From: Candidatus Peribacteraceae bacterium
GTDB lineage: Bacteria; Patescibacteriota; Gracilibacteria; Peribacterales; Peribacteraceae
Reading direction: 5' to 3'
NCBI GenBank assembly: GCA_018061945.1
Contig: JAGOTD010000001.1
Span: forward strand, 151,050 to 215,049
Length of the DNA: 64,000 nt
In this document: positions 1 to 64,000 of the stretch, piece by piece
How positions within the stretch are numbered: position 1 is the first letter of the stretch
Layout of the letters: the number at the start of each line of letters is the position of its first letter
Position numbers and translations under genes: made by a program
Notes under the pieces: model-generated
What the model was told of the DNA's origin: nothing
Databases searched by the model: none
Seen by the model: the letters and a program-made list of their open reading frames with translations, nothing else

Positions 1-2583
1 TGCGTTACTTCGTGCAGCGGCACTTACGAGGTGGTAAACGGCAAGAATGGTTCGCTCGATAAAGAGTCGGTCACACCACCCGAGAGCATGACTCTCACGA
101 CTGATTTCGATGGACCGTATGTGCAGATGGCGACGGAAGGATTTATCGATGGAAAGTTTGATAATGCCAATAAACGTCGCCAGCACGTTCTGTTTGGCGC
201 AAGTCAATCGGCTTATACTATCAGTAATATCGGCACGACTGGCGGCACTGTAATAGTGAACGTCTACTCCGGCTATGCATCGTCAAAAGTACGTGGGGAA
301 ACTATCGGTACATACTCCACGACTATTGGCGCATTGAGCCAAAAAACCCTTGTCGTAAACGTGCGTCCGGCAAGTGGGGTGCCTGCTAAAAAAGAAGAAG
401 CTGTCATGATTACATTTGTGACCGCACTGCCAGATGGTACGGAGAAAGTGGATACGATTGCGCTGAATACCAGAGCAGATACGACAATGAGCAGCTCCAT
501 TTCGGCTGATGGAACCGTTGTCACAAAGCCGATTCCTATTACTCCAGAGGAAAAATTGCGGCTTGATCGTATCGTGAGTCGCATCGAAGTTGCCGCAAAT
601 GGCGGAAAGCCGATTGTACGCACCACTCATGATGCTCTTACAATTTTGGCACTTCAATACAAAGCACTGTATCCCGTTATCTCCTATGCGACCACCGACA
701 TAGCAGTGATGAAGGATGCGGCGCAGGAAGAGGATCCTAAACTGCTCAAAGCTGGCACGGCGGTTGTGACGACGGCGCTCAAGATAACTGGCTTAAAACA
801 AGAAGAGTCAACGAATCGTTTATTTGCAATGCTCGATAAGGCTGAAATGTCTGCTTTGCATGGTGCTGCGGAAGCACTACGAGAAAAAACACCCGAAGCT
901 GCCTACAAGCACTTGATGGGTTTGTATACTCTGCCAAATTCGTCGAATTTCGTGAAGATTGATGGAAAATATGTACGCACAGACACAGTCATTGGGAAAA
1001 TGGTCGCTGGTATTTTTCAACGAGTACCGAACATGTCAGATGTTTCTGTTCTAGCACTGTGCAACGAACTACAGCAAGTCACAGGGATTTCATCTACAGA
1101 CCTTTACGGAGTATTGGGACATATTAATAACGGACGCTTCGAGAGCCGATTGCTTCAGCTCTTTGCAGCTAATGGCTATGGGTCTATCATCAGTAATACT
1201 ATCCCTCCTGCTTACAATTCTCCCCTCGTCACCTCTGTGACTTCCGACAAAACTTTGTACACTGGCGGGAATGCACGCATACATTTCGATGTATCCACTG
1301 CCAAAGAGGTTGACCGTGCTCGTGTCTCCTTTGGTTTTGGCACTCTTCCTACAACGTTTTTTGAAACCGATACCTTCCCGACGGATATTCGCTTCAAAAC
1401 ATTCGTCGATATTCCTGTATCCGATCTCCCGTTCTTCGATAGTCAGAATCGAGGGTTTAAAGTCGCGGTGTGGTTTACCGATACGAATATTGCACCAGCT
1501 GGAAATGTCACAAGAAATGGTATTGAAATTCAAAATGGGCTGAAGGATTTGAGTACCAATCCAGATGCGGCGATGCATGCCAAGGAGAATGCTATTTTGA
1601 ATCAGGTGCTGAAGAATTTCCCGCTCCAAAATCCAAGTGAATGGCGATGGGATATGGGATCTGGCTACCACAACGGAGACTCTTTTCATGCAGCTGACTT
1701 AAACTTGGGGAGCGAAAACAATGACTATGGCAATCCTGTGCTACCGATTGCAGATGGTACACTCAAAATTATTTCTGTAGCGTCAGGCATTATTCAGCTC
1801 AAGCACACAACAAATGTAGCTGGCAAGCCTCCTGTGACTTGGTATTCACAATATGATCATATTCCTCTGGAGGAAGAAAATGGAAAGATCTATGTACGCA
1901 AACGCGTCTGGACTCAGGCAAAGGATGCGAATGGCGACCTTCTTTTCCTTGATCCAGAAAAAACAAAACCAAAAATGGAATTAACAATTGATCCCAATTT
2001 TAACTGGGAAATAAAAAATGGAGCGACGATAAAAGCTGCAGATTATTCTTTTAGTAAACCTTTTGTTATTGTGGGTAAAAATGGAACAAATTTTGCCCAT
2101 CTGCATCTTGAAATTTTAGATGAAGCTCTGGATTCTATAGATTTGCGCACTGTGCTAACGGATGCAAAAAAAGGGTTTGGAATGAAAGTAAAAATATATG
2201 ACTCTGGAGCAGATGGTGTTCCAGATACTGCAGATGATAAGGGATTTGGCGCTGAGTGGAACAATGATATGCAGGCGTGGGCAGCTACAACGCCTAAGCC
2301 AGAAGATAATCCATATTTGTTGTATGACAGGTCTGAAGAGAAGGATGCAGTCGCTGGTGGCAATGGAAAGTCATATTTCTTGGCGTGGGAGGAGGGGAAA
2401 GAGTTGAAAGATATGAAGAGAGTAGTGTGGAAAGCCGCGGGAAAAGATGCAAGCAACAAAGATACCTTCGCTTGGATCAGTATTAATCAAATTAATAGCG
2501 TCACATCAGTTTGGCGTAAGAAAGATGGAAAATACTCATTTATTTCCCTTGCTGAGTACAAGGCTGAAAATAACTTGCAATGA
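1..2583 (+). CDS. Large multidomain protein with an M23 (LytM-type) metallopeptidase domain; 5' end cut by the window edge
   Basis: Frame 1 is open from nt 1, with no stop before the GTG at 31, so the ORF probably continues upstream. The translation carries the M23 signatures HxxxD ('SFHAADLNLG') and HxH ('FAHLHLEIL'), with 'PIADGTLK' between them. Ig-like and helical regions precede the domain and about 170 aa of unknown function follow it. Confidence 0.75.
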   Translation, partial: CVTSCSGTYEVVNGKNGSLDKESVTPPESMTLTTDFDGPYVQMATEGFIDGKFDNANKRRQHVLFGASQSAYTISNIGTTGGTVIVNVYSGYASSKVRGETIGTYSTTIGALSQKTLVVNVRPASGVPAKKEEAVMITFVTALPDGTEKVDTIALNTRADTTMSSSISADGTVVTKPIPITPEEKLRLDRIVSRIEVAANGGKPIVRTTHDALTILALQYKALYPVISYATTDIAVMKDAAQEEDPKLLKAGTAVVTTALKITGLKQEESTNRLFAMLDKAEMSALHGAAEALREKTPEAAYKHLMGLYTLPNSSNFVKIDGKYVRTDTVIGKMVAGIFQRVPNMSDVSVLALCNELQQVTGISSTDLYGVLGHINNGRFESRLLQLFAANGYGSIISNTIPPAYNSPLVTSVTSDKTLYTGGNARIHFDVSTAKEVDRARVSFGFGTLPTTFFETDTFPTDIRFKTFVDIPVSDLPFFDSQNRGFKVAVWFTDTNIAPAGNVTRNGIEIQNGLKDLSTNPDAAMHAKENAILNQVLKNFPLQNPSEWRWDMGSGYHNGDSFHAADLNLGSENNDYGNPVLPIADGTLKIISVASGIIQLKHTTNVAGKPPVTWYSQYDHIPLEEENGKIYVRKRVWTQAKDANGDLLFLDPEKTKPKMELTIDPNFNWEIKNGATIKAADYSFSKPFVIVGKNGTNFAHLHLEILDEALDSIDLRTVLTDAKKGFGMKVKIYDSGADGVPDTADDKGFGAEWNNDMQAWAATTPKPEDNPYLLYDRSEEKDAVAGGNGKSYFLAWEEGKELKDMKRVVWKAAGKDASNKDTFAWISINQINSVTSVWRKKDGKYSFISLAEYKAENNLQ

Positions 2584-3164
2584 AAAAAATTGCCTTACTA
2601 CTTTGCATATTCTTTTGTGCATCTTGCTCAACAGGCAAGGTTCCTGCAGGCGTCCAAACGAAAAGATATATAATACGCTCTGAAACCAAAGATGTTCGAC
2701 AACAAGTAATACACTTTGTACCGAATGAATCAACCGAACAAATTGGCGACGATAGTTGGATTACCTTTGTAAATGACATAGAAGGCTTTCTTGTTGCATA
2801 CCCAGCTGATTATCCAAAGGAAAGACCCGTTTCTTTTGCAGACATGTCGATTGAGGAAATTGAGCCATATCAGCCCTGCTCCCCCACCACTCTCGGCGTT
2901 TCAACGCCAAAAGTGATTCAAAATATAAGCGCTAAAATCTTGTGGGGGAAAGTCGATTTTTGGGAGAGATATAGTAGTGGAGAAGGATACCTTGATTACG
3001 ATGGAGAACCTCCTAACTGTAGGCCAGCAACAGGAGAAAATGGCGCTGCGTATGCATTATGTTCCGAGAAAGACGGAAAAACTGTTTTAATCTGCATCTC
3101 GCAAGTGAGTGACAATCCAGGCATCGCTACACAAATTTTTGATTCGTTTAAGTGGATAAAATGA
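2580..3164 (+). CDS. Probable lipoprotein/secreted protein, paralog of 3472..4014
   Basis: The ATG overlaps the upstream TGA (ATGA at 2580-2583). The N-terminus 'MKKIALLLCIFFCASCSTGK' is signal/lipobox-like. The C-terminus 'CSEKDGKTVLICISQVSDNPGIATQIFDSFKWIK' aligns with the C-terminus of the 3472..4014 product. Confidence 0.6.
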   Translation: MKKIALLLCIFFCASCSTGKVPAGVQTKRYIIRSETKDVRQQVIHFVPNESTEQIGDDSWITFVNDIEGFLVAYPADYPKERPVSFADMSIEEIEPYQPCSPTTLGVSTPKVIQNISAKILWGKVDFWERYSSGEGYLDYDGEPPNCRPATGENGAAYALCSEKDGKTVLICISQVSDNPGIATQIFDSFKWIK

Positions 3165-3469
3165 GGAGCCCATTTTGTTCTTCAGGCACAGTATTGGCAT
3201 GGAAGCCTATTGAAAATGAAAATCCAGAGTCTAATGGCATTGCATTTTATGTCGATGGGAATACTGCAATGGGTAGCGATCACAATGTATGGGTAGCGCT
3301 AGAAAACGGAGATAAGAGTAAGATGGTGGAGGTGAGGTGGAAAACTCTTGAATATATGAATGATCAGGGAATAATAGATACAAAGGCTATTTGGGTTAAT
3401 ATTAATGATGATAAGCGTCGCTGGAATTCAGCTAAACGCAAATTTGTTGATCGTCTTACTAATATTTAA
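3152..3469 (+). CDS. Hypothetical protein (105 aa), no recognisable motif
   Basis: The ORF is packed between the two lipoprotein paralogs and overlaps the upstream gene by 13 nt. An alternative ATG lies at 3161. No signal peptide. Confidence 0.4.
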   Translation: MDKMRSPFCSSGTVLAWKPIENENPESNGIAFYVDGNTAMGSDHNVWVALENGDKSKMVEVRWKTLEYMNDQGIIDTKAIWVNINDDKRRWNSAKRKFVDRLTNI

Positions 3470-3471
3470 TT

Positions 3472-4014
3472 ATGAGAATCTATAAAATATTAATCATTGG
3501 CTTTCTGTTTACATTGATTGGTTGCAATTCAACCAAAATTCACCCTGACGATAACTCCTGGAAAGTTATACGTGTTGCAAATATTGAACTTAAATATCCA
3601 GCAGAATTAACAGAGCGACCCAGTGCAGATGATCATAGGATTATTGATAATGATAATGACAGAAATGACTTAGACCATCCCCAAGAATATAGAATTGAAA
3701 TAACGCCTCAAATTGAGACCTGCTCCACCTCCACTCTTCAGGAGCTAGATCCACATACGCGCCCCATATTAGAACTAAAAGAAACAGCTAATCCTTCTAA
3801 TGATATTTTAACTATTAGAGGAGTACAGCGCCCCACAGGTTCAGAGGTTGAAATGAGTGAGGAAAATTTGAAAGAATGGTGGTCGTATCAGGATACTCGG
3901 TATCTTTTTTGTTCTGAGCATGCAGGGAAGTCAGTTGTGATTGTGATTGCACAGAAAACAGATGATCCCAAGCTTGCGAATGAGATTTTTGATTCGTTCC
4001 GGTGGCTACCATAA
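3472..4014 (+). CDS. Lipoprotein, paralog of 2580..3164
   Basis: Canonical lipobox 'FTLIGC' in 'MRIYKILIIGFLFTLIGCNSTK'. The C-terminus 'CSEHAGKSVVIVIAQKTDDPKLANEIFDSFRWLP' matches the first paralog. Confidence 0.65.
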   Translation: MRIYKILIIGFLFTLIGCNSTKIHPDDNSWKVIRVANIELKYPAELTERPSADDHRIIDNDNDRNDLDHPQEYRIEITPQIETCSTSTLQELDPHTRPILELKETANPSNDILTIRGVQRPTGSEVEMSEENLKEWWSYQDTRYLFCSEHAGKSVVIVIAQKTDDPKLANEIFDSFRWLP

Positions 4015-4084
4015 AGCCACTCTGAGCTTGTCGAATGAGTGGATAAAATAATTTCTCCAATCACATTTTTTATTTTTTTACTCC

Positions 4085-5284
4085 ATGACCATGAAACGTA
4101 ATTCCGTAATCCCAATAACTGTACTTTCTCTGACACTTACGTTCTCTGCCGGAGCGCAAACATTATCTGCAGCTACACAAAAAAGTGGCAACAGTTCCAG
4201 TATCAGCTCTGTGCAAAAGCGCTTGGCGCAGCGAAAAGCTTCTGTTACGTCTACATCCGCGTCTTCTCGTGTACGAACGAACAGTGCAACACCGCCGCTC
4301 TCCACTGCGCAGCAGCGATTGTTATTACGAAAACAGGCTGGCATAAGCAGCTCGTCTGCCCGAAGCGTATCTCGTTCCTCATCTTCATCTGCCCCATCGA
4401 TTACCAATACAGAACTGGATATGGGCATCGAAATTCATAAAATTAATGACCGATTCTTTGTCTATTCAATGAAGAAAGACTCGTATGCTCTCCAATCAGA
4501 ATTGGATTTGGGCGATGAAATAATTGCTATCGACGGAAAAGAATTGAAAAGCAATATAACCGTAGCTGCTGTTGAGCAAATGCTTAGCGGACCAGAAGGT
4601 TCTGAATCAACCCTCAAAATTGGACGCATCAATAAAGGCTATATGACTATCACTTTTAGACGAGAACGCAAAAAAGACTTACCTGTTGCTCTGGCATCGA
4701 CCATGAGTGGTATCGGCATTTTGACTATCAATAGCCTCAATGTACAAGCTATACCTCTCATTCGAAAGGCATGTCAAGAATTGTATGACAAAGGCAATCT
4801 AAGAGGCGTTGTTATCGATTTACACACAAACCCCAATGGCGTGCTGGAAGGTGTCGGCAAGCTTGTAAGCTGTTTCGTTCCACAAAATACAACGTATATC
4901 ACCATGACAAATTATCCCATGATGGTCAGTAGCAGACAGGATATTCCGTATGTTACAAAGGATAAGCCAATTTTTGCGGCTGGCACTAAAATTGTCTTGC
5001 TCACTCGCTATTCTCTGAGTCCTGCAACTGTCGTTGCAGCTATGTCGCTCACAAAAAGTGTCAAAGCCAAACTTCTCTATATCGATGCTATCAATACAAA
5101 ATCTGTCAGCACCCCTATTACCATGCTCGGGCCGGATGGCAAAGAACAAGAGCTTCTTCGCGATAGTACCCTTACCCTTGATGCGAAAGACGGCCTGACA
5201 ATGAGCGACCGAATTATTCTCAATGGCGCCCTGACAGATACCGAAGGATTACAAACAGCAGTGAATTATGTATTGCACAATTAA
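4085..5284 (+). CDS. Secreted PDZ-domain protein with S41 (C-terminal processing peptidase)-like domain
   Basis: Signal peptide 'MTMKRNSVIPITVLSLTLTFSAGAQT', then a Ser-rich segment of about 90 aa. PDZ-like 'LGDEIIAIDGKEL'. S41-like 'GVVIDLHTNPNG' and 'VLLTRYSLSPATVVAAMSL' (canonical form is ..SASASE..). Confidence 0.65.
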   Translation: MTMKRNSVIPITVLSLTLTFSAGAQTLSAATQKSGNSSSISSVQKRLAQRKASVTSTSASSRVRTNSATPPLSTAQQRLLLRKQAGISSSSARSVSRSSSSSAPSITNTELDMGIEIHKINDRFFVYSMKKDSYALQSELDLGDEIIAIDGKELKSNITVAAVEQMLSGPEGSESTLKIGRINKGYMTITFRRERKKDLPVALASTMSGIGILTINSLNVQAIPLIRKACQELYDKGNLRGVVIDLHTNPNGVLEGVGKLVSCFVPQNTTYITMTNYPMMVSSRQDIPYVTKDKPIFAAGTKIVLLTRYSLSPATVVAAMSLTKSVKAKLLYIDAINTKSVSTPITMLGPDGKEQELLRDSTLTLDAKDGLTMSDRIILNGALTDTEGLQTAVNYVLHN

Positions 5285-5295
5285 ATCTTATGCAC

Positions 5296-5332
5296 GCTCG
5301 CCCTCTTCTTTCATACAGAAAAGAGGGCGAGC
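5296..5332. terminator. Hairpin between convergent genes (likely bidirectional terminator)
   Basis: 12-bp perfect stem GCTCGCCCTCTT / AAGAGGGCGAGC with a 13-nt loop, lying between the stops at 5284 (+) and 5388 (-). Confidence 0.6.
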
Positions 5333-5387
5333 TCTGATGCCATTATTACTTTCACTTACTCAGACGACCTCGCCTGCGTAGCAATTT

Positions 5388-6461
5388 CTACCACCCCATC
5401 TTTTTTTTCTGCTCGTCTCCACTCGGCTTCTTGAGCAAATACTCAACGTCCTGCGGATCGACCAAGCCTTCGGCGATCATGCGGTTTAAGTCTTTTTCGA
5501 ATGTTAACATTCCCAGTTCCTGATTCGTCTGCATTACGCTTTCCAGCTCCACAAAGCGGTCTTCGCGGATGATGTTAGAAACGGCAGGCGTGCGGATGAG
5601 AATTTCGCGGTTGGCGATACGGCCGCCGCCTTTGCGCGGCACCAGGCGCTGCGCGACGATTGCGCGTAGCGAAAGGGCCAGCTGCATGCGGATCTGCGTC
5701 TGCTGATGCGATGGAAACACGTCGATAATACGGTCCAAGCTTTGCATGGCGTTTGGCGTGTGCAGCGTGGCCAGTACCAAGTGACCGGTTTCTGCCAGAG
5801 TGAGTGCCAGCGAAATGCTATCTAAATCGCGCATTTCTCCGACCATCACGATATCCGGATCCTGGCGCAACACGTGGCGCAGACCATCGGGAAATGTCTG
5901 AAAGTCTGTTCCCAGCTCGCGCTGGCTTATAAGCGCTTTGTCGGATTTGAAGATGAATTCCACCGGGTCTTCCAGGGTGATAATGTTCACTGGGTGCAAC
6001 TCGTTGATCTTATGCAAAATGGCAGCGAGCGAGGTGGATTTACCGGCACCCGTTGGACCTGTGAACAAAATGAGACCGTCTAGGCTTTGAGCGAGACTAA
6101 GCACCACGCCCGGCAAGAACACATCTTCGGGAGTCGGGACAGTCTGGGGCACCAGACGAGCAGCAAACGCCGGCTCACCGGCCACCATGTGACAGTTGAT
6201 ACGAAAGCGCGTGCCATCGGCGTAGGCAAAGCTACAGTCGATGTCGCCGACTTCCATGAATTTCTTGTACTGGCCTTCGGTCACGAATTCCAAAATGAGC
6301 TGCTTTACCTCGGCAAAAGCCAGCGGCTTTGCCTCTGGCATATTCAGCAGTTTGCCGCTCACACGCAGGCGTGGAATCTGGTCGGTTAAGACATGGATAT
6401 CGGACGCACCCATATCGATTGCGGTTTGCCAAAGCGAGGGGAGAGACGACTTTTGTTTCAT
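5388..6461 (-). CDS. pilT: Type IV pilus retraction ATPase PilT (PilT/PilU family)
   Basis: N-terminal 'GASDIHV', Walker A 'GPTGAGKSTS', 'ITLEDPVEF', 'VGEMRD', 'TGHLVLATLHT'. At 357 aa the size is typical. Confidence 0.9.
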   Translation of the reverse strand: MKQKSSLPSLWQTAIDMGASDIHVLTDQIPRLRVSGKLLNMPEAKPLAFAEVKQLILEFVTEGQYKKFMEVGDIDCSFAYADGTRFRINCHMVAGEPAFAARLVPQTVPTPEDVFLPGVVLSLAQSLDGLILFTGPTGAGKSTSLAAILHKINELHPVNIITLEDPVEFIFKSDKALISQRELGTDFQTFPDGLRHVLRQDPDIVMVGEMRDLDSISLALTLAETGHLVLATLHTPNAMQSLDRIIDVFPSHQQTQIRMQLALSLRAIVAQRLVPRKGGGRIANREILIRTPAVSNIIREDRFVELESVMQTNQELGMLTFEKDLNRMIAEGLVDPQDVEYLLKKPSGDEQKKKMGW

Positions 6462-6487
6462 AAATCTGATTAGTATACCAGAAAACA

Positions 6488-6529
6488 GGACTCAGAGGAA
6501 GCAAAGGACTCAGAAGACTCAAAGGAAAA
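6488..6529. repeat. GGACTCAGA-type short tandem repeat block (family A)
   Basis: 'aggactcagaggaagcaaaggactcagaagactcaaaggaaaa'. The same motif recurs at 9237-9278, in reverse orientation at 9325-9392, and at 10711-10753. Confidence 0.7.
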
Positions 6530-6611
6530 TGTACTCTGAAAGCTGATAGCTGGCAGCTGAAAGCTACTACAACTATCTATCCTAACCCTTAACCCCAACC
6601 CCAGCCCTTAT

Positions 6612-6887
6612 TTATGCCTCTCTCGCCTTACGACCCATATCGATAACCGCCTTGGAGATTTTCTCCATTGCTGCTTCTTCCAATTCGTAGTCAAAAGCCT
6701 CTTCCAGCCAGTTGCTGAGCACTTGCTGTTCGCGATCGATATCTGGTTCATCGTCTTTGCGCTGAGTGACGATCTGGCGCACCAAACCCTGGCGACGTGC
6801 GAGGAGCTCTACTATCTGTCTGTCGATCTGGTCAACTTGCCGGCGGAGGTCTAAAAGAGATGCCATTTGCTGCGATATACTCTCCAT
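6612..6887 (-). CDS. Small helical protein, chorismate mutase (AroQ)-like
   Basis: 'LLDLRRQVDQIDRQIVELLARRQGLVRQIV...DREQQVL' follows the AroQ pattern L.R..ID.ID..I..LL..R......K......RE..V. The start is taken at the ATG at 6887; the track start at 6920 adds 11 aa. Confidence 0.45.
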   Translation of the reverse strand: MESISQQMASLLDLRRQVDQIDRQIVELLARRQGLVRQIVTQRKDDEPDIDREQQVLSNWLEEAFDYELEEAAMEKISKAVIDMGRKAREA

Positions 6888-7053
6888 TTTGAGGGACTTT
6901 GCAATTGACAGATATATCAAATTATTTTAATTAGTTATATTTACGGTTTATAGCTCTTAGGTAAGCCAAAAGATCGATATGACTCGCAGAGAACGAGTAT
7001 GAGCGATTCCTTGCGTTTTGGCTTCCAATATTCAGTGGTGATCAAAAGTATAG

Positions 7054-9231
<2,178 letters not shown>

Positions 9232-9236
9232 GGAGG

Positions 9237-9392
9237 AAAGGACTCAGAAGACTCAAAGGACTCAGAAGAAACAGAGGAGTGTTGGAATCGCTTTCTCAAA
9301 ATTTATTCTTTTCTATCCTAAAAATCCTTTGAGTCTTCTGAGTCCTCTGTTTCCTCTGAGTCTTTTCAAATGAGTCTTCTGAGTCATTTTCC
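9237..9392. repeat. Inverted pair of family-A (GGACTCAGA) repeat blocks around an AT-rich core
   Basis: The forward block 9237-9278 ('aaggactcagaagactcaaaggactcagaagaaacagagg') and the reverse block 9325-9392 ('tcctttgagtcttctgagtcctctgtttcctctgagtc...tgagtcttctgagtc') can form a long hairpin directly after the ligA stop. Confidence 0.65.
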
Positions 9393-9464
9393 TTAACACT
9401 AAAGAATCCATAATCCCTACCATCTACAGAGCGGCCGTTCCCGGCCGCGGCGGCAATAGTAATA

Positions 9465-9505
9465 CCGAGACCGCGGGCGCGAACGCCCGCTCTGGTGTGA
9501 AAAAA
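9465..9505. repeat. Conserved GC-rich hairpin element (family C), copy 2
   Basis: 'ccgagaccgcgggcgcgaacgcccgctctggtgtgaaaaa', near-identical to 7091-7128. Confidence 0.6.
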
Positions 9506-9515
9506 ATCAATTTCC

Positions 9516-9678
9516 TTGCATTCCAGAAAAAAAATCCTACACTCTGCATCCAATGCAGATTAATCTCATCGGTCCAATGGCTCGTCGTCGCACCTCCAGC
9601 GAGGTGACGATCTGACAGACCCGTCCGATCTTCCCGTCACTTCCCTGGAGAAAGTATCTCTGGGTTTTTTGAAAATCT
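9516..9678 (+). promoter_or_regulatory. Candidate promoter plus structured leader ending in an intrinsic terminator 9 nt before the start codon (possible attenuator/riboswitch)
   Basis: - Promoter-like TTGCAT (9516-9521), 16-nt spacer, TACACT (9538-9543).
- Hairpins CTGCAT/ATGCAG (9544-9558) and CACCTC/GAGGTG (9591-9606).
- An overlapping alternative stem GGTGACG/CGTCACT (9603-9609 with 9635-9641).
- Terminator stem 9643-9664 followed by T6 (9665-9670).
- CTCCAG (9594-9599) is complementary to CTGGAG (9645-9650) in the 5' arm of the terminator. Confidence 0.35.
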
Positions 9679-10710
9679 ATGCTGAAAAAACTAGAAGCAT
9701 CGGCTGATTACTACAGGATCTACAAGGGTCAGAGTCTGCAAATTCAAATCAATCCTAAAGCAAATGAAGACCAAGTGACCAGAGTCAGGAATGCCATAAA
9801 ACTTTTACTGCATCATAAGATCAGCTATTCCTTCTCGCAAGACAGTACGCAGTCACCGGAGGCTGCAGGGAAGCTGAGTCGGAATGGAAATCAAATTGTG
9901 TTCCTTGGCTATGGCGATGGCATTGAGCAAATACGAAAAGACGGGCCAGAAATCATCTCTTATATGTGTCATGCAAAGCTCGAAACTCTGCTAAGGGGAG
10001 ATAGGCCAGAAAATATGAACATTCCGCCGGCTGTAACAACTATTCTTCCGCTCATCAATCAACTACTGCCGCTCGTTGGAAAAATTGTGGTGACCGATGA
10101 TCTGGAAAGTGAAATCAAAAATTGTCTGGGAGCAGGCACACTTTTTTTTGATACAGACCAATTACAATTTGGCGCCATGAATGAACAGACAGAGGCTGAG
10201 ATTAATACACATATGAATGACTATTATGAAAAAAATGGCTCCTTTAAGCCCAGGAAACATACAGGCGAAACATTCATGCTCCGTATTAAAGGCTCGCCTA
10301 TTTCAGCCTGTACATTCTTTCACCATCCGAATGCAGACAAATCGGAGATGATTGAAATCGGCAAACTATGGGCTGGCGCAACACGCAATGGACTCAGCCA
10401 ATACACTCTCCATCATGCAAACAATTATTTGAAAAAAACCGGCGTAGCCGCAGACAAAATATTCGCCATCACAAAAGAGCGTGGCGCAGCAAAGACATTT
10501 ACTGATGCAGGCTACACAATGGAATCATTACGCACATTGCAGAGTACCGATGCAACCATCTGCGATTACTTAAAGCAATACAAGTTGGCAGATGACGAAG
10601 ACAGAAATGTACATCGGCTTCTACAATTTCCACCCGACCCGGGACGCGGCGTCCGGCCCCGAAGGGGACCCTTTGGGTCTGCGGATATTTTGGATAATTC
10701 CGACATGTAA
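9679..10710 (+). CDS. Hypothetical protein; weak resemblance to the C-terminal end of an amino-acid-kinase fold plus a GNAT-like acetyltransferase (N-acetylglutamate-synthase-like)
   Basis: 'LPLVGKIVVTDDLESEIKNCLGAGTLFF' resembles the end of ArgB-type kinases. 'IEIGKLWAGATRNGLSQYTLHHANNYLKKTG...FAITKERGAAKTFTDAGY' is GNAT-like. The last ~30 codons ('PDPGRGVRPRRGPFGSADIL..') are encoded by repeat-family DNA, so the true C-terminus is uncertain. Confidence 0.45.
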   Translation: MLKKLEASADYYRIYKGQSLQIQINPKANEDQVTRVRNAIKLLLHHKISYSFSQDSTQSPEAAGKLSRNGNQIVFLGYGDGIEQIRKDGPEIISYMCHAKLETLLRGDRPENMNIPPAVTTILPLINQLLPLVGKIVVTDDLESEIKNCLGAGTLFFDTDQLQFGAMNEQTEAEINTHMNDYYEKNGSFKPRKHTGETFMLRIKGSPISACTFFHHPNADKSEMIEIGKLWAGATRNGLSQYTLHHANNYLKKTGVAADKIFAITKERGAAKTFTDAGYTMESLRTLQSTDATICDYLKQYKLADDEDRNVHRLLQFPPDPGRGVRPRRGPFGSADILDNSDM

Positions 10711-10753
10711 TCCTCTGAGTCTTTTGAGTCCCTTGAGTCCTCTGAGTCCTTTC
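10711..10753. repeat. Family-A repeat block (reverse orientation)
   Basis: 'tcctctgagtcttttgagtcccttgagtcctctgagtcctttc', immediately after the stop at 10710. Confidence 0.65.
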
Positions 10754-11180
10754 CGTATGCATGAAGAGCCACCCGCTTTGAAGGTAGCTCTGCATTATGC
10801 CGGTCGGTCCAAATTTCCCCTTCTGTGTGAATGAATAAATAACGATGTAGGCCTGCACGCTCTGTGGCTGAAACAGCAACTCGGGTTAATGTGCAATATG
10901 AATGATCGTGCCTTTGAAGACGTACCGCCCTGAGCTGCCTTACATCCTCATCGCTTGACGAACAGGATGAAAGGCAGAAAGGTTAGTGTGAAAATGCTTA
11001 GAAGTCGCTTTCTTCTGCCATGAGAGCTATAGTATGTAAGTCACATTTGCTCCACTCGTCTTGTTGTAAGAGAATATTTCCGTCACTGATTGTATGACTG
11101 AAAAAGGAGAATCGAACCTTTCTGCCTTACCTGCCCTTGTACTGCCTTTCTGCCCTCTTCTTGTCCTTTCCTCTTTTTCT

Positions 11181-12689
11181 ATGAAATACGTCGTGGAGGC
11201 AATGCTTGCATTTGTCTGCTGCGTGCTGCCTGTAAGTGTCTTTGCCGCCAGCGGGGAATCGCTGCCGCTGAGTGCTGTTATTCGCGGACCTGCACAAATG
11301 GTTGCCGGTCATACGGCTATTTTTAATGCCAGCTCGAGCAAGCTGACAAGCGGTACAGTCACGTATACGTGGTACCAAGACGATATCAAAAAGCCGATTA
11401 GCACCGCATCCGAAGCGTTCTTTTTGCCGAATGATCCGGGAACTTATTCTATCCGCCTGATTGTGAAGTCGGAAAACGCCGGCGAAATCCGCGAAACGAC
11501 CACCACCTTTCCGGTGCATGTCTATAAACGAAAAGTGGCTCTGATCGCCGATACGTCCCAAAGCGACAGCGATATTGAGCAGTGGCAGAAGCTCGCCGAA
11601 AGCGGCAGCGTGTTTCTGACCGTCATTCGTCCCAATGTCTCAACACGCGCACTCGCCGGTCAAACGACATTTGCCCAGGCGGTATCGGAACAGTTTCCTC
11701 AGTTTGTGGATAGTGACGCGATCATCATTGCAACCGAGCCGCCATTACTTGGCATGCAAGCGCTCGTGAAAGCCGGTAATAATGATGAAGAACGACTCGG
11801 AGTAATTGCTGGTCAATCGATAGTCGTTATTTCCAAAGGCAGTTTATCCACTATTTCGCGCACGATCCGCGGACCGTATTCACTGCTGAACCCGGAACGC
11901 TTGTTCCTTACGCGGCCCGAGGCAATTTCGATGGTGCTGGAAGCAAGCAGTATGCAGCAATTTGAAGCCCAGATTCTTAAGAACAATACGGAAGTGATTG
12001 TGCAAAGCAACGTGAAACAAGAACTGCGACCATGGAATGTGTTCTCGGTGATGGTCACATATCTGCTCAAGCGCGGCATTCCAAGCCAGACGGTTATTCT
12101 CCTGCTGCTCCTGCCGATTATTGCGCTTATTCTTGCGTTCTTTAAACAGGTAATCGGTATGACAACGTATGGCTTGTACACGCCATCGATTATTGCACTC
12201 AGCTTCTTAACGCTCGGCTGGCTGCCAGGACTGGCGTTTCTTATTCTGATTGTCGGCTGCAGCTACGGTATTCGCCGGCTCATGCGCAAATGGCGCATGT
12301 TACATGTGCCCAAAATGGCGATCGTGCTCGGCGCCGTGAGTATCGTGTTGCTTCTGACGGTCTCACTCGCCGCCTGGGCGCGCGTGGTGCTGTCGGCCGA
12401 TACAGTGTTTGTGCTGCTTGTCATGTCGACACTGTCAGAAAGCTTACTGGCTACCTCTATCGAGGAAGGTTGGAAAACAGCCATCAGCGGCATTGTCGAA
12501 ACGATTGTGGCCGCCCTTCTGTGTGTATTTATAGTCCGCTGGAACATCGTGCAGTCATACGTTCTGGCGTATCCGGAAATCCTGCTGCTCACCTTCCCGC
12601 TCAATATCATGCTCGGCCGCTACAGCGGACTGCGTTTGACGGAATATTTCCGATTCAGACAATTATTTTCGCATTTGCAGGAAGAATAA
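11181..12689 (+). CDS. Secreted PKD/Ig-like domain fused to a C-terminal 7-TM module of the '7TM usually fused to inactive transglutaminase' type
   Basis: The start is moved to the ATG at 11181 ('MKYVVEAMLAFVCCVLPVSVFAASG' signal peptide); the 29 codons upstream lie in repeat-like DNA. There is a PKD-like 'TYTWYQDD...DPGTYSIRLIV'. The C-terminal ~230 aa contain about 7 hydrophobic helices and end in 'LGRYSGLRLTEYFRF'. The gene is adjacent to the ATP-grasp partner expected for this family. Confidence 0.65.
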   Translation: MKYVVEAMLAFVCCVLPVSVFAASGESLPLSAVIRGPAQMVAGHTAIFNASSSKLTSGTVTYTWYQDDIKKPISTASEAFFLPNDPGTYSIRLIVKSENAGEIRETTTTFPVHVYKRKVALIADTSQSDSDIEQWQKLAESGSVFLTVIRPNVSTRALAGQTTFAQAVSEQFPQFVDSDAIIIATEPPLLGMQALVKAGNNDEERLGVIAGQSIVVISKGSLSTISRTIRGPYSLLNPERLFLTRPEAISMVLEASSMQQFEAQILKNNTEVIVQSNVKQELRPWNVFSVMVTYLLKRGIPSQTVILLLLLPIIALILAFFKQVIGMTTYGLYTPSIIALSFLTLGWLPGLAFLILIVGCSYGIRRLMRKWRMLHVPKMAIVLGAVSIVLLLTVSLAAWARVVLSADTVFVLLVMSTLSESLLATSIEEGWKTAISGIVETIVAALLCVFIVRWNIVQSYVLAYPEILLLTFPLNIMLGRYSGLRLTEYFRFRQLFSHLQEE

Positions 12690-12875
12690 TTTGACTATCA
12701 AAAATTCGAAGATCAAAGAACCAAGCACGAGACAAATCCCAAGATACAAGACACAAGCATCAAAAAAATCTAAAGCCCAATGTCCAAATCCCTAAGTCCC
12801 AAGTCCTAACCCCAGCCCAAACCCCTCACCCTCCCGCCCATCGCCCTCAAGCTCTTCACCCACGGCATCCTCGGC

Positions 12876-15194
12876 ATGAATGCAAGAAATCTCTTGTACA
12901 TCAAGCCGTATAATCCGCGCAGCGCCATTGCGCTGGCCGATGATAAAATAAAAGCCAAGGCGTTTCTGTCGGCTCGCGGTATTCCAACAGCGCGCGTGTT
13001 TGGACACATTCGCACCCACGAACAACTGCTGAATTTCGATTTCTCACAGCTACCTGATCAGTGCGTGCTCAAGCCAAACTTCGGCTTTGGTGGGGAGGGC
13101 ATCAAGGTATTTAAAGGCCGCAAAGACGGTAACTTCATCGAAGGAAAAAAAGTAGTGAGCGAAATCGAACTACGCGAACACATCGAGAAAATCCTGGAAG
13201 GCGAATTTTCGGTCAACGGCAAAGAGGACACGGCATTTTTTGAGCAGTTACTCGTCGCCCACGAAGGCTTTGCACCCTTTCGTCCGGCTGGGCTACCCGA
13301 CATTCGCTTCGTTGTCTTCAATCTCGTACCGGTGATGGCAATGCTGCGCATTCCAACACCGCAAAGCGGCGGCAAGGCCAACGTGCATTTGGGTGGCGTG
13401 GGAGTCGGTATAGATTTGGCAACCGGCAAAACGACATCGGCGGTGCAGTACAATCGCATCGTCGATAAACTGCCAAACGGGATTGATCCGCGCGGCATAC
13501 AGGTGCCGTACTGGCAGGAAATGATGCTCATCGCCTCGCGCATTCAGCAGGTGACCGACATCGGCTACCTGGCAGTGGATTTAACGATCGATGACAAAAC
13601 CGGACCGGAGCTTTTGGAAGTAAATGCCAGAGCCGGACTCATGGTACAGATTGCGAACCTGGCGCCGCTGCGCGCCCGACTGGAACGCGTGAAAGGCGTG
13701 AAAGTGACGAGCCCCGAAAAAGGCGTGCTGCTGGCACAAGAACTGTTTGGCCAGAAAAAGGCCGCGAGCAAAACCGTGGTGCAAAAAGGCGTGCTCGGTT
13801 TGTACGAAACAATTCATATTCCATTGGAAGACGGCGACTTGGAGCTGACAGCTCAAATGAGTCCACAGTACGAACGCACCGCATTTACGCCGGCACTGGT
13901 GCAAGAACTGCTGCGTCGCAACGTGATAGAAGTGGAAGACGAGAAGAAGAAAACATACCGCGCACGGCTCATCATCGGCGGCCGCAAAATTCAGACCATT
14001 ATCGGCGAGCGCGCCATTACCGATCCGCAAGTACGCGCATCCATTGGCCGCCGCGATTTAACGGGCTTTCTGCTCGATCCATCGCGCAAGGAATCGGCGC
14101 CCAAAGAACGCATGGCGCTGCGCATGGACATGAACATGGTCGACCGTCAGCTGTCGCAGCTCGAACGCGAGATGCCGATTCTCAAGTGGATCAAGCCCGA
14201 GAATTTCTTGGAGCATCGTCAGCGCGCCGAACATGATCCACACTACGAACCGCATTTTACGTACGCGCCACTCACGTTCGATGCCATCGATATGCGTACG
14301 CGCATTGCGTCGCTACGCACGGATGATTCCCCGCTTGGTAATCTGCTTGGCAAAAAGCGCGATGAACTGTTACACCGCATCAGCTTGCTCGATGCACGTG
14401 GCGACAATGCAAAATTTACTAGCGCCAGCATCGCCTTGTACGGAAAACTCACACCCGATCTTGTCGCGCAAGCGCATGCTCGTATCGATGCACGCCGCGC
14501 GTGCTTGCTGCCACTTTCGGATGATTTGCTGCAGAGCGATGAAGAGGTGAAAAATATGTTTGAATTGGTGCTCGAGCAATATGGCTTGAGTGACTGGACG
14601 GTGACCATTCGCGATAACCTTCTTTCCGACTGTGCCGTTGGCAAAGGCCACGTGTACATCCGCAGTGGCGCGCGGTTTGAACCAAGTCATATTGGCGCTC
14701 TCATCGCGCACGAAATCGAAACACACGCGCTGTGCGCCGAAAACGGTGCCAATCAGGAATACGAAATACTGCAATCGGGCACAGCTAATTATCTGACAAC
14801 ACAAGAAGGCTTGGCCGTTTTCCGCCAGAACAAAATGCTGCCGGAGTTTCATGACAAACTGTACTGGTCGATGCGCGGTGTGTTGGCGATCGAAAAAGCG
14901 TTGGCACTTGGACTTCACGATCTTCGTCAGGCACTGCAAGACATCGGCTACAGCAAAGGCAAAGCTCTTACGAAAGCCCTCTCACTCAAGCGCGGCTGCG
15001 GCGAAACCAGTAAGCCCGGTTGCTTTACCAAAGATCTGGTGTACTTCCGCGGTCTGCAGATGATCGAGAAATATGTGGAGGAAGGAAAAGATCTAAAGCG
15101 GCTCTACATCGGTCGTGTGTCGGTGGAAGAACTGGATCTCATCGAAAAACTGCCGGACTTAAAGCCGCCGATTCTGCTGCCGAGGAAGATGTAG
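12876..15194 (+). CDS. Fusion protein: RimK-related ATP-grasp ligase (alpha-L-glutamate-ligase-like) plus DUF1704 'QEGLA-motif' metallopeptidase-like domain
   Basis: - N-terminal 'MNARNLLYIKPYNPRSAIALADDKIKAKAFL', as in alpha-L-glutamate-ligase-related ATP-grasp proteins.
- 'FGFGGEGIKVF', 'DIRFVVFNLVPVMAMLRIP' and 'LAVDLTIDDKTGPELLEVNARAG'.
- The C-terminal half has HExxH ('LIAHEIETHAL') and the literal 'TTQEGLAVF' motif. Confidence 0.85.
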   Translation: MNARNLLYIKPYNPRSAIALADDKIKAKAFLSARGIPTARVFGHIRTHEQLLNFDFSQLPDQCVLKPNFGFGGEGIKVFKGRKDGNFIEGKKVVSEIELREHIEKILEGEFSVNGKEDTAFFEQLLVAHEGFAPFRPAGLPDIRFVVFNLVPVMAMLRIPTPQSGGKANVHLGGVGVGIDLATGKTTSAVQYNRIVDKLPNGIDPRGIQVPYWQEMMLIASRIQQVTDIGYLAVDLTIDDKTGPELLEVNARAGLMVQIANLAPLRARLERVKGVKVTSPEKGVLLAQELFGQKKAASKTVVQKGVLGLYETIHIPLEDGDLELTAQMSPQYERTAFTPALVQELLRRNVIEVEDEKKKTYRARLIIGGRKIQTIIGERAITDPQVRASIGRRDLTGFLLDPSRKESAPKERMALRMDMNMVDRQLSQLEREMPILKWIKPENFLEHRQRAEHDPHYEPHFTYAPLTFDAIDMRTRIASLRTDDSPLGNLLGKKRDELLHRISLLDARGDNAKFTSASIALYGKLTPDLVAQAHARIDARRACLLPLSDDLLQSDEEVKNMFELVLEQYGLSDWTVTIRDNLLSDCAVGKGHVYIRSGARFEPSHIGALIAHEIETHALCAENGANQEYEILQSGTANYLTTQEGLAVFRQNKMLPEFHDKLYWSMRGVLAIEKALALGLHDLRQALQDIGYSKGKALTKALSLKRGCGETSKPGCFTKDLVYFRGLQMIEKYVEEGKDLKRLYIGRVSVEELDLIEKLPDLKPPILLPRKM

Positions 15195-15412
15195 CCCCTC
15201 ACCCCTGCCCCTCTTCTCGCTACGCGAGCGAGAGGGGAGTTTTAGCGAAGTGAGATTTGAATGTGGTGTTTGTAATTATCCTAGAATTTCGAATTATTTT
15301 TTGAATAATATTTCCATGCTAAATGGGATAGACGGACAAAAGAATTTTATCAACTTATTAGCTTGAGCTCCCCTCTCCTTGCTTTAGCAAGGAAAGGGGT
15401 TGGGGGTGAGGG
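15195..15412. repeat. MITE-like composite element (family B): two inverted ~45-nt palindromic ends around an AT-rich core
   Basis: The left end 15195-15239 is 'cccctcacccctgcccctcttctcgctacgcgagcgagaggggag'. The right end 15365-15412 is 'gagctcccctctccttgctttagcaaggaaaggggttgggggtgaggg', the same motif in reverse. The core is about 125 nt of AT-rich DNA. The right end encodes the last codons ('..LTPNPFPC') of the methyltransferase ORF. Confidence 0.6.
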
Positions 15413-16085
15413 TACGAGCTATCTCCACCATATACCGATACTCCGCTGCGACATCCGGAATCAATACTGGAATAATTTTTGAGTGGTAGCCAAACGGCAA
15501 TTGTGCAAGTAATCGATCAAAAAATTCAGGCTCTGAGCCATACGACACATCATCGAGTACCGTTTCACACAGACCTTGCTCTGTTTTAACAATGGTACGC
15601 GACAGTGCAATTTCTTCTTGGCTCATTGATGAATCGACCTCTCCACCATCGAATCGCCGATGAAAAGCCAGTGGGGCTAATCGAGCGCTGCCACCGCGCG
15701 ACAGGACGCGACAGATTTCGCAAAGAGCAAGGCTCACCAATTCTTCACCTTCGCAATAGAGCGGACACGCGAAGACTGACAGGACAATATCGAAGGAATG
15801 ATCATCGAACGGCAGCGCGCCAAAGTAGCCGCCCACTGCATTGGCTGTGACAGAATCATCCGCCAGAAAGCATGCATCGAACGATGTCACACGCGCGCTC
15901 GGGACAAGTTGCTGCAACTCTTTTGCCAAACGACAGTCGGGGCCACTGCCCAGATCGAGAATTTTTTTGTTCTGCAACTGCGCAAGTGAGAGCTGAAGAA
16001 TGCTCAGATACTGCTGGAGCGAGCGGTCTGACGGCGTCATTGTTCGCGCAACCTGCTGTGCTTCGGAAAGATGAACTTCATCCAT
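15384..16085 (-). CDS. Class I SAM-dependent methyltransferase
   Basis: Motif I 'KILDLGSGPDCRL', then 'DIVLSVFA' and 'RVLSRGGSARL'. The start is taken at the ATG at 16085 ('MDEVHLSE..') to avoid overlap with the divergent Nudix gene; the track start is 16151. Confidence 0.7.
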   Translation of the reverse strand: MDEVHLSEAQQVARTMTPSDRSLQQYLSILQLSLAQLQNKKILDLGSGPDCRLAKELQQLVPSARVTSFDACFLADDSVTANAVGGYFGALPFDDHSFDIVLSVFACPLYCEGEELVSLALCEICRVLSRGGSARLAPLAFHRRFDGGEVDSSMSQEEIALSRTIVKTEQGLCETVLDDVSYGSEPEFFDRLLAQLPFGYHSKIIPVLIPDVAAEYRYMVEIARTLTPNPFPC

Positions 16086-16132
16086 AGCGCGGCATGATAC
16101 CACGAGTGCATGGAGCGTGGTACGATTGGCGC

Positions 16133-16663
16133 ATGCCAGTAACCGATCCACAAACGGAACTCTTCGATGTTATAGACGAGCAGGATCGCGTGATCGGCCA
16201 AACAACACGCTATAAAGCTCATCGGGATCCATCACTTCTGCACCGCTCGATTGGGATCCTCGTCTTTCGCGGCGACGAAGTGTTTCTGCAAAAGCGCAGC
16301 GCGACGAAAGATACGCTGCCGGGCCTGTGGACCTGTTCGGTAACCGGCCACGTAGATAGTGGCGAAGACTGGCTACACGCAGCCAAACGCGAACTACACG
16401 AAGAAATCGGCATTGAGGCTGACAGTGATCCGGTGCAGATCCATCAATCCATTTTGCGCTATAGCTACGAAAGTGAACTCATGCGGTTTTATCGCTACGA
16501 CATCGATGCGAATGCCATACTGAAACTTGATGCGAATGAGATTGCCGAAGGAAAATGGTTTACGGTTGATCAGACATTTTTGACTGATCAATTACCAGCG
16601 ATGGGAATTACTCCGTGTATGAAATTGATTGCGGAAACATATCTCTCGAGACTGATCGGGTGA
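16133..16663 (+). CDS. Nudix hydrolase (isopentenyl-diphosphate-isomerase-like subfamily)
   Basis: Nudix box 'GHVDSGEDWLHAAKRELHEEIGI' (GX5EX7REUXEEXGU). 'LLHRSIGILVF...KRSATKDTLPGLWTCSVTGH' resembles type-1 IDI-like Nudix proteins. The start is taken at the ATG at 16133. Confidence 0.75.
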   Translation: MPVTDPQTELFDVIDEQDRVIGQTTRYKAHRDPSLLHRSIGILVFRGDEVFLQKRSATKDTLPGLWTCSVTGHVDSGEDWLHAAKRELHEEIGIEADSDPVQIHQSILRYSYESELMRFYRYDIDANAILKLDANEIAEGKWFTVDQTFLTDQLPAMGITPCMKLIAETYLSRLIG

Positions 16664-16805
16664 TGATTTATCAACTTCTCTTCTTGCGCCATTATAGTAG
16701 TAGTAATGGTGCAACTCTGTGCCCTTGTGTGCGGATGATCGTAAAAATCAGAGCTACAAAAAAAGGAACATGCGACTGTATACGTGCCGCTGAAAGCGCT
16801 TTTCT

Positions 16806-16891
16806 TGGTGCCCAGGAGAGGACTCGAACCTCCACAGGATTGCTCCCGCTACCACCTCAAGGTAGTGCGTCTGCCATTTCGCCACCTGGGC
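16806..16891 (-). tRNA. tRNA-Leu, anticodon GAG, long variable arm, genomically encoded CCA
   Basis: The reverse complement reads GCCCAGGTGGCGAAATGGCAGACGCACTACCTTGAGGTGGTAGCGGGAGCAATCCTGTGGAGGTTCGAGTCCTCTCCTGGGCACCA.
- Acceptor stem GCCCAGG/CCTGGGC.
- Anticodon stem CTACC/GGTAG with loop TTGAGGT.
- T-loop GGTTCGAGTCC.
- 15-nt variable arm. Confidence 0.9.
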
Positions 16892-16993
16892 ATTGGATCA
16901 AATGATCATGCTTTTGCGCTTAGAGAGCGCCCAAAGCCGAGAGATTGTACCAGAGTTAGGCAGGAGGGCAATATAACCGACCGAACGTTTCTT

Positions 16994-18820
16994 TTACTGG
17001 CGGGCCTTACCTCCATGCATCGCCTCGCGCACACGATCGTACAGCTCCTGCGCGCCCGGATAATCTGGATACTCTTCTTTGAGCTTTACGAGGTGCGAAA
17101 AGGATTTCATAAGCGAGCCTTGCTGTGCCAGCGCATCGGCCAAGCGGAAGCGGGCATCGGGAAAGCGGGCGTTAAGCTCTAAAGCTCTCGCATATTCCCC
17201 TTCTGCATCGTCCAGCCGACCTCTCTTTTCGTACTGAATACCCAAGTTGTAGTGCGCTTCGGCAATAGTTGGCGCACGCACAGTCGCATCTTTGAATGCC
17301 TGCAGCACCTGCGCGTCATTTCCTTCTTTTTCGAGTAACTCACCCAGCATGTAGTACGCTGCCAGCTTTTGCGGATCGGTAACTGCTCCCGTGCCAAGAG
17401 CGGCAATGGACTGTCTAAACGCATCCTTCGCTTTTTCGGTGTCGCCCAAAGCGTGGTGGGCAACGCCGATATTGGTCAGAATAACCGGGGTTTTTGGCGC
17501 ATTGTTTTCTTGGGCTCTTTCAAATTGTACGAGCGCCTCCTGGGGCTTTCCTTCCTGCATCAGAAATGTTCCGTAGTTGTTGTAGGGCATCCACGCTGTT
17601 GGCTCTTGGCCAATAGCATGACTGTACAACGCCGGATTGGACTGCCAGACCCGGGCATACACATGCGCGGTCCAGCCGTACCATGCAAAAAGACAGGTAC
17701 AAAAGAGCATGACTGGTTTTTCGAGATGAGGAAGTTTTTTTGAGACAAAGACAAGGAGTGCCGCTAAAGCCAATGCAATGCCAATGGTACCGGTGTAGGC
17801 ATAGCGGTCGGACGCGTAGAAGACAAATTCATTTTTGGAGTAGTGGAGCAAGTTCGGCGAGAGTGCGATGAGAAAAAAGAGCCAACCGAGAGCAAGTTTC
17901 TTCGATGAGCGTGCGAGGAAAAACAAGCCAATCAGCAGCAATGCAATAAGGCACACAGGCACAAAAAACTCGGCTGATGCGAGTGTGACAGGCGTTGTCT
18001 GCGGATAAAACATAGTCAAATGCAGCGGCACGACGAGGCGGTGTAAGTAGTAGACAATACTTTTAGCGCTTAGAAGTATGATCATGCCGGGTGATGAATG
18101 CGAGAATGTATTTGTTTTCCCAAAGACGGCAATCACCGCAAAGAGAAGGGCTGCGATGACAAACGGCCAGTACGAAATGAGGCGCTTTTTCGACAGTGAT
18201 CCATCGACCCAATCGATGAGAACGAACATTGCCGGCAACACAATGACCGACACTTTGGACAGCAGTGCGAAAATAAAAAAGACAAGGCTGATCCAAAACC
18301 ACCTGCGTGCATGCGGTGCATGTTTTGAGTGCAAAAAAGCGACCAGCGAGAGCAGGAAGAAGAAAGTCGAGAGTATGTCTTTCCGGCCGCTGGCCCACAT
18401 GACTGCCTCGGTATTGAGCGGATGCAGCGCAAAAAACAATCCAGCGCACAGAGCTGCCAACTTACTACCCGTACACCGTCTTGCGATCATCGTAACCAAA
18501 AGGGCGCTACCAATATGCAACAGGAGATTTGTCAGATGATAGATCCAGGGCTGTAAGCCAAAAAACGCATACTCTATTTGATAGCTGAGAAACGTGAGCG
18601 GAATGTAGAGCTCGGGATCGTAGTGGGTAAAGTTGTACATGAGCGATGCCAATGTCAGCTCATGCACAGCCATGTTTTTTGTGATGAGCAAGCCGTCATC
18701 CACACTCACAAAATCCGCGTGCAACGCCGGCCACAGGTAGACCGCAAGTACTGCCAGAATGATCGGCAGCGACCACCAAAGCCACGAGAGACGAGAGGAT
18801 TGCATGGAGGGAATATACAA
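16994..18820 (-). CDS. Polytopic GT-C-type membrane protein with C-terminal TPR repeats (TMTC/PMT-like putative protein O-glycosyl/mannosyltransferase)
   Basis: About 11 hydrophobic helices. The first-loop acidic motif 'FVSVDDGLLI' is typical of GT-C enzymes. The C-terminal ~200 aa are TPR-like ('AHYNLGIQYEKRGRLDDAEGEYARALELNARFPDARFRLA'). Confidence 0.65.
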   Translation of the reverse strand: MYIPSMQSSRLSWLWWSLPIILAVLAVYLWPALHADFVSVDDGLLITKNMAVHELTLASLMYNFTHYDPELYIPLTFLSYQIEYAFFGLQPWIYHLTNLLLHIGSALLVTMIARRCTGSKLAALCAGLFFALHPLNTEAVMWASGRKDILSTFFFLLSLVAFLHSKHAPHARRWFWISLVFFIFALLSKVSVIVLPAMFVLIDWVDGSLSKKRLISYWPFVIAALLFAVIAVFGKTNTFSHSSPGMIILLSAKSIVYYLHRLVVPLHLTMFYPQTTPVTLASAEFFVPVCLIALLLIGLFFLARSSKKLALGWLFFLIALSPNLLHYSKNEFVFYASDRYAYTGTIGIALALAALLVFVSKKLPHLEKPVMLFCTCLFAWYGWTAHVYARVWQSNPALYSHAIGQEPTAWMPYNNYGTFLMQEGKPQEALVQFERAQENNAPKTPVILTNIGVAHHALGDTEKAKDAFRQSIAALGTGAVTDPQKLAAYYMLGELLEKEGNDAQVLQAFKDATVRAPTIAEAHYNLGIQYEKRGRLDDAEGEYARALELNARFPDARFRLADALAQQGSLMKSFSHLVKLKEEYPDYPGAQELYDRVREAMHGGKARQ

Positions 18821-18846
18821 TTGAATAGTTGCAGTGACCAGTTGCG

Positions 18847-19016
18847 CCCCTCACCCGGGCCTTCGGGCCACCCTCTCCCTGCTGAAGCATGGAGAGGGAC
18901 ATTCAAAAAAACATTTCAAAATAATTGAGATAATGACTTACATCAAATTCAAATCTCTCTTTATTAAAGCTCCCCTCTATCCCGCTTTAGCGGGGAGAGG
19001 GGTTGGGGGTGAGGGT
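18847..19016. repeat. MITE-like composite element (family B)
   Basis: The left end 18847-18900 is 'cccctcacccgggccttcgggccaccctctccctgctgaagcatggagagggac'. The right end 18968-19016 is 'agctcccctctatcccgctttagcggggagaggggttgggggtgagggt' (reverse orientation). The AT-rich core is about 67 nt. The element abuts the purB stop. Confidence 0.6.
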
Positions 19017-20326
19017 CACGACAAAATCTTCAGCAATGCATTTTTATCCCGTCCCGAGATCTGCAGTTTTTCGACAAACTCACGCAGCTTTTCGATGGTT
19101 ACTTTCTGACCGCGACTGAGCGCCTTCATTTGTTCGTACGCATCCTGAAAGCCATTTCTTCGCATGACCGTCTGAATCGCTTCGGTGTAGATTTCCGGAT
19201 GTGTATCAAGCTCTTCTTTGATACGCGCGCTGTCGACAGACAATTTCTTTAAGCCTTTCTGCAGAGATTTGAGCGACAAAATATGATAGCCAAACGCGAC
19301 ACCAATATTGCGCTGAACGGTGGAATCCGACAAATCGCGCTGAAGACGGGAGATAGGGAGCTTGTCGGCGAAGTGGCCAAAAAGCGCATTTGCGAGGCCA
19401 AAGTTGCCTTCGGCATTTTCGAAGTCGATCGGGTTTACTTTGTGGGGCATTGTCGAGGAACCCGTTTCGGTTTTGACCACGCGCTGCTTAAACACACCGC
19501 GCGAAATGTACATCCAGATATCGCGACACAGGTCGATGAACACCGTATCGATGCGCATATACAAGTGACTCAGCTCGGCAATGTCGTCGTGCGGATTGAT
19601 TTGTGTAGTGCTAGTAAGTGGGATGAGGCCGAGCGATTTGATGAACTTACGACCGAATACTTCCCAGTTTACATCCGGATACGCTGCCTTGTGTGCCATG
19701 TAGGTACCAACAGCGCCGCCAAATTTGCCCTGCATTTTGAACGTCGCAAGGTCGTCGCGCATGCGTTCGAGGCGTTCGACGAACACCATGATTTCTTTGC
19801 CGAGCGTACTCGGTGTTGCCGGCTGACCGTGAGTAAGTGAGAGCAGTGTCGTGTTTTTCTGTGCAGCGGCCATTGTCCGTAGTGTGGCGATGACTGCCTG
19901 CAATTCTGGCTTAAGAACGCGCTTGATCGCATCGTGGATTAAGTGTCCATACGCCAAGTTATTCACATCTTCGGATGTGAGGCCAAAGTGGATAAACTCG
20001 GTGCGGATTTTGAGGCCCGCGCCTTTTTCGATTTCTTTGCGCACGTAATATTCAATCGCCTTCACATCGTGATTGGTGACTTTCTCGAACTCGCGGACGG
20101 CGGCGGCTGCTTTGTCATCAAAATTATCAATGATTTCCTGCAGTGCCTTTTTCTGACGGGCGTTGAGTGGCTTCAGTTCCTTGATATTCTTTTCTTCGCA
20201 CAGTGCGCCGAAGTAGCTGATCTCGATGTAAATGCGCGCGCGCATCAGTGCTTCTTCGGAAAAAAACGGGCGGAGAGCATCGACTTTGGATGCGTACCGA
20301 CCGTCGAGTGGCGAGAGAGCTTGCAT
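19016..20326 (-). CDS. purB: Adenylosuccinate lyase PurB
   Basis: 'MQALSPLDGRYASKV...' is the typical PurB N-terminus. Fumarate-lyase signature 'TGSSTMPHKVNPIDFEN'. The start is set at the ATG at 20326; the track ORF adds 54 improbable N-terminal codons. Confidence 0.92.
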   Translation of the reverse strand: MQALSPLDGRYASKVDALRPFFSEEALMRARIYIEISYFGALCEEKNIKELKPLNARQKKALQEIIDNFDDKAAAAVREFEKVTNHDVKAIEYYVRKEIEKGAGLKIRTEFIHFGLTSEDVNNLAYGHLIHDAIKRVLKPELQAVIATLRTMAAAQKNTTLLSLTHGQPATPSTLGKEIMVFVERLERMRDDLATFKMQGKFGGAVGTYMAHKAAYPDVNWEVFGRKFIKSLGLIPLTSTTQINPHDDIAELSHLYMRIDTVFIDLCRDIWMYISRGVFKQRVVKTETGSSTMPHKVNPIDFENAEGNFGLANALFGHFADKLPISRLQRDLSDSTVQRNIGVAFGYHILSLKSLQKGLKKLSVDSARIKEELDTHPEIYTEAIQTVMRRNGFQDAYEQMKALSRGQKVTIEKLREFVEKLQISGRDKNALLKILS

Positions 20327-20667
20327 AGGGCAAAAGATGAATGATGATGAAATTGTAGCAGAGGAAAGGCCAAAGAACAGGAGGAGAGAGTGTTTTTGTT
20401 GCTGAGACCGAATGAGCTGATTATGGTGGACAGAGATATTGGGAACGTCCCGATATTCATCCGTCCTCGAGATGCAGGATATTATCATGAATCTCGCGCT
20501 GCTGCTCCTTCAGGCAATTTACAGCCCGTCGTCCCTTTGCCTCCTTGAGAAACTGGGATGTCCGCTCAGCGAAGGATTCGACCATCCGCAATCGGACAAT
20601 AATCCCGGGAAGCGAACGCGTCCGCCGTGGCGTTACAAGCGAAGAGAGTGTCATGCATAGCGAGACT

Positions 20668-20705
20668 TCGGGCCCTCGGCACCCGCCGAGGGTCCGGCCT
20701 TTTTT
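20668..20705 (+). terminator. Strong rho-independent terminator on the + strand with no annotated + strand gene
   Basis: 13-bp GC-rich stem (20668-20680 pairs with 20685-20697, two G-U pairs), loop ACCC, then CC plus T6 (20700-20705). The only + strand candidates upstream are a weak 57-73-aa ORF (20439/20487..20660) or a non-coding RNA. Confidence 0.5.
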
Positions 20706-20899
20706 GTATGCTGATTTTTCAGCATTCCTCCGCGATTTGTTGAGACGAGAGAATCATAGATTTTGACATTTTCACTTTATAGTTGAATGATATGCGCGTG
20801 GCAATGTCCCGTTTTGTCCCCACTTTGGGGACGCACAGAAGATCGGGCCTGCTATTCAGACAGGACTCTGGTCTTTCAGACTTTAGCGAGGAGGCGTCC

Positions 20900-21271
20900 A
20901 TGATTCTTCGATTGCTGGCAGTCGTGGCTCTTTGGCTCTGCGTCGGGTTCCTGATGTGGCTGACTCAATTCGCCATGGTCATGGCAGCCCTACTTGGATT
21001 CGTCGGGGTCGCTGCAACTGCGGGAATTTTCCTCGCCCAGAGCGACGGACCACCGACTCCGGCGCAGCTCGCTCGACGACAAGAAGCCGATGCGAAGGCC
21101 AAGAAAAAACGGTCCGAACGTCTTCAAAAAAAGACAGAATACGAGCAAGCCAAACTCGCAAAAGCGGCGGCGAAAGCGACGAAAACGCCAAAGCAGAAAT
21201 CCGTCCCTCCTGCTCCGAAGGGCGACAAGGCCAATCTTCAAAAGGCCGTTGCCGCCTCATTAAAAAAATGA
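20900..21271 (+). CDS. Small membrane protein with two TM helices and a Lys/Ala-rich C-terminal tail
   Basis: The ATG at 20900 is preceded by GGAGG, one of the few clear SD sequences in the window. 'MILRLLAVVALWLCVGFLMWLTQFAMVMAALLGFVGVAATAGIFLA' is followed by 'AKAKKKRSERLQKKTEYEQAKLAKAAAKATKTPKQK'. Confidence 0.45.
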   Translation: MILRLLAVVALWLCVGFLMWLTQFAMVMAALLGFVGVAATAGIFLAQSDGPPTPAQLARRQEADAKAKKKRSERLQKKTEYEQAKLAKAAAKATKTPKQKSVPPAPKGDKANLQKAVAASLKK

Positions 21272-21313
21272 TGTCCGACCGGACATCACAACCGGGTCTC
21301 GCCACGTGCGAGG

Positions 21314-21469
21314 CCCCTCACCCGGCCTACGGCCACCCTCTCCCTGCTGAAGCAGGGAGAGGGACATTTTAGACTTATTCTTCCTACGCAAAATTTAATT
21401 ACTTTCTTACCTTGAGCTCCCCTCTCCTCGTCCGCCGTGGCGGACGAGGAGAGGGGCTGGGGGTGAGGG
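21314..21469. repeat. MITE-like composite element (family B)
   Basis: The left end 21314-21365 is 'cccctcacccggcctacggccaccctctccctgctgaagcagggagagggac'. The right end 21413-21469 is 'gagctcccctctcctcgtccgccgtggcggacgaggagaggggctgggggtgagggg'. The AT-rich core is about 45 nt. The right end creates a false N-terminal extension of the ORF that starts at 21412. Confidence 0.6.
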
Positions 21470-21492
21470 GCGTCTGCTGCTATCCTTCCCTC

Positions 21493-22473
21493 ATGTTCCC
21501 ACCCAAACTAAAACTCGGCGACACCATCCGCGTTATCGCGCCATCAAGCAGTTACGGTGCACAGTGGATTACCGACGACGTGCGCCATGCATCGCGCACG
21601 TATTTTGAAGACAAAGGCTACAAACTAACATTTGGAAAATATATTGATGAAATGGATGACTTTGGATCGACGACGATTGAGCATCGACTGGAAGATTTGC
21701 ACGATGCGTTTGCTGATAGCGATGTAAAACTGATTCTGTGTGCGCGTGGCGGGTTTAATGGCAATCAGCTGATCCCCTATTTGAATTACGATCTGATCGC
21801 GAGTAACCCGAAAATTCTGTGCGGCTTTTCGGACATTACCGCGCTTGCCAATGCCATCTACGCCAAAACCGGCATGGTTACCTACAGCGGGCCGAATTAT
21901 TCTCACTTCGGGCGCGAGTTTGGCATGGATTACACCACGCACTATTTTGAGCACTGTCTGATGAAAAGCGAACCACTGATTATTCAGCCGAGCAAACAGT
22001 GGGGCGAGTACGCCAAAGACAATGCAAACGCGCTGCCCATCGTTCATCAGAATGCCGGTTGGCATGTTTTTCACGAAGGCACAGTCGAAGGAACCATTAT
22101 CGGCGGTAACTTGTGTACGCTCAATTTACTGCAAGGCAGTCCGTACTTTCCGGATATCCGCGGATCAGTCTTGTTTCTGGAGGACGATTTTGGATCTACT
22201 CCCACTATCTTCGACCGCGACCTGACATCGGTCATTCATCAGCCGGGATTTGGCGAGGTGCGAGGCATGGTTATCGGCAGATTCGAACCGGGCAGCGGTA
22301 TGACAATCGAACTTCTAGAGAAAATTATCGAAAGCAAACGCGAACTCAAAAATATGCCTATCATCGCCAAAGTCGACTTCGGCCACACGCGTCCGATGAT
22401 CACCTTTCCAATTGGAGGAACGGTGAGGATTGTGGCTGGGAAGGAATCGAGGATAGAGATTGTGGAGCATTGA
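21493..22473 (+). CDS. LD-carboxypeptidase, peptidase family S66 (LdcA/MccF-like)
   Basis: 'LKLGDTIRVIAPSS', nucleophile motif 'CGFSDITAL', C-terminal 'KVDFGHTRPMITFPIGG'. The start is set at the ATG at 21493. Confidence 0.85.
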   Translation: MFPPKLKLGDTIRVIAPSSSYGAQWITDDVRHASRTYFEDKGYKLTFGKYIDEMDDFGSTTIEHRLEDLHDAFADSDVKLILCARGGFNGNQLIPYLNYDLIASNPKILCGFSDITALANAIYAKTGMVTYSGPNYSHFGREFGMDYTTHYFEHCLMKSEPLIIQPSKQWGEYAKDNANALPIVHQNAGWHVFHEGTVEGTIIGGNLCTLNLLQGSPYFPDIRGSVLFLEDDFGSTPTIFDRDLTSVIHQPGFGEVRGMVIGRFEPGSGMTIELLEKIIESKRELKNMPIIAKVDFGHTRPMITFPIGGTVRIVAGKESRIEIVEH

Positions 22474-22479
22474 AACGGA

Positions 22480-22666
22480 CCTCATCCGGCCTACGGCCAC
22501 CTTCTCCTGCCCCAAAGGGGACCCTTTGGGTCGAGGAGAAGGAATCTTTGCAAAATTTACGAATAAAATTTTTCTTAGGATTCCCCTCTCCCAGTGGGAG
22601 AGGGGTGGCGCATCAGCGCCGGCTTGCCGGCCGTAGCTCTTAGAGAGCGAAGGCTGGGGTGAGGCC
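22480..22666. repeat. MITE-like composite element (family B, variant ends)
   Basis: The left end 22480-22545 contains 'ctcatccggcctacggccaccttctcctgccccaaaggggaccctttgggtcgaggagaagg'. The right end 22582-22666 contains 'tcccctctcccagtgggagagggg ... ggctggggtgagg'. It lies between the convergent stops at 22473 and 22670. The 'aaggggaccctttgggtc' hairpin also occurs at about 10660-10680. Confidence 0.5.
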
Positions 22667-22669
22667 CAC

Positions 22670-24559
22670 CTACGCCGCAGCCCTCTTGGCCGCCTCGCGT
22701 TTCTTGCCTTCTTTGGCTTTGGGACCGTCGAAGATTTCGATGAATTCATCGACACTCATCGTTTCGATTTTGAGCAGCATCTGCGTAATCTCTTCCATCT
22801 TTTCGCGGTGTTTAACAATGAATCCGGCGGCACGCTCGTACTGATCGGTAATCGTTTTCTGCACGAACGCATCGATGCGACGCTGCACTTCTTCGGAGTA
22901 ATTGCGGCTCGTTCCCATGTCGATGCCGATTGTCTGAGAGCCATGCTCTTCGCCATAGGCCACAATACCGAGATCGTCGGCCATGCCGTACTTCATGGCC
23001 ATGCCACGGGCGATTGCTGATGCACGCTCGATGTCGTTACTGGCACCAGTCGTAATTTCGTCGAAGATGATTTTCTCGGCGGCGCGACCACCAAGAAGTC
23101 CACAAATTTCATCCAAGAATTTTGTTTTGGAAGTCGTGTACTGATCTTCCTTTGGCAGGAACCACGTGACACCGAGTGCCATACCGCGCGAGACGATGGA
23201 GATTTTATGCAGCGGATCGGATTCTTTGCACAAGTGCCCGACAATCGCGTGACCGACTTCGTGGTAGGCCGTGACCAACTTGTCGCGCTCGTTTAATTTG
23301 CGACTCTTCTTTTCCGAACCGATTGTCACTTTCTCGACAGCATCGACAATATCCTGCTGCGAGACGGTTTTCTGACCGCGTTTTGCGGCGTAGATGGCGG
23401 CTTCGTTCAACACGTTTTCAAGATCTGCACCCGCAAGTCCGACTGTCTGCTTGGCGATGGTTTTAAGATCGATATCTTTGCCCATCTTCTTGTTGCGACA
23501 GTGCACTTCCAAAATTGCTTCGCGCGCGATGAGATCCGGACGATCGATAAACACCCGGCGGTCAAAACGACCCGGGCGCAGAAGCGCGCTGTCGAGAACG
23601 TCCGGACGGTTGGTGGCGGCCATCACAATCACATTCGTGTCTTTTTCAAATCCATCCATTTCGGTGAGGATCTGGTTGAGTGTCTGCTCGCGTTCGTCGT
23701 GTCCGCCGCCAAAACCGGCACCGCCACGCTGGCGACCGACCGCATCAATTTCATCGATGAAAATAATACACGGAGCATTGCGCTTAGCCTTAAGGAACAT
23801 ATCACGCACGCGGCTGGCTCCTACTCCCACAAACATTTCGACGAATTCGGAACCGGAAATGGAGAAGAACGGCACACCGGCCTCGCCGGCAACGGCGCGG
23901 GCCAACAGTGTTTTACCCGTTCCAGGTGCACCGACAAGTAGCGCGCCACGCGGAATTTTGGCACCGATGACCGTGTATTTTTTGGGATTTTTGAGAAAGT
24001 CGACAATCTCCTCCAAATCATTTTTGGCTTCATCGCAACCGGCAACATCCTTAAACGTCGTTTTAACATCTTTCATATCAGCCACTCGTGCGCGCGACTT
24101 GCCAAACGACATGGCGTTGCTCTGGCTGCGGGAAATAGAGCGCAGTACCCACATACCAAGCACAATGATAAAAATCAGAAAGAGTAAATCGCCGAGGTGG
24201 GATTTGAAGAAATTCTTCAATTCAATGTTATCTACTTCGACAATTGTGGGATTGGCCGGATCGTTCCAGCCAAGGGCCGAGAGCGTTTCGGTATTCTCTT
24301 TATAGGATTGCAAGTAGCTGCCCGACTGTGTTTTTGCGTACACCGTATTGCCCTGCACCGTAATACTCTTAAATGTGCCGGAGTTATATCCTTTGGTAAT
24401 TTCACTGATAGGCACTGTTCGGGCGTTGGTCATTTTGTCATCCTGGGCGTTATTTAATGGAAACATATACCCAAGCGACACCACAACAATGGCGGCAATC
24501 AGAAGAAATGTAAAAACCTGATTCTGACGTTTGCGTGGCGGTATAAAATTTGGCGGCAT
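22670..24559 (-). CDS. ftsH: ATP-dependent zinc metalloprotease FtsH
   Basis: N-terminal TM, Walker A '[23 protein letters not shown]', Walker B 'IIFIDEIDA', SRH '[20 protein letters not shown]', Zn site 'HEVGHAIV'. Confidence 0.95.
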
Positions 24560-24758
24560 AGAAAGGTGAGGACAGTATAGAGAGATTGTAGTTTCTCAGT
24601 GCGCATGTTTGAACTTTCGTGCGTGAGATCGGAACAAAGTATACAGCACGAAGCAGAACTCTGTCTGCTATAGGACGAAAAAAAACTCCTTTTCTTGCAG
24701 AAGTTATCTGGACAGAGAGTAATATTGACTCGTGTGCTCAAAATCGTAGTATAGGTGC

Positions 24759-24877
24759 ATACATATCTCTGCGTCCCTCGTCTGCACTGCTTGTACCTGC
24801 TGCTGTCAGCCGGGCTGCTGTCGGATGTAGTTTTTTCTGCACCTTTCAGCCGCCTCTCACCCAGGCGGCTTTTTTTG
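24759..24877 (+). ncRNA. Candidate ~120-nt small RNA or terminator-containing leader (unclassified)
   Basis: Promoter-like TTGACT (24725-24730), 16-nt spacer, TAGTAT (24747-24752). Canonical terminator AGCCGCCT / AGGCGGCT (24848-24855 with 24863-24870, loop CTCACCC) plus T7 (24871-24877). The next plausible ATG is 24896. The GTG-initiated track ORF at 24755 would start inside the -10 region and read through the terminator. Confidence 0.3.
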
Positions 24878-24895
24878 TTTGATTCCTCCACTCGT

Positions 24896-25216
24896 ATGAC
24901 TCTCATGAAATCAGCAGCGACATTGTATACACATACTCTCACTCAAGACCACTCTCGCGGAGAAGATCCGCCCAATCGTGCCGTGGACGTTGTACGCAGA
25001 CTTACTGCACAACGAATACAGATGCGCAGAGAAGTGCTGGATGCATTGCAATCGGACCCGATATTTCGTAAGCAATTTTGTGGCGAGTCAGCAGAAAATA
25101 TTGTCAGGCTCTGCCAGTACATCCTCGAAGGCAAAGTCCGTCCGGTCGATGACTCTCTGAAAGCAATGTCCGACGCATTGTGGTGGAAAATACGTTATGC
25201 AATGCAGTTTTTATAA
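24896..25216 (+). CDS. Hypothetical protein (~106 aa)
   Basis: ORF from the first ATG after the terminator-like hairpin, followed directly by a perfect terminator at 25217-25251. No recognisable motif. Confidence 0.45.
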   Translation: MTLMKSAATLYTHTLTQDHSRGEDPPNRAVDVVRRLTAQRIQMRREVLDALQSDPIFRKQFCGESAENIVRLCQYILEGKVRPVDDSLKAMSDALWWKIRYAMQFL

Positions 25217-25251
25217 GAACGTAGAGGCGGAAATTTTCCGCCTCTACGTTC
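25217..25251. terminator. Bidirectional terminator hairpin
   Basis: Perfect 14-bp stem GAACGTAGAGGCGG / CCGCCTCTACGTTC with loop AAATTTT, between the convergent stops at 25216 (+) and 25258 (-). Confidence 0.8.
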
Positions 25252-25257
25252 TGATTG

Positions 25258-28200
25258 TTACTTACACCTCAACTCCAATGCACGCATGATCATGACAATG
25301 GCGTCGGCCCTCGAGACAGGTGTATTGGGTCCGAACCTGCCTGTTAGTTTTCCTGCCGCATCTTTGTAGCCCGTCACAATGCCAAGATTGAAGGCAAGCT
25401 GAATATCGCGCACATAAGGAGATTTTGCCGTGTCAGAGAATGTCGATACTGTCAGCGAAGAATCGGGTGTATACGCAAATGCTTTGAGGATGAGATGAAT
25501 GACAAGCGCACGATTGATGGGGACGTTGGGATTGACCTGTTTAAGGAGGGGTTCTAGTTGCGCCATAGCACTGACGTACCTTGCAAGATCGAGACTGCCT
25601 GCTTCTTTGCCAGCGGCGATGAGAGCCATTTTAGAGACTTGCGCAGCGGTGACACCATCGGAGGATCCGAAGAAACCAGTGAGATTGTTTTTGGCATCTT
25701 TGTAACCAGAGACAATGTTGAGAGCTGCGGCTTTGGCGATGGCATCGGCAAAGTAGGCACCGGGAGGAACATCCGTAAACGATCGTGATGGGGCAGCAGA
25801 AGCAGTGCAGAGTTCTCCGCCATCAGGCGACGAGATCGCAGGGGTGACGGGAGTAATTGTTGGGGTAGAAGAGCTTGCTGTAGATGATGCTCTCGATGAC
25901 GTCACTTGCCCATTTTCATTTCGTGCTTTGGTACTGAAAGTCTGATTGGTGCCTATTGTCAGGTTGCCCGATGGATCTTTGGATTTAACACGGTAGTGAT
26001 AGTCGGTGTCGGGAGTGAGATTTGCGATACTGACGGTATGAGCGGTCGTGTAGACGGTATCAAGTGGACTGGAAGTTCCGTAGGACGGGTGTCTGCCGTA
26101 CTCGATTTGTGAATTCGACACTTCATCGGTCAGCCAACTAATGGTGGCGGTTTTGTCCGTTGTTGCTGCCCTGGTGGCGGAGATAAATGGTGAAGTGGTA
26201 TCAGTTGTCGTGAGCGTCAAGAACGTGTTATTGGTAGATGTTGCCGTGTTGCTCGTCGCGTCGGTAGACACAACTTGATAGTTGTAGGTAGTACCAGAGA
26301 TGAGACTGGAGAGAGTGACACTGTGACTGAGTGTAAGGGCTGGATTGTTTGGTGTTTGGTCTCCGTAGCTTGTCGTTGTGCCGTACTTGACTTGAGTGCT
26401 GGCTGGGATATTGGTAGTCCAACTGATGGTAGCGGTGTTATTGCCGATACCTGTTGCCGTGATGAGGCTTATAACGAGTGGGGCAGTATTGACTGTCGCC
26501 ACAGTCGTGAAGGTATTATTACCCGATACCGCTTCGTTGCCAGCAGCGTCTTTCGAACGGACACGGTAGTGGTAGGTTGTTCCTGCCGTGAGTGTTGAGA
26601 GCCCAACACTATGAGCGGTGAGGAGTGCGGGGTTGAGTGTCGTGGAATTTCCGTAGGCAATGGTCGTGCCGTAATCGATTTGTGTTGTCGCATTCTCATT
26701 GGTTTGCCAGCTGATAGTGGCACTCGATTCGAGTACATTCATCGCGACAATACTCGAAAGCAGTGGCGGAGTGGTGTCGAGGGCGGCAGGAGTGGTGAAT
26801 GTGTTGTCTGTGCTCGTTGCCGTATTGCTTGCACCGTCTGTGGAGATGACTTGGTAATGATACGTGGTGGAGGGACTCAGTCCCGAAAGTGCCTGTGAGT
26901 GGGACAAAATGAGCGACGAGTTGAGCGTTGTCGTATTGCCATAACTGATAGTTGTTCCGTACCTCACTTGCGTCGTTGCGGCTTCGTTGGTTGTCCACGT
27001 GATGGTTGCTCCAGTTGGCGTCGGATTTGCCGCAGTGATGAGACTGAGAGTCGGAGGAGTGGTGTCTGATGTGGGGGCAGAGGAGGATGAGGAAGCGGAG
27101 GAAGAGGGAGGCGGAGGCGGAAGACCGATGGAGGCGCCAAATTCGTAGGCACCTATATCCCACGCTGCTCCCTGCGGACGAAGGGCACCAAGAATATCTG
27201 TTCCGACAGCTGGCAAATTCGCGCCGGCATTGATACCAGCAGCCGTACTCTTAAGACGATAATCGACAGGCGCAGTGGGATTTGCAGGATCATAGGGGAT
27301 CACGAAGAGATCGCTCGGACTTCCAATAGCAATCGAATTATCTTCTTCAGGTGTGTTCGTTCGCCAAGTATTGAGCTCTGAAGCACCACGAGATCCTGCA
27401 AAAATATTGTAATCCGAATCGACGACAGATCCATATTGCACGTAGTCCCAAATATCGGTACTGATAATACCTGCTGTTCGTTGCACGAAAATATTATTGC
27501 GTATTTTTATATTCGCACTCGCTTTGGTCAGGCGTAGTGGCGGACCTACAATATTGTCCACCGTATTGTGGTAGATCTCAATATTCTTGGGAAGTTCTGC
27601 ACCATTTTCCTGGAAAAGAGTGATCCCCTTCTTCTTGTTATCATAGGCAACGTTATTGCGAATAATTGAATCTTGGACACCATCAAAATCCATAGCCGCA
27701 GATCCATTTCTGTACATAATATTATTTTCAAACAGCATATTTTTGATAATTCCATCAGTGACTTGCCCATACGGACTAGATGCACACGAAGAATAAAAAT
27801 CGCTATTAATATGAAAACCGATGTAATTATTGTCATACGCAATATTTCCCTGCACTAGATGATTATCGGCACTATTGCTAATATAGAAGCCATGCTCGGC
27901 AACGGATCGAAAGCCTTCGTTGTTAATGAGTGTTGCATATGGCGTACAGCTGGTAAAAAATCCCCACTTACTATTACGACCAGCAATACTGTTGAGAATG
28001 GTGATGTTGCGACTAAAACGCGTAGAAAATCCGGCACATGTTGCACGAGCACAATCGTAGGCAGTTAAGCCGTCTATGATAATGTATTCCGATTGATGAA
28101 TATTGACGAGCCCGCGAGTGGCTTGCGCATTCTCTTTTATAACCACATTGCTTCCGCGAGGCATTTTGGGCGTGAGAGCTTTAATGGTAATGGGATTTCC

Positions 28201-31110
28201 AGCCTCACCGTGCTTATTGTTCAGGTCAAATTCATAATAGTCACCATCGGCCATCAAGACAGTGTCTCCCGCCCGAAGACTGGAGAGAAGTGCAGCCATC
28301 TGACGACAGGCTGTTTGTAGAGTCAGGCAAGTGTTGGCATCGCTCCCTGTTGGACTGAGGTAAAATATTCGCCCTGGGCCAACGGCAGCTGCTGTGGTAA
28401 ACGTAAAATTTCCCGATACCGAGAGCCCGCCTGCACCGCGTGATTTCACGCGGTAGTGGTAAAATGTTGCGGGGGCGAGTCCCGTTAAAGAGACGCCATG
28501 TGTTGTGACCAAAGCAGGATCTACGATCGTTGCACTCCCATACGCAGTTGTCGTCCCATATTCTACCTGGGTATCAGCAGGAATGCTGGTCAGCCAGGTA
28601 ATTGTTGCGCTGTTACTCCCAATACTTTTGACAGTGACAGTATTGATAAACGGTAGACTCTGTCCAGTAGTAGTGAACGTAAAATTATTTGATGTCGCAA
28701 GTCCAGCTGCATTTTTCGATTTCACACGGTAGTGATACGTGGTGGATGGAGATAGTCCGGTAAGCACTTGGCTATGCGACGTAAGAAGACTGACGTTGAG
28801 TGTTGTCGTAATGCCGTACGCTGTCGTGAGTCCATATTCCACCTGCGTATCAGAAGCGACGTCGGTCGACCACGTAATGGTTGCATCTGTGGCGGTGATA
28901 CCTGTGCTACCAACTGCGCTCATGACAGGTACAGACGGAGCGCTGGGATGGCCGCCTACCACTGGCATCGCTCCAATATCGGTTCCATCGTGAGCGGTTC
29001 CTTTGTAGGCTGTATTCGTTGGTACAAAGCCCGCTTTCACGTAATCAATCAGGGCTTTAATAGTAAAACGAGCATCGTAGCCTGGATCATTGCGCTTCTC
29101 TAATTCTTTGAGCGCTGCATCAATCACCTGGGCATCTGTTCCTGTTTTCCCAAGGCTCCTACTCCACTTTACAATACCACGGTCGCGATCCACAAAGCCT
29201 GGGTCGCCGCCCCAGACATCATTGCTTCCAGGCACAGTGCCACTTGCATACCCCCAGTAGACAGTGCCAAGTGATGTGCCCTGAAACGCTGTCGACGTTT
29301 TTACATTCCAAAATCCATTATTGGTGGTTTGAGCAGGATCAAAGGAGTTCACACTCTTGCATCGAGCTGGATCGGGTTGGTAGATCGCACCTTGAGTTGG
29401 CGCGTTTGGCGACCATGCGAGGTTGGATTTAAGAGAAATAATCTGATTGACCGGTGCGCAGATACCCTCACCCATCTGCACCAGAATGCCGTGGTTTTTA
29501 TTATCGGTCGCTGGCACCGTATTATGTTCTACAATACGTCTTTCAAGAGGATCTCCGCGCGGGGTATTGAGCGTACACGATGGCTGACCCTTAAAAGAAA
29601 AATTATCTGCAGCATCTCCCGTTGAAACAGGGAGCACTATATTGTTGCGCACGGTAGCAATCGCTTCTGCAAGACGAGGTGCGGAACCTGACTGAATACA
29701 ATCACCCGAATCTCCAGCACTATTTTCTGGCGATTCAAAAATATTCCCTTGAATAGTGACACTATAATTTGGCACAACCACATAATGTGGATTTTGCGAT
29801 TTGGCATACAAAAGATAGGAATCATGCAAATCACCAGCCAGGCTCCACTTATCGTTGAGCCCCATTCCCATATTCAATATATTCGAAGCAGATTCCCACG
29901 AATGATTCGTCGCTTCTGGTAAACCAACTGATTGGCCGCTGGCAACATTGGCGACTTGCCATCCTTTGGATACATGCAGAGCGATTTTTTTTGATTGGCC
30001 CATCAGCACATCAAAGATTTTCAATTCTTTTGATTGGCTGGCTGGAACGTGCGCAATACTCACTCCTTTTGATTTGCCGCTAAAAACGTCATAGATTCTA
30101 AATCCTTTTGCCTCAAGCAGCGTCATTCCCTCATCAAACACGCAGCCGATAATTTCGCGTATGCCACTGGTTTTCGCTACTCCATTCGTGATAATCACAA
30201 GATTAGATTTATTTTGAGGACTATTGACGAACGTGGTATTGCGAATGCTAAAAATAGTATCGCCCTTGAATACAGCATTTTTGGTATCGATACGACCACT
30301 GGTATTAAATGTACTGTTTTGAATCTCGATATTCGCAGAATTCATGGAAAAATTAGCACCATCTCCAATACGTACAACATCTGTATAATATAGCTTATAA
30401 CGTGCATACGAAGAGTATGCAGCACTTGCAGGGGGATTGCCTGCCACCTGTAGCATGGGAGAATTGGTGGATCTAAAATAGCTGCGACTGCCTGCTGTTC
30501 CGTTAAAAGTAAGAGTGTTCGCATCTCCGGTATAGCCACGCACCAAATATTGAATGGGCGACGGCGCGCGGGAACTGTCCATTTCGATCCCGTTACCAGC
30601 TGAGACTGTTATATTCGCTCCAGTCGTCGCCGTGCCGGTTGAGATAGTACTTCCACGAATAACGAGTGGCGCATTCACAAGCAAAGAACCATACGTTGAT
30701 GTGCCATTATTACTGAGAGCAATAGCCCAAGCAGTAAGACTAGAAGAACTGATACCCACTGTGACTGGCACATCGACAGTGACAGCATGATTCACGATGA
30801 CCATGTCCCCAATATCGGGTGTATCGCCCGATAGTTTGCCCGTATTGCCATTGGCCGTTTGCGCCGCCGGACTTCCTGGATACAAACCGCTGCCAGCTGC
30901 TTTGCCCCAAACCGTTGGATCGGACCAGTTACCAGCTTTGACTGAGGTAAAGGTTTGCGTTGCTGCTTCCACTGGGGTTTTGCTATCGGTGATGGCAACA
31001 GCCATCCACAAGGCAAAGATACTCGTGGCCGCCCACGCGACTGCAATAGAGGTACGTACTTGCTGCTTTGTACCATGAGGCTTCTTGGTCTTCTTTTTTG
31101 TGTGGGTCAT
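25258..31110 (-). CDS. 1950-aa cell-surface protein: N-terminal TM anchor, G8-like motif, two right-handed beta-helix regions, about six FN3-like domains, Ser-rich linkers, C-terminal SLH domains
   Basis: - TM 'IAVAWAATSIFALWMAVAI'.
- G8-like 'KAGNWSDPTVWG...GDMVIVNHAVTVDV'.
- Pectate-lyase-like 'RIFYLSPTGSDANTC...AGDTVLMADGDYYEF' and many 'NN..' beta-helix rungs.
- Repeated 'ATITW.T...A.TQVEYGTT.AYG......L...H...L.GL.P.T.YHYRV.S'.
- SLH-like 'FTDVPPGAYFADAIAKAAALNIVSGYKD' and 'FSDTAKSPYVRDIQLAFNLGIVTGYKDAAGKLTGRFGPNTPVSRADAIVMIMRAL'. Confidence 0.88.
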   Translation of the reverse strand: MTHTKKKTKKPHGTKQQVRTSIAVAWAATSIFALWMAVAITDSKTPVEAATQTFTSVKAGNWSDPTVWGKAAGSGLYPGSPAAQTANGNTGKLSGDTPDIGDMVIVNHAVTVDVPVTVGISSSSLTAWAIALSNNGTSTYGSLLVNAPLVIRGSTISTGTATTGANITVSAGNGIEMDSSRAPSPIQYLVRGYTGDANTLTFNGTAGSRSYFRSTNSPMLQVAGNPPASAAYSSYARYKLYYTDVVRIGDGANFSMNSANIEIQNSTFNTSGRIDTKNAVFKGDTIFSIRNTTFVNSPQNKSNLVIITNGVAKTSGIREIIGCVFDEGMTLLEAKGFRIYDVFSGKSKGVSIAHVPASQSKELKIFDVLMGQSKKIALHVSKGWQVANVASGQSVGLPEATNHSWESASNILNMGMGLNDKWSLAGDLHDSYLLYAKSQNPHYVVVPNYSVTIQGNIFESPENSAGDSGDCIQSGSAPRLAEAIATVRNNIVLPVSTGDAADNFSFKGQPSCTLNTPRGDPLERRIVEHNTVPATDNKNHGILVQMGEGICAPVNQIISLKSNLAWSPNAPTQGAIYQPDPARCKSVNSFDPAQTTNNGFWNVKTSTAFQGTSLGTVYWGYASGTVPGSNDVWGGDPGFVDRDRGIVKWSRSLGKTGTDAQVIDAALKELEKRNDPGYDARFTIKALIDYVKAGFVPTNTAYKGTAHDGTDIGAMPVVGGHPSAPSVPVMSAVGSTGITATDATITWSTDVASDTQVEYGLTTAYGITTTLNVSLLTSHSQVLTGLSPSTTYHYRVKSKNAAGLATSNNFTFTTTGQSLPFINTVTVKSIGSNSATITWLTSIPADTQVEYGTTTAYGSATIVDPALVTTHGVSLTGLAPATFYHYRVKSRGAGGLSVSGNFTFTTAAAVGPGRIFYLSPTGSDANTCLTLQTACRQMAALLSSLRAGDTVLMADGDYYEFDLNNKHGEAGNPITIKALTPKMPRGSNVVIKENAQATRGLVNIHQSEYIIIDGLTAYDCARATCAGFSTRFSRNITILNSIAGRNSKWGFFTSCTPYATLINNEGFRSVAEHGFYISNSADNHLVQGNIAYDNNYIGFHINSDFYSSCASSPYGQVTDGIIKNMLFENNIMYRNGSAAMDFDGVQDSIIRNNVAYDNKKKGITLFQENGAELPKNIEIYHNTVDNIVGPPLRLTKASANIKIRNNIFVQRTAGIISTDIWDYVQYGSVVDSDYNIFAGSRGASELNTWRTNTPEEDNSIAIGSPSDLFVIPYDPANPTAPVDYRLKSTAAGINAGANLPAVGTDILGALRPQGAAWDIGAYEFGASIGLPPPPPSSSASSSSSAPTSDTTPPTLSLITAANPTPTGATITWTTNEAATTQVRYGTTISYGNTTTLNSSLILSHSQALSGLSPSTTYHYQVISTDGASNTATSTDNTFTTPAALDTTPPLLSSIVAMNVLESSATISWQTNENATTQIDYGTTIAYGNSTTLNPALLTAHSVGLSTLTAGTTYHYRVRSKDAAGNEAVSGNNTFTTVATVNTAPLVISLITATGIGNNTATISWTTNIPASTQVKYGTTTSYGDQTPNNPALTLSHSVTLSSLISGTTYNYQVVSTDATSNTATSTNNTFLTLTTTDTTSPFISATRAATTDKTATISWLTDEVSNSQIEYGRHPSYGTSSPLDTVYTTAHTVSIANLTPDTDYHYRVKSKDPSGNLTIGTNQTFSTKARNENGQVTSSRASSTASSSTPTITPVTPAISSPDGGELCTASAAPSRSFTDVPPGAYFADAIAKAAALNIVSGYKDAKNNLTGFFGSSDGVTAAQVSKMALIAAGKEAGSLDLARYVSAMAQLEPLLKQVNPNVPINRALVIHLILKAFAYTPDSSLTVSTFSDTAKSPYVRDIQLAFNLGIVTGYKDAAGKLTGRFGPNTPVSRADAIVMIMRALELRCK

Positions 31111-31145
31111 AATTTTTGGGTATAAATCTTAGTATTATAGCACAA
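31111..31145 (-). promoter_or_regulatory. Extended -10 promoter and conserved short leader (shared with three other SLH genes)
   Basis: The minus strand reads TGCTATAAT-ACTA-AGATTTATACCCAAAAATT-ATG. Compare 39664-39700, 42452-42490 and 45264-45300. Confidence 0.5.
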
Positions 31146-31186
31146 ATTGACTATCTTTAGAACATAACTAAACCATAAAAGAACGC

Positions 31187-31223
31187 AGAATGTAGAACGA
31201 TAGAATTCTACGTTCTACATTCT
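31187..31223 (-). terminator. Hairpin downstream of the LamG gene (probable terminator); a related copy is at 32612-32641
   Basis: 13-bp perfect stem AGAATGTAGAACG / CGTTCTACATTCT with an 11-nt loop. T-rich sequence follows on both strands. Confidence 0.5.
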
Positions 31224-31333
31224 TTGTTTGGCTATTTACACCTCAACTCCAATCGCGCTCATGCTCAGCGATTGTCCGGCCACTGCAAAGACGCTCCCCC
31301 AAGAGCCGCGATAGCTATCCGAGAGGAGAGCAA

Positions 31334-32041
31334 TTACGCGGTAATATCGTAGGAGTAGACAATAACTTCCAAAATCTGACCCAAAAACGGCCGCACCAAA
31401 CCGGCTGACGTGACAGTGCCGCCAACAACAGTGTTATCGGCACCCGATACGTGTCCGAACCAGGCAATGGTACCGATGTTCGAGACAGTGAGTGGATTTT
31501 CCTCTGTACCGTTGAGACTAACGTAATAATCCGTCCCATCGTAGACGACGGCGATCGAATATGTAGTGGAAACAAGGAGCGTCGTGAAACCGTTCACTGT
31601 ATGCTTGGTACCGCCGGCATTGGATTCGATGTACATGTTTCCAGCCGAGCTGATACCAATTTCAAACCAGTTGTTGGCAGTGCCGTTATCGGCGCTCGAA
31701 AACAATACTTGATCGCCACGAGTGGCAAATGCCGTCGCGCCGGTTGTAAAAACAATCAGAACCGTACCCACCGTATGACTGAGTGTGTTGGAGGATACTA
31801 GGTAGTCGTCGCTGCCATCGAACAGAATGCTTGGTACCGCTGTTTGTAGAAATGGACGACTGCCGGAAGTGCTCTGCAATCCACTGTAATTGTCGCCGTT
31901 TTGATTATGCCAATTACCGATAGGATCGTTGTTGGCGGTTGCGGCAGTTGTTCCAGCGCTGTTTTGATACACACCGGCATTCGCTCTCAGATTAATAACA
32001 GGGCTACTAGTTGCCGCTAAAATTGCTGGCTGAATGCGCAT
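31334..32041 (-). CDS. LamG/concanavalin-A-like lectin-domain protein, no signal peptide (left copy)
   Basis: 'SGSRPFLQTAVPSILFDGSDDYLVS...NNWFEIGISSAGNMYIESNAGG...YSIAVVYDGTDYYVSLNG' is the typical LamG_3 pattern. It is about 70% identical by eye to the 33863..34570 product. Confidence 0.75.
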   Translation of the reverse strand: MRIQPAILAATSSPVINLRANAGVYQNSAGTTAATANNDPIGNWHNQNGDNYSGLQSTSGSRPFLQTAVPSILFDGSDDYLVSSNTLSHTVGTVLIVFTTGATAFATRGDQVLFSSADNGTANNWFEIGISSAGNMYIESNAGGTKHTVNGFTTLLVSTTYSIAVVYDGTDYYVSLNGTEENPLTVSNIGTIAWFGHVSGADNTVVGGTVTSAGLVRPFLGQILEVIVYSYDITA

Positions 32042-32050
32042 GTGGGGATT

Positions 32051-32431
32051 TTATGAAGTAACCGTACTAGCACCTTTCACCACCCGCTGCTTGGAATTGG
32101 TCTCGAGAATACAGGCAACGTCACCACTATCGAGCGTCACGTTGGTCGAACCCGGGCCGTCGATAGTGACCGTACTGCCAGAATCGTTGACAATCTCTAC
32201 CTCAAAACCGTTACCCAGCGTCCCCACTGCAGGGAGAGAGAACGTGAGCGACGCAGTCGCCACAAAACGCTTGCCGCTGTCGGCACTTGTGAAAGTGTAG
32301 CCGGAGCTTTTGGTCACTTCCACAACTGCACCAATGTTTTCACCGGTCGATGCATGACCGACTTGCAGGAATGTATTGAGAACATCTCCCCATGTACCAC
32401 TGTCACCGCCGGATGTTGGAAGTCTAGCCAT
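32051..32431 (-). CDS. 126-aa protein with a phage-tail-fibre-type N-terminal motif (left copy)
   Basis: 'MARLPTSGGDSGTWGDVLNTFLQVGHASTG' follows the '..P..GD..WG..LN.FL.V.H' motif seen at the N-termini of tail-fibre/beta-helix proteins. It is about 85% identical to the 33475..33855 product. No signal peptide. Confidence 0.75.
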   Translation of the reverse strand: MARLPTSGGDSGTWGDVLNTFLQVGHASTGENIGAVVEVTKSSGYTFTSADSGKRFVATASLTFSLPAVGTLGNGFEVEIVNDSGSTVTIDGPGSTNVTLDSGDVACILETNSKQRVVKGASTVTS

Positions 32432-32674
32432 AAAGAGAAAGGAGAGAAGTGATCGAATGTACTATTTGGAAAAATAGTATAGAAAATGTGCTATCTATAG
32501 CAATAAAATTACGCAATATTCACCTGTGAAAAATACCTTTATATTGCAGATACGCTATTTGAAAAAAGTATTGCTTTAAAAAATTCGAATCGCAGAAAGG
32601 ATGCAGGGTACAGAATGTAAAACGATAGAATCCTACATTCTACTGTTTTTACCTCGATGACACAGAGGATGTCA

Positions 32675-33160
32675 TCATGATCTAACAGCACTTTTGGCCG
32701 ACGATTTCATCGCCGGCATAGCCGAACTGTTTGTCGATGCCGGAGTAGCAGCCGGAGCCTGGAGCTGAACTGGAACAACATCCAGAATAATATTCTTTGT
32801 CGGGTCGTAGAGCAGTGCGCGCGTTGGTGTCACAATGAGGTAGTCACCGTTTTTTGCGAAATTGTAGAAACTGTTCTTCTCTTTTAACTTGTCCACATCC
32901 ACAATCTGGGCGACGGTTGGGTCAATATCACCAGGAATGGAATACAGCTTACGTACTTTGTCGACAATGCCTTTGGCCATTTCCACATTTTGCGGATTAT
33001 CGCCGCCTGCCTGCAGTTGATCGGCTTGCACTTTTGCCTTCTGTAATTCCTTCGCATAGTCCATGCGTTGCTTATAATTGACGAAAGCAAAAGTACCCAA
33101 GCCAAGTACAAGAGCAATGACCAGAATTTTTCCGAACCCGCCTGACGAAGTTGGAGACAT
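32675..33160 (-). CDS. Small single-pass membrane protein (162 aa) at the centre of the inverted duplication
   Basis: From the ATG at 33160: 'MSPTSSGGFGKILVIALVLGLGTFAFVNY', one TM helix followed by a soluble domain. The track start at 33247 adds 29 unlikely codons. Confidence 0.55.
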   Translation of the reverse strand: MSPTSSGGFGKILVIALVLGLGTFAFVNYKQRMDYAKELQKAKVQADQLQAGGDNPQNVEMAKGIVDKVRKLYSIPGDIDPTVAQIVDVDKLKEKNSFYNFAKNGDYLIVTPTRALLYDPTKNIILDVVPVQLQAPAATPASTNSSAMPAMKSSAKSAVRS

Positions 33161-33474
33161 AAAAATGCGTACGAAATAAAGAAAAGAAGCAAATGAATTA
33201 TACACATGGCAAAGGGTCTTGCAATGCAGGCGTGTAGCTTCATACACTTATTTGACGCACAAGACACTATAATCTTAGGAAGAATAATCCCTGCGGAAGA
33301 ACCGCGTGCATAGTATTTTTTTTCTACAATCGACAGAGCTGAAAATGCTTCTTTTACAAGCGAAGATATTGATGGGCAATATATTGCTTTTAAAGTAATT
33401 GATTCATAAAAAAACATTCGTATACTTGATCAGCTATTGATGCATTTCGTTCAATACTACCTTCATTTATTTTT

Positions 33475-33855
33475 ATGGCACGACTTCCGGTAAGTGGCAG
33501 CGACAGTGGCACATGGGGAGATGTTTTGAATACTTTCTTGCAAGTCGGTCATGCATCGACCGGTGAAAACATTGGTGCGGTTGTGGAAGTGACTAAAAGC
33601 TCCGGCTACACTCTGGTTGCAGGCGATAGCGGCAAACGTATTGTGGCAACAGCTGCCATTACTATTTCTGTGCCGGCTGTCGCTACACTAGGTAATGGTT
33701 TTGAAGTGGAGATTGTCAATGATTCCGGTGGCACTGTGACGATCGATGGACCAGGATCGACCAATGTCTCGCTCGATAACGGCGACGTCGCCTGCGTTCT
33801 GGAGACGAATAGTAAACAACGGGTCGTGAAAGGGCCTTCTACTATTGTTTCGTGA
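33475..33855 (+). CDS. 126-aa protein with a phage-tail-fibre-type N-terminal motif (right copy)
   Basis: 'MARLPVSGSDSGTWGDVLNTFLQVGHASTGENIGAVVEV...'. Paralog of 32051..32431 on the opposite strand. Confidence 0.75.
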   Translation: MARLPVSGSDSGTWGDVLNTFLQVGHASTGENIGAVVEVTKSSGYTLVAGDSGKRIVATAAITISVPAVATLGNGFEVEIVNDSGGTVTIDGPGSTNVSLDNGDVACVLETNSKQRVVKGPSTIVS

Positions 33856-33862
33856 TTCTCCT

Positions 33863-34570
33863 ATGAGAGCATTTTCTGCCGTTGTGGCATCGGCGAGAGC
33901 TCCATTCATGCATTTTAAAGCGATCAATGGCTTGTTTCAGAGTTCGGCAGGCACGACGCCCGCAACCGCCAACAACGATCCTGTCGGCTATTGGCATAAC
34001 AATAATGGCGATAGTTACAATATTTCGCAGTCCACAACGGATAGTCGGCCACTTCTGCAGACCGCACTTCCGAGCGTTCTCTTTGACGGCACGAATGACT
34101 ATCTAGCGTATGCCGGCTCGACCAGTACGACAGTCGGAACAGCGATCATCGTGTATAAAACCGGCGCCACTGCTTTTTCCAGTCGCGGCGCTCAGGTGCT
34201 GCTTTCCAGTGCCGATACAGGAAGCGCCAACAACTGGTTTGAAATCGGCATCAGCTCGGCTGGGAAAATATACATCGAATCCAACGCCGGCGGCACCAAG
34301 AATACCGTCACCGGTTTGACGATTCTTTCCGTATCGACTGCCTACTGTGTGGCTGTTATGTACGATGGAACAGATTACTATGTCAGCATCAATGGAACCG
34401 AGGAAAATCCGCTCATTGTCTCGAACGTCGGCACCATTGCCTGGCTGGGTAACGTATCAAGTCCTAACAATATCGTTCTGGGCGGCACTGTCACATCGGC
34501 CGGGCTCGTGCGCCCGTTTCAAGGCGAAATACTTGAAGCGGCATTGTATGCGATAGATATTTCCTCGTAG
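33863..34570 (+). CDS. LamG/concanavalin-A-like lectin-domain protein (right copy)
   Basis: The ATG at 33863 lies 7 nt after the upstream stop, mirroring the 9-nt gap in the left copy. 'TDSRPLLQTALPSVLFDGTNDYLAY...NNWFEIGISSAGKIYIESNAGG'. Confidence 0.75.
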   Translation: MRAFSAVVASARAPFMHFKAINGLFQSSAGTTPATANNDPVGYWHNNNGDSYNISQSTTDSRPLLQTALPSVLFDGTNDYLAYAGSTSTTVGTAIIVYKTGATAFSSRGAQVLLSSADTGSANNWFEIGISSAGKIYIESNAGGTKNTVTGLTILSVSTAYCVAVMYDGTDYYVSINGTEENPLIVSNVGTIAWLGNVSSPNNIVLGGTVTSAGLVRPFQGEILEAALYAIDISS

Positions 34571-34611
34571 ACAGATAATCCCTATTTTCAGCAGTTCAAT
34601 TCTTCTCTCCT

Positions 34612-37023
34612 ATGGCAATAAGTCTTGTAACACAGGGTGGAACCGGTAATACAAAAACCGGCTCGTGGTCATCGGGGGGAACCGATAATCCTCAATACAG
34701 CTCCACCCGTTCTTTTGCCCAATGCACCGGAACTGCCACGCCTACCCATACGCAACTCTATAAATTCGGCGGCGTTGGCGGCCAAGGAACATTGACAGCC
34801 GGAACCACCTATCTGCTTGCCATCACTATTCCGACATTGAGCAACCGTCAGGCTGATCAGGTAATTAAAGTGTACGACAGCGATGGAACGACCGTGCTTT
34901 GTAACAGCACCATGAACGGTCAGGTTGCGTTTAGTGATTTTACCTATGCTACCGGTGCAGCATTCGGCAGTCCTACATGGTTATGGCTCGGACAATACAC
35001 GCCGTCGTCCAATGCATCCGGTGCGTCGCTTACTATCTATACGGATAACTCCGGCGCCGATTCCACAAAATACGCAATCGGTGATGCTGCCTATATACAG
35101 CTAGCAACCGATAGCTACACTCCTGTATACGGCAGTTGCCAGAGCGGAAACTGGAGTAGCGCCAGCACGTGGAAATTCGGAGTGCCACCCTCAAGTGCTC
35201 TGGTGACAATCGGCTATGGCCACACGGTGACAGTCGATACGAATACCACGCACGGCTCGAGTCCTACTGCCGGTAACGATGCAGTCAATATCCAGAACCT
35301 GGCCAGTTTGATTGTGGCTGATGGCGCAACTTTTACCTGCCGTGGTGGAGTAAAGCTCACTACTACCTCTGGTGCTTCGCGTGTAGCCGGATATTTTCCG
35401 CTGCAAATTGGAACAGGTACGAATGGTGGCGGTGCAATATTTGAATTCGATGCGTCTCAGGCTGTGTCACCATCAACAGCTATCTACACCATCGGTCCAA
35501 GCAGCAGTGCTCAAACAAATGCATGGGTAAAAATGCGTGGAACTCAAGGCAACCGCGCCCAAGTGAGATCCAATGCGTCCGGAGCCAATGGCCGATTTTC
35601 TCTGCGTAGTTTTGTACAAAACAGTACAGGCGGCCTTGGGATGCTTGATGCACAGGATTGTGATTTTATACGCCTAGGAAGCTCCACTTTGCCTGCGTTC
35701 GAAAATGCACTCCGTCTGTCAGGAGAAGGATTCAGCATGGTGCGTTGTTCGGTACAATATTGCTGGGGTGGCGGTGGCGGGGCGGATTACGCTATTGGTG
35801 TATCTTTCAATGGTGATGGCACCTATGCCACTTTTACCGACGTGACATTTTCCAACACACAAGCCACGTACTCTCTCGCATTGACGCGGGCGTCGGGCAC
35901 GACACTTGGCACTATCACTGTCCAGCGATGTGTGTTTGATAAAGTTGTCGCCTTCTTCTTAACCTCCTGCTTTGGGACCGCCTATTTCCAAGACAACATT
36001 TACAATCATCAAGTACGCTATACCAATGCCACCAGTACGCCTGCACTCGATACAGGCCATTTCTTTTATATGCGGGCAGCCAACGACGGCGTTCCGTCAT
36101 ATTCATTGAGCGGCAATATGACCAATGCCTACTTTCTGGCCGATAAAACGGATGATTCCAACCCCAGCACAACGGGCAATCCTCATTATGTAGGAGCCAT
36201 TGCCGGATTCACACTGACTGGTGCTGTATTTGATTACATTGGTGAATTTGGTTTGGATGTCGGCGATACATTTACCGCCGATGGCGGAACATGCATCATG
36301 CGTCATTCTATCATTCTAAAAGGCACATCCAGCACGAATGCACCTTCAGCTGGAACAATATGGTTAATGACTGGAATATCTGCAACATTAACCCTTGAAC
36401 ACAATACCGTATACTGTTCACATGGTGCGCTCAGCGGTCTCAATATGGGACACGATGCAGCAGCTGGAACTGCAGGTTCTATTCCATCGGTGAAGTCCAA
36501 TATATTTCATTCTCCAAACAGCACGGTCTACGCTATTTCCAGTGACACGCAATCAACTATTGTCAACGACTTCATTACACCCAGCGGCATTACCGCCAAC
36601 ACCTTTAACGGAGTGGGAACCGGTACCAGCAACATTATCAATGGCGTGTCCGGACAATCAATTGTCGGCATGCAAAGCCTGAAACTGTCGGCACAGCCGA
36701 CCGGGAATATCACAACGGCACCCGCTTTTGTAGATTCGACCGTGAACTTCCTCTCGTGGGCGGTATCGCAAGGCTGTACCGGCACCAATGACCAAAAGCG
36801 CGATGCCGCACTCGCGCTTATCGCCGCTACACCGACGCTCGTCCGTACGAGTCTCTTGCCGCATATTCGTGACGGATTTCGGACAACAGCAACCGCACTG
36901 CGCACTGCAGGTCACGATAGTGCCCCCATCGGCGCGTGTAACTATGGCAAAACCACACGCACACTTACGGCTCTCACTGCCTTCCGCACGAATGTGAATA
37001 CGCGATACAGCATAAGCGTGTAA
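34612..37023 (+). CDS. 803-aa signal-less beta-helix protein with a G8-like motif (tail-spike/fibre-like)
   Basis: N-terminus 'MAISLVTQGGTGNTKTGSW', with no signal or TM. 'QSGNWSSASTWKFGVPPSSALVTIGYGHTVTVDTNT' is G8-like. Gly/Thr/Asn-rich beta-helix-like repeats follow. It is the third gene of the + strand operon that starts at 33475. Confidence 0.75.
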   Translation: MAISLVTQGGTGNTKTGSWSSGGTDNPQYSSTRSFAQCTGTATPTHTQLYKFGGVGGQGTLTAGTTYLLAITIPTLSNRQADQVIKVYDSDGTTVLCNSTMNGQVAFSDFTYATGAAFGSPTWLWLGQYTPSSNASGASLTIYTDNSGADSTKYAIGDAAYIQLATDSYTPVYGSCQSGNWSSASTWKFGVPPSSALVTIGYGHTVTVDTNTTHGSSPTAGNDAVNIQNLASLIVADGATFTCRGGVKLTTTSGASRVAGYFPLQIGTGTNGGGAIFEFDASQAVSPSTAIYTIGPSSSAQTNAWVKMRGTQGNRAQVRSNASGANGRFSLRSFVQNSTGGLGMLDAQDCDFIRLGSSTLPAFENALRLSGEGFSMVRCSVQYCWGGGGGADYAIGVSFNGDGTYATFTDVTFSNTQATYSLALTRASGTTLGTITVQRCVFDKVVAFFLTSCFGTAYFQDNIYNHQVRYTNATSTPALDTGHFFYMRAANDGVPSYSLSGNMTNAYFLADKTDDSNPSTTGNPHYVGAIAGFTLTGAVFDYIGEFGLDVGDTFTADGGTCIMRHSIILKGTSSTNAPSAGTIWLMTGISATLTLEHNTVYCSHGALSGLNMGHDAAAGTAGSIPSVKSNIFHSPNSTVYAISSDTQSTIVNDFITPSGITANTFNGVGTGTSNIINGVSGQSIVGMQSLKLSAQPTGNITTAPAFVDSTVNFLSWAVSQGCTGTNDQKRDAALALIAATPTLVRTSLLPHIRDGFRTTATALRTAGHDSAPIGACNYGKTTRTLTALTAFRTNVNTRYSISV

Positions 37024-37057
37024 AAACGTACAATGCTAGGAAATGCCAGTCACCCTG

Positions 37058-37092
37058 AACAACCAACTCCCAGACTTTGGGAATTGGTTGTT
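37058..37092. terminator. Bidirectional terminator hairpin between convergent genes
   Basis: 15-bp stem AACAACCAACTCCCA / TGGGAATTGGTTGTT (one mismatch), loop GACTT. Confidence 0.65.
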
Positions 37093-37110
37093 GGTGCATT
37101 GGTCGTTGCG

Positions 37111-39663
37111 CTAGCTGCCATATCCCTGCTCCAGGAGTCTTCCGAGGAGTGTCGCTACTTCGGCACGGTTGATCGGACTGTTGGGACGGAAGGTGCCGTC
37201 GGGATTGCCTTTGACGATGCCCATGCCCTTGAAAGTATTGATGAGGGGATCGCTGGTATCCGAGAAGAAGACACCAATGCGCGGATCGGGCTGAACGCCG
37301 AGAATGTCGGCCATGGCGTGAATCACCTGCCCGCGCGTCATGGGGGTAAAGACATTCAGATCTTTCGTGTACAGCGAGGGACTTTTCGCCTCCAGTGCAG
37401 CAACGAAGGGGGCTGCCCATGTGTTTTGCGCCGATGCATTGACTGGTGTTGATCCAGACAGATTCATCAATTGCGCGAGCATCTTGGCGACTTCGGCATA
37501 CTGCACATCGCGGCTTGGACGATACAAGCCGAGTGGCTTGCCGTTTGCATCGTTGTAGCCGCTCACAATATTCAGATCTACCAGTATGTCGACAGCCGGA
37601 GCAAAGTAATCGGTAATGAAGACATCTTTGAAGATGACTTGTGTACTGTTGATGGTTTTGGCGAGGAAGCCGGAGGAGGAAGTAAGTTCGGATGGTGTTT
37701 TGAGGACCATTTGACGACGAGGATTGAGTGATGACGACGTAGAGCTTGCGGCAGCTTTCAATGCGGCTTGAGCAGCAAGGTAGTCGGCAAGGGCTTTTTC
37801 GCGCAGTGCTTTTTCATTACTGGACGAAGAAAGTGACGAGCGCGACCAAGAAGAGACAGAGCCAGTTGGCAGAGAGGAGGAGGAAGCTTGGACGAAGGGG
37901 ATGGAAGAGCTGGATGAGCTAGAGCTTGGAAGCGAGGAGGATGCAGAGGAACTCGATAGGCTCGAAGCAGCGCTCGATGACGCTGCGCTGTGCACAGCCC
38001 CGACTCGCTGCCGACAGGCAACGTAATCGAAGCTCAAGCGGTAGTTCTGCGAAAAGGGCTTTCCTTGATCGAGCCACGCATATTGCACACCGGCAGCAAA
38101 AATTTGATCACCTTGTGTGAGATATTTTGGATCCCCTGTTTTTTCGTACAGCCAGCAGTAGGTTGGAGCAATAAGGAGGTTTAAATCTGGCGCGGCAGTA
38201 GTGCAACTAGTGTGATCTTGAAAATCTTGATAACAAAACCCTGTTCCACGCCACATGTTGGCCCAAATATAATCTGCACCTCGTTGAATACCAGGAAGTA
38301 TACGCAGGTCACCAGTCTTTTTTTCGTAGTCCATCAATGCATTTGTCGTGAGTGCAAACATGAAAGGCGCAATACGATAATAATTCCCTGTCTGAAACCA
38401 TTGATCAAGATGGCCAAGCGCCGATGTTACTTGGTCTGCAAGAAGTGGCATGGCACCGAAGCCAGCAGTTTCGTTGTCCATTTTTGCATCGATAGCATAC
38501 GCTGCTTCACGACTGTAAAATTCATTAATATTAGAACTGAGTGCTGTATTGCCGCGTGCACCATTCTTCGCGAGCAAATTAACAGCATTCAGCGAATCTG
38601 CGTCCCCTGTTTTCTGCCAATCGAGAAGAAGACCGCGTGTAAACACACGATAGCCTTGTATTGCGCCATTGTTCACGAAGACATGGCTCCTGTAGACAGC
38701 CTTCACATACTGCGCGCATGTTGTCGCCCACACCGGATCCTTTAGATACTCCGCCATCTGATAGTACACACGAATGCCATCGTAAAACCACACGCTGCCA
38801 TCCCACGTACCTTGAAGATTGATGAGCGACTGATTACAGTGCTTTGTGCCATATTTCTTCATATTCGATTCCCATAGTGCTAACTGCGGAATGGCTGGTG
38901 GAGGATTGATGTATGGCTGTGGCGTGACTCGCACTGGCGCTGGATCAACAATAAGAGGAAGGATGATGCTATGAGCTTTAGCAGCATATGTTCCCGTTAC
39001 CTGAAACGAGTAATTGCCAACCGGCGCATTCGGCGCAGCAGTAACGCGCAGCGATTCAACACCAAACCACTCATCGACAGCACTGACTGTAATCCCGGGC
39101 GGAACATTGTCGAAGGTATATTTTATAGTGAGGTTCGATGCGCCTCCAAGCTGACGAGCACGCACGCTAAAAAGTGCATAACTCCCCTGAAAGACATGGC
39201 TAGGGCTCGACGGATTAACGAGATCAAAATCTACAGGAGCGGTTTTATCGAAAAGCGTAAGAGCACTAAGATCGTCTTGTGCTTTTCCTATTCCTCCAAC
39301 GCCATCTGTTGATACAGCGCGAATGTAATACAGCGTCGAAGGATCCAGTCCGCTGACCGTCACGGCATGAGTCGTTGTCATCGTTTGATCGACAGGTGTC
39401 GATATATCGAATTTTGTTCCCCATGCACTATATTGTACTTGCGATGTCGCTGGCACATTGGTCACCCAATTGAGCGTAAAGCTCGAAATGGTAATATTGG
39501 AAACGCTGATAGACGTAAGAGTAATGGGAGTAGCAGCAAACGTTTGTATTTTTGTTGGCTGCAATAAAGATGGATACACCAGCACTGCTGCAAATACGAT
39601 CATTAACTGACTGAAGATGACGGCGGCAACTTGGACATGGCGTGGATGTGTCTGTTTCTTCAT
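37111..39663 (-). CDS. SLH-anchored surface protein, paralog 1 of 3 (TM anchor, FN3, Ig-like, helical-repeat central domain, Ser-rich linker, 3 SLH)
   Basis: - The ATG at 39663 gives 'MKKQTHPRHVQVAAVIFSQLMIVFAAVLVY', aligning with the other two paralogs; the track TTG start is at 39684.
- FN3 'ITISSFTLNWVTNVPATSQVQYS'.
- SLH 'FKDVFITDYFAPAVDILVDLNIVSGYND' and 'FFSDTSDPLINTFKGMGIVKGNPDGTFRPNSPINRAEVATLLGRLL'. Confidence 0.85.
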   Translation of the reverse strand: MKKQTHPRHVQVAAVIFSQLMIVFAAVLVYPSLLQPTKIQTFAATPITLTSISVSNITISSFTLNWVTNVPATSQVQYSAWGTKFDISTPVDQTMTTTHAVTVSGLDPSTLYYIRAVSTDGVGGIGKAQDDLSALTLFDKTAPVDFDLVNPSSPSHVFQGSYALFSVRARQLGGASNLTIKYTFDNVPPGITVSAVDEWFGVESLRVTAAPNAPVGNYSFQVTGTYAAKAHSIILPLIVDPAPVRVTPQPYINPPPAIPQLALWESNMKKYGTKHCNQSLINLQGTWDGSVWFYDGIRVYYQMAEYLKDPVWATTCAQYVKAVYRSHVFVNNGAIQGYRVFTRGLLLDWQKTGDADSLNAVNLLAKNGARGNTALSSNINEFYSREAAYAIDAKMDNETAGFGAMPLLADQVTSALGHLDQWFQTGNYYRIAPFMFALTTNALMDYEKKTGDLRILPGIQRGADYIWANMWRGTGFCYQDFQDHTSCTTAAPDLNLLIAPTYCWLYEKTGDPKYLTQGDQIFAAGVQYAWLDQGKPFSQNYRLSFDYVACRQRVGAVHSAASSSAASSLSSSSASSSLPSSSSSSSSIPFVQASSSSLPTGSVSSWSRSSLSSSSNEKALREKALADYLAAQAALKAAASSTSSSLNPRRQMVLKTPSELTSSSGFLAKTINSTQVIFKDVFITDYFAPAVDILVDLNIVSGYNDANGKPLGLYRPSRDVQYAEVAKMLAQLMNLSGSTPVNASAQNTWAAPFVAALEAKSPSLYTKDLNVFTPMTRGQVIHAMADILGVQPDPRIGVFFSDTSDPLINTFKGMGIVKGNPDGTFRPNSPINRAEVATLLGRLLEQGYGS

Positions 39664-39700
39664 AGGTTTTTTGTATGAAATCAATCTGGATATTATACCA
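39664..39700 (-). promoter_or_regulatory. Extended -10 promoter and conserved leader
   Basis: The minus strand reads TGGTATAAT-ATCCAGATTG-ATTTCATACAAAAAACCT-ATG. Confidence 0.5.
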
Positions 39701-39765
39701 TAAAAACGCCGTTGTTTAAATGATGTGAGACGGCAAAAGACGGAGATGGGAAGTGGAAGAGGTAT

Positions 39766-39836
39766 TGTAAGTAAGGTATGTAAGGTAGGTGATGCGGATT
39801 TTTACCTACCTTACCCACTATACGTACCTTACTTCC
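39766..39836 (-). terminator. Nested hairpin terminator after paralog 2
   Basis: Inner stem GTAAGGTAGGT / ACCTACCTTAC (39779-39789 with 39803-39813). Outer GTAAGGTA / TACCTTAC arms. A homologous structure lies at 42551-42610. Confidence 0.6.
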
Positions 39837-39841
39837 TGTAA

Positions 39842-42451
39842 TTACTGCCCATATCCCTGCTCCAGCAATCGCCCAAGTAAAGTGGCTACTTCGGCTCGGT
39901 TGATCGGACTATCGGGACGGAAGGTACCATCGGGATTGCCTTTCACAATGCCCATGCCTTTAAAAGTATTCACAAGCGGATCTTTGGTATCGGAGAAGAA
40001 ACTGCCGACATTGGGGTTAGCAGTGATAGCGAGAGTGTCGGCCATCGCGTGAATAACTTGTAACCTTGTCATGGGGGTAAAGACGTTGAGTGAAGAGGTG
40101 TAGATGGTGGGAGATTTCGACTCCAGTGCAGCAACGAAGGGGGCTGCCCATGTGTTTTGCGCCGATGCATTGACTGGTGTTGATCCAGACAGATTCATCA
40201 ATTGCGCGAGCATCTTGGCGACTTCGGCATACTGCACATCGCGGCTTGGACGGTACAAACCGAGTGGCTTGCCGTTTGCATCGTTGTAGCCGCTCACAAT
40301 ATTCAGATCTACCAGTATGTCGACAGCCGGAGCAAAGTAATCGGTAATGAAGACATCTTTGAAGATGACTTGTGCGCTATTGATGGTTTTGGCGAGAAAG
40401 CCAGAGGCGGAAGTAAGTTCGGATGGTGTTTTGAGGAAAACAAGTTGTCTGGAGCGAGAAAGAGAGGAGGCAGAACCAGCAGCCGCTTTTTCGGCGGCAA
40501 CTTTGGCAAGATACTCTTCGAGCGCCTTCTGACGTTTGACAATTTCATCACGCGAAGAAGATGAGCTGAGCGATGACCGCGAGAACGATGAAACAGATCC
40601 TGCCAGAACAGAAGACGAACTACTCGAAAAGGCCGAAATGCTGGAAGACGATGAGACAGACGAAGAAACTGATGACACGAATGAAGAAGACGCAGACGAC
40701 GATATCGAAGACGCAGCGGAGCTCGACGAGCTGGAAACAGATGCGCTTGAAGACGACGATGTACTGGATGCCGAGCTAGCCGCACCAAGACGCTGACGAC
40801 AGGCAATGTAATCGAAACTTAAGCGATAGCTCTGCGAGAATTGCTTACCTTGATCCAGCCATGCATACAGCACGCCGTTGGCAAAAATCTGATCGCTTTG
40901 GGTCAGATATTTTGGATCACCGGTTTTCTCGTAAATCCAGCAGTAGGCGGGAGCAATGAGCATATTCAAATCTGCTGCGGGAGTAGTGCAGCTGCTGGCA
41001 CCATCCTGAAAGATCTGATAACAGAAACCTGTGCCGCGCCACATGTTATTCCACATATAGTCGGCACCGCGTTGCAGTGCCGGAAGCACGCGTAAATCCC
41101 CTGTTTTCTTTTCGTAGGCAATCAGCGCTTCGGCTGTGAGTCCGTACATGAAAGGCGCGATACGTTCGTGGTTTCCCGTCTGGAACCATTGATCCAAATG
41201 CCCGATGGCCACCGTCGCATAATCGGCAAGCAGCGGATTGGGGGCGAAACCCGCCGTCTCGCTGTCCATTTTTGCATTGACTGCGTAGGCCACTTCGCGA
41301 CTGAGTGCTTCATGTACCACCGCTCCAATCCGCACGTTGCCGTATGCCGCATTTTTAGAGAGAAGATTCACAGCATTTGAAGAATCTGTGTCACCTGTCT
41401 TCTGCCAGTCGACGAGAAAGCCACGAGTAAAAACACGCCATCCGGGCACGCCGCCATTACTGGCAAGGACGTAGGGGCGATAGACACTTTTTGCATACTG
41501 CGCACAGGTCGTACCCCAAATTGGTTCGTTGAGATATTCGGCCATCTGATAATACACACGAATACCATCGTAATACCATACATTCCCTTCCCACATACCT
41601 TGTGCCTCAATATTGGTTTTATTACACATTTTGGTACCGTATTTTTTCATGTTTGATTCCCATAAATCAAACTGCGAAATAGCAGGTGCTGGATACGCAT
41701 ATGGTAACGGGGTGACGGCTGCCGGAGCCGCATCCACCACAAGCGGTAGAATAATAGTACGGGTTTTCCCGCTCGCTGTGCCTGTCACTTGAAAGGAATA
41801 ATTGCCAGGAGCAATGCTCGACGAAGCTGTGACTTTAAACACATACGTGCCGTAGTAATCACCTACATTGGTAATGGTGATACCGCTGGGAATATTTTGC
41901 GTCGTGTACACAATGGTCGGCGACGACTGTCCTCCAAGCTGACGCGATCGTACCGAAAAGAAAGCCGAATATCCCTGTGCAACGTGGCTCGAACTGTGAA
42001 AATTGTCGAGTGCAAAATCGTACGGAGCGGTTTTGTCATACAGTGTGAGAGCATAATAATCATCCTGGATACGCGTGGTTCGTCCTGCTGAATCTGTCGA
42101 TATGGTGCGTATGCTATAATTTATGGACGGCTCCAAATTAGTGATAGTCACGCTGTGATCGGTGACTAAATTTGTATCTAAAGGAGAGGAAAGATCAAAT
42201 TTGGATGTACCCGCGCTATACTGTACCTGAGATGTGGTAGGCACATCTGTCTTCCATATAATCGTGGCACTATTAAACGTGATATTGGTAACAGACATGG
42301 ATAATACTGTAGGAGGATTTGCCGCCTGCGTATTGATAAGACTGGGCTTATAAAAATACGGATACACCAGTACTGCCGCAAATACGACCATCAATTGGCT
42401 AAATATAACCATGCCAACCTGGACATGCTTGGGATGAGAGAAGGTCTTCAT
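39842..42451 (-). CDS. SLH-anchored surface protein, paralog 2 of 3
   Basis: 'MKTFSHPKHVQVGMVIFSQLMVVFAAVLVY'. Same architecture as paralog 1. The C-terminal SLH region is near-identical in blocks to paralogs 1 and 3. Confidence 0.88.
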   Translation of the reverse strand: MKTFSHPKHVQVGMVIFSQLMVVFAAVLVYPYFYKPSLINTQAANPPTVLSMSVTNITFNSATIIWKTDVPTTSQVQYSAGTSKFDLSSPLDTNLVTDHSVTITNLEPSINYSIRTISTDSAGRTTRIQDDYYALTLYDKTAPYDFALDNFHSSSHVAQGYSAFFSVRSRQLGGQSSPTIVYTTQNIPSGITITNVGDYYGTYVFKVTASSSIAPGNYSFQVTGTASGKTRTIILPLVVDAAPAAVTPLPYAYPAPAISQFDLWESNMKKYGTKMCNKTNIEAQGMWEGNVWYYDGIRVYYQMAEYLNEPIWGTTCAQYAKSVYRPYVLASNGGVPGWRVFTRGFLVDWQKTGDTDSSNAVNLLSKNAAYGNVRIGAVVHEALSREVAYAVNAKMDSETAGFAPNPLLADYATVAIGHLDQWFQTGNHERIAPFMYGLTAEALIAYEKKTGDLRVLPALQRGADYMWNNMWRGTGFCYQIFQDGASSCTTPAADLNMLIAPAYCWIYEKTGDPKYLTQSDQIFANGVLYAWLDQGKQFSQSYRLSFDYIACRQRLGAASSASSTSSSSSASVSSSSSSAASSISSSASSSFVSSVSSSVSSSSSISAFSSSSSSVLAGSVSSFSRSSLSSSSSRDEIVKRQKALEEYLAKVAAEKAAAGSASSLSRSRQLVFLKTPSELTSASGFLAKTINSAQVIFKDVFITDYFAPAVDILVDLNIVSGYNDANGKPLGLYRPSRDVQYAEVAKMLAQLMNLSGSTPVNASAQNTWAAPFVAALESKSPTIYTSSLNVFTPMTRLQVIHAMADTLAITANPNVGSFFSDTKDPLVNTFKGMGIVKGNPDGTFRPDSPINRAEVATLLGRLLEQGYGQ

Positions 42452-42490
42452 GAAGTGAATATTGGTATGAAATCTTCATATTATACCATA
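42452..42490 (-). promoter_or_regulatory. Extended -10 promoter and conserved leader
   Basis: The minus strand reads TGGTATAAT-ATGA-AGATTTCATACCAATATTCACTTC-ATG. Confidence 0.5.
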
Positions 42491-42550
42491 AAAACGCCGT
42501 TCTTTAAATGATGTGAGACGGTAAAAGACGGAGATAGCAACAGGCGAAAG

Positions 42551-42610
42551 TATAGTAGGTACGGTACGCAAGGTAGGTAATGCGGATTTTTACCTACCTT
42601 ACCTACTATA
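42551..42610 (-). terminator. Nested hairpin terminator after paralog 3
   Basis: Outer stem TATAGTAGGT / ACCTACTATA (42551-42560 with 42601-42610). Inner stem AAGGTAGGTA / TACCTACCTT. Confidence 0.6.
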
Positions 42611-42629
42611 CGTACCTTACTTCCTGTAT

Positions 42630-45263
42630 TTATTGCCCATATCCCTGCTCCAGCAATCGCCCAAGTAAAGTGGCTACTTCGGCACGGTTGATCGGACTAT
42701 CGGGACGGAAGGTGCCATCGGGATTGCCTTTCACAATGCCCATGCCCTTGAAAGTATTGATGAGCGGATCTTTGGTATCGGAGAAGAAACTGCCGACATT
42801 GGGGTTAGCAGTGATAGCGAGAGTGTCGGCCATCGCGTGAATAACTTGTAACCTTGTCATGGGGGTAAAGACATTCAGATCTTTCGTATACAGCGAGGGG
42901 CTTTTCGCCTCCAAAGCAGCAACGAACGAGGCTGCCCACGTGTTTTGCGCCGATGTATTGACCGGCGTTGATCCAGGCAAATTCATCAGTTGCGCGAGTA
43001 TTTTGGCAACTTCTGCGTGCTGCACATCGCGGCTTGGACGGTACAAACCGAGTGGCTTGCCGTTTTCATCGTTATAGCCAGAGACGATACCAAGATCCAC
43101 GAGCAGGTCGACTGCCGGAGCAAAGTAATCGGTAATGAAGACATCTTTGAAAACGATTTGTGTACTGTTGACGGTTTTGACGAGAAAGCCGGAGGAGGAA
43201 GTAAGTTCGATCGGTTTTTTCAGGGTGAGGGGTTGTTGCGAGGGAGAAGCAGAAGTTTGAGACGATTTCTGCGCTTGAGACGCGAGATAATCGGCAAGAG
43301 CTTTTTCACGGAGTGCTTTTTCGTTACTGGAGGAAGAAAGTGATGAGCGCGACCAGGAGGAGACAGAGCCAGTTGGCAGAGAGGATGTGGAGGAAGAAGC
43401 TTGGACGAAGGGAATGGAAGTGCTGGAAGAAGAAAGAGCAATGGAAGAAGCGATGCTGGAAGCAGACGAAGGAGATTGCATGACAGACGAAGCAGACGAC
43501 GATGAGACGGAAGATGCCGATGAACTCGATGAACTGGAGAGAGAACTGGCAACACTGGAGCTGGAAGAAGTAGACGGCGGAGCGCCGTGCAGGTCCGCTC
43601 CCAATGTCTTGCGCCAATGAACATATTCAAAACTCAAGCGATAGTTCTGCGCAAACTGCTTCCCTTGCTCGAGCCACGCGCCTTTGACTCCTCCGGCAAA
43701 AATCTGATCACCGCGGGTTAAGTACTTCGGATCACCGGTCATTTTGTAGAGCCAGCCGTACGGATAGACAATCAGCAAATTCAAATCCGGCGAACCAGCT
43801 TTGCATTTTTTGCCATCCATAAGAATCTGGTAGCAGAAGCTTTCGTTACCTGGCACCCAGAGATTATCCCACAAATAATCAGCTCCTTTTTGAATGGCAG
43901 GAAGAACGCGGGGGTCTTTCGTTTTTTCGTAATAATCAATAAGGCTATCGGCGGAAAGCGCAAACATAAAGGGAGCAATACGGGTGTATCGATTGGCGGT
44001 AAACCATTGTTCCATGTGACCGAGAACAATATCGGCGTACGCCTGGAGATACTGGTTCGGGCCATTGCCGGCTGTTTCGGTATCAATTTTTGCATCCAGC
44101 GCGTAAGCGGCTTCGCGACTATAACTGTCGCCGAGAACTGCCCACGGTACATTGCTAAATGCCGCATTTTTGGCCATGAGATCGATGGCCCGCTTCGATT
44201 CGGTATCACCACTTTTCTGCCAGTCGAGCAGCGCACCGCGCGGGAACACGCGATAGCCGGTAATGACACCGTTGTTGTCGAGTACATGTTTGCGAAACAC
44301 GGTTTCCACATACTGCGCACAGGTAGTGCCCCACACCGGATCATTCAGATAATCGGCCATTTGATAGTACGCGCGCGTGCCATCGTAAAACCACACGCTG
44401 CCGTCCCACATGCCCATGGAAATAATATCAGCCTGATTGCAAAATTTTGTTCCGTACTTCTTCATGTTCGATTCCCAAAGAGCAATCTGAGGAATGGCTG
44501 GTGGTGGTGATTGATACGCTTGAGGTGTCACAACTGCCGGCACAGGATCGACAATAAGCGGCATATTCACTGTATGTGATTTACTCCCAGCCATAACCGT
44601 CAGCTGAAAATTGTACGAACCGGGCTGCGCTGTCGGCGCAGCTGTCACTTTCATGGAGACCGTATTGTAGTAATTCTGGAAAAAAGAGACCGTAACGCCA
44701 GAGGGAACATTCTGGAACGAGAAGGTGGTAATCGGAAAAGATGATCCTCCGGTCCGACGCAGACTGGCTCTCAGATAGGAAGTATAGCCCTGCGTGACAT
44801 GAGAGATTGGCCCGACATCGACTAGGAAATCGAACGGCTGTGTTGTATCGACGAGCGTTTGGAATTTCAAGTCATCCTGTATTTTTGTTGTAGCACCGGC
44901 ACTGTCAACCGCCGTAATGGCATACGAATACCATGAGTCCATTTCGAGGCCGGTGAGCACGACACTGTGCGATGTCTGAAGTGTCGCATCGGACGCCGGG
45001 CCGAGTGCAAAACGCGTGGTTCGATCGTAGGCAACAGAACCGGTTGTCGGCACATTCGTCGTCCAATTGATGGTTGCAGAATTGAACGTGATATTCGTGA
45101 CGGTATTCGAGGTGATTTGTGGCGGAGAACCGGCATGTGTCTGCACGTCCTGCTTGGCATCGAACAGATACGGATAGACCATAAGCGCGGCAAACACGAG
45201 CATCAGCTGGCTTAGTACTATCGCTCCAAATTGGATATGACGCGGATGTGTTTGTTTCTGCAT
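42630..45263 (-). CDS. SLH-anchored surface protein, paralog 3 of 3
   Basis: 'MQKQTHPRHIQFGAIVLSQLMLVFAALMVY'. Same architecture, but the N-terminal and central regions are the most diverged of the three. Confidence 0.88.
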   Translation of the reverse strand: MQKQTHPRHIQFGAIVLSQLMLVFAALMVYPYLFDAKQDVQTHAGSPPQITSNTVTNITFNSATINWTTNVPTTGSVAYDRTTRFALGPASDATLQTSHSVVLTGLEMDSWYSYAITAVDSAGATTKIQDDLKFQTLVDTTQPFDFLVDVGPISHVTQGYTSYLRASLRRTGGSSFPITTFSFQNVPSGVTVSFFQNYYNTVSMKVTAAPTAQPGSYNFQLTVMAGSKSHTVNMPLIVDPVPAVVTPQAYQSPPPAIPQIALWESNMKKYGTKFCNQADIISMGMWDGSVWFYDGTRAYYQMADYLNDPVWGTTCAQYVETVFRKHVLDNNGVITGYRVFPRGALLDWQKSGDTESKRAIDLMAKNAAFSNVPWAVLGDSYSREAAYALDAKIDTETAGNGPNQYLQAYADIVLGHMEQWFTANRYTRIAPFMFALSADSLIDYYEKTKDPRVLPAIQKGADYLWDNLWVPGNESFCYQILMDGKKCKAGSPDLNLLIVYPYGWLYKMTGDPKYLTRGDQIFAGGVKGAWLEQGKQFAQNYRLSFEYVHWRKTLGADLHGAPPSTSSSSSVASSLSSSSSSSASSVSSSSASSVMQSPSSASSIASSIALSSSSTSIPFVQASSSTSSLPTGSVSSWSRSSLSSSSNEKALREKALADYLASQAQKSSQTSASPSQQPLTLKKPIELTSSSGFLVKTVNSTQIVFKDVFITDYFAPAVDLLVDLGIVSGYNDENGKPLGLYRPSRDVQHAEVAKILAQLMNLPGSTPVNTSAQNTWAASFVAALEAKSPSLYTKDLNVFTPMTRLQVIHAMADTLAITANPNVGSFFSDTKDPLINTFKGMGIVKGNPDGTFRPDSPINRAEVATLLGRLLEQGYGQ

Positions 45264-45300
45264 GAAAAAATGTTGGTATAAAATCTCTTAATTATACCAG
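45264..45300 (-). promoter_or_regulatory. Extended -10 promoter and conserved leader
   Basis: The minus strand reads TGGTATAAT-TAAG-AGATTTTATACCAACATTTTTTC-ATG. Confidence 0.5.
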
Positions 45301-45367
45301 AAAAAGCCCGTTAATTAAAGCAAGAGAATCACAAAAAACCTGTGTTCCTCGCCTTATCGTCTGGAAA

Positions 45368-48300
45368 TTATTGTTGCGGAGTGATGAATTTACTCACGAT
45401 ATAACCCTGTCTGTCTGTACCAAAAAGAATACGACTCCACTCGCCTATTATCTCGAGCACAGTCACCGGCGTGTTTGCAGATAGCTGAGCAATAATTTTT
45501 GCTGTTACACTTGGCTCTATTCGCACATTCACAGCCCGGGTCGCCGTGAAATCGGTCACCGTGGATGCGGTTTCATCTGAAGCGGCATGCAGCTTCTGCC
45601 TGTCGATCTCTAAGGATCGCACTAAAAGCACTGCCGCCTCTGCCCGACTGACCGGTTCATCCGCCTTCACAATATTGAGCGACATGCCCGCTTCGTCCCG
45701 GTAGCCTGTCACCAGTCCAAGTGTATATCCAGTTGCAATGGCTTTGGCGTAGAGATCCGACGGACGCACATCGGTAAACGGATGATTGTACTGCACTATA
45801 GGGACGCCGAGTGTTTCCAGAATAATCTGCACCACTGCTCCTCTGGGAGCAGAAGTATGCACATCTAACCGCGGGCCATACAACGATGTTTTTGATTCTA
45901 TCGCTGCAACCCACGACTCTGCCCATGTATTGCGAGCGCTTCTATTGCGAGGTGCCTGTGTTGACTGCTCCAGCTGCATGAGCAATACCACCATTTTTGC
46001 AATCTGCGCGTAGGTCACAGGATCATTTGGACCAAACACATTGGCTGTAGTGCCATAGCCAGATACCACATCTTTTTGGAACAACATTTCAATAAACGGT
46101 GCATACCATGCATCATGGGCAATATCGGTAAAGCTGGTCCCCGACGATTGACCACTCTCTGGCGCCGAAGAATGATCTACTGCAGGCGCACTGCTGGAAG
46201 CACCGCTCGAAGAGCCGCTGGTTCCGATCGTCGATAGTGGCGAGTACGTCCCCGGTCGTCGGGATCCTCCTCCTGACGGCTGCTTTGCAGAACTTGAGCT
46301 ACTACTCGAACTGCTGCTACTGCTTGAAGATGCTGTGACAACTTGGCTGAGTATCGTTGAAGTGGATCCACGGTAGTACGAACTGCCGCTGTATGTGACG
46401 GTAATAGGATGTGTTCCAGCCGTCAGAGAGGAAGTGGAAAGCCTGCCCGATCCGCTGCCAAGTGTCGCCGTACCGATACTCACCGCATTGTCGTAGAACG
46501 TAAGACCTCCTGTTGCACTCACAGGGCTCACAGTCGCCGTAAATGTAACGCTCTGTCCTACGATTGACGGATTGACTGATGAGACAACCACGAGCGAGCC
46601 CGTGTTCGTAACCGTAACCAGAACGCTCGACGATGTCTGCGAATTGCCGGCCGCGTCGCGGGCAGTTGCCGTAAGAGTGTGTGAACCGAGTGTCGCGCCG
46701 GTAGTACTCCACATAATGGTGTACGGAGCAGCTGTGTCTTCGCTTTGTAAATTTGATCCATCCAACTTGAATTGCACGCCGACAACAGCCACGTTGTCCG
46801 AGGCAGATGCACTTACCGTCGTGCTACCCGAGACTGTCGCTCCAGTTAAAGGAGTGGAAAGCGAAATGCTTGGCGCAGTCGTATCGGCGGAAGTAGTAAA
46901 CGTGGCATTTGAGCCTGAGCCGGTAAAGCTGGCCAAATCGACAGACTTTACTTTGAAATTGTAGAGCGTCGATGGAGCGAGTCCGGTGATTCTGGCGGTA
47001 TGACTTGTCACGTATGAACCCGATAGCGTGGTCGAAGAACCGTAGGCTGTTGTTGTGCCATAGTCGACTTGCGATGTACTCAGCTCGTTGGTTGTCCACG
47101 TGACGGTTGCACCGCTAGACGTAATATTGCTGGTTGCAACAGACGACACGACAGGGGGCAACATGGGGATAGCGCCCATGTCGGGACTGCCGTCGGTTGG
47201 CGAACCGGCGCCGCGCAGCTGTGTGTTGGTCGGTTCATACCCTGCGCGTACCCACTGCAGCAAGTTGGCAACTGTATAGCGCGCATCGTAGCCGGTTGCG
47301 TCGTTACGGGACATAAGTTCGGCAATGGCATTTGCCGCCGTTCCAGGTCCACCAAGTGCGGCGTCCCAGCTTGCGATATTGCGCGTTGAATCCGCAAATT
47401 GTGGATTGGCTTCCAGGTCGTTCGCGCCTGGGGTGTAGCTGCTCCACTCAAGATTGTAGTAACGCCCGGCACCAGTTGTCAGGTTATAATGTGTGCTGTA
47501 GTCCAAGTCGGTTACAGCGTCGGGCACGTTGTTGTTGGCACCCGAATCACCGAAAATATAACCACCGGCTGAGCCGGCAGTGCTCATACAAATATTATTG
47601 CGATACGCCGCAATAAGGTCTGCCTTTCCGGCGTACGTTTCTCCGATGTACGAACACGTGACAGTGCGAGGAATAACAATCGTATTGTTACGGAAAATAC
47701 TGCCGGAAGAAGTGGACGCACCGCCACCCGACACGAAAGCGGATGTCCTGGTTTTGCCTGTAGCGGAAATGACCACGTTTCCCGACGCCGTCACTTTGCC
47801 CGTCGACGGAACAAAGATAATGTCCCCGTCATCGGTACCGCCGCTAAAGTCGGTTTCAAAAACGTTGTCTCGTACAATCACGTTTGGATTAGAACTTCCT
47901 ATAGCAGTCGAGTTAATAAAGTGAGGATTATCTGTGGTTGCATACCAATAGTTACTGACAAGTGATTCTGTCGTATGCGGACTGGTAAAAACGCTACCGG
48001 CCACAGTCGGAGCAATGAGGTTATTGGAAAAGACTCTCAGGTTAGCTACGGATCCCGCGCGCGCAATGTAGCGACGGAATATGTTATTGGTCACCGTCCA
48101 GCCGGGCCCGTAAATGTTGATGGTTTTATCTACGATGTTGCCCGTAAAATTGCGCTGGCCAGATGGACTGCTGACAGTGCCGGGAAGTTGAATTGTTGCC
48201 GAATTCAGCGAGTTCGACACCGTCACGTTATTGATAGCAAGATCGTCGCTGCTGTTATCGGTCCCAGCTAGAGTGATCTGGCCACAGTTATCTATGGAGC

Positions 48301-49282
48301 CATCATTGAGTGTAAATATATTTTTACTGGCCGTGCGGTTGTAGCCGTTGATTGCCGACACAGAGGCGGTCCCCAAACGGTATAACCGAAAATTTTTGAA
48401 TGAAAGACGCTGTGAGTGCAGCAAGTCACTGCCGATGTTTATTTTTACGATACCTGCTCCCGATCCTTGCAACACAGCCGGAGACGCGATAGATGCACCG
48501 GTCATCGCCCAGACCACTCTGTCATCGCCTCCACTTGTCCAGAGCGAATACGCACTCACAGTTGTGGCACTGTCTGGCGTCACAATCGTCATGGTACGCG
48601 CACCTTGGTTGATGGTGGGACGGGCAGCACTGGCTCTCATATAGATATCGCCGCGCACAGTTAAGTCATCATCCATATTTATTTTTCCATTCAAGGTAAT
48701 CGCAGGTGTTGGCAATGTGCCGATAGTGACACCCGTTGCGCCATCGCCGGCTATATTGGTATCGGCAACGACGGCTGATGCGGCCTGATTGGTCGCAATA
48801 CGAACCGTCGTGCTTGCCCCGACAGAAGAAGTCGTACCGCGAAAAACATCGAATCCGGTTGCGTTGGTTGGCAGCGCACTTGGCATGGTAATGTCAACAC
48901 GCTGACTACTTGTAGGAGACAGGTTCGACGGACTCGCCGACTTCTGCAAGGTGTAGGCGGTGCCGGAACTGTCTCGTCCAATCACCCAATAATACACAGC
49001 AGTGCTGTTGAATGTCGTTGCCTCAGAAGCAGTCGCTATCGTGGGAGCGGTAGGGTTAGCACCAAGATTTGCGCCGATTGTAACGGCATTGCCCGAGGTG
49101 ACGGTAACCGTATGTCCAGCGGTAACAGTGACCGTGTCACCAGCCGCCGGCACGTTGCCGCCAGTCCAGGTGGAAGAACTCGACCAGTTACCCGTCTGGG
49201 CGCTGGTAATGGCAGCTGCATGGGAAAAAATCGGGACCAGTGCGCAAGCGCAGGCAATAGAGATATGAATGGATAGCCTCAT
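45368..49282 (-). CDS. 1304-aa surface protein: signal peptide, G8-like motif, beta-helix, FN3, two bacterial Ig-like domains, poly-Ser linker, SLH domains, C-terminal SH3b-like domain
   Basis: - Signal peptide 'MRLSIHISIACACALVPIFSHAAA'.
- G8-like 'QTGNWSSSSTWTGGNVPAAGDTVTVTAGHTVTVTSG'.
- FN3 'ATVTWTTNELSTSQVDYGTTTAYG...STLYNFKVKS'.
- Ig-like 'DNVAVVGVQFKLDGSNL...YTIMWST' and 'GQSVTFTATVSP...GTHPITVTYSGSSYY'.
- SLH 'FTDIAHDAWYAPFIEMLFQKDVVSGYG'.
- SH3b-like 'VNVRIEPSVTAKIIAQLSANTPVTVLEIIGEWSRILFGTDRQGYIVSKFI'. Confidence 0.88.
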   Translation of the reverse strand: MRLSIHISIACACALVPIFSHAAAITSAQTGNWSSSSTWTGGNVPAAGDTVTVTAGHTVTVTSGNAVTIGANLGANPTAPTIATASEATTFNSTAVYYWVIGRDSSGTAYTLQKSASPSNLSPTSSQRVDITMPSALPTNATGFDVFRGTTSSVGASTTVRIATNQAASAVVADTNIAGDGATGVTIGTLPTPAITLNGKINMDDDLTVRGDIYMRASAARPTINQGARTMTIVTPDSATTVSAYSLWTSGGDDRVVWAMTGASIASPAVLQGSGAGIVKINIGSDLLHSQRLSFKNFRLYRLGTASVSAINGYNRTASKNIFTLNDGSIDNCGQITLAGTDNSSDDLAINNVTVSNSLNSATIQLPGTVSSPSGQRNFTGNIVDKTINIYGPGWTVTNNIFRRYIARAGSVANLRVFSNNLIAPTVAGSVFTSPHTTESLVSNYWYATTDNPHFINSTAIGSSNPNVIVRDNVFETDFSGGTDDGDIIFVPSTGKVTASGNVVISATGKTRTSAFVSGGGASTSSGSIFRNNTIVIPRTVTCSYIGETYAGKADLIAAYRNNICMSTAGSAGGYIFGDSGANNNVPDAVTDLDYSTHYNLTTGAGRYYNLEWSSYTPGANDLEANPQFADSTRNIASWDAALGGPGTAANAIAELMSRNDATGYDARYTVANLLQWVRAGYEPTNTQLRGAGSPTDGSPDMGAIPMLPPVVSSVATSNITSSGATVTWTTNELSTSQVDYGTTTAYGSSTTLSGSYVTSHTARITGLAPSTLYNFKVKSVDLASFTGSGSNATFTTSADTTAPSISLSTPLTGATVSGSTTVSASASDNVAVVGVQFKLDGSNLQSEDTAAPYTIMWSTTGATLGSHTLTATARDAAGNSQTSSSVLVTVTNTGSLVVVSSVNPSIVGQSVTFTATVSPVSATGGLTFYDNAVSIGTATLGSGSGRLSTSSLTAGTHPITVTYSGSSYYRGSTSTILSQVVTASSSSSSSSSSSSSSAKQPSGGGSRRPGTYSPLSTIGTSGSSSGASSSAPAVDHSSAPESGQSSGTSFTDIAHDAWYAPFIEMLFQKDVVSGYGTTANVFGPNDPVTYAQIAKMVVLLMQLEQSTQAPRNRSARNTWAESWVAAIESKTSLYGPRLDVHTSAPRGAVVQIILETLGVPIVQYNHPFTDVRPSDLYAKAIATGYTLGLVTGYRDEAGMSLNIVKADEPVSRAEAAVLLVRSLEIDRQKLHAASDETASTVTDFTATRAVNVRIEPSVTAKIIAQLSANTPVTVLEIIGEWSRILFGTDRQGYIVSKFITPQQ

Positions 49283-49527
49283 TCCGTCACGATACCACGA
49301 AATATTTTTTAAAAAAATAAACCATCACCTATTTATGCAAAATCTAGCAAGCTGATATAAAATTTGTTTTATGCAAATGATACAAATTTCATTCATAAAG
49401 CATATATAAAAAGGATGAGAACAGACACCTATCACATTTTCCGTGAAGAAGTTGCGAGAGAATCCTTTATATAACAACGCCTAAGAATATGGTGTTACCG
49501 ATTGGCAGTTGCGAAGTGGTCATTGCT

Positions 49528-52500
49528 TTAGTTATTCGACTCACTCGACGAACTGGAAGACTCCGAACTGGAGGTGCTCGACTGCGAACTGGATTCACTC
49601 GATTCACTTGAGCTGCTACTCGATTCTTCACTGCTGGATGCACTACTGGACACAGAACTTTCACTACTCGACTCCGAGCTACTGCTGCTCGATTCTTCGC
49701 TTACAGAAGAGCTGATCGACTGCTCACTCGAACTGCTGGAAGAGACAGTAAGCGCATTCCCCTGTTCCTGTACCACTGCTTGGTACCCGACTGGGAGAAT
49801 GAGAATTTTCGGATCGCTTGTCCCGTTCCACGTAAAGGTAATGCGCAAATCCGGATGATCCCACTGGGCGTCGCTGTGGTAGCGACTACAGCTGAATGGC
49901 TGGCCATCAATATCCAAGATCGTCTGATTGCGCACACACGCATTCCAAATCGCGTTGGTCGAAACCGGCACGCCGAGGCTATCGACCGGGAAGGCGATGA
50001 AGCTACCTGTCATAGTGGTACCGCTACTTGTACGCGGAGCGTCTGTTGGGATAGCAATCCATGAGAATGTAATAGCTTGCGGCGCAGGAGAAGCAATACG
50101 AATGGTAAAGCCAGTTGCAGTCGCCTTCGAGACAGCGAAGAGAATTGGATAGTCTGGTGAAGCGGTGACAATCGGCCTCGCAATGAAACCACTGGCGAAC
50201 AGAACGGTAACTGATGTACCGGTTTGTGGAATGACTGCGTAGCCAACCTGTTTGCTGCTCAACTTGAACTCACCCTTCACTTCGACGTCGCCGAGGAAGA
50301 CAGCCAGACCGTTGATGGTGACACCGCCGATAACTTTGAGACTGTTGCGGTCGAGCAGCGAGCCAATATTCACCTGTGCTCCACTGAGTGTCAGTGAGCC
50401 GAGTGAGAAACCGCTACCGGTTGTAATAGGACCATCGATGCGCAAACCACCTTGAATGGTCGCTCCGCTGGATACCGACAGGCCGCCTGCTGCATGGAGT
50501 GGACCAAAAATGGTTGCCCCACTTTCTACACGCAGACTCGTGAATGTGACGCTAGTGGCTCGAAGCGCTCCGGAGAGGAACATATCGGCGGTTACAACTG
50601 TTGCACCGCTGTGAGTAGAGAGACCATAACGAGTTTGCAGCAGATTGGTGATGCCGTCGGTAGAGATAGACGCACCAGAGGACGACAGGCGCTGATCGAT
50701 AAGGTGATTCACCTGCGCCGTCAAATCGAGGGCTTGCAACTGATCGCGTACCGCGGTTGTGACGTTGTCATCCAGATTGAAATTGCGAATGGTATCGCCA
50801 ACCATTTGGTTCACCTGATCATCAATCTTCATAGCGGCAATGCTGTCTAAGACTTTCTGTTCAACGCCTTCGACGGTGAGCGACTGATTGCGTCGCGAGA
50901 TGAGGACATTGATCACTGCTTCCGGTCCACTTGAACCGTTGAATGCTTCGAGCGCCACACCGACAGTACTTTCGCCGGCGCTAGCCCGACGCGCAAAGCC
51001 CGGCTTGCTGGCCGATGTGAGTGAATCACCTGGGTGAATCGGACCATTTTCGAGCGTTACTTTTGCTGGCACCTGACCAATGAGACCGACCAGCTTATAG
51101 CCTGGAGGCATCACGCCATCGGCACCAGTAATATGATTTCCGATGTAGGCCGGATGCGTGGAAATAATACCCATCAGGTTGGTATCGGCATCGCGCATAC
51201 AGCGCTTGACGGTATTGTCATCCAGCGGATCGATACAGACCACTTCGCCTGGCATCAAATCCGCATCTTTGGACTTAAACCACTCCGCGTAGTCGGCACC
51301 GGAGGAGTTATACACGCCGTCGGCGTAGACCGCACCGCTGCCCGAAATACGGAAGACGGTATTATCCGTAGAGCTGACATCCGTAATAATCTTAAACATA
51401 TCTTGCGTGGCCGTCGTTTCGCGGCTGCGAATGCGAATGGCCTCGATATTGTCTGAATTTTTTGTTTCGATGTATAAAGCGGCAGTGGGCACAACGGATC
51501 CTCCAGATCCCAAGGAGACGAGTGCGCCCGAACGACTCGTAATAGAGAGAGCGTAGGCACCTGTAGATGTATTCATTATGGTCGATGCTCCGTGGGCTGT
51601 GACGCCATGTCCGAATACTCCTTCTCCTTGAACGTTCAGATCGCCAAAAATAGTTGCGTTGGTACGAACACTTAACGTTGCCGCTTCCAGAGCACCAACT
51701 TCCAGCTGCTGGATATAGGCACCACCAAGATCGAAGACGTTGAAATATGCCAACGCTGCCGCTGGGTAGGTGGAATAGAGATACCGGCCCTGCATCGCCA
51801 TAACAGCATATCCAGGTGCTGTAAGAGTACCTACCTGAAAGGGCAGACGCGGATTTGAGACGTCGTAGACGAGAATGTTCGAGGAAGATGTCGAAATGTA
51901 CAAATATCGCCCCTGCAGCACCATACGAGACATCGTAGCCGCAGGAACTATCCTGCCTACCGCCGCGCCGACAGATGAAGGATTGCTGATATCAAATATC
52001 TGTAATCCATTGCTGTTATAACCAGACACATAGGCGTAGCGACCTTGCACCTGCACTTCGGTGATGCGGTTTTGCGTATTAATATTGCTCGTCAGTACAA
52101 GATTACGCGGGTTACTCGTATCAAAAATGTACAAATTTCCTCCACTGGCTGCTACATATAAATAGCGACCCTGTACGGTGAGACGCGCCATGGCCGGTGT
52201 TGCAAACTGAGCCGTAGGATTCGCATAAACTGAGACAATCACGGGGGCTGATGGATCACTTATATCTGCCACATAAATGGAATAGGAGGTACCTGTTCCA
52301 ATAAACGCATAGCGACCTTGAACGGCTACCTGAGAGACTCCAGCGCCTGATATTGGAAGAGTAGACACAAATCTTGGCGCTGATGGATTACTAATATCAT
52401 AAATATTCATACCCAAGCTTGAAGCCAAGCCTACGTATGCATACCGACCCTGCACTACAATAGATTGCATGACCGCCGACGCAGCAGTCGACGTACCGAC

Positions 52501-55500
52501 TGTCGTGGGAGTTTCTGGATTCGTCAGATCTCTTACAACAAGTTGATTGGATGAATTAGATACATAGGCGTAGCGGCCTTGGACGGCCAAGGCCATCGTT
52601 GCTGTTGTTGCGTACGAACCGGAACCGACTGGACGAGTGATAGATTTTCCAGGAAGAAACAGCTGCGGAACTATAGCTCCAGTCGAGCCACGCTGAAGGA
52701 AGCCTGATCCAAATTGCACAGTGCCAGTGGCAAGATTTGTACTGATCAATGGAGTCTTTTGGCTGCCCGTACCGGAGATGTACAGACCTTGGCCAGACAT
52801 GGTGCCGCGCACAGAGAGTTGCGTACCCGATAGCGCCGCTGCATAGAAATTCGCATTGGTTTGCAACGCATTTCCCGTTGGCCGACGCAGCGAGACATCG
52901 TAGGTCGTACCCGTACCAAACATTATATGAGCCGTGTTTGTGGTACCACGAGCAGCAATGCGCAGGGCACCCGAGTACGTAGAAATAATAGTGAATGCAT
53001 TCGAACCTGTACTTGTATTAATGAATGACGACTCTCCTTGTACATAGATTCCGCGACCAAATGAACCTCCTCCTGCTACGTTCAATTCACCGAAGATTGC
53101 AGCATTCCCTCTTACCGACAACTGACTTGTCTCGATGCCGCCCGCTTCCAGCTGCTGGATGTATGTACCGCCAATATCAAAGGTATTAATTGCGTTTTTC
53201 GAACCGTTGAGCGCATACAAATATCTTCCTTGCACCGATACATCATTAATCGTTCCGACGTACGGAATGGTGCCGACAGCCTTAGCAACACGAGGATTAC
53301 TAACATCAACAACGGTTATCACTCCGCTTAGATCCGTTACGTACAAGAAGCGTCCTTGGAGAGATAATCTACGTCGTCCGTTATTTCCCGACCCAACAGA
53401 CAGCGTCCTTACAAGCGTTGGATTACTTGGCGTGCTTACGTCAATAATTTGTACTGTGGAACTAATTCCGCTTGCCAAATACACGTAACGTCCTTGAGCC
53501 AGCAAAGCTGACGTGTTAGCAGAAATACTCGTAGAGACCGTCCCTACCTTTACCATGTTGGATGGATTGGAAATATCGAAAACGCTCATGGCCTGCGAAC
53601 AACATGTACCGTTGGTGACATACAAGTATTTACCTTGCGCAGCCATATACGATGTTTGTGACGAGTTTGCAAATGACGCCGTTCCAACTGTAACAATATT
53701 GGAAGGATTACTAATATCGTAGGCAGTAAGCGTACTAGACGATGGCGCTACTCCAAACATATAGCGCCCCTGTATTTCGTCTGCTATGGCCAAAGGGTTA
53801 CTGATTAATGTAGGAGAAGTCGGATTCGATACATCGAAAACATATGTTCGACTATTGCCAAAATTGGACAAATACACGTAGTGTCCCGAAACAAGAAGGT
53901 TCGCAATAGCTTGGTTTACAGTACCGAAACTCGTCGAGCTTAACTGTATGGGAGACTGCGGATTCGACACATCGTAAATATCGAGTTTTGGTGCTGCGCC
54001 AGCAGCCTGATTATAGTTTGCCACGTAGGCCAATCTCCCCTGCACCTTGATAACGTATGGCGTTATTGAAGTTGCGCCAGATCCAACGTACGTCGATGGG
54101 AAGTTAATGCCCGTGTAAAGATTGGGCGTCATGGCACCTGTCGATGTACCAGCAAGAGAAATTGCACCCGAGCCAATGAGAATAGTATTCGTTGGCGTAT
54201 TTGTACGTAACAGCGGACGAGAGCCGGTGCCTGTTATCGTAAGAGATGTGCCAGAGAAGCTATTGGCGTAGAAGTTTGCATTCGTCATCAGCACCAATCC
54301 AGTTGAACGGCGTAGCGACACATCGTACGTGGTGCCGGTACCAAACATAATGTGCGCAGCCGAACTTGTGCCACGGGCGGCGATGCGCAAAGCACCAGAG
54401 TAAGTAGAAATGAGCGTGAGAGTTGTGCCACCCGTTGATGTACTTGAAATTGCAGAGAGTCCGTTAGCATTAAATCCTTGGCCAAAACTTGCAGCTCCGC
54501 GCACATCCAAGTTGCCGAAGATACGCGCGTTGTTCGTCACAGCAAGATCTGTCGTCTCCAAGCTGCCTACTTCTAGTTGCTGGATGTACGCACCACCAAG
54601 ATCGAAGACATTAATCGATGAATTGTTATAATCGATTGTATACGCATACCGGCCTTGTACGGAAATTCCTTGCTGCAAGCTTCCAACGCTTGTCGTTCCT
54701 AGTAAAGTAGGCACACGGGGATTGCTTATGTCATACGTCAGAAGACCATTGGATCCATTGGTAGCATAGAGATAGCGTCCACTGACATCGAAGGAAGTTA
54801 TATTATTAGAAATTGTCGATACTAGTACTGCACTCAATGGATTACTAATATCGTAGATCTTCATACCAAGACCTCCTGATGAACCCATATATAAATACTT
54901 ACCAATTACTTTCAATGTCGTATAACGAAAGCCGGAGCTAATTGTTGCTGCAGTGAATGGATTGGCAGGATTCGATATATCGACAACATACGTTGCCGCT
55001 GTACCAAACGAGTTTGATACATACGCGTACCGTCCCGATACCGTTACACCGCCACCGTAGTTACCGTAAGTTATACTGCCAACAACGTACGGATTGGATG
55101 GATTCGAAATATCTGTGACTCTGAATATACCTCCACTAAACGTCTGCGAATACAAATAGCGTCCTTGAATAGCGATACTCGACTGTGTGCCACCTGCTCC
55201 AACCGCAGACATAAAAATTGGTGTAGCAGGATTACTAATATCGTAAATACGAATTGTCGAAGCACCAGTATAGTTCTGCACGTACGCATAACGACCTTGC
55301 ACCAAAATGCCGTACGGATTAGAAATACCCGACGTCGTTGTCGACAGAAGCTGTGGCTGCTTATTAGAAATATCAAAAATCTGGAAACTGTTCCCCGAGT
55401 AGTTCACCACATACGCGAAACGACCTTGTACCGTTATGGCACTTGGGTTTGCCTGTGTTGCGCCAGAACCCACGTAGGTTGTTGGTACTCTGCCTGCAAC

Positions 55501-58500
55501 GTACAGCTGCGGAGCCATGGCACCCGTACCGTTTTTCATCGCACCTGTACCCATCATTATGGTGCCGTAGCGGTTATCAGTCTTTATGAGCGGCTGTGAA
55601 CCTGTCCCTGTAACAACCAAGCTCTTGCCCGACATAGTACCGCGAATCATGGCATTGCCGTTGATAATCAAGTTGGCACCAGACAGAGTTCCCTTTGTCG
55701 TAATGTTGCCTTTGGCCACAATCGAACCAGAAGTGGTGATGTCGCCAGAGATGTTGAGGGACGAGCCGGAGATAGTAGCGCGGACAGTGAGGGCGCCTGT
55801 CATGGTGCCGCCAGCAGTTCTTAGGTAACGACTGTCACCGATAGTGACGACGTTGCCAGAGCCAAAGGTGCCCGAGCCTCCTGTTAAATCTGTACCACAG
55901 GTAACGTTGCCGCTTCCATCTGTTTTGAGGGTACAGTTACCAAAGTTCTGGAACATCAATGCACCTCTGATGATCATGCCACCCGAACCAGAGATGAGGC
56001 TGGAGATCTTAAGTTGTGAGCCAGAGATGGTGCCAACGACGTCGAGCTGTGTACCAGCGGACACAGTTGTTTTACCAATCGAGAGGACTCCATTTTGAAT
56101 GTAGCTGTTGCCGTTCATGATGGTGAGTAGGCCACCAGAGAGGGTGCCGCGTGTTGAGAGATTGTTTTGGAAGAGACCTGTGCCCTTGGTAATGATGGAA
56201 CCAGAAGTGGTGATGTTGTTAGAAACATTCAAGCTGTAACCCGACATGGTGCCACGGATCAAAAGCTTGGTGCCAGACAGAGAAGCAGCATAGAAATTGG
56301 CATTGGTCTGAAGTGCATTGCCAGTTGGACGACGCAATGAGACATCGTACGTGGTACCCGTACCGAACATAATGTGTGCAGTGGAAGAGCTTCCGCGAGC
56401 GTTGATACGCAATGCACCGGTGTTTGCGGATACTATGGTAAACGCATTGGAGCCCGTGCTGGTATTCAAAATAGTTGACTGGCCCTGCGCAAAGAAACCG
56501 CGACCGAAATATGATCCTCCCATTACAACCAACTCTCCACCCACAGTGGCATTGCCACGTACTGAGAGAGTCCCCGCTTCCAGCCCACCAGTTTCCATTT
56601 GCTGGATATACGCACCACCGATATCGTACACATTCAAAACGTTTTTGCTTCCATTGATGACATACAGATAGCGGCCTTGAACGGCAATATCGTTAATAGT
56701 ACCGGCTGAGGCGAACGTGTTAACCACTTTTGCAACTCGAGGGTTACTCACATCAATCGCGGTAATAACGTTATTTGAGTCGGACACATACAGATATCTG
56801 CCCTGAATCGCCATTCTGCGTCTGCCGTTATTGGCTGCCAATGTCAAAGTCTTGACTGCAAGCGGTCTTGCCGGATTACTAATATCGACAATCTGTACCT
56901 GATTTGACGCACCGCCACCCAAATAGGCATACCGACCCTGTACAAGAACTGATGTGACATAGGTGATAGTAGTTGATGTACCCATACCGCCTACTTTCGT
57001 TAAATTCGTCGGGTTCGATATATCGTATATCGAAAAAGCAGGCGAGCAGCATCCGCCGTTTGCAACGTACAAGTATTTACCTTGAATAGCAGCGTAGCCA
57101 AGGGAGCTCGATCCTGTTTGCGTAGCAGATCCTACCTGGATAGGACTGATCGGATTACTGATGTCATAGGAATAGACACGGCCGTTCGTCGGGTCGGAAC
57201 CGTACAAATAGCGACCCTGTATTTCTGTCGCAACTCCGGAATTAAAACTGATGCCTACCGGCGTAACAGGATTGGATACGTCATAGACTATAACGTTGCT
57301 GTTGGCCGCGTACTCAATATAAACATACCGTCCTCCAACGACAATGTTTGTCAGCGGGTGATTTGGCGTATGAACCGCAGTGCTACTAAGCTTCACAGGA
57401 GCTTGCGGTATGGAAAGATCGAAAATATCAAGCGTCGAACTGGCAGATGAATTGTTAATTACATAGGCAAATTTGCCCTGCACCCTCATGGTAAACGGCG
57501 TAACCGTAGTCGCACCGGAGCCGATATACGAAGATGGGAATGCCGTACCGACATACATGTTTGGCGTCATAGCGCCTGTGGAAGTTCCGGCATTGGAAAG
57601 ATACCCCGAACCGAATGACACAGTGCCTGTTGTCAAATTTGTCTGGATGAGCGGAGAATGTTGTGCACCCGTACCAGAGATGTACAACCCCTGACCCGAC
57701 ATGGTGCCGCGCACATTCAGAAGTGGTGTCGATGTTTCAGTATGCGTGTTGCCGTTTTGTATACTGACTGCACCAGTAAGCGTGCCACCAGACAGTCTGA
57801 GGTAGCGTGCATCGGCAGCAGTCATGGTGAAGGCAGTTCCACAGCTTGTCACTCCGTTACCATCGGTGATGATCATGGCACAGCTCTTAAGGCTGGAGAC
57901 AGTGAGAGTCTGACCCGAGAGGGTTCCACGGAAGGTGGCGTTACCATTGATGAGAATACCACCAGAGCCAGAGATGAGGCTGGAGATCTTAAGTTGTGAA
58001 CCAGAGATGGTGCCAACGACATCGAGCTGTGTACCAGCGGACACAGTTGTTTTACCAATCGAGAGGACTCCATTTTGAATGTAGCTGTTGCCGTTCATGA
58101 TGGTGAGCAGGCCACCAGAGAGGGTGCCGCGTGTTGAGAGATTGTTTTGGAAGAGACCTGTGCCCTTGGTAATGATGGAACCAGAAGTGGTGATGTTGTT
58201 AGAAACATTCAAGCTGTAACCCGACATTGTGCCACGGATCAAAAGCTTGGTGCCAGACAGAGAAGCAGCGTAGAAATTGGCATTGGTCTGAAGTGCATTG
58301 CCAGTTGGACGACGCAATGAGACATCGTACGTGGTACCCGTACCGAACATAATGTGTGCAGCCGAACTTGTGCCACGAGCAGCTATACGTAGTGCGCCTG
58401 AATAGGTAGAAATAAGTGTCAGAGCAGTTGCACCTGTAGATGTAGACGCGATGGCCGATGGACCGTTAGCATTAAATCCATTACCAAAGCTTGCACCACC

Positions 58501-61500
58501 AGCAACGTCCAAGTTTCCGTAGACAGCTGCATTGCCACGCACAGCTAATGTGCCTGCTTCAATGCCACCAACTTCCAACTGCTGGATATACGCACCGCCA
58601 AGGTCGTACGTATTAATGCTGCTAGATGTCTGATTCACGACGTATGCATAACGACCCTGGACAAACACAGAATTTGCCAGTGAGCCAGTTGGCATCGTTC
58701 CAACAAGTGTAGGTACAGACGGATTGGAAACATCAACAACAATGACCGTATTATTAGCCCCTCCCGCGATATACGCATAACGACCCTGGACATACACTGA
58801 CAGTGTTGGATTTCCAGAAGCAATCGTGAGCGAACTTCGTAATGTGAGTGCTGTTGGACTGGAAAGATCCGTAATATTGAAACTATTTGTATACGCCGTA
58901 TACGCATAGCGACCTTGAACGAATAATGCTCCACCAACACGAGTTGCAGACTGCCCAACATACGCTGGTGCGGCTGGGTTGCTTACATCCACAGAGAAAA
59001 GGTAGTTCGTGCTTGCATTAGATCCAGTAACGTAAACATAGTTACCGAGAACAGATATGTTCGTGACAGCCGAAAGATTCGCATTCGTTGTGGTCCCAAC
59101 CATAATTGGATTGGCTGGATTACTAATATCAAAGACACCAACTCCACCTGACGATGCAGACCCTCCGTACAAATATCGTCCTTGTATTGCCAACGCTCCA
59201 CCAGCAACTGTGCTAGCTAAGTACTTCACAAGGCGTGGCGACGCAGGATTCGAAATATCCACAATCCACAATCCATGACCAGCACCACCCTTCGTAACAA
59301 AGTATGCATACCGACCCTGAACCACGACGTGCGTTGCAATATAGTTTGTACCTATGGAATACGAACCAACTAATTGAGGCGTTGCTGTACTTACATCGAA
59401 TATCTCCAATTTATTCGTTGAGAAATTACCACCTACCACGTAAGCATAACGACCCTGCACATACACATCGAAAGGAGTCGCATTTGTTGCTCCGCTACCA
59501 ACCCACGTTGTCGGAACACGACCTGCAACGTACAGCTGCGGAGCCATGGCACCAGTACCGTTTTTCATGGCGCCAGTTCCCATCATTATGGTGCCGTAGC
59601 GGTTGTCAGTTTTTATGAGCGGCTGGGAACCTGTCCCTGTAACAACCAAGCTCTTGCCCGACATAGTACCGCGAATCATGGCATTGCCGTTGATAATCAA
59701 GTTGGCGCCAGACAGAGTTCCCTTCGTCGTGATATTTCCTTTAGTCACAATCGAACCAGAAGTGGTGATGTTGTTAGAGATGTTGAGCGATGAGCCGGAG
59801 ATAGCGGCGCGGACGGTGAGAGCACCTGTGACAGTACCACCCGAGAGACGGAGGTAGCGTGCGTCAGCAGCAGTCATGGTGAAGGCAGTTCCACAGCTTG
59901 TCACTCCGTTACCATCGGTGATGATCATGGCACAGCTCTTAAGGCTGGAGACAGTGAGAGTCTGACCCGAGAGGGTTCCACGGAAGGTGGAGTTACCATT
60001 GATGAGAATGCCACCAGAGCCAGAGATGAGGCCGGAGATCTTGAGGGCAGAGCCAGAGATGGTGCCGACGACATCGAGCTTAGTTCCAGCGGAGACGGTT
60101 GTTTTGCCGATAGAGAGAGAACCATTTTGAATGTAGCTGTTGCCGTTCATAATGGTGAGCAGACCACCAGAGAGGGTGCCGCGAGTGGAGAGGTTGTTTT
60201 GGAAGAGACCTGTGCCCTTGGCAATAATGGAACCAGAAGTGGTGATGTTGTTGGAGATGTTGAGCGACGAACCAGAGATGGCGGCGCGGACGGTGAGGGC
60301 GCCTGTCATGGTGCCGCCAGCAGTTCTTAGGTAACGACTGTCACCGATAGTGATGACGTTGCCAGAGCCAAAGGTGCCCGAGCCTCCTCCTGTTAAGTCT
60401 GTGCCACAGGTAACGTTGCCGTTTCCATCTGTCTTAAGGGTACAGTTACCAAAGTTCTGGAACATCAATGCACCTCTTATGATCATGCCACCCGAGCCAG
60501 AGATGAGACTAGAGATTTTAAGTTGTGAGCCAGAGATAGTACCGACGACGTCGAGTTTGGTGCCAGCTGCGACAGAGGTTTTACCGATGGCGATGTTTCC
60601 CAGAAGGTAGGAATCTCCATTCATAATTCTAAGCGCTGCGCCAGAGAGTGATGTACGAGCATTGATCGATCCATTGGTGGTGATGGATCCAGAGTTCGAG
60701 ATATTGCCAGAAATATTGGCGTTCCCATTAAGGATAAGGCCAGCGCCAGAGAAGGTAGATTTTGTGGTAATGGAGTTCTTGGCGATAATGGCGCCAGAAG
60801 TGGTGATGTTGTTAGAGATATTGAGCGACGAACCAGAGATGGCGGCGCGGACGGTGAGGGCGCCTGTCATGGTACCGCCAGCAGTTCTGACGTAACGACT
60901 GTCACCGATAGTAACAACTTGTCCAGAACCGAAACCAGCGGGAGTTGTAGACCAAGTCAGGTTTCCAGCTCCATCAGTCTTGAGGTAACCACTTGGTGTT
61001 TGCGAACCGGCAAACGTATATGTTTGACCGTTAATTGTGAGAGTAGAATTGAATCGAACGTCTTTCGTAAAGACAGTAGTGCCCGAGAAACCAGCAGTCC
61101 CCATAATGCGCAGCGCTGCACCCGAGAGTGTGCCCTTTACGGTTGTATCATTTTTCAGAAGTGATGGACCAACAACTGTAAGCGTGCCAGACGACGACAA
61201 TCCTTTTTCTGCATGAATGTACGCACCCGATGCCGTCTGAAGAATATTGAGTCCGAGATAGCCAGATTTAAGGTTGATGACCAGACCACCCGTCATCGTA
61301 TCGCCGGTCTGCTTCACATAATGCAAATCTGCATATAATTGCGACAGACCCGTCACAGCAACGGATGACCACATAAGTCCGCCAGTTGGCGTAACAGTCA
61401 GCACCTGTCCATTGGAACCAATACCGAAATCTGTAAACGTTCCAGCAGCATTTCCTAGAAGCAACGATCCAGAACCGATGCTACTAAGACCCGTTCCGCC

Positions 61501-62343
61501 TCTGCTAACTGCCAGAATGCCAGTCACTTCACTACTGAGATTGATCGGCTGGCCAGCAAAATCGCGCTGGCTTCCACCAGATGTAGAACCAGATGTCTGA
61601 TTACCACCGCCACCTCCGCCTCCATAATGACGCTCGACGGGAGATCCATCCGCGGGCTGCACATACGGTATGCGGCCGCTGCTTATCGGATGCAGCGAAG
61701 AATATGCCTCATCAATATCGATCCACACCAATTTTCCTTTCTGATAGCTGAGCACTTGTCCGTCGGTTGCCGGACCCATCGCCATAAGAAGGACGCGCAG
61801 CGAACGAGCCAAAAGGCCGGACGTATCGACTGTCGCTAGGGCGGAAGGAATAGGAGGTTGCTGTCCTTCTTGAACCGGACCATACGCTGGAGCTGCGGCG
61901 TGATTATTCGCCAAGCGTGCCAAGCGACGCAGATACGCTCTTTCGTTTGTAGCTGAGTAATAGGTTTCGTGCGTCACTGCTTCTTTGCCATTGGATGTGA
62001 AAATATTTTCTTGCGTAAACAGTGGAGCGGAAACAGTTGAGCCGTTGCCTGCTGGCACGACTGAAGTCACCGTTCGTGTCATATGGGCGACACCGGTAAA
62101 CGGACGGATCGCAGTATTGATAATCAATCCACTATCTGGCTTCTCGCCGATGCCAAGTGAGAGACGATTGATGATCGCACCCTTTGGAATAATTTCGAGA
62201 GCCGGCACATTCAAGAATAAGAGACCACCCTCCCCGGCCAAGTTGGACGCCTGCGTGATGGCAATCGCCAGGAGCGACAGCAGCAGTATGCCTGCAGCTA
62301 GCAGGAGCGAGGAAAGCCGGTGAGGACGGTTTATATATCTCAC
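49528..62343 (-). CDS. 4271-aa giant surface protein: N-terminal TM anchor, tail-fibre-like repeats, five 7-bladed LVIVD-type beta-propellers, Peptidase_G2/IMC-like domain, possible H-type-lectin-like domain, acidic poly-Ser tail
   Basis: - Uninterrupted 12.8-kb ORF with a GTG start overlapping the upstream stop (GTGA at 62340-62343).
- TM 'LSSLLLAAGILLLSLLAIAI'.
- Tail-fibre motifs 'VSRGGTGLSS', 'KQTGDTMTGGLVI' and repeated 'RTAGGTMTGALTVRA'.
- 35 blades of the form 'VQGRYAYV....L.I.D(V/I)SNP..P'.
- Five 'GGAYIQQLE' junctions.
- 'SGADYAEWF...PGEVVCID...NLMGIISTHPAYIGN'.
- Tail '...SSSSSESSESSSQSSTSSSESSSSSSESNN'. Confidence 0.9.
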   Translation of the reverse strand: MRYINRPHRLSSLLLAAGILLLSLLAIAITQASNLAGEGGLLFLNVPALEIIPKGAIINRLSLGIGEKPDSGLIINTAIRPFTGVAHMTRTVTSVVPAGNGSTVSAPLFTQENIFTSNGKEAVTHETYYSATNERAYLRRLARLANNHAAAPAYGPVQEGQQPPIPSALATVDTSGLLARSLRVLLMAMGPATDGQVLSYQKGKLVWIDIDEAYSSLHPISSGRIPYVQPADGSPVERHYGGGGGGGNQTSGSTSGGSQRDFAGQPINLSSEVTGILAVSRGGTGLSSIGSGSLLLGNAAGTFTDFGIGSNGQVLTVTPTGGLMWSSVAVTGLSQLYADLHYVKQTGDTMTGGLVINLKSGYLGLNILQTASGAYIHAEKGLSSSGTLTVVGPSLLKNDTTVKGTLSGAALRIMGTAGFSGTTVFTKDVRFNSTLTINGQTYTFAGSQTPSGYLKTDGAGNLTWSTTPAGFGSGQVVTIGDSRYVRTAGGTMTGALTVRAAISGSSLNISNNITTSGAIIAKNSITTKSTFSGAGLILNGNANISGNISNSGSITTNGSINARTSLSGAALRIMNGDSYLLGNIAIGKTSVAAGTKLDVVGTISGSQLKISSLISGSGGMIIRGALMFQNFGNCTLKTDGNGNVTCGTDLTGGGSGTFGSGNVITIGDSRYLRTAGGTMTGALTVRAAISGSSLNISNNITTSGSIIAKGTGLFQNNLSTRGTLSGGLLTIMNGNSYIQNGSLSIGKTTVSAGTKLDVVGTISGSALKISGLISGSGGILINGNSTFRGTLSGQTLTVSSLKSCAMIITDGNGVTSCGTAFTMTAADARYLRLSGGTVTGALTVRAAISGSSLNISNNITTSGSIVTKGNITTKGTLSGANLIINGNAMIRGTMSGKSLVVTGTGSQPLIKTDNRYGTIMMGTGAMKNGTGAMAPQLYVAGRVPTTWVGSGATNATPFDVYVQGRYAYVVGGNFSTNKLEIFDVSTATPQLVGSYSIGTNYIATHVVVQGRYAYFVTKGGAGHGLWIVDISNPASPRLVKYLASTVAGGALAIQGRYLYGGSASSGGVGVFDISNPANPIMVGTTTNANLSAVTNISVLGNYVYVTGSNASTNYLFSVDVSNPAAPAYVGQSATRVGGALFVQGRYAYTAYTNSFNITDLSSPTALTLRSSLTIASGNPTLSVYVQGRYAYIAGGANNTVIVVDVSNPSVPTLVGTMPTGSLANSVFVQGRYAYVVNQTSSSINTYDLGGAYIQQLEVGGIEAGTLAVRGNAAVYGNLDVAGGASFGNGFNANGPSAIASTSTGATALTLISTYSGALRIAARGTSSAAHIMFGTGTTYDVSLRRPTGNALQTNANFYAASLSGTKLLIRGTMSGYSLNVSNNITTSGSIITKGTGLFQNNLSTRGTLSGGLLTIMNGNSYIQNGVLSIGKTTVSAGTQLDVVGTISGSQLKISSLISGSGGILINGNATFRGTLSGQTLTVSSLKSCAMIITDGNGVTSCGTAFTMTAADARYLRLSGGTLTGAVSIQNGNTHTETSTPLLNVRGTMSGQGLYISGTGAQHSPLIQTNLTTGTVSFGSGYLSNAGTSTGAMTPNMYVGTAFPSSYIGSGATTVTPFTMRVQGKFAYVINNSSASSTLDIFDLSIPQAPVKLSSTAVHTPNHPLTNIVVGGRYVYIEYAANSNVIVYDVSNPVTPVGISFNSGVATEIQGRYLYGSDPTNGRVYSYDISNPISPIQVGSATQTGSSSLGYAAIQGKYLYVANGGCCSPAFSIYDISNPTNLTKVGGMGTSTTITYVTSVLVQGRYAYLGGGASNQVQIVDISNPARPLAVKTLTLAANNGRRRMAIQGRYLYVSDSNNVITAIDVSNPRVAKVVNTFASAGTINDIAVQGRYLYVINGSKNVLNVYDIGGAYIQQMETGGLEAGTLSVRGNATVGGELVVMGGSYFGRGFFAQGQSTILNTSTGSNAFTIVSANTGALRINARGSSSTAHIMFGTGTTYDVSLRRPTGNALQTNANFYAASLSGTKLLIRGTMSGYSLNVSNNITTSGSIITKGTGLFQNNLSTRGTLSGGLLTIMNGNSYIQNGVLSIGKTTVSAGTQLDVVGTISGSQLKISSLISGSGGMIIRGALMFQNFGNCTLKTDGSGNVTCGTDLTGGSGTFGSGNVVTIGDSRYLRTAGGTMTGALTVRATISGSSLNISGDITTSGSIVAKGNITTKGTLSGANLIINGNAMIRGTMSGKSLVVTGTGSQPLIKTDNRYGTIMMGTGAMKNGTGAMAPQLYVAGRVPTTYVGSGATQANPSAITVQGRFAYVVNYSGNSFQIFDISNKQPQLLSTTTSGISNPYGILVQGRYAYVQNYTGASTIRIYDISNPATPIFMSAVGAGGTQSSIAIQGRYLYSQTFSGGIFRVTDISNPSNPYVVGSITYGNYGGGVTVSGRYAYVSNSFGTAATYVVDISNPANPFTAATISSGFRYTTLKVIGKYLYMGSSGGLGMKIYDISNPLSAVLVSTISNNITSFDVSGRYLYATNGSNGLLTYDISNPRVPTLLGTTSVGSLQQGISVQGRYAYTIDYNNSSINVFDLGGAYIQQLEVGSLETTDLAVTNNARIFGNLDVRGAASFGQGFNANGLSAISSTSTGGTTLTLISTYSGALRIAARGTSSAAHIMFGTGTTYDVSLRRSTGLVLMTNANFYANSFSGTSLTITGTGSRPLLRTNTPTNTILIGSGAISLAGTSTGAMTPNLYTGINFPSTYVGSGATSITPYVIKVQGRLAYVANYNQAAGAAPKLDIYDVSNPQSPIQLSSTSFGTVNQAIANLLVSGHYVYLSNFGNSRTYVFDVSNPTSPTLISNPLAIADEIQGRYMFGVAPSSSTLTAYDISNPSNIVTVGTASFANSSQTSYMAAQGKYLYVTNGTCCSQAMSVFDISNPSNMVKVGTVSTSISANTSALLAQGRYVYLASGISSTVQIIDVSTPSNPTLVRTLSVGSGNNGRRRLSLQGRFLYVTDLSGVITVVDVSNPRVAKAVGTIPYVGTINDVSVQGRYLYALNGSKNAINTFDIGGTYIQQLEAGGIETSQLSVRGNAAIFGELNVAGGGSFGRGIYVQGESSFINTSTGSNAFTIISTYSGALRIAARGTTNTAHIMFGTGTTYDVSLRRPTGNALQTNANFYAAALSGTQLSVRGTMSGQGLYISGTGSQKTPLISTNLATGTVQFGSGFLQRGSTGAIVPQLFLPGKSITRPVGSGSYATTATMALAVQGRYAYVSNSSNQLVVRDLTNPETPTTVGTSTAASAVMQSIVVQGRYAYVGLASSLGMNIYDISNPSAPRFVSTLPISGAGVSQVAVQGRYAFIGTGTSYSIYVADISDPSAPVIVSVYANPTAQFATPAMARLTVQGRYLYVAASGGNLYIFDTSNPRNLVLTSNINTQNRITEVQVQGRYAYVSGYNSNGLQIFDISNPSSVGAAVGRIVPAATMSRMVLQGRYLYISTSSSNILVYDVSNPRLPFQVGTLTAPGYAVMAMQGRYLYSTYPAAALAYFNVFDLGGAYIQQLEVGALEAATLSVRTNATIFGDLNVQGEGVFGHGVTAHGASTIMNTSTGAYALSITSRSGALVSLGSGGSVVPTAALYIETKNSDNIEAIRIRSRETTATQDMFKIITDVSSTDNTVFRISGSGAVYADGVYNSSGADYAEWFKSKDADLMPGEVVCIDPLDDNTVKRCMRDADTNLMGIISTHPAYIGNHITGADGVMPPGYKLVGLIGQVPAKVTLENGPIHPGDSLTSASKPGFARRASAGESTVGVALEAFNGSSGPEAVINVLISRRNQSLTVEGVEQKVLDSIAAMKIDDQVNQMVGDTIRNFNLDDNVTTAVRDQLQALDLTAQVNHLIDQRLSSSGASISTDGITNLLQTRYGLSTHSGATVVTADMFLSGALRATSVTFTSLRVESGATIFGPLHAAGGLSVSSGATIQGGLRIDGPITTGSGFSLGSLTLSGAQVNIGSLLDRNSLKVIGGVTINGLAVFLGDVEVKGEFKLSSKQVGYAVIPQTGTSVTVLFASGFIARPIVTASPDYPILFAVSKATATGFTIRIASPAPQAITFSWIAIPTDAPRTSSGTTMTGSFIAFPVDSLGVPVSTNAIWNACVRNQTILDIDGQPFSCSRYHSDAQWDHPDLRITFTWNGTSDPKILILPVGYQAVVQEQGNALTVSSSSSSEQSISSSVSEESSSSSSESSSESSVSSSASSSEESSSSSSESSESSSQSSTSSSESSSSSSESNN

Positions 62344-63173
62344 TGGGCGGAAGGAGAAGATGTATCGTTTACCTGCGTACTCAACACCGATCGACCTGTA
62401 TCGTTCACCTGTGTCCGAATATCATGCGCAAAAATCGCCAACTGGCTTGAGGCCAGTAGCCAACCGATTGCAACGAGCGACAGGGCGATGCCGAGCTTAT
62501 GGAGCACCGAGGTAACTGCATGGAACAAATGCGAAGCCTGTTTCTCTGAAGGGGAAACAGATGTCTGCACTTTTTTCAGGGCAGCGCAGACATCTAATTC
62601 CGGAACTGATGTAATGGGCAACATGCTGTCAGCAAGTACCGATCGTCTATCGGCTACCTGCATGAATGGCTGCACATTGTCATTCGATTGAGGTGCTGAT
62701 TGCCCTTGCACCAATGCGCGATCGAGTTCTTGTACCGACATCCAGATACCCTGCTCGCGCGCCAGAATTTGTAGCAGCTGCTTTTTTTCGAGGTACGGAT
62801 ACTGGCGATGATAGTGCGTAACCACTTGAACCAAGTGATGCGACACCGACACTTTTTTTATCTGCAGCGAACGATGAGATCTCTCTTCCAAGCTAAATGG
62901 ATTACTTGGATCAAAACGCACTAACCAACGCTGCAACGTCGTGCGTGCAATCGCGAAGTAATGACACGTTTTGCTTATAGATCGACCATGATCGACGAAG
63001 TACACCAGCCACTCCAAGCGTTGCTTTGCCTCCGGAGACAGACGCAGCTCTTCCTGCCTCTTTTGAAGGCTTTGTAACTGCTCGCGCTGGAGAGAAGAAA
63101 ATCGCATTGAGTGTATATATGTGTTGGTATATGCGTGTCGCGCTTCATCGCAACTATCAAATTTTCTAGTCAT
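62340..63173 (-). CDS. Transposase-derived (IS481/IS3-type N-terminal) HTH protein lacking a catalytic domain, with a C-terminal TM helix; translationally coupled to the giant gene
   Basis: 'LSPEAKQRLEWLVYFVDHGRSISKTCHYFAIARTTLQRWLVRFDPSNPFSLEERSHRS...YPYLEKKQLLQILAREQGIWMSVQELDRAL' matches the double-HTH N-terminal region of rve-type transposases. No DDE/rve region follows. Instead there is a linker and the TM helix 'IALSLVAIGWLLASSQLAIFA'. The start is uncertain; an alternative ATG at 63107 gives 'MRFSSLQ..'. Confidence 0.65.
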   Translation of the reverse strand: MTRKFDSCDEARHAYTNTYIHSMRFSSLQREQLQSLQKRQEELRLSPEAKQRLEWLVYFVDHGRSISKTCHYFAIARTTLQRWLVRFDPSNPFSLEERSHRSLQIKKVSVSHHLVQVVTHYHRQYPYLEKKQLLQILAREQGIWMSVQELDRALVQGQSAPQSNDNVQPFMQVADRRSVLADSMLPITSVPELDVCAALKKVQTSVSPSEKQASHLFHAVTSVLHKLGIALSLVAIGWLLASSQLAIFAHDIRTQVNDTGRSVLSTQVNDTSSPSAQ

Positions 63174-63456
63174 TATAGCAGAAAAACACTTTTCTTACAA
63201 TAGTCACATACTGGAGTTTTCCGCATATCTGTAAGCAGGCAAACGCTGTGTAGTCGCAACGAAAAAATTTCGCCCCCTATGACCACCGACCTGCTGTCTT
63301 TGATAGATACATGCCGCATGAGCGGGTTGCGCGACAGAAATTAATAAATGGCTTTTACATGCCATATTTGCCTGTAGCGAATCACACATCACACGACAAA
63401 TTCATTCACTTTATATCGATACTATGGTCTGATATGTAATACCGGGCACACAGCGT

Positions 63457-63568
63457 GTCACTCTGAGCGCAGCCGAAGAGTGACTTGGCGATTTGCAAGC
63501 ATTTCCTCGGCGTCATAGTTCGACCCGTCCGACCGCATCCGGGCAGGCTGCGCTCACTATGACACATT
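63457..63568. repeat. Cluster of short palindromes (GTCACTCTGAGCGCAGCC.. type)
   Basis: GTCACTCT/AGAGTGAC (63457-63484) and GTCATAGT/ACTATGAC (63512-63568). GAGCGCAGCC (63465-63474) is complementary to GGCTGCGCTC (63546-63555). Confidence 0.5.
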
Positions 63569-63654
63569 GTTGTATGTTTATGAGATGACTCTAGAACCAA
63601 ATACCTTTCTGCCATTTCTCACATTCCTGCCTTTTTATGATATTCTCTCAGCCT

Positions 63655-64000
63655 ATGCACACACCTTCGTCGATCCAGCCATTTTTACACGTCACGCTCG
63701 ACGACACACATTTTGACTGGCTCGGAAAAAAGTATCAGGGCAAAGTGCGCGATGTCTACGACCAAGGCTCACAAGCCATTCTCATTGCAACCGATCGTCA
63801 ATCAGCTTTCGATATCGCGTGGTGCACAATTCCACTGAAAGGCCAAGTGCTCAATCAGATGAGCACCTGGTGGTTCGAACACATCAAAGACATTGCACCG
63901 ATTCACGTGTTGTCCTCGCCCGATCCAAACGTTACTGTCGTCAAAACGCTCAAGATGCTGAAAGTCGAAATCGTCGTTCGTGGCTACCTAACGGGCTCAA
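63655..64000 (+). CDS. purC: Phosphoribosylaminoimidazole-succinocarboxamide (SAICAR) synthase PurC, 3' end cut by the window edge
   Basis: Open frame from the ATG at 63655 to the window end (not in the ORF track because there is no stop). 'LGKKYQGKVRDVYDQGSQAILIATDRQSAFD...LKGQVLNQMSTWWF...VEIVVRGYLTGS' is the typical long-form PurC N-terminus. Confidence 0.85.
   Translation, partial: MHTPSSIQPFLHVTLDDTHFDWLGKKYQGKVRDVYDQGSQAILIATDRQSAFDIAWCTIPLKGQVLNQMSTWWFEHIKDIAPIHVLSSPDPNVTVVKTLKMLKVEIVVRGYLTGS

Follow-up and report, generated by a model that had tools for sequence, protein, structure and literature searches.

We identified an apparently domesticated transposase DNA-binding domain, joined to a membrane helix and encoded directly upstream of a giant surface protein gene, in the genome of an uncultured member of the Peregrinibacteria (CPR). 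Our preferred interpretation, to which we assign a probability of roughly 55 %, is that this protein derives from a transposase, is tethered to the membrane and regulates the giant-gene operon by binding DNA, with binding and regulation both being predicted activities. The IS481-type head, a bipartite, paired-like double helix–turn–helix (HTH), has lost its DDE domain and carries a C-terminal transmembrane (TM) helix that would place it at the cytoplasmic face of the membrane. A strong, conserved promoter would make the HTH-TM gene the first gene of the operon, and transcripts of the giant gene would always include it, with translation of the two genes probably linked in the same way. The HTH-TM protein may bind its own promoter at a candidate site, TTTTCT-N12-AGAAAA, that straddles the −10 box, and expression of the operon would be set from the membrane, much as in transmembrane transcription regulators that work with a co-component partner. 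The role of this site as operator, the direction in which regulation would act and any signalling from the giant protein to the HTH are inferred rather than observed.

Anatomy of the gene and its DNA-binding head

The window, by which we mean the whole 64 000 nt stretch of DNA analysed, contains a 277-aa ORF on the minus strand (62340..63173), for which the first-pass annotation had accepted the start at 63173. This position belongs to a conserved promoter and falls within its −10 hexamer (TATAATg). Every homologue starts at the position of M23 with the sequence MRF..L, as does the database gene call P0001, and the extension upstream of M23 is out of frame or missing in relatives. For these reasons the real start is most likely the ATG at 63107, giving a gene of 255 codons plus TGA (62340..63107, minus strand). 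The locus had also been described as part of an island, a description that we withdraw since it is chromosomal and compositionally ordinary, with flat GC content.

The N-terminus had been proposed to derive from the DNA-binding region of an IS481-type transposase, and HMM searches and structure prediction bore this out. The NCBIfam IS481 transposase model (NF033577) matched residues 51–156 with its own N-terminus (profile positions 1–104 of 284; E=2.9e-11), at a whole-protein score of 43.4 bits against a curated cut-off of 224 bits, and matches to Pfam HTH_28, HTH_Tnp_IS630 and HTH_29 all fell under their gathering scores. In blast and tblastn comparisons, rve-bearing IS481-like transposases were 34–40 % identical over ~110 aa (E 1e-10 to 1e-21). 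The AF2 model contains two three-helix bundles (H25–64 and H90–137), both with pLDDT ~97. HTH 1 (residues 25–64, PEAKQRLEW...IARTTLQRWLVR; 62916..63035, minus strand) consists of helices 25–39, 44–51 and 55–64 and is the invariant core of the family. HTH 2 (residues 90–137; 62697..62840, minus strand) consists of helices 90–102, 108–119 and 125–137, and corresponds in alignments to the HTH_32 region found in transposases and in the soluble paralogues. The closest Foldseek neighbours in the PDB were Pax paired domains and the DNA-bound bipartite domains of four transposases (TnsB, IstA, Mu and SETMAR); these matches were weak (E 0.05 to ~2, with none at E<=0.001), and their ranking is no more than suggestive. 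A PDB sequence search with the family profile returned nothing at E<=1. Pfam and NCBIfam recognized only transposase-type HTHs in the protein and no Trans_reg_C domain (the OmpR-type winged helix), and the AF2 model is all-helical. Compared with the L001 orthologue, pN/pS was ~0.08 in each of the two HTHs, rising to 0.28 in the TM helix and to 0.73 in the linker, with synonymous sites saturated. Judged by this substitution pattern, constraint is highest in the two HTHs, which are under strong purifying selection.

The catalytic half of a transposase is entirely missing, as had been claimed. We searched all six frames of the window by tblastn with 11 full-length transposases, including for a downstream or frameshifted rve domain; the only matches lay at 63041–62712, and none involved the catalytic parts. 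The same transposases score for Pfam rve or rve_3, which the window protein does not match. No IS-like terminal repeats were found around the gene, in agreement with the first-pass annotation, or around three homologous loci. A pattern-limited genome scan found one locus per Peregrinibacteria metagenome-assembled genome (MAG) and three copies of a real IS in one Saccharimonadia genome; one Rifle genome carries two paralogues. A prophage origin is unsupported, because the viral contigs searched contained no relatives. On these comparisons, the gene is not an IS relic.

The place of the catalytic domain is taken by a linker and one TM helix, much as had been described. The disordered linker (~65 aa, residues 138–202; 62502..62696, minus strand; pLDDT 44–64) is 22 % identical to that of the orthologue, with a pN of 0.58. 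AF2 predicted disorder at 140–190 followed by a long helix at 191–241, within which lies the hydropathy maximum and sole hydrophobic segment of the protein, HKLGIALSLVAIGWLLASSQLAIFA (KD19 1.93). This predicted single TM helix (residues 203–227, 25 residues; 62427..62501, minus strand) is kept in homologues; translating its coordinates, and those of the two HTHs, confirmed the residues given. The protein ends in a short, predicted extracytoplasmic tail of ~28 aa (62343..62426, minus strand), and tails measure 30–43 aa in the four close homologues. The earlier term 'one-component sensor' was therefore an overstatement, since so short a tail leaves no sensor domain of the protein's own. A juxtamembrane CxCxxC motif occurs in most of the family but not in the window protein.

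Promoter, partner gene and family

Upstream of the corrected start lies a sigma-70-like promoter (63172..63200, minus strand), composed of TTGTAA, a 17 nt spacer and an extended −10, TG-n-TATAAT, with 10 of 12 positions matched in the scan. The −35, spacer and −10 are kept in all four of the closest loci despite protein identity as low as 33 %. The candidate operator is a conserved inverted repeat, TTTTCT-N12-AGAAAA (63162..63185), centred on the −10 hexamer. Its TTTTC-N14-GAAAA form occurs 75–78 nt before the ATG, both in the window and at three relatives (L001, L007 and L009), and was not found in 28 other Peregrinibacteria loci checked. The repeat overlaps the TG of the extended −10 and the start region, and its conservation could reflect promoter function alone. 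The repeat pattern has just two matches within the entire window; the second, TTTTC-N16-GAAAA at 33320, was rejected as a further site, being not significant by count (15 of 100 shuffles gave at least two matches). The intergenic region also contains a 25 nt inverted repeat that is specific to the window. Between promoter and gene, a C/A-rich 5′ leader of ~58 nt (63108..63165, minus strand) aligns across the four closest loci, including the block GAAGCGCGAC/GGAGCGCTAC. An Rfam search of 62300–64000 returned nothing at E<=1.

The partner, and probable target, is the 4271-aa giant surface protein gene (49528..62343, minus strand), the product of which contains LVIVD repeats (E=3e-127) and also gives beta-propeller matches. 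Near its N-terminus, one hydrophobic segment (residues 12–30) precedes TQA and then S, and the N-terminal repeats share homology with the ectodomains of the HTH-TM–fibre fusions. As first noted, the TGA of the HTH-TM gene overlaps the GTG of the giant gene (GTGA, 62340..62343, minus strand). The CAGTGA junction is identical in L001 and L007, and in L009 there is an 11 nt ATG..TAA overlap. Because the stop overlaps the start, the giant gene is expected to be co-transcribed, and probably co-translated, only with the HTH-TM gene. We dropped the absent Shine–Dalgarno sequence before the giant gene as an argument for coupling: none of the 28 window genes carries one, and in a genome that uses none its absence says nothing about coupling. 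A −1 frameshift fusion to the giant gene was also discarded, as there is no slippery site and the product would have two TM helices and the wrong topology. The FG..L..L.F motif of the shorter fibre proteins is absent from all four giant proteins.

The adjacency of a giant or fibre gene, which the first-pass annotation had proposed as a check, holds in every relative examined. At all eight HTH-TM loci a secreted giant or fibre-like gene comes next on the same strand, mostly overlapping and at most 125 nt away, with partner sizes of 4271, 3054, more than 3334, 2744, 6792, 345 (then 1564), at least 325 and 4217 aa. Wider synteny was rejected: a nearby purC is common only to the nearest relative and to L070/L071, so the pair of HTH-TM and giant gene is itself the conserved unit.

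Our first word-index homology search returned just four clusters and badly underestimated the family. Among the best 151 matches of an exhaustive search, the family comprises at least 85 clusters at 50 % identity; the HTH–linker–TM–short-tail design occurs in 63 of the best 151 clusters, with uniformly short tails of about 25–45 aa, and long fusions (485–2094 aa) account for 22 of the 151. The colinear fusions, in which the TM helix is followed by AxA and then by SSW(N/S)PTLLVNTE and the fibre, provide Rosetta-stone links: L037 unites the HTH and the downstream protein in one chain (E=3e-60 and 0), and L050 corresponds to P0106 plus the 345-aa fibre. At the split locus L072, the same ectodomain has its own signal peptide, ending in ALA before ATSSWSPTLLVNTE, and where the ectodomains of fused relatives begin, the tails of split HTH-TM proteins align with them. 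For each of a further ~20 soluble paralogues, the coupled gene encodes a secreted protein, usually of 570–865 aa, at spacings that range from a 4 nt overlap to a gap of a few nt; their existence means that the family can fulfil its role without a membrane anchor. The rve-less relatives all group in a single Peregrinibacteria clade, apart from the rve-bearing transposases, which come from Chloroflexota, Acidobacteriota and Saccharimonadia, with a clear gap in profile score between the groups. From its sequence relationships, the family is Peregrinibacteria-wide and far larger than one gene, with soluble, anchored and fused forms.

Functional interpretation

The HTH-TM gene is likely a dedicated regulator of surface-fibre genes. 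As a tentative extension, we speculate that an IS481 head was captured once across the Peregrinibacteria as the cytoplasmic N-terminal module of signal-anchored fibre proteins; signal peptidase would cut fused forms to an HTH-TM stub, split forms such as the one in the window would encode the stub separately, in translational coupling with the fibre gene, and the stub or an HTH released by a protease would feed back on transcription.

A related proposal, which we consider rather unlikely, refines the regulator reading without contradicting it. The HTH-TM protein would be the separately encoded equivalent of a signal-peptidase stub, from which a site-2 protease would free the HTH by clipping the TM helix, and the amount of free HTH would report exported fibre protein. 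The order TM-AxA-SSW(N/S)PTLLVNTE in the fusions, the separate signal peptide of the L072 ectodomain and the alignment of split-protein tails with the first ectodomain residues are consistent with such release, and tails of about 25–45 aa fit site-2 proteases, which are suited by short extracytoplasmic tails (the RseP substrate rule); however, the ~28-aa tail of the window protein exceeds the length of a signal-peptidase remnant, and an HTH N-terminal to a signal peptide is without precedent in the literature searched. Two protease genes, a Peptidase_M50 gene 8 kb from one HTH-TM locus and a PDZ/S41 tail-specific protease gene inside the window, are circumstantial evidence and unlinked to the locus.

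It is improbable that the anchored HTH serves only as a physical tether, keeping the locus at the membrane for transertion of the 4271-aa protein and leaving the level of transcription unchanged. The exclusive association with very long or secreted fibre genes, the translationally coupled arrangement in cis and the conserved candidate site at the gene's own promoter would all suit a tether, but the ~20 soluble paralogues that lack a TM helix are coupled to similar secreted proteins and would be unable to tether, and a site that overlaps the −10 box ought to hinder RNA polymerase.

We give similarly little credence to re-use of the HTH fold without DNA binding, for example as a cytoplasmic assembly or targeting factor that binds the giant protein at its N-terminus or binds the corresponding mRNA. 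Proteins that interact physically typically show stoichiometric coupling and gene fusion, and the juxtamembrane CxCxxC of most family members might point the same way; yet the window protein lacks this motif, the two HTHs are its most constrained regions, and the recognition-helix motif C(R/H)(H/Y)F(G/A)IAR.T..RW is common to the family and active transposases.

The idea of a decaying IS481 insertion remnant that lies upstream of the giant gene by chance is effectively refuted: the only database-recognizable similarity is to IS481 and IS630 transposases, and relatives carry the JGI label 'transposase', but the window contains no trace of rve in any frame and no terminal repeats, the HTHs are under strong purifying selection, the family is monophyletic within the Peregrinibacteria with one locus per MAG in the pattern-limited scan (two in one Rifle genome), promoter and gene order are kept at 33 % protein identity, and viral contigs hold no relatives.

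The preferred reading of a membrane-tethered regulator would be of interest beyond this locus. To our knowledge, there are few bacterial cases in which the DNA-binding domain of a transposase has been domesticated as a host regulator, and a family that is large, lineage-wide and under selection likely represents a rare bacterial transposase capture. The series from soluble to anchored to fused forms shows a mobile-element domain becoming connected with proteins of the cell surface. CPR bacteria are presumed to live attached to hosts, and among their unexplained genes those for giant surface proteins stand out most; if these genes have a dedicated regulator, its conserved candidate operator offers an experimental handle on the timing of giant-protein production. 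If the fusions are indeed cut at AxA, an HTH placed before a signal peptide would be a new coupling of secretion to transcription, in which export of a giant surface protein is wired directly to gene expression, and would define a new class of secretion-coupled, membrane-bound transcription factor that arose by bacterial 'transposase capture'.

Comparison with known systems

The closest relatives are the IS481-family transposases (family reference NCBIfam NF033577; Pfam HTH_28, HTH_32 and rve/rve_3), which share the homologous bipartite HTH at the 34–40 % identity given above, including TC(R/H)(H/Y)F(G/A)IAR.T..RW..R(F/Y) and then L(E/D).(R/S)S(R/H)(R/P). Unlike them, the window gene lacks DDE/rve, terminal inverted repeats and a second copy in the 64-kb window, has a linker, TM helix and tail instead of the catalytic domain, and is a host gene with a fixed partner. 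The HTH-only transposition regulator OrfA of IS3-type elements is alike as a short protein made of the transposase HTH region only, but sits in an IS with orfB downstream, whereas here a surface protein lies downstream and a TM helix is present.

Eukaryotic transposase captures (the Pax paired domain, SETMAR and FHY3/FAR1) likewise retain a DNA-binding head under selection, with the catalytic part lost or replaced, and two of these, the paired domain and the DNA-binding domain of SETMAR, rank among the closest, though weak, Foldseek matches of the window protein. The capture described here differs in being bacterial (CPR) and in its fusion partner, which is a membrane anchor or secreted protein and not a nuclear effector domain; the literature searched held eukaryotic cases only and no bacterial counterpart.

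Membrane-spanning regulators that have their partner encoded downstream form an established class (PMC10269533; PMC9214523). ToxR/ToxS, TcpP/TcpH and VtrA/VtrC have a cytoplasmic N-terminal DNA-binding domain, one TM helix and N-in topology (PMC10269533, PMC9214523), as predicted for the window protein, and the partner envelope gene lies directly downstream in the same operon (PMC9214523), as here in all eight loci, with a GTGA overlap in the window. The differences concern the DNA-binding domain, which is an OmpR-type winged helix in ToxR/ToxS-type systems and a transposase double HTH here; the extracytoplasmic part, which is a periplasmic sensor domain that pairs with the partner in those systems and a tail of ~28 aa here; and the partner, which is small and lipocalin-like there and a 4271-aa LVIVD/beta-propeller protein here (PMC9214523). 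The main text of the survey of these regulators, termed TTRs, does not mention transposases (PMC10269533). The survey defines TTRs as proteins with a predicted DNA-binding domain and a predicted TM region (PMC10269533), and the window protein has both a predicted DNA-binding domain (HMM, AF2) and a predicted single TM helix (hydropathy). If it acts as proposed, it would add to the TTRs a new variant whose DNA-binding domain is derived from a transposase.

Gene structure and protein anatomy

The minus-strand HTH-TM gene was first called as an ORF of 277 aa (62340..63173), with its TGA stop codon overlapping, in the sequence GTGA, the GTG start codon of the 4271 aa giant-protein ORF (49528..62343, minus strand). 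The first-pass annotation had reported both the ORF and the overlap, and both are present; however, the start needs correction from 63173 to the ATG at 63107, giving a protein of 255 aa. In the public database, an identical protein (P0001, 255 aa) is called from this codon, M23 of the longer ORF, and the MRF..L at the M23 position is the start of all homologues. In the related locus L001, a 1 nt indel puts the upstream extension out of frame; in L009, its ATG is absent (TATAATTA). A sigma-70-like promoter (TTGTAA, 17 nt, TG-n-TATAAT; 10/12 positions) ends at 63172, so that the ATG at 63173 lies inside its TATAATg. The promoter and a leader of ~58 nt can be aligned across the four closest loci (window, L001, L007 and L009).

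No Shine–Dalgarno sequence was found at any of 28 gene starts in the whole window and, given this lack of usage in the genome, the argument for translational coupling comes solely from the conserved stop/start overlaps. A −10-like box lies no more than ~15 nt from the start codon in several window genes (for example 5388..6461, 7159..9231 and 37111..39684), which suggests leaderless or very short-leader mRNAs. Between purC and the HTH-TM gene, the block GTGATGTGTGATtCGCTACA precedes a hairpin and a T-run (63348-63395, minus strand). This element, which finds no match in Rfam, is also present in L001 and could be the 3′ end of a small RNA or a terminator. A 25 nt inverted repeat (63450-63474/63546-63570; arms 80 % complementary, 71 nt between them) lies in a stretch to which nothing in L001's orthologous intergenic region aligns.

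The N-terminal region had been likened to the DNA-binding head of IS481/IS3-type transposases, and profile searches bear out the IS481 likeness: the NCBIfam IS481 transposase model matched at E=2.9e-11, over profile positions 1-104 of 284 only and with a score of 43 bits where the cut-off is 224. The Pfam matches (HTH_28, HTH_Tnp_IS630, HTH_29 and HTH_23) were all sub-threshold. In an AlphaFold2 model (44-row alignment as input; mean pLDDT 78; numbering of the 255 aa protein), residues 25-64 and 90-137 each fold as a three-helix bundle (pLDDT ~97), residues 140-190 are disordered and residues 191-241 form one long helix. This helix holds the only hydrophobic segment of the protein, HKLGIALSLVAIGWLLASSQLAIFA, which is followed by a tail of ~28 aa, in keeping with the earlier description of a linker and one TM helix in place of the catalytic domain. 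The top Foldseek matches in the PDB were the DNA-bound bipartite domains of the TnsB, IstA, Mu and SETMAR transposases and Pax paired domains, all weak (E 0.05 to ~2); a PDB sequence search gave no match.

Most HTH-TM and fused relatives carry a juxtamembrane (C/H)xCxxC(R/K/S) motif 10-15 residues before the TM helix (P0004 and P0124-P0239; fusions L046, L050, L051 and P0018), and in these relatives W-E often comes after the helix. Neither the window protein nor its two nearest homologues have the CxCxxC motif.

A family without a catalytic domain

Eleven rve-bearing relatives (five were scanned with Pfam, which confirmed rve in each) were compared with all frames of the 64 kb window. They matched at 63041-62712 only, through their N-terminal ~110-140 residues, and left no catalytic remnant in any frame; nor do terminal repeats flank the HTH-TM gene. 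The DDE domain is wholly missing and no inverted repeats of IS type surround the gene, as the first-pass annotation had said, nor was a downstream or frameshifted rve found; the gene is not an insertion sequence. GC content is even across the window, and the neighbours are housekeeping genes (purC upstream and divergent; ligA, ftsH and purB elsewhere in the window). No relatives of the protein were found in IMG/VR viral contigs.

The HTH-TM gene is under selection. Compared with the orthologue at L001, where purC is 89 % identical, synonymous sites are saturated (pS 0.73-0.92), and pN is 0.062 in the first HTH, 0.075 in the second, 0.17 in the TM helix and 0.58 in the linker.

A genome scan with one genome per species returned 60 loci. 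Matches in Chloroflexota, Acidobacteriota, Saccharimonadia and others were transposases of 300-380 aa, some of them multi-copy, and rve or rve_3 was present in all five scanned. Matches without the catalytic domain came from Candidatus Peregrinibacteria/Peribacteria MAGs, plus a few short ORFs elsewhere; none of the Peregrinibacteria proteins scanned contained rve. The family takes three forms. The soluble form (~20 proteins of 156-195 aa) is a double HTH whose stop codon lies between a 4 nt overlap and a few nt from the gene of a secreted fibre-like protein, typically of 570-865 aa; the anchored form comprises HTH-TM proteins such as that of the window; and the fused form (L037, L045, L046, L050 and L051) joins HTH, TM helix and fibre ectodomain in a single polypeptide. 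Neighbour-joining on the HTH region (no bootstrap) placed the three forms in one clade with the transposases outside it; within that clade, the soluble form is the sister of a group made up of the anchored and fused forms.

A profile search of 5.8 billion proteins separated the rve-less family (E 1e-51 to 1e-70) from the transposases (E 1e-38 or weaker) by a gap in score. An exhaustive HMMER search of 1.84 billion representatives yielded 216 clusters at E<1e-10. Among 151 proteins, namely the 146 new representatives listed and five family members already known, 63 are short HTH-linker-TM proteins, most with a tail of ~25-45 aa; a further 22, of 485-2094 aa, are fusions, and only three have a transposase-like length. 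The Rifle Peribacteria genome GCA_001787535.1 (L072/L073) encodes, 10 kb apart, an HTH_32 fusion of 955-965 aa and the 188 aa HTH-TM protein P0106 with its 345 aa fibre partner, so family members can be paralogous within one genome.

Linkage to large surface proteins

At all eight HTH-TM loci inspected, the next gene on the same strand encodes a large secreted protein, which upholds the expectation that homologous genes would stand beside giant or fibre-like genes in other genomes. The pair overlaps by GTGA in the window (4271 aa), L007 (>3334 aa) and L072 (345 aa, then 1564 aa), and possibly in L001 (3054-3066 aa). The overlap is 11 nt in L009 (2744 aa) and L075 (at least 325 aa), and gaps of 125 and 50 nt separate the genes in L070 (6792 aa; purC synteny) and L076 (4217 aa), respectively. 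Synteny beyond the pair is not conserved.

In the fusion L037 (1008 aa), the counterparts of a soluble HTH gene and its downstream gene follow in the same order (E=3e-60 and 0), and L050 (750 aa) is likewise colinear with P0106 and the 345 aa fibre protein. These gene fusions confirm the link between HTH and surface protein. The N-terminal repeats of the window giant protein share homology with the ectodomains of four fusions, L045, L046, L050 and L051 (E down to 2e-25). The giant protein itself contains LVIVD repeats (E=3e-127), with a single signal-anchor segment at its N-terminus.

The giant gene heads a minus-strand cluster of S-layer-homology surface proteins (25258-31110 and 37111-49282), including three paralogues (857, 869 and 877 aa), a 1304 aa Big_7/Big_3_5/SLH/SH3 protein and a 1950 aa fn3/beta-helix/SLH protein. 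Elsewhere in the window, a two-gene cassette is present as an inverted duplication (31334-32431, minus; 33475-34570, plus), each copy encoding a 126 aa protein starting MARLPxSGxDSGTWGDVLNTFL and a Laminin_G_3 protein (235/241 aa); the plus-strand copy is followed by an 803 aa protein without a Pfam match. Adjacent plus-strand genes at 11094-15194 encode a PKD and 7TM_transglut membrane protein and a fusion of ATP-grasp_ST and MATCAP (tyrosine carboxypeptidase-like).

Clues to mechanism and comparison with known systems

An inverted repeat, TTTTCT-N12-AGAAAA, straddles the −10 hexamer of the HTH-TM promoter. At the four closest loci it keeps a fixed distance from the ATG (75-78 nt upstream) while the spacer varies, and the other 28 family loci that were checked lack it. 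The proteins of these four closest loci have in common the recognition helix IARTTL(Q/H)RW. The repeat is a plausible candidate for an autoregulatory operator, but its conservation alone is no proof of this, because it overlaps promoter elements. The only other TTTTC-N(12-16)-GAAAA match in the window (33320-33345, plus strand) overlaps a TACAAT that precedes the gene starting at 33475 by ~130 nt; by count it is not significant, as 15 of 100 shuffles gave two or more matches.

The TM helix of the fusions leads into AxA and then SSW(N/S)PTLLVNTE, and at the split locus L072 this ectodomain carries a signal peptide of its own, with the end ALA|ATSSW, which places the HTH before an apparently cleavable signal peptide. 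The tails of separately encoded HTH-TM proteins align with the first ectodomain residues of the fusions, and these proteins resemble the stub that signal-peptide cleavage would leave. One inference would be that secretion and the release of the HTH are coupled. Two protease genes bear on the idea of proteolytic release, one encoding a PDZ and Peptidase_S41 protein of tail-specific protease type (window 4085-5284, plus strand) and the other a Peptidase_M50 of site-2 protease type (L076, 1717-2391, 8 kb upstream of the HTH-TM/giant pair); neither is linked to the window HTH-TM locus.

The first-pass annotation had proposed a membrane-tethered regulator co-opted from a mobile element, a reading that the findings bear out in part. 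The anatomy, domestication and conserved partnership (8/8 loci) of the HTH-TM gene are solid, whereas its regulatory role is one that we infer; the window protein would be a membrane-tethered regulator with a DNA-binding domain captured from a transposase and the giant surface protein as its partner. IS481 transposases are the source of its HTH, but it does not belong to their family, because rve and IS ends are both absent and its score falls short of the cut-off. In the literature that we found, transposase-derived transcription factors were confined to eukaryotes, and no bacterial HTH was placed N-terminal to a signal peptide. Transposases go unmentioned in the main text of a survey of transmembrane regulators (PMC10269533), as does the HTH-TM family in the Peribacteria genome paper. 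That survey defines a transmembrane transcription regulator by a DNA-binding domain and a TM region, a definition that covers the window protein with its predicted DNA-binding domain and TM region. Although the window protein, unlike the co-component systems ToxR/ToxS and VtrA/VtrC (PMC9214523), has no OmpR-type winged helix, periplasmic domain or lipocalin-like partner, the HTH-TM/giant pair follows a similar operon logic.
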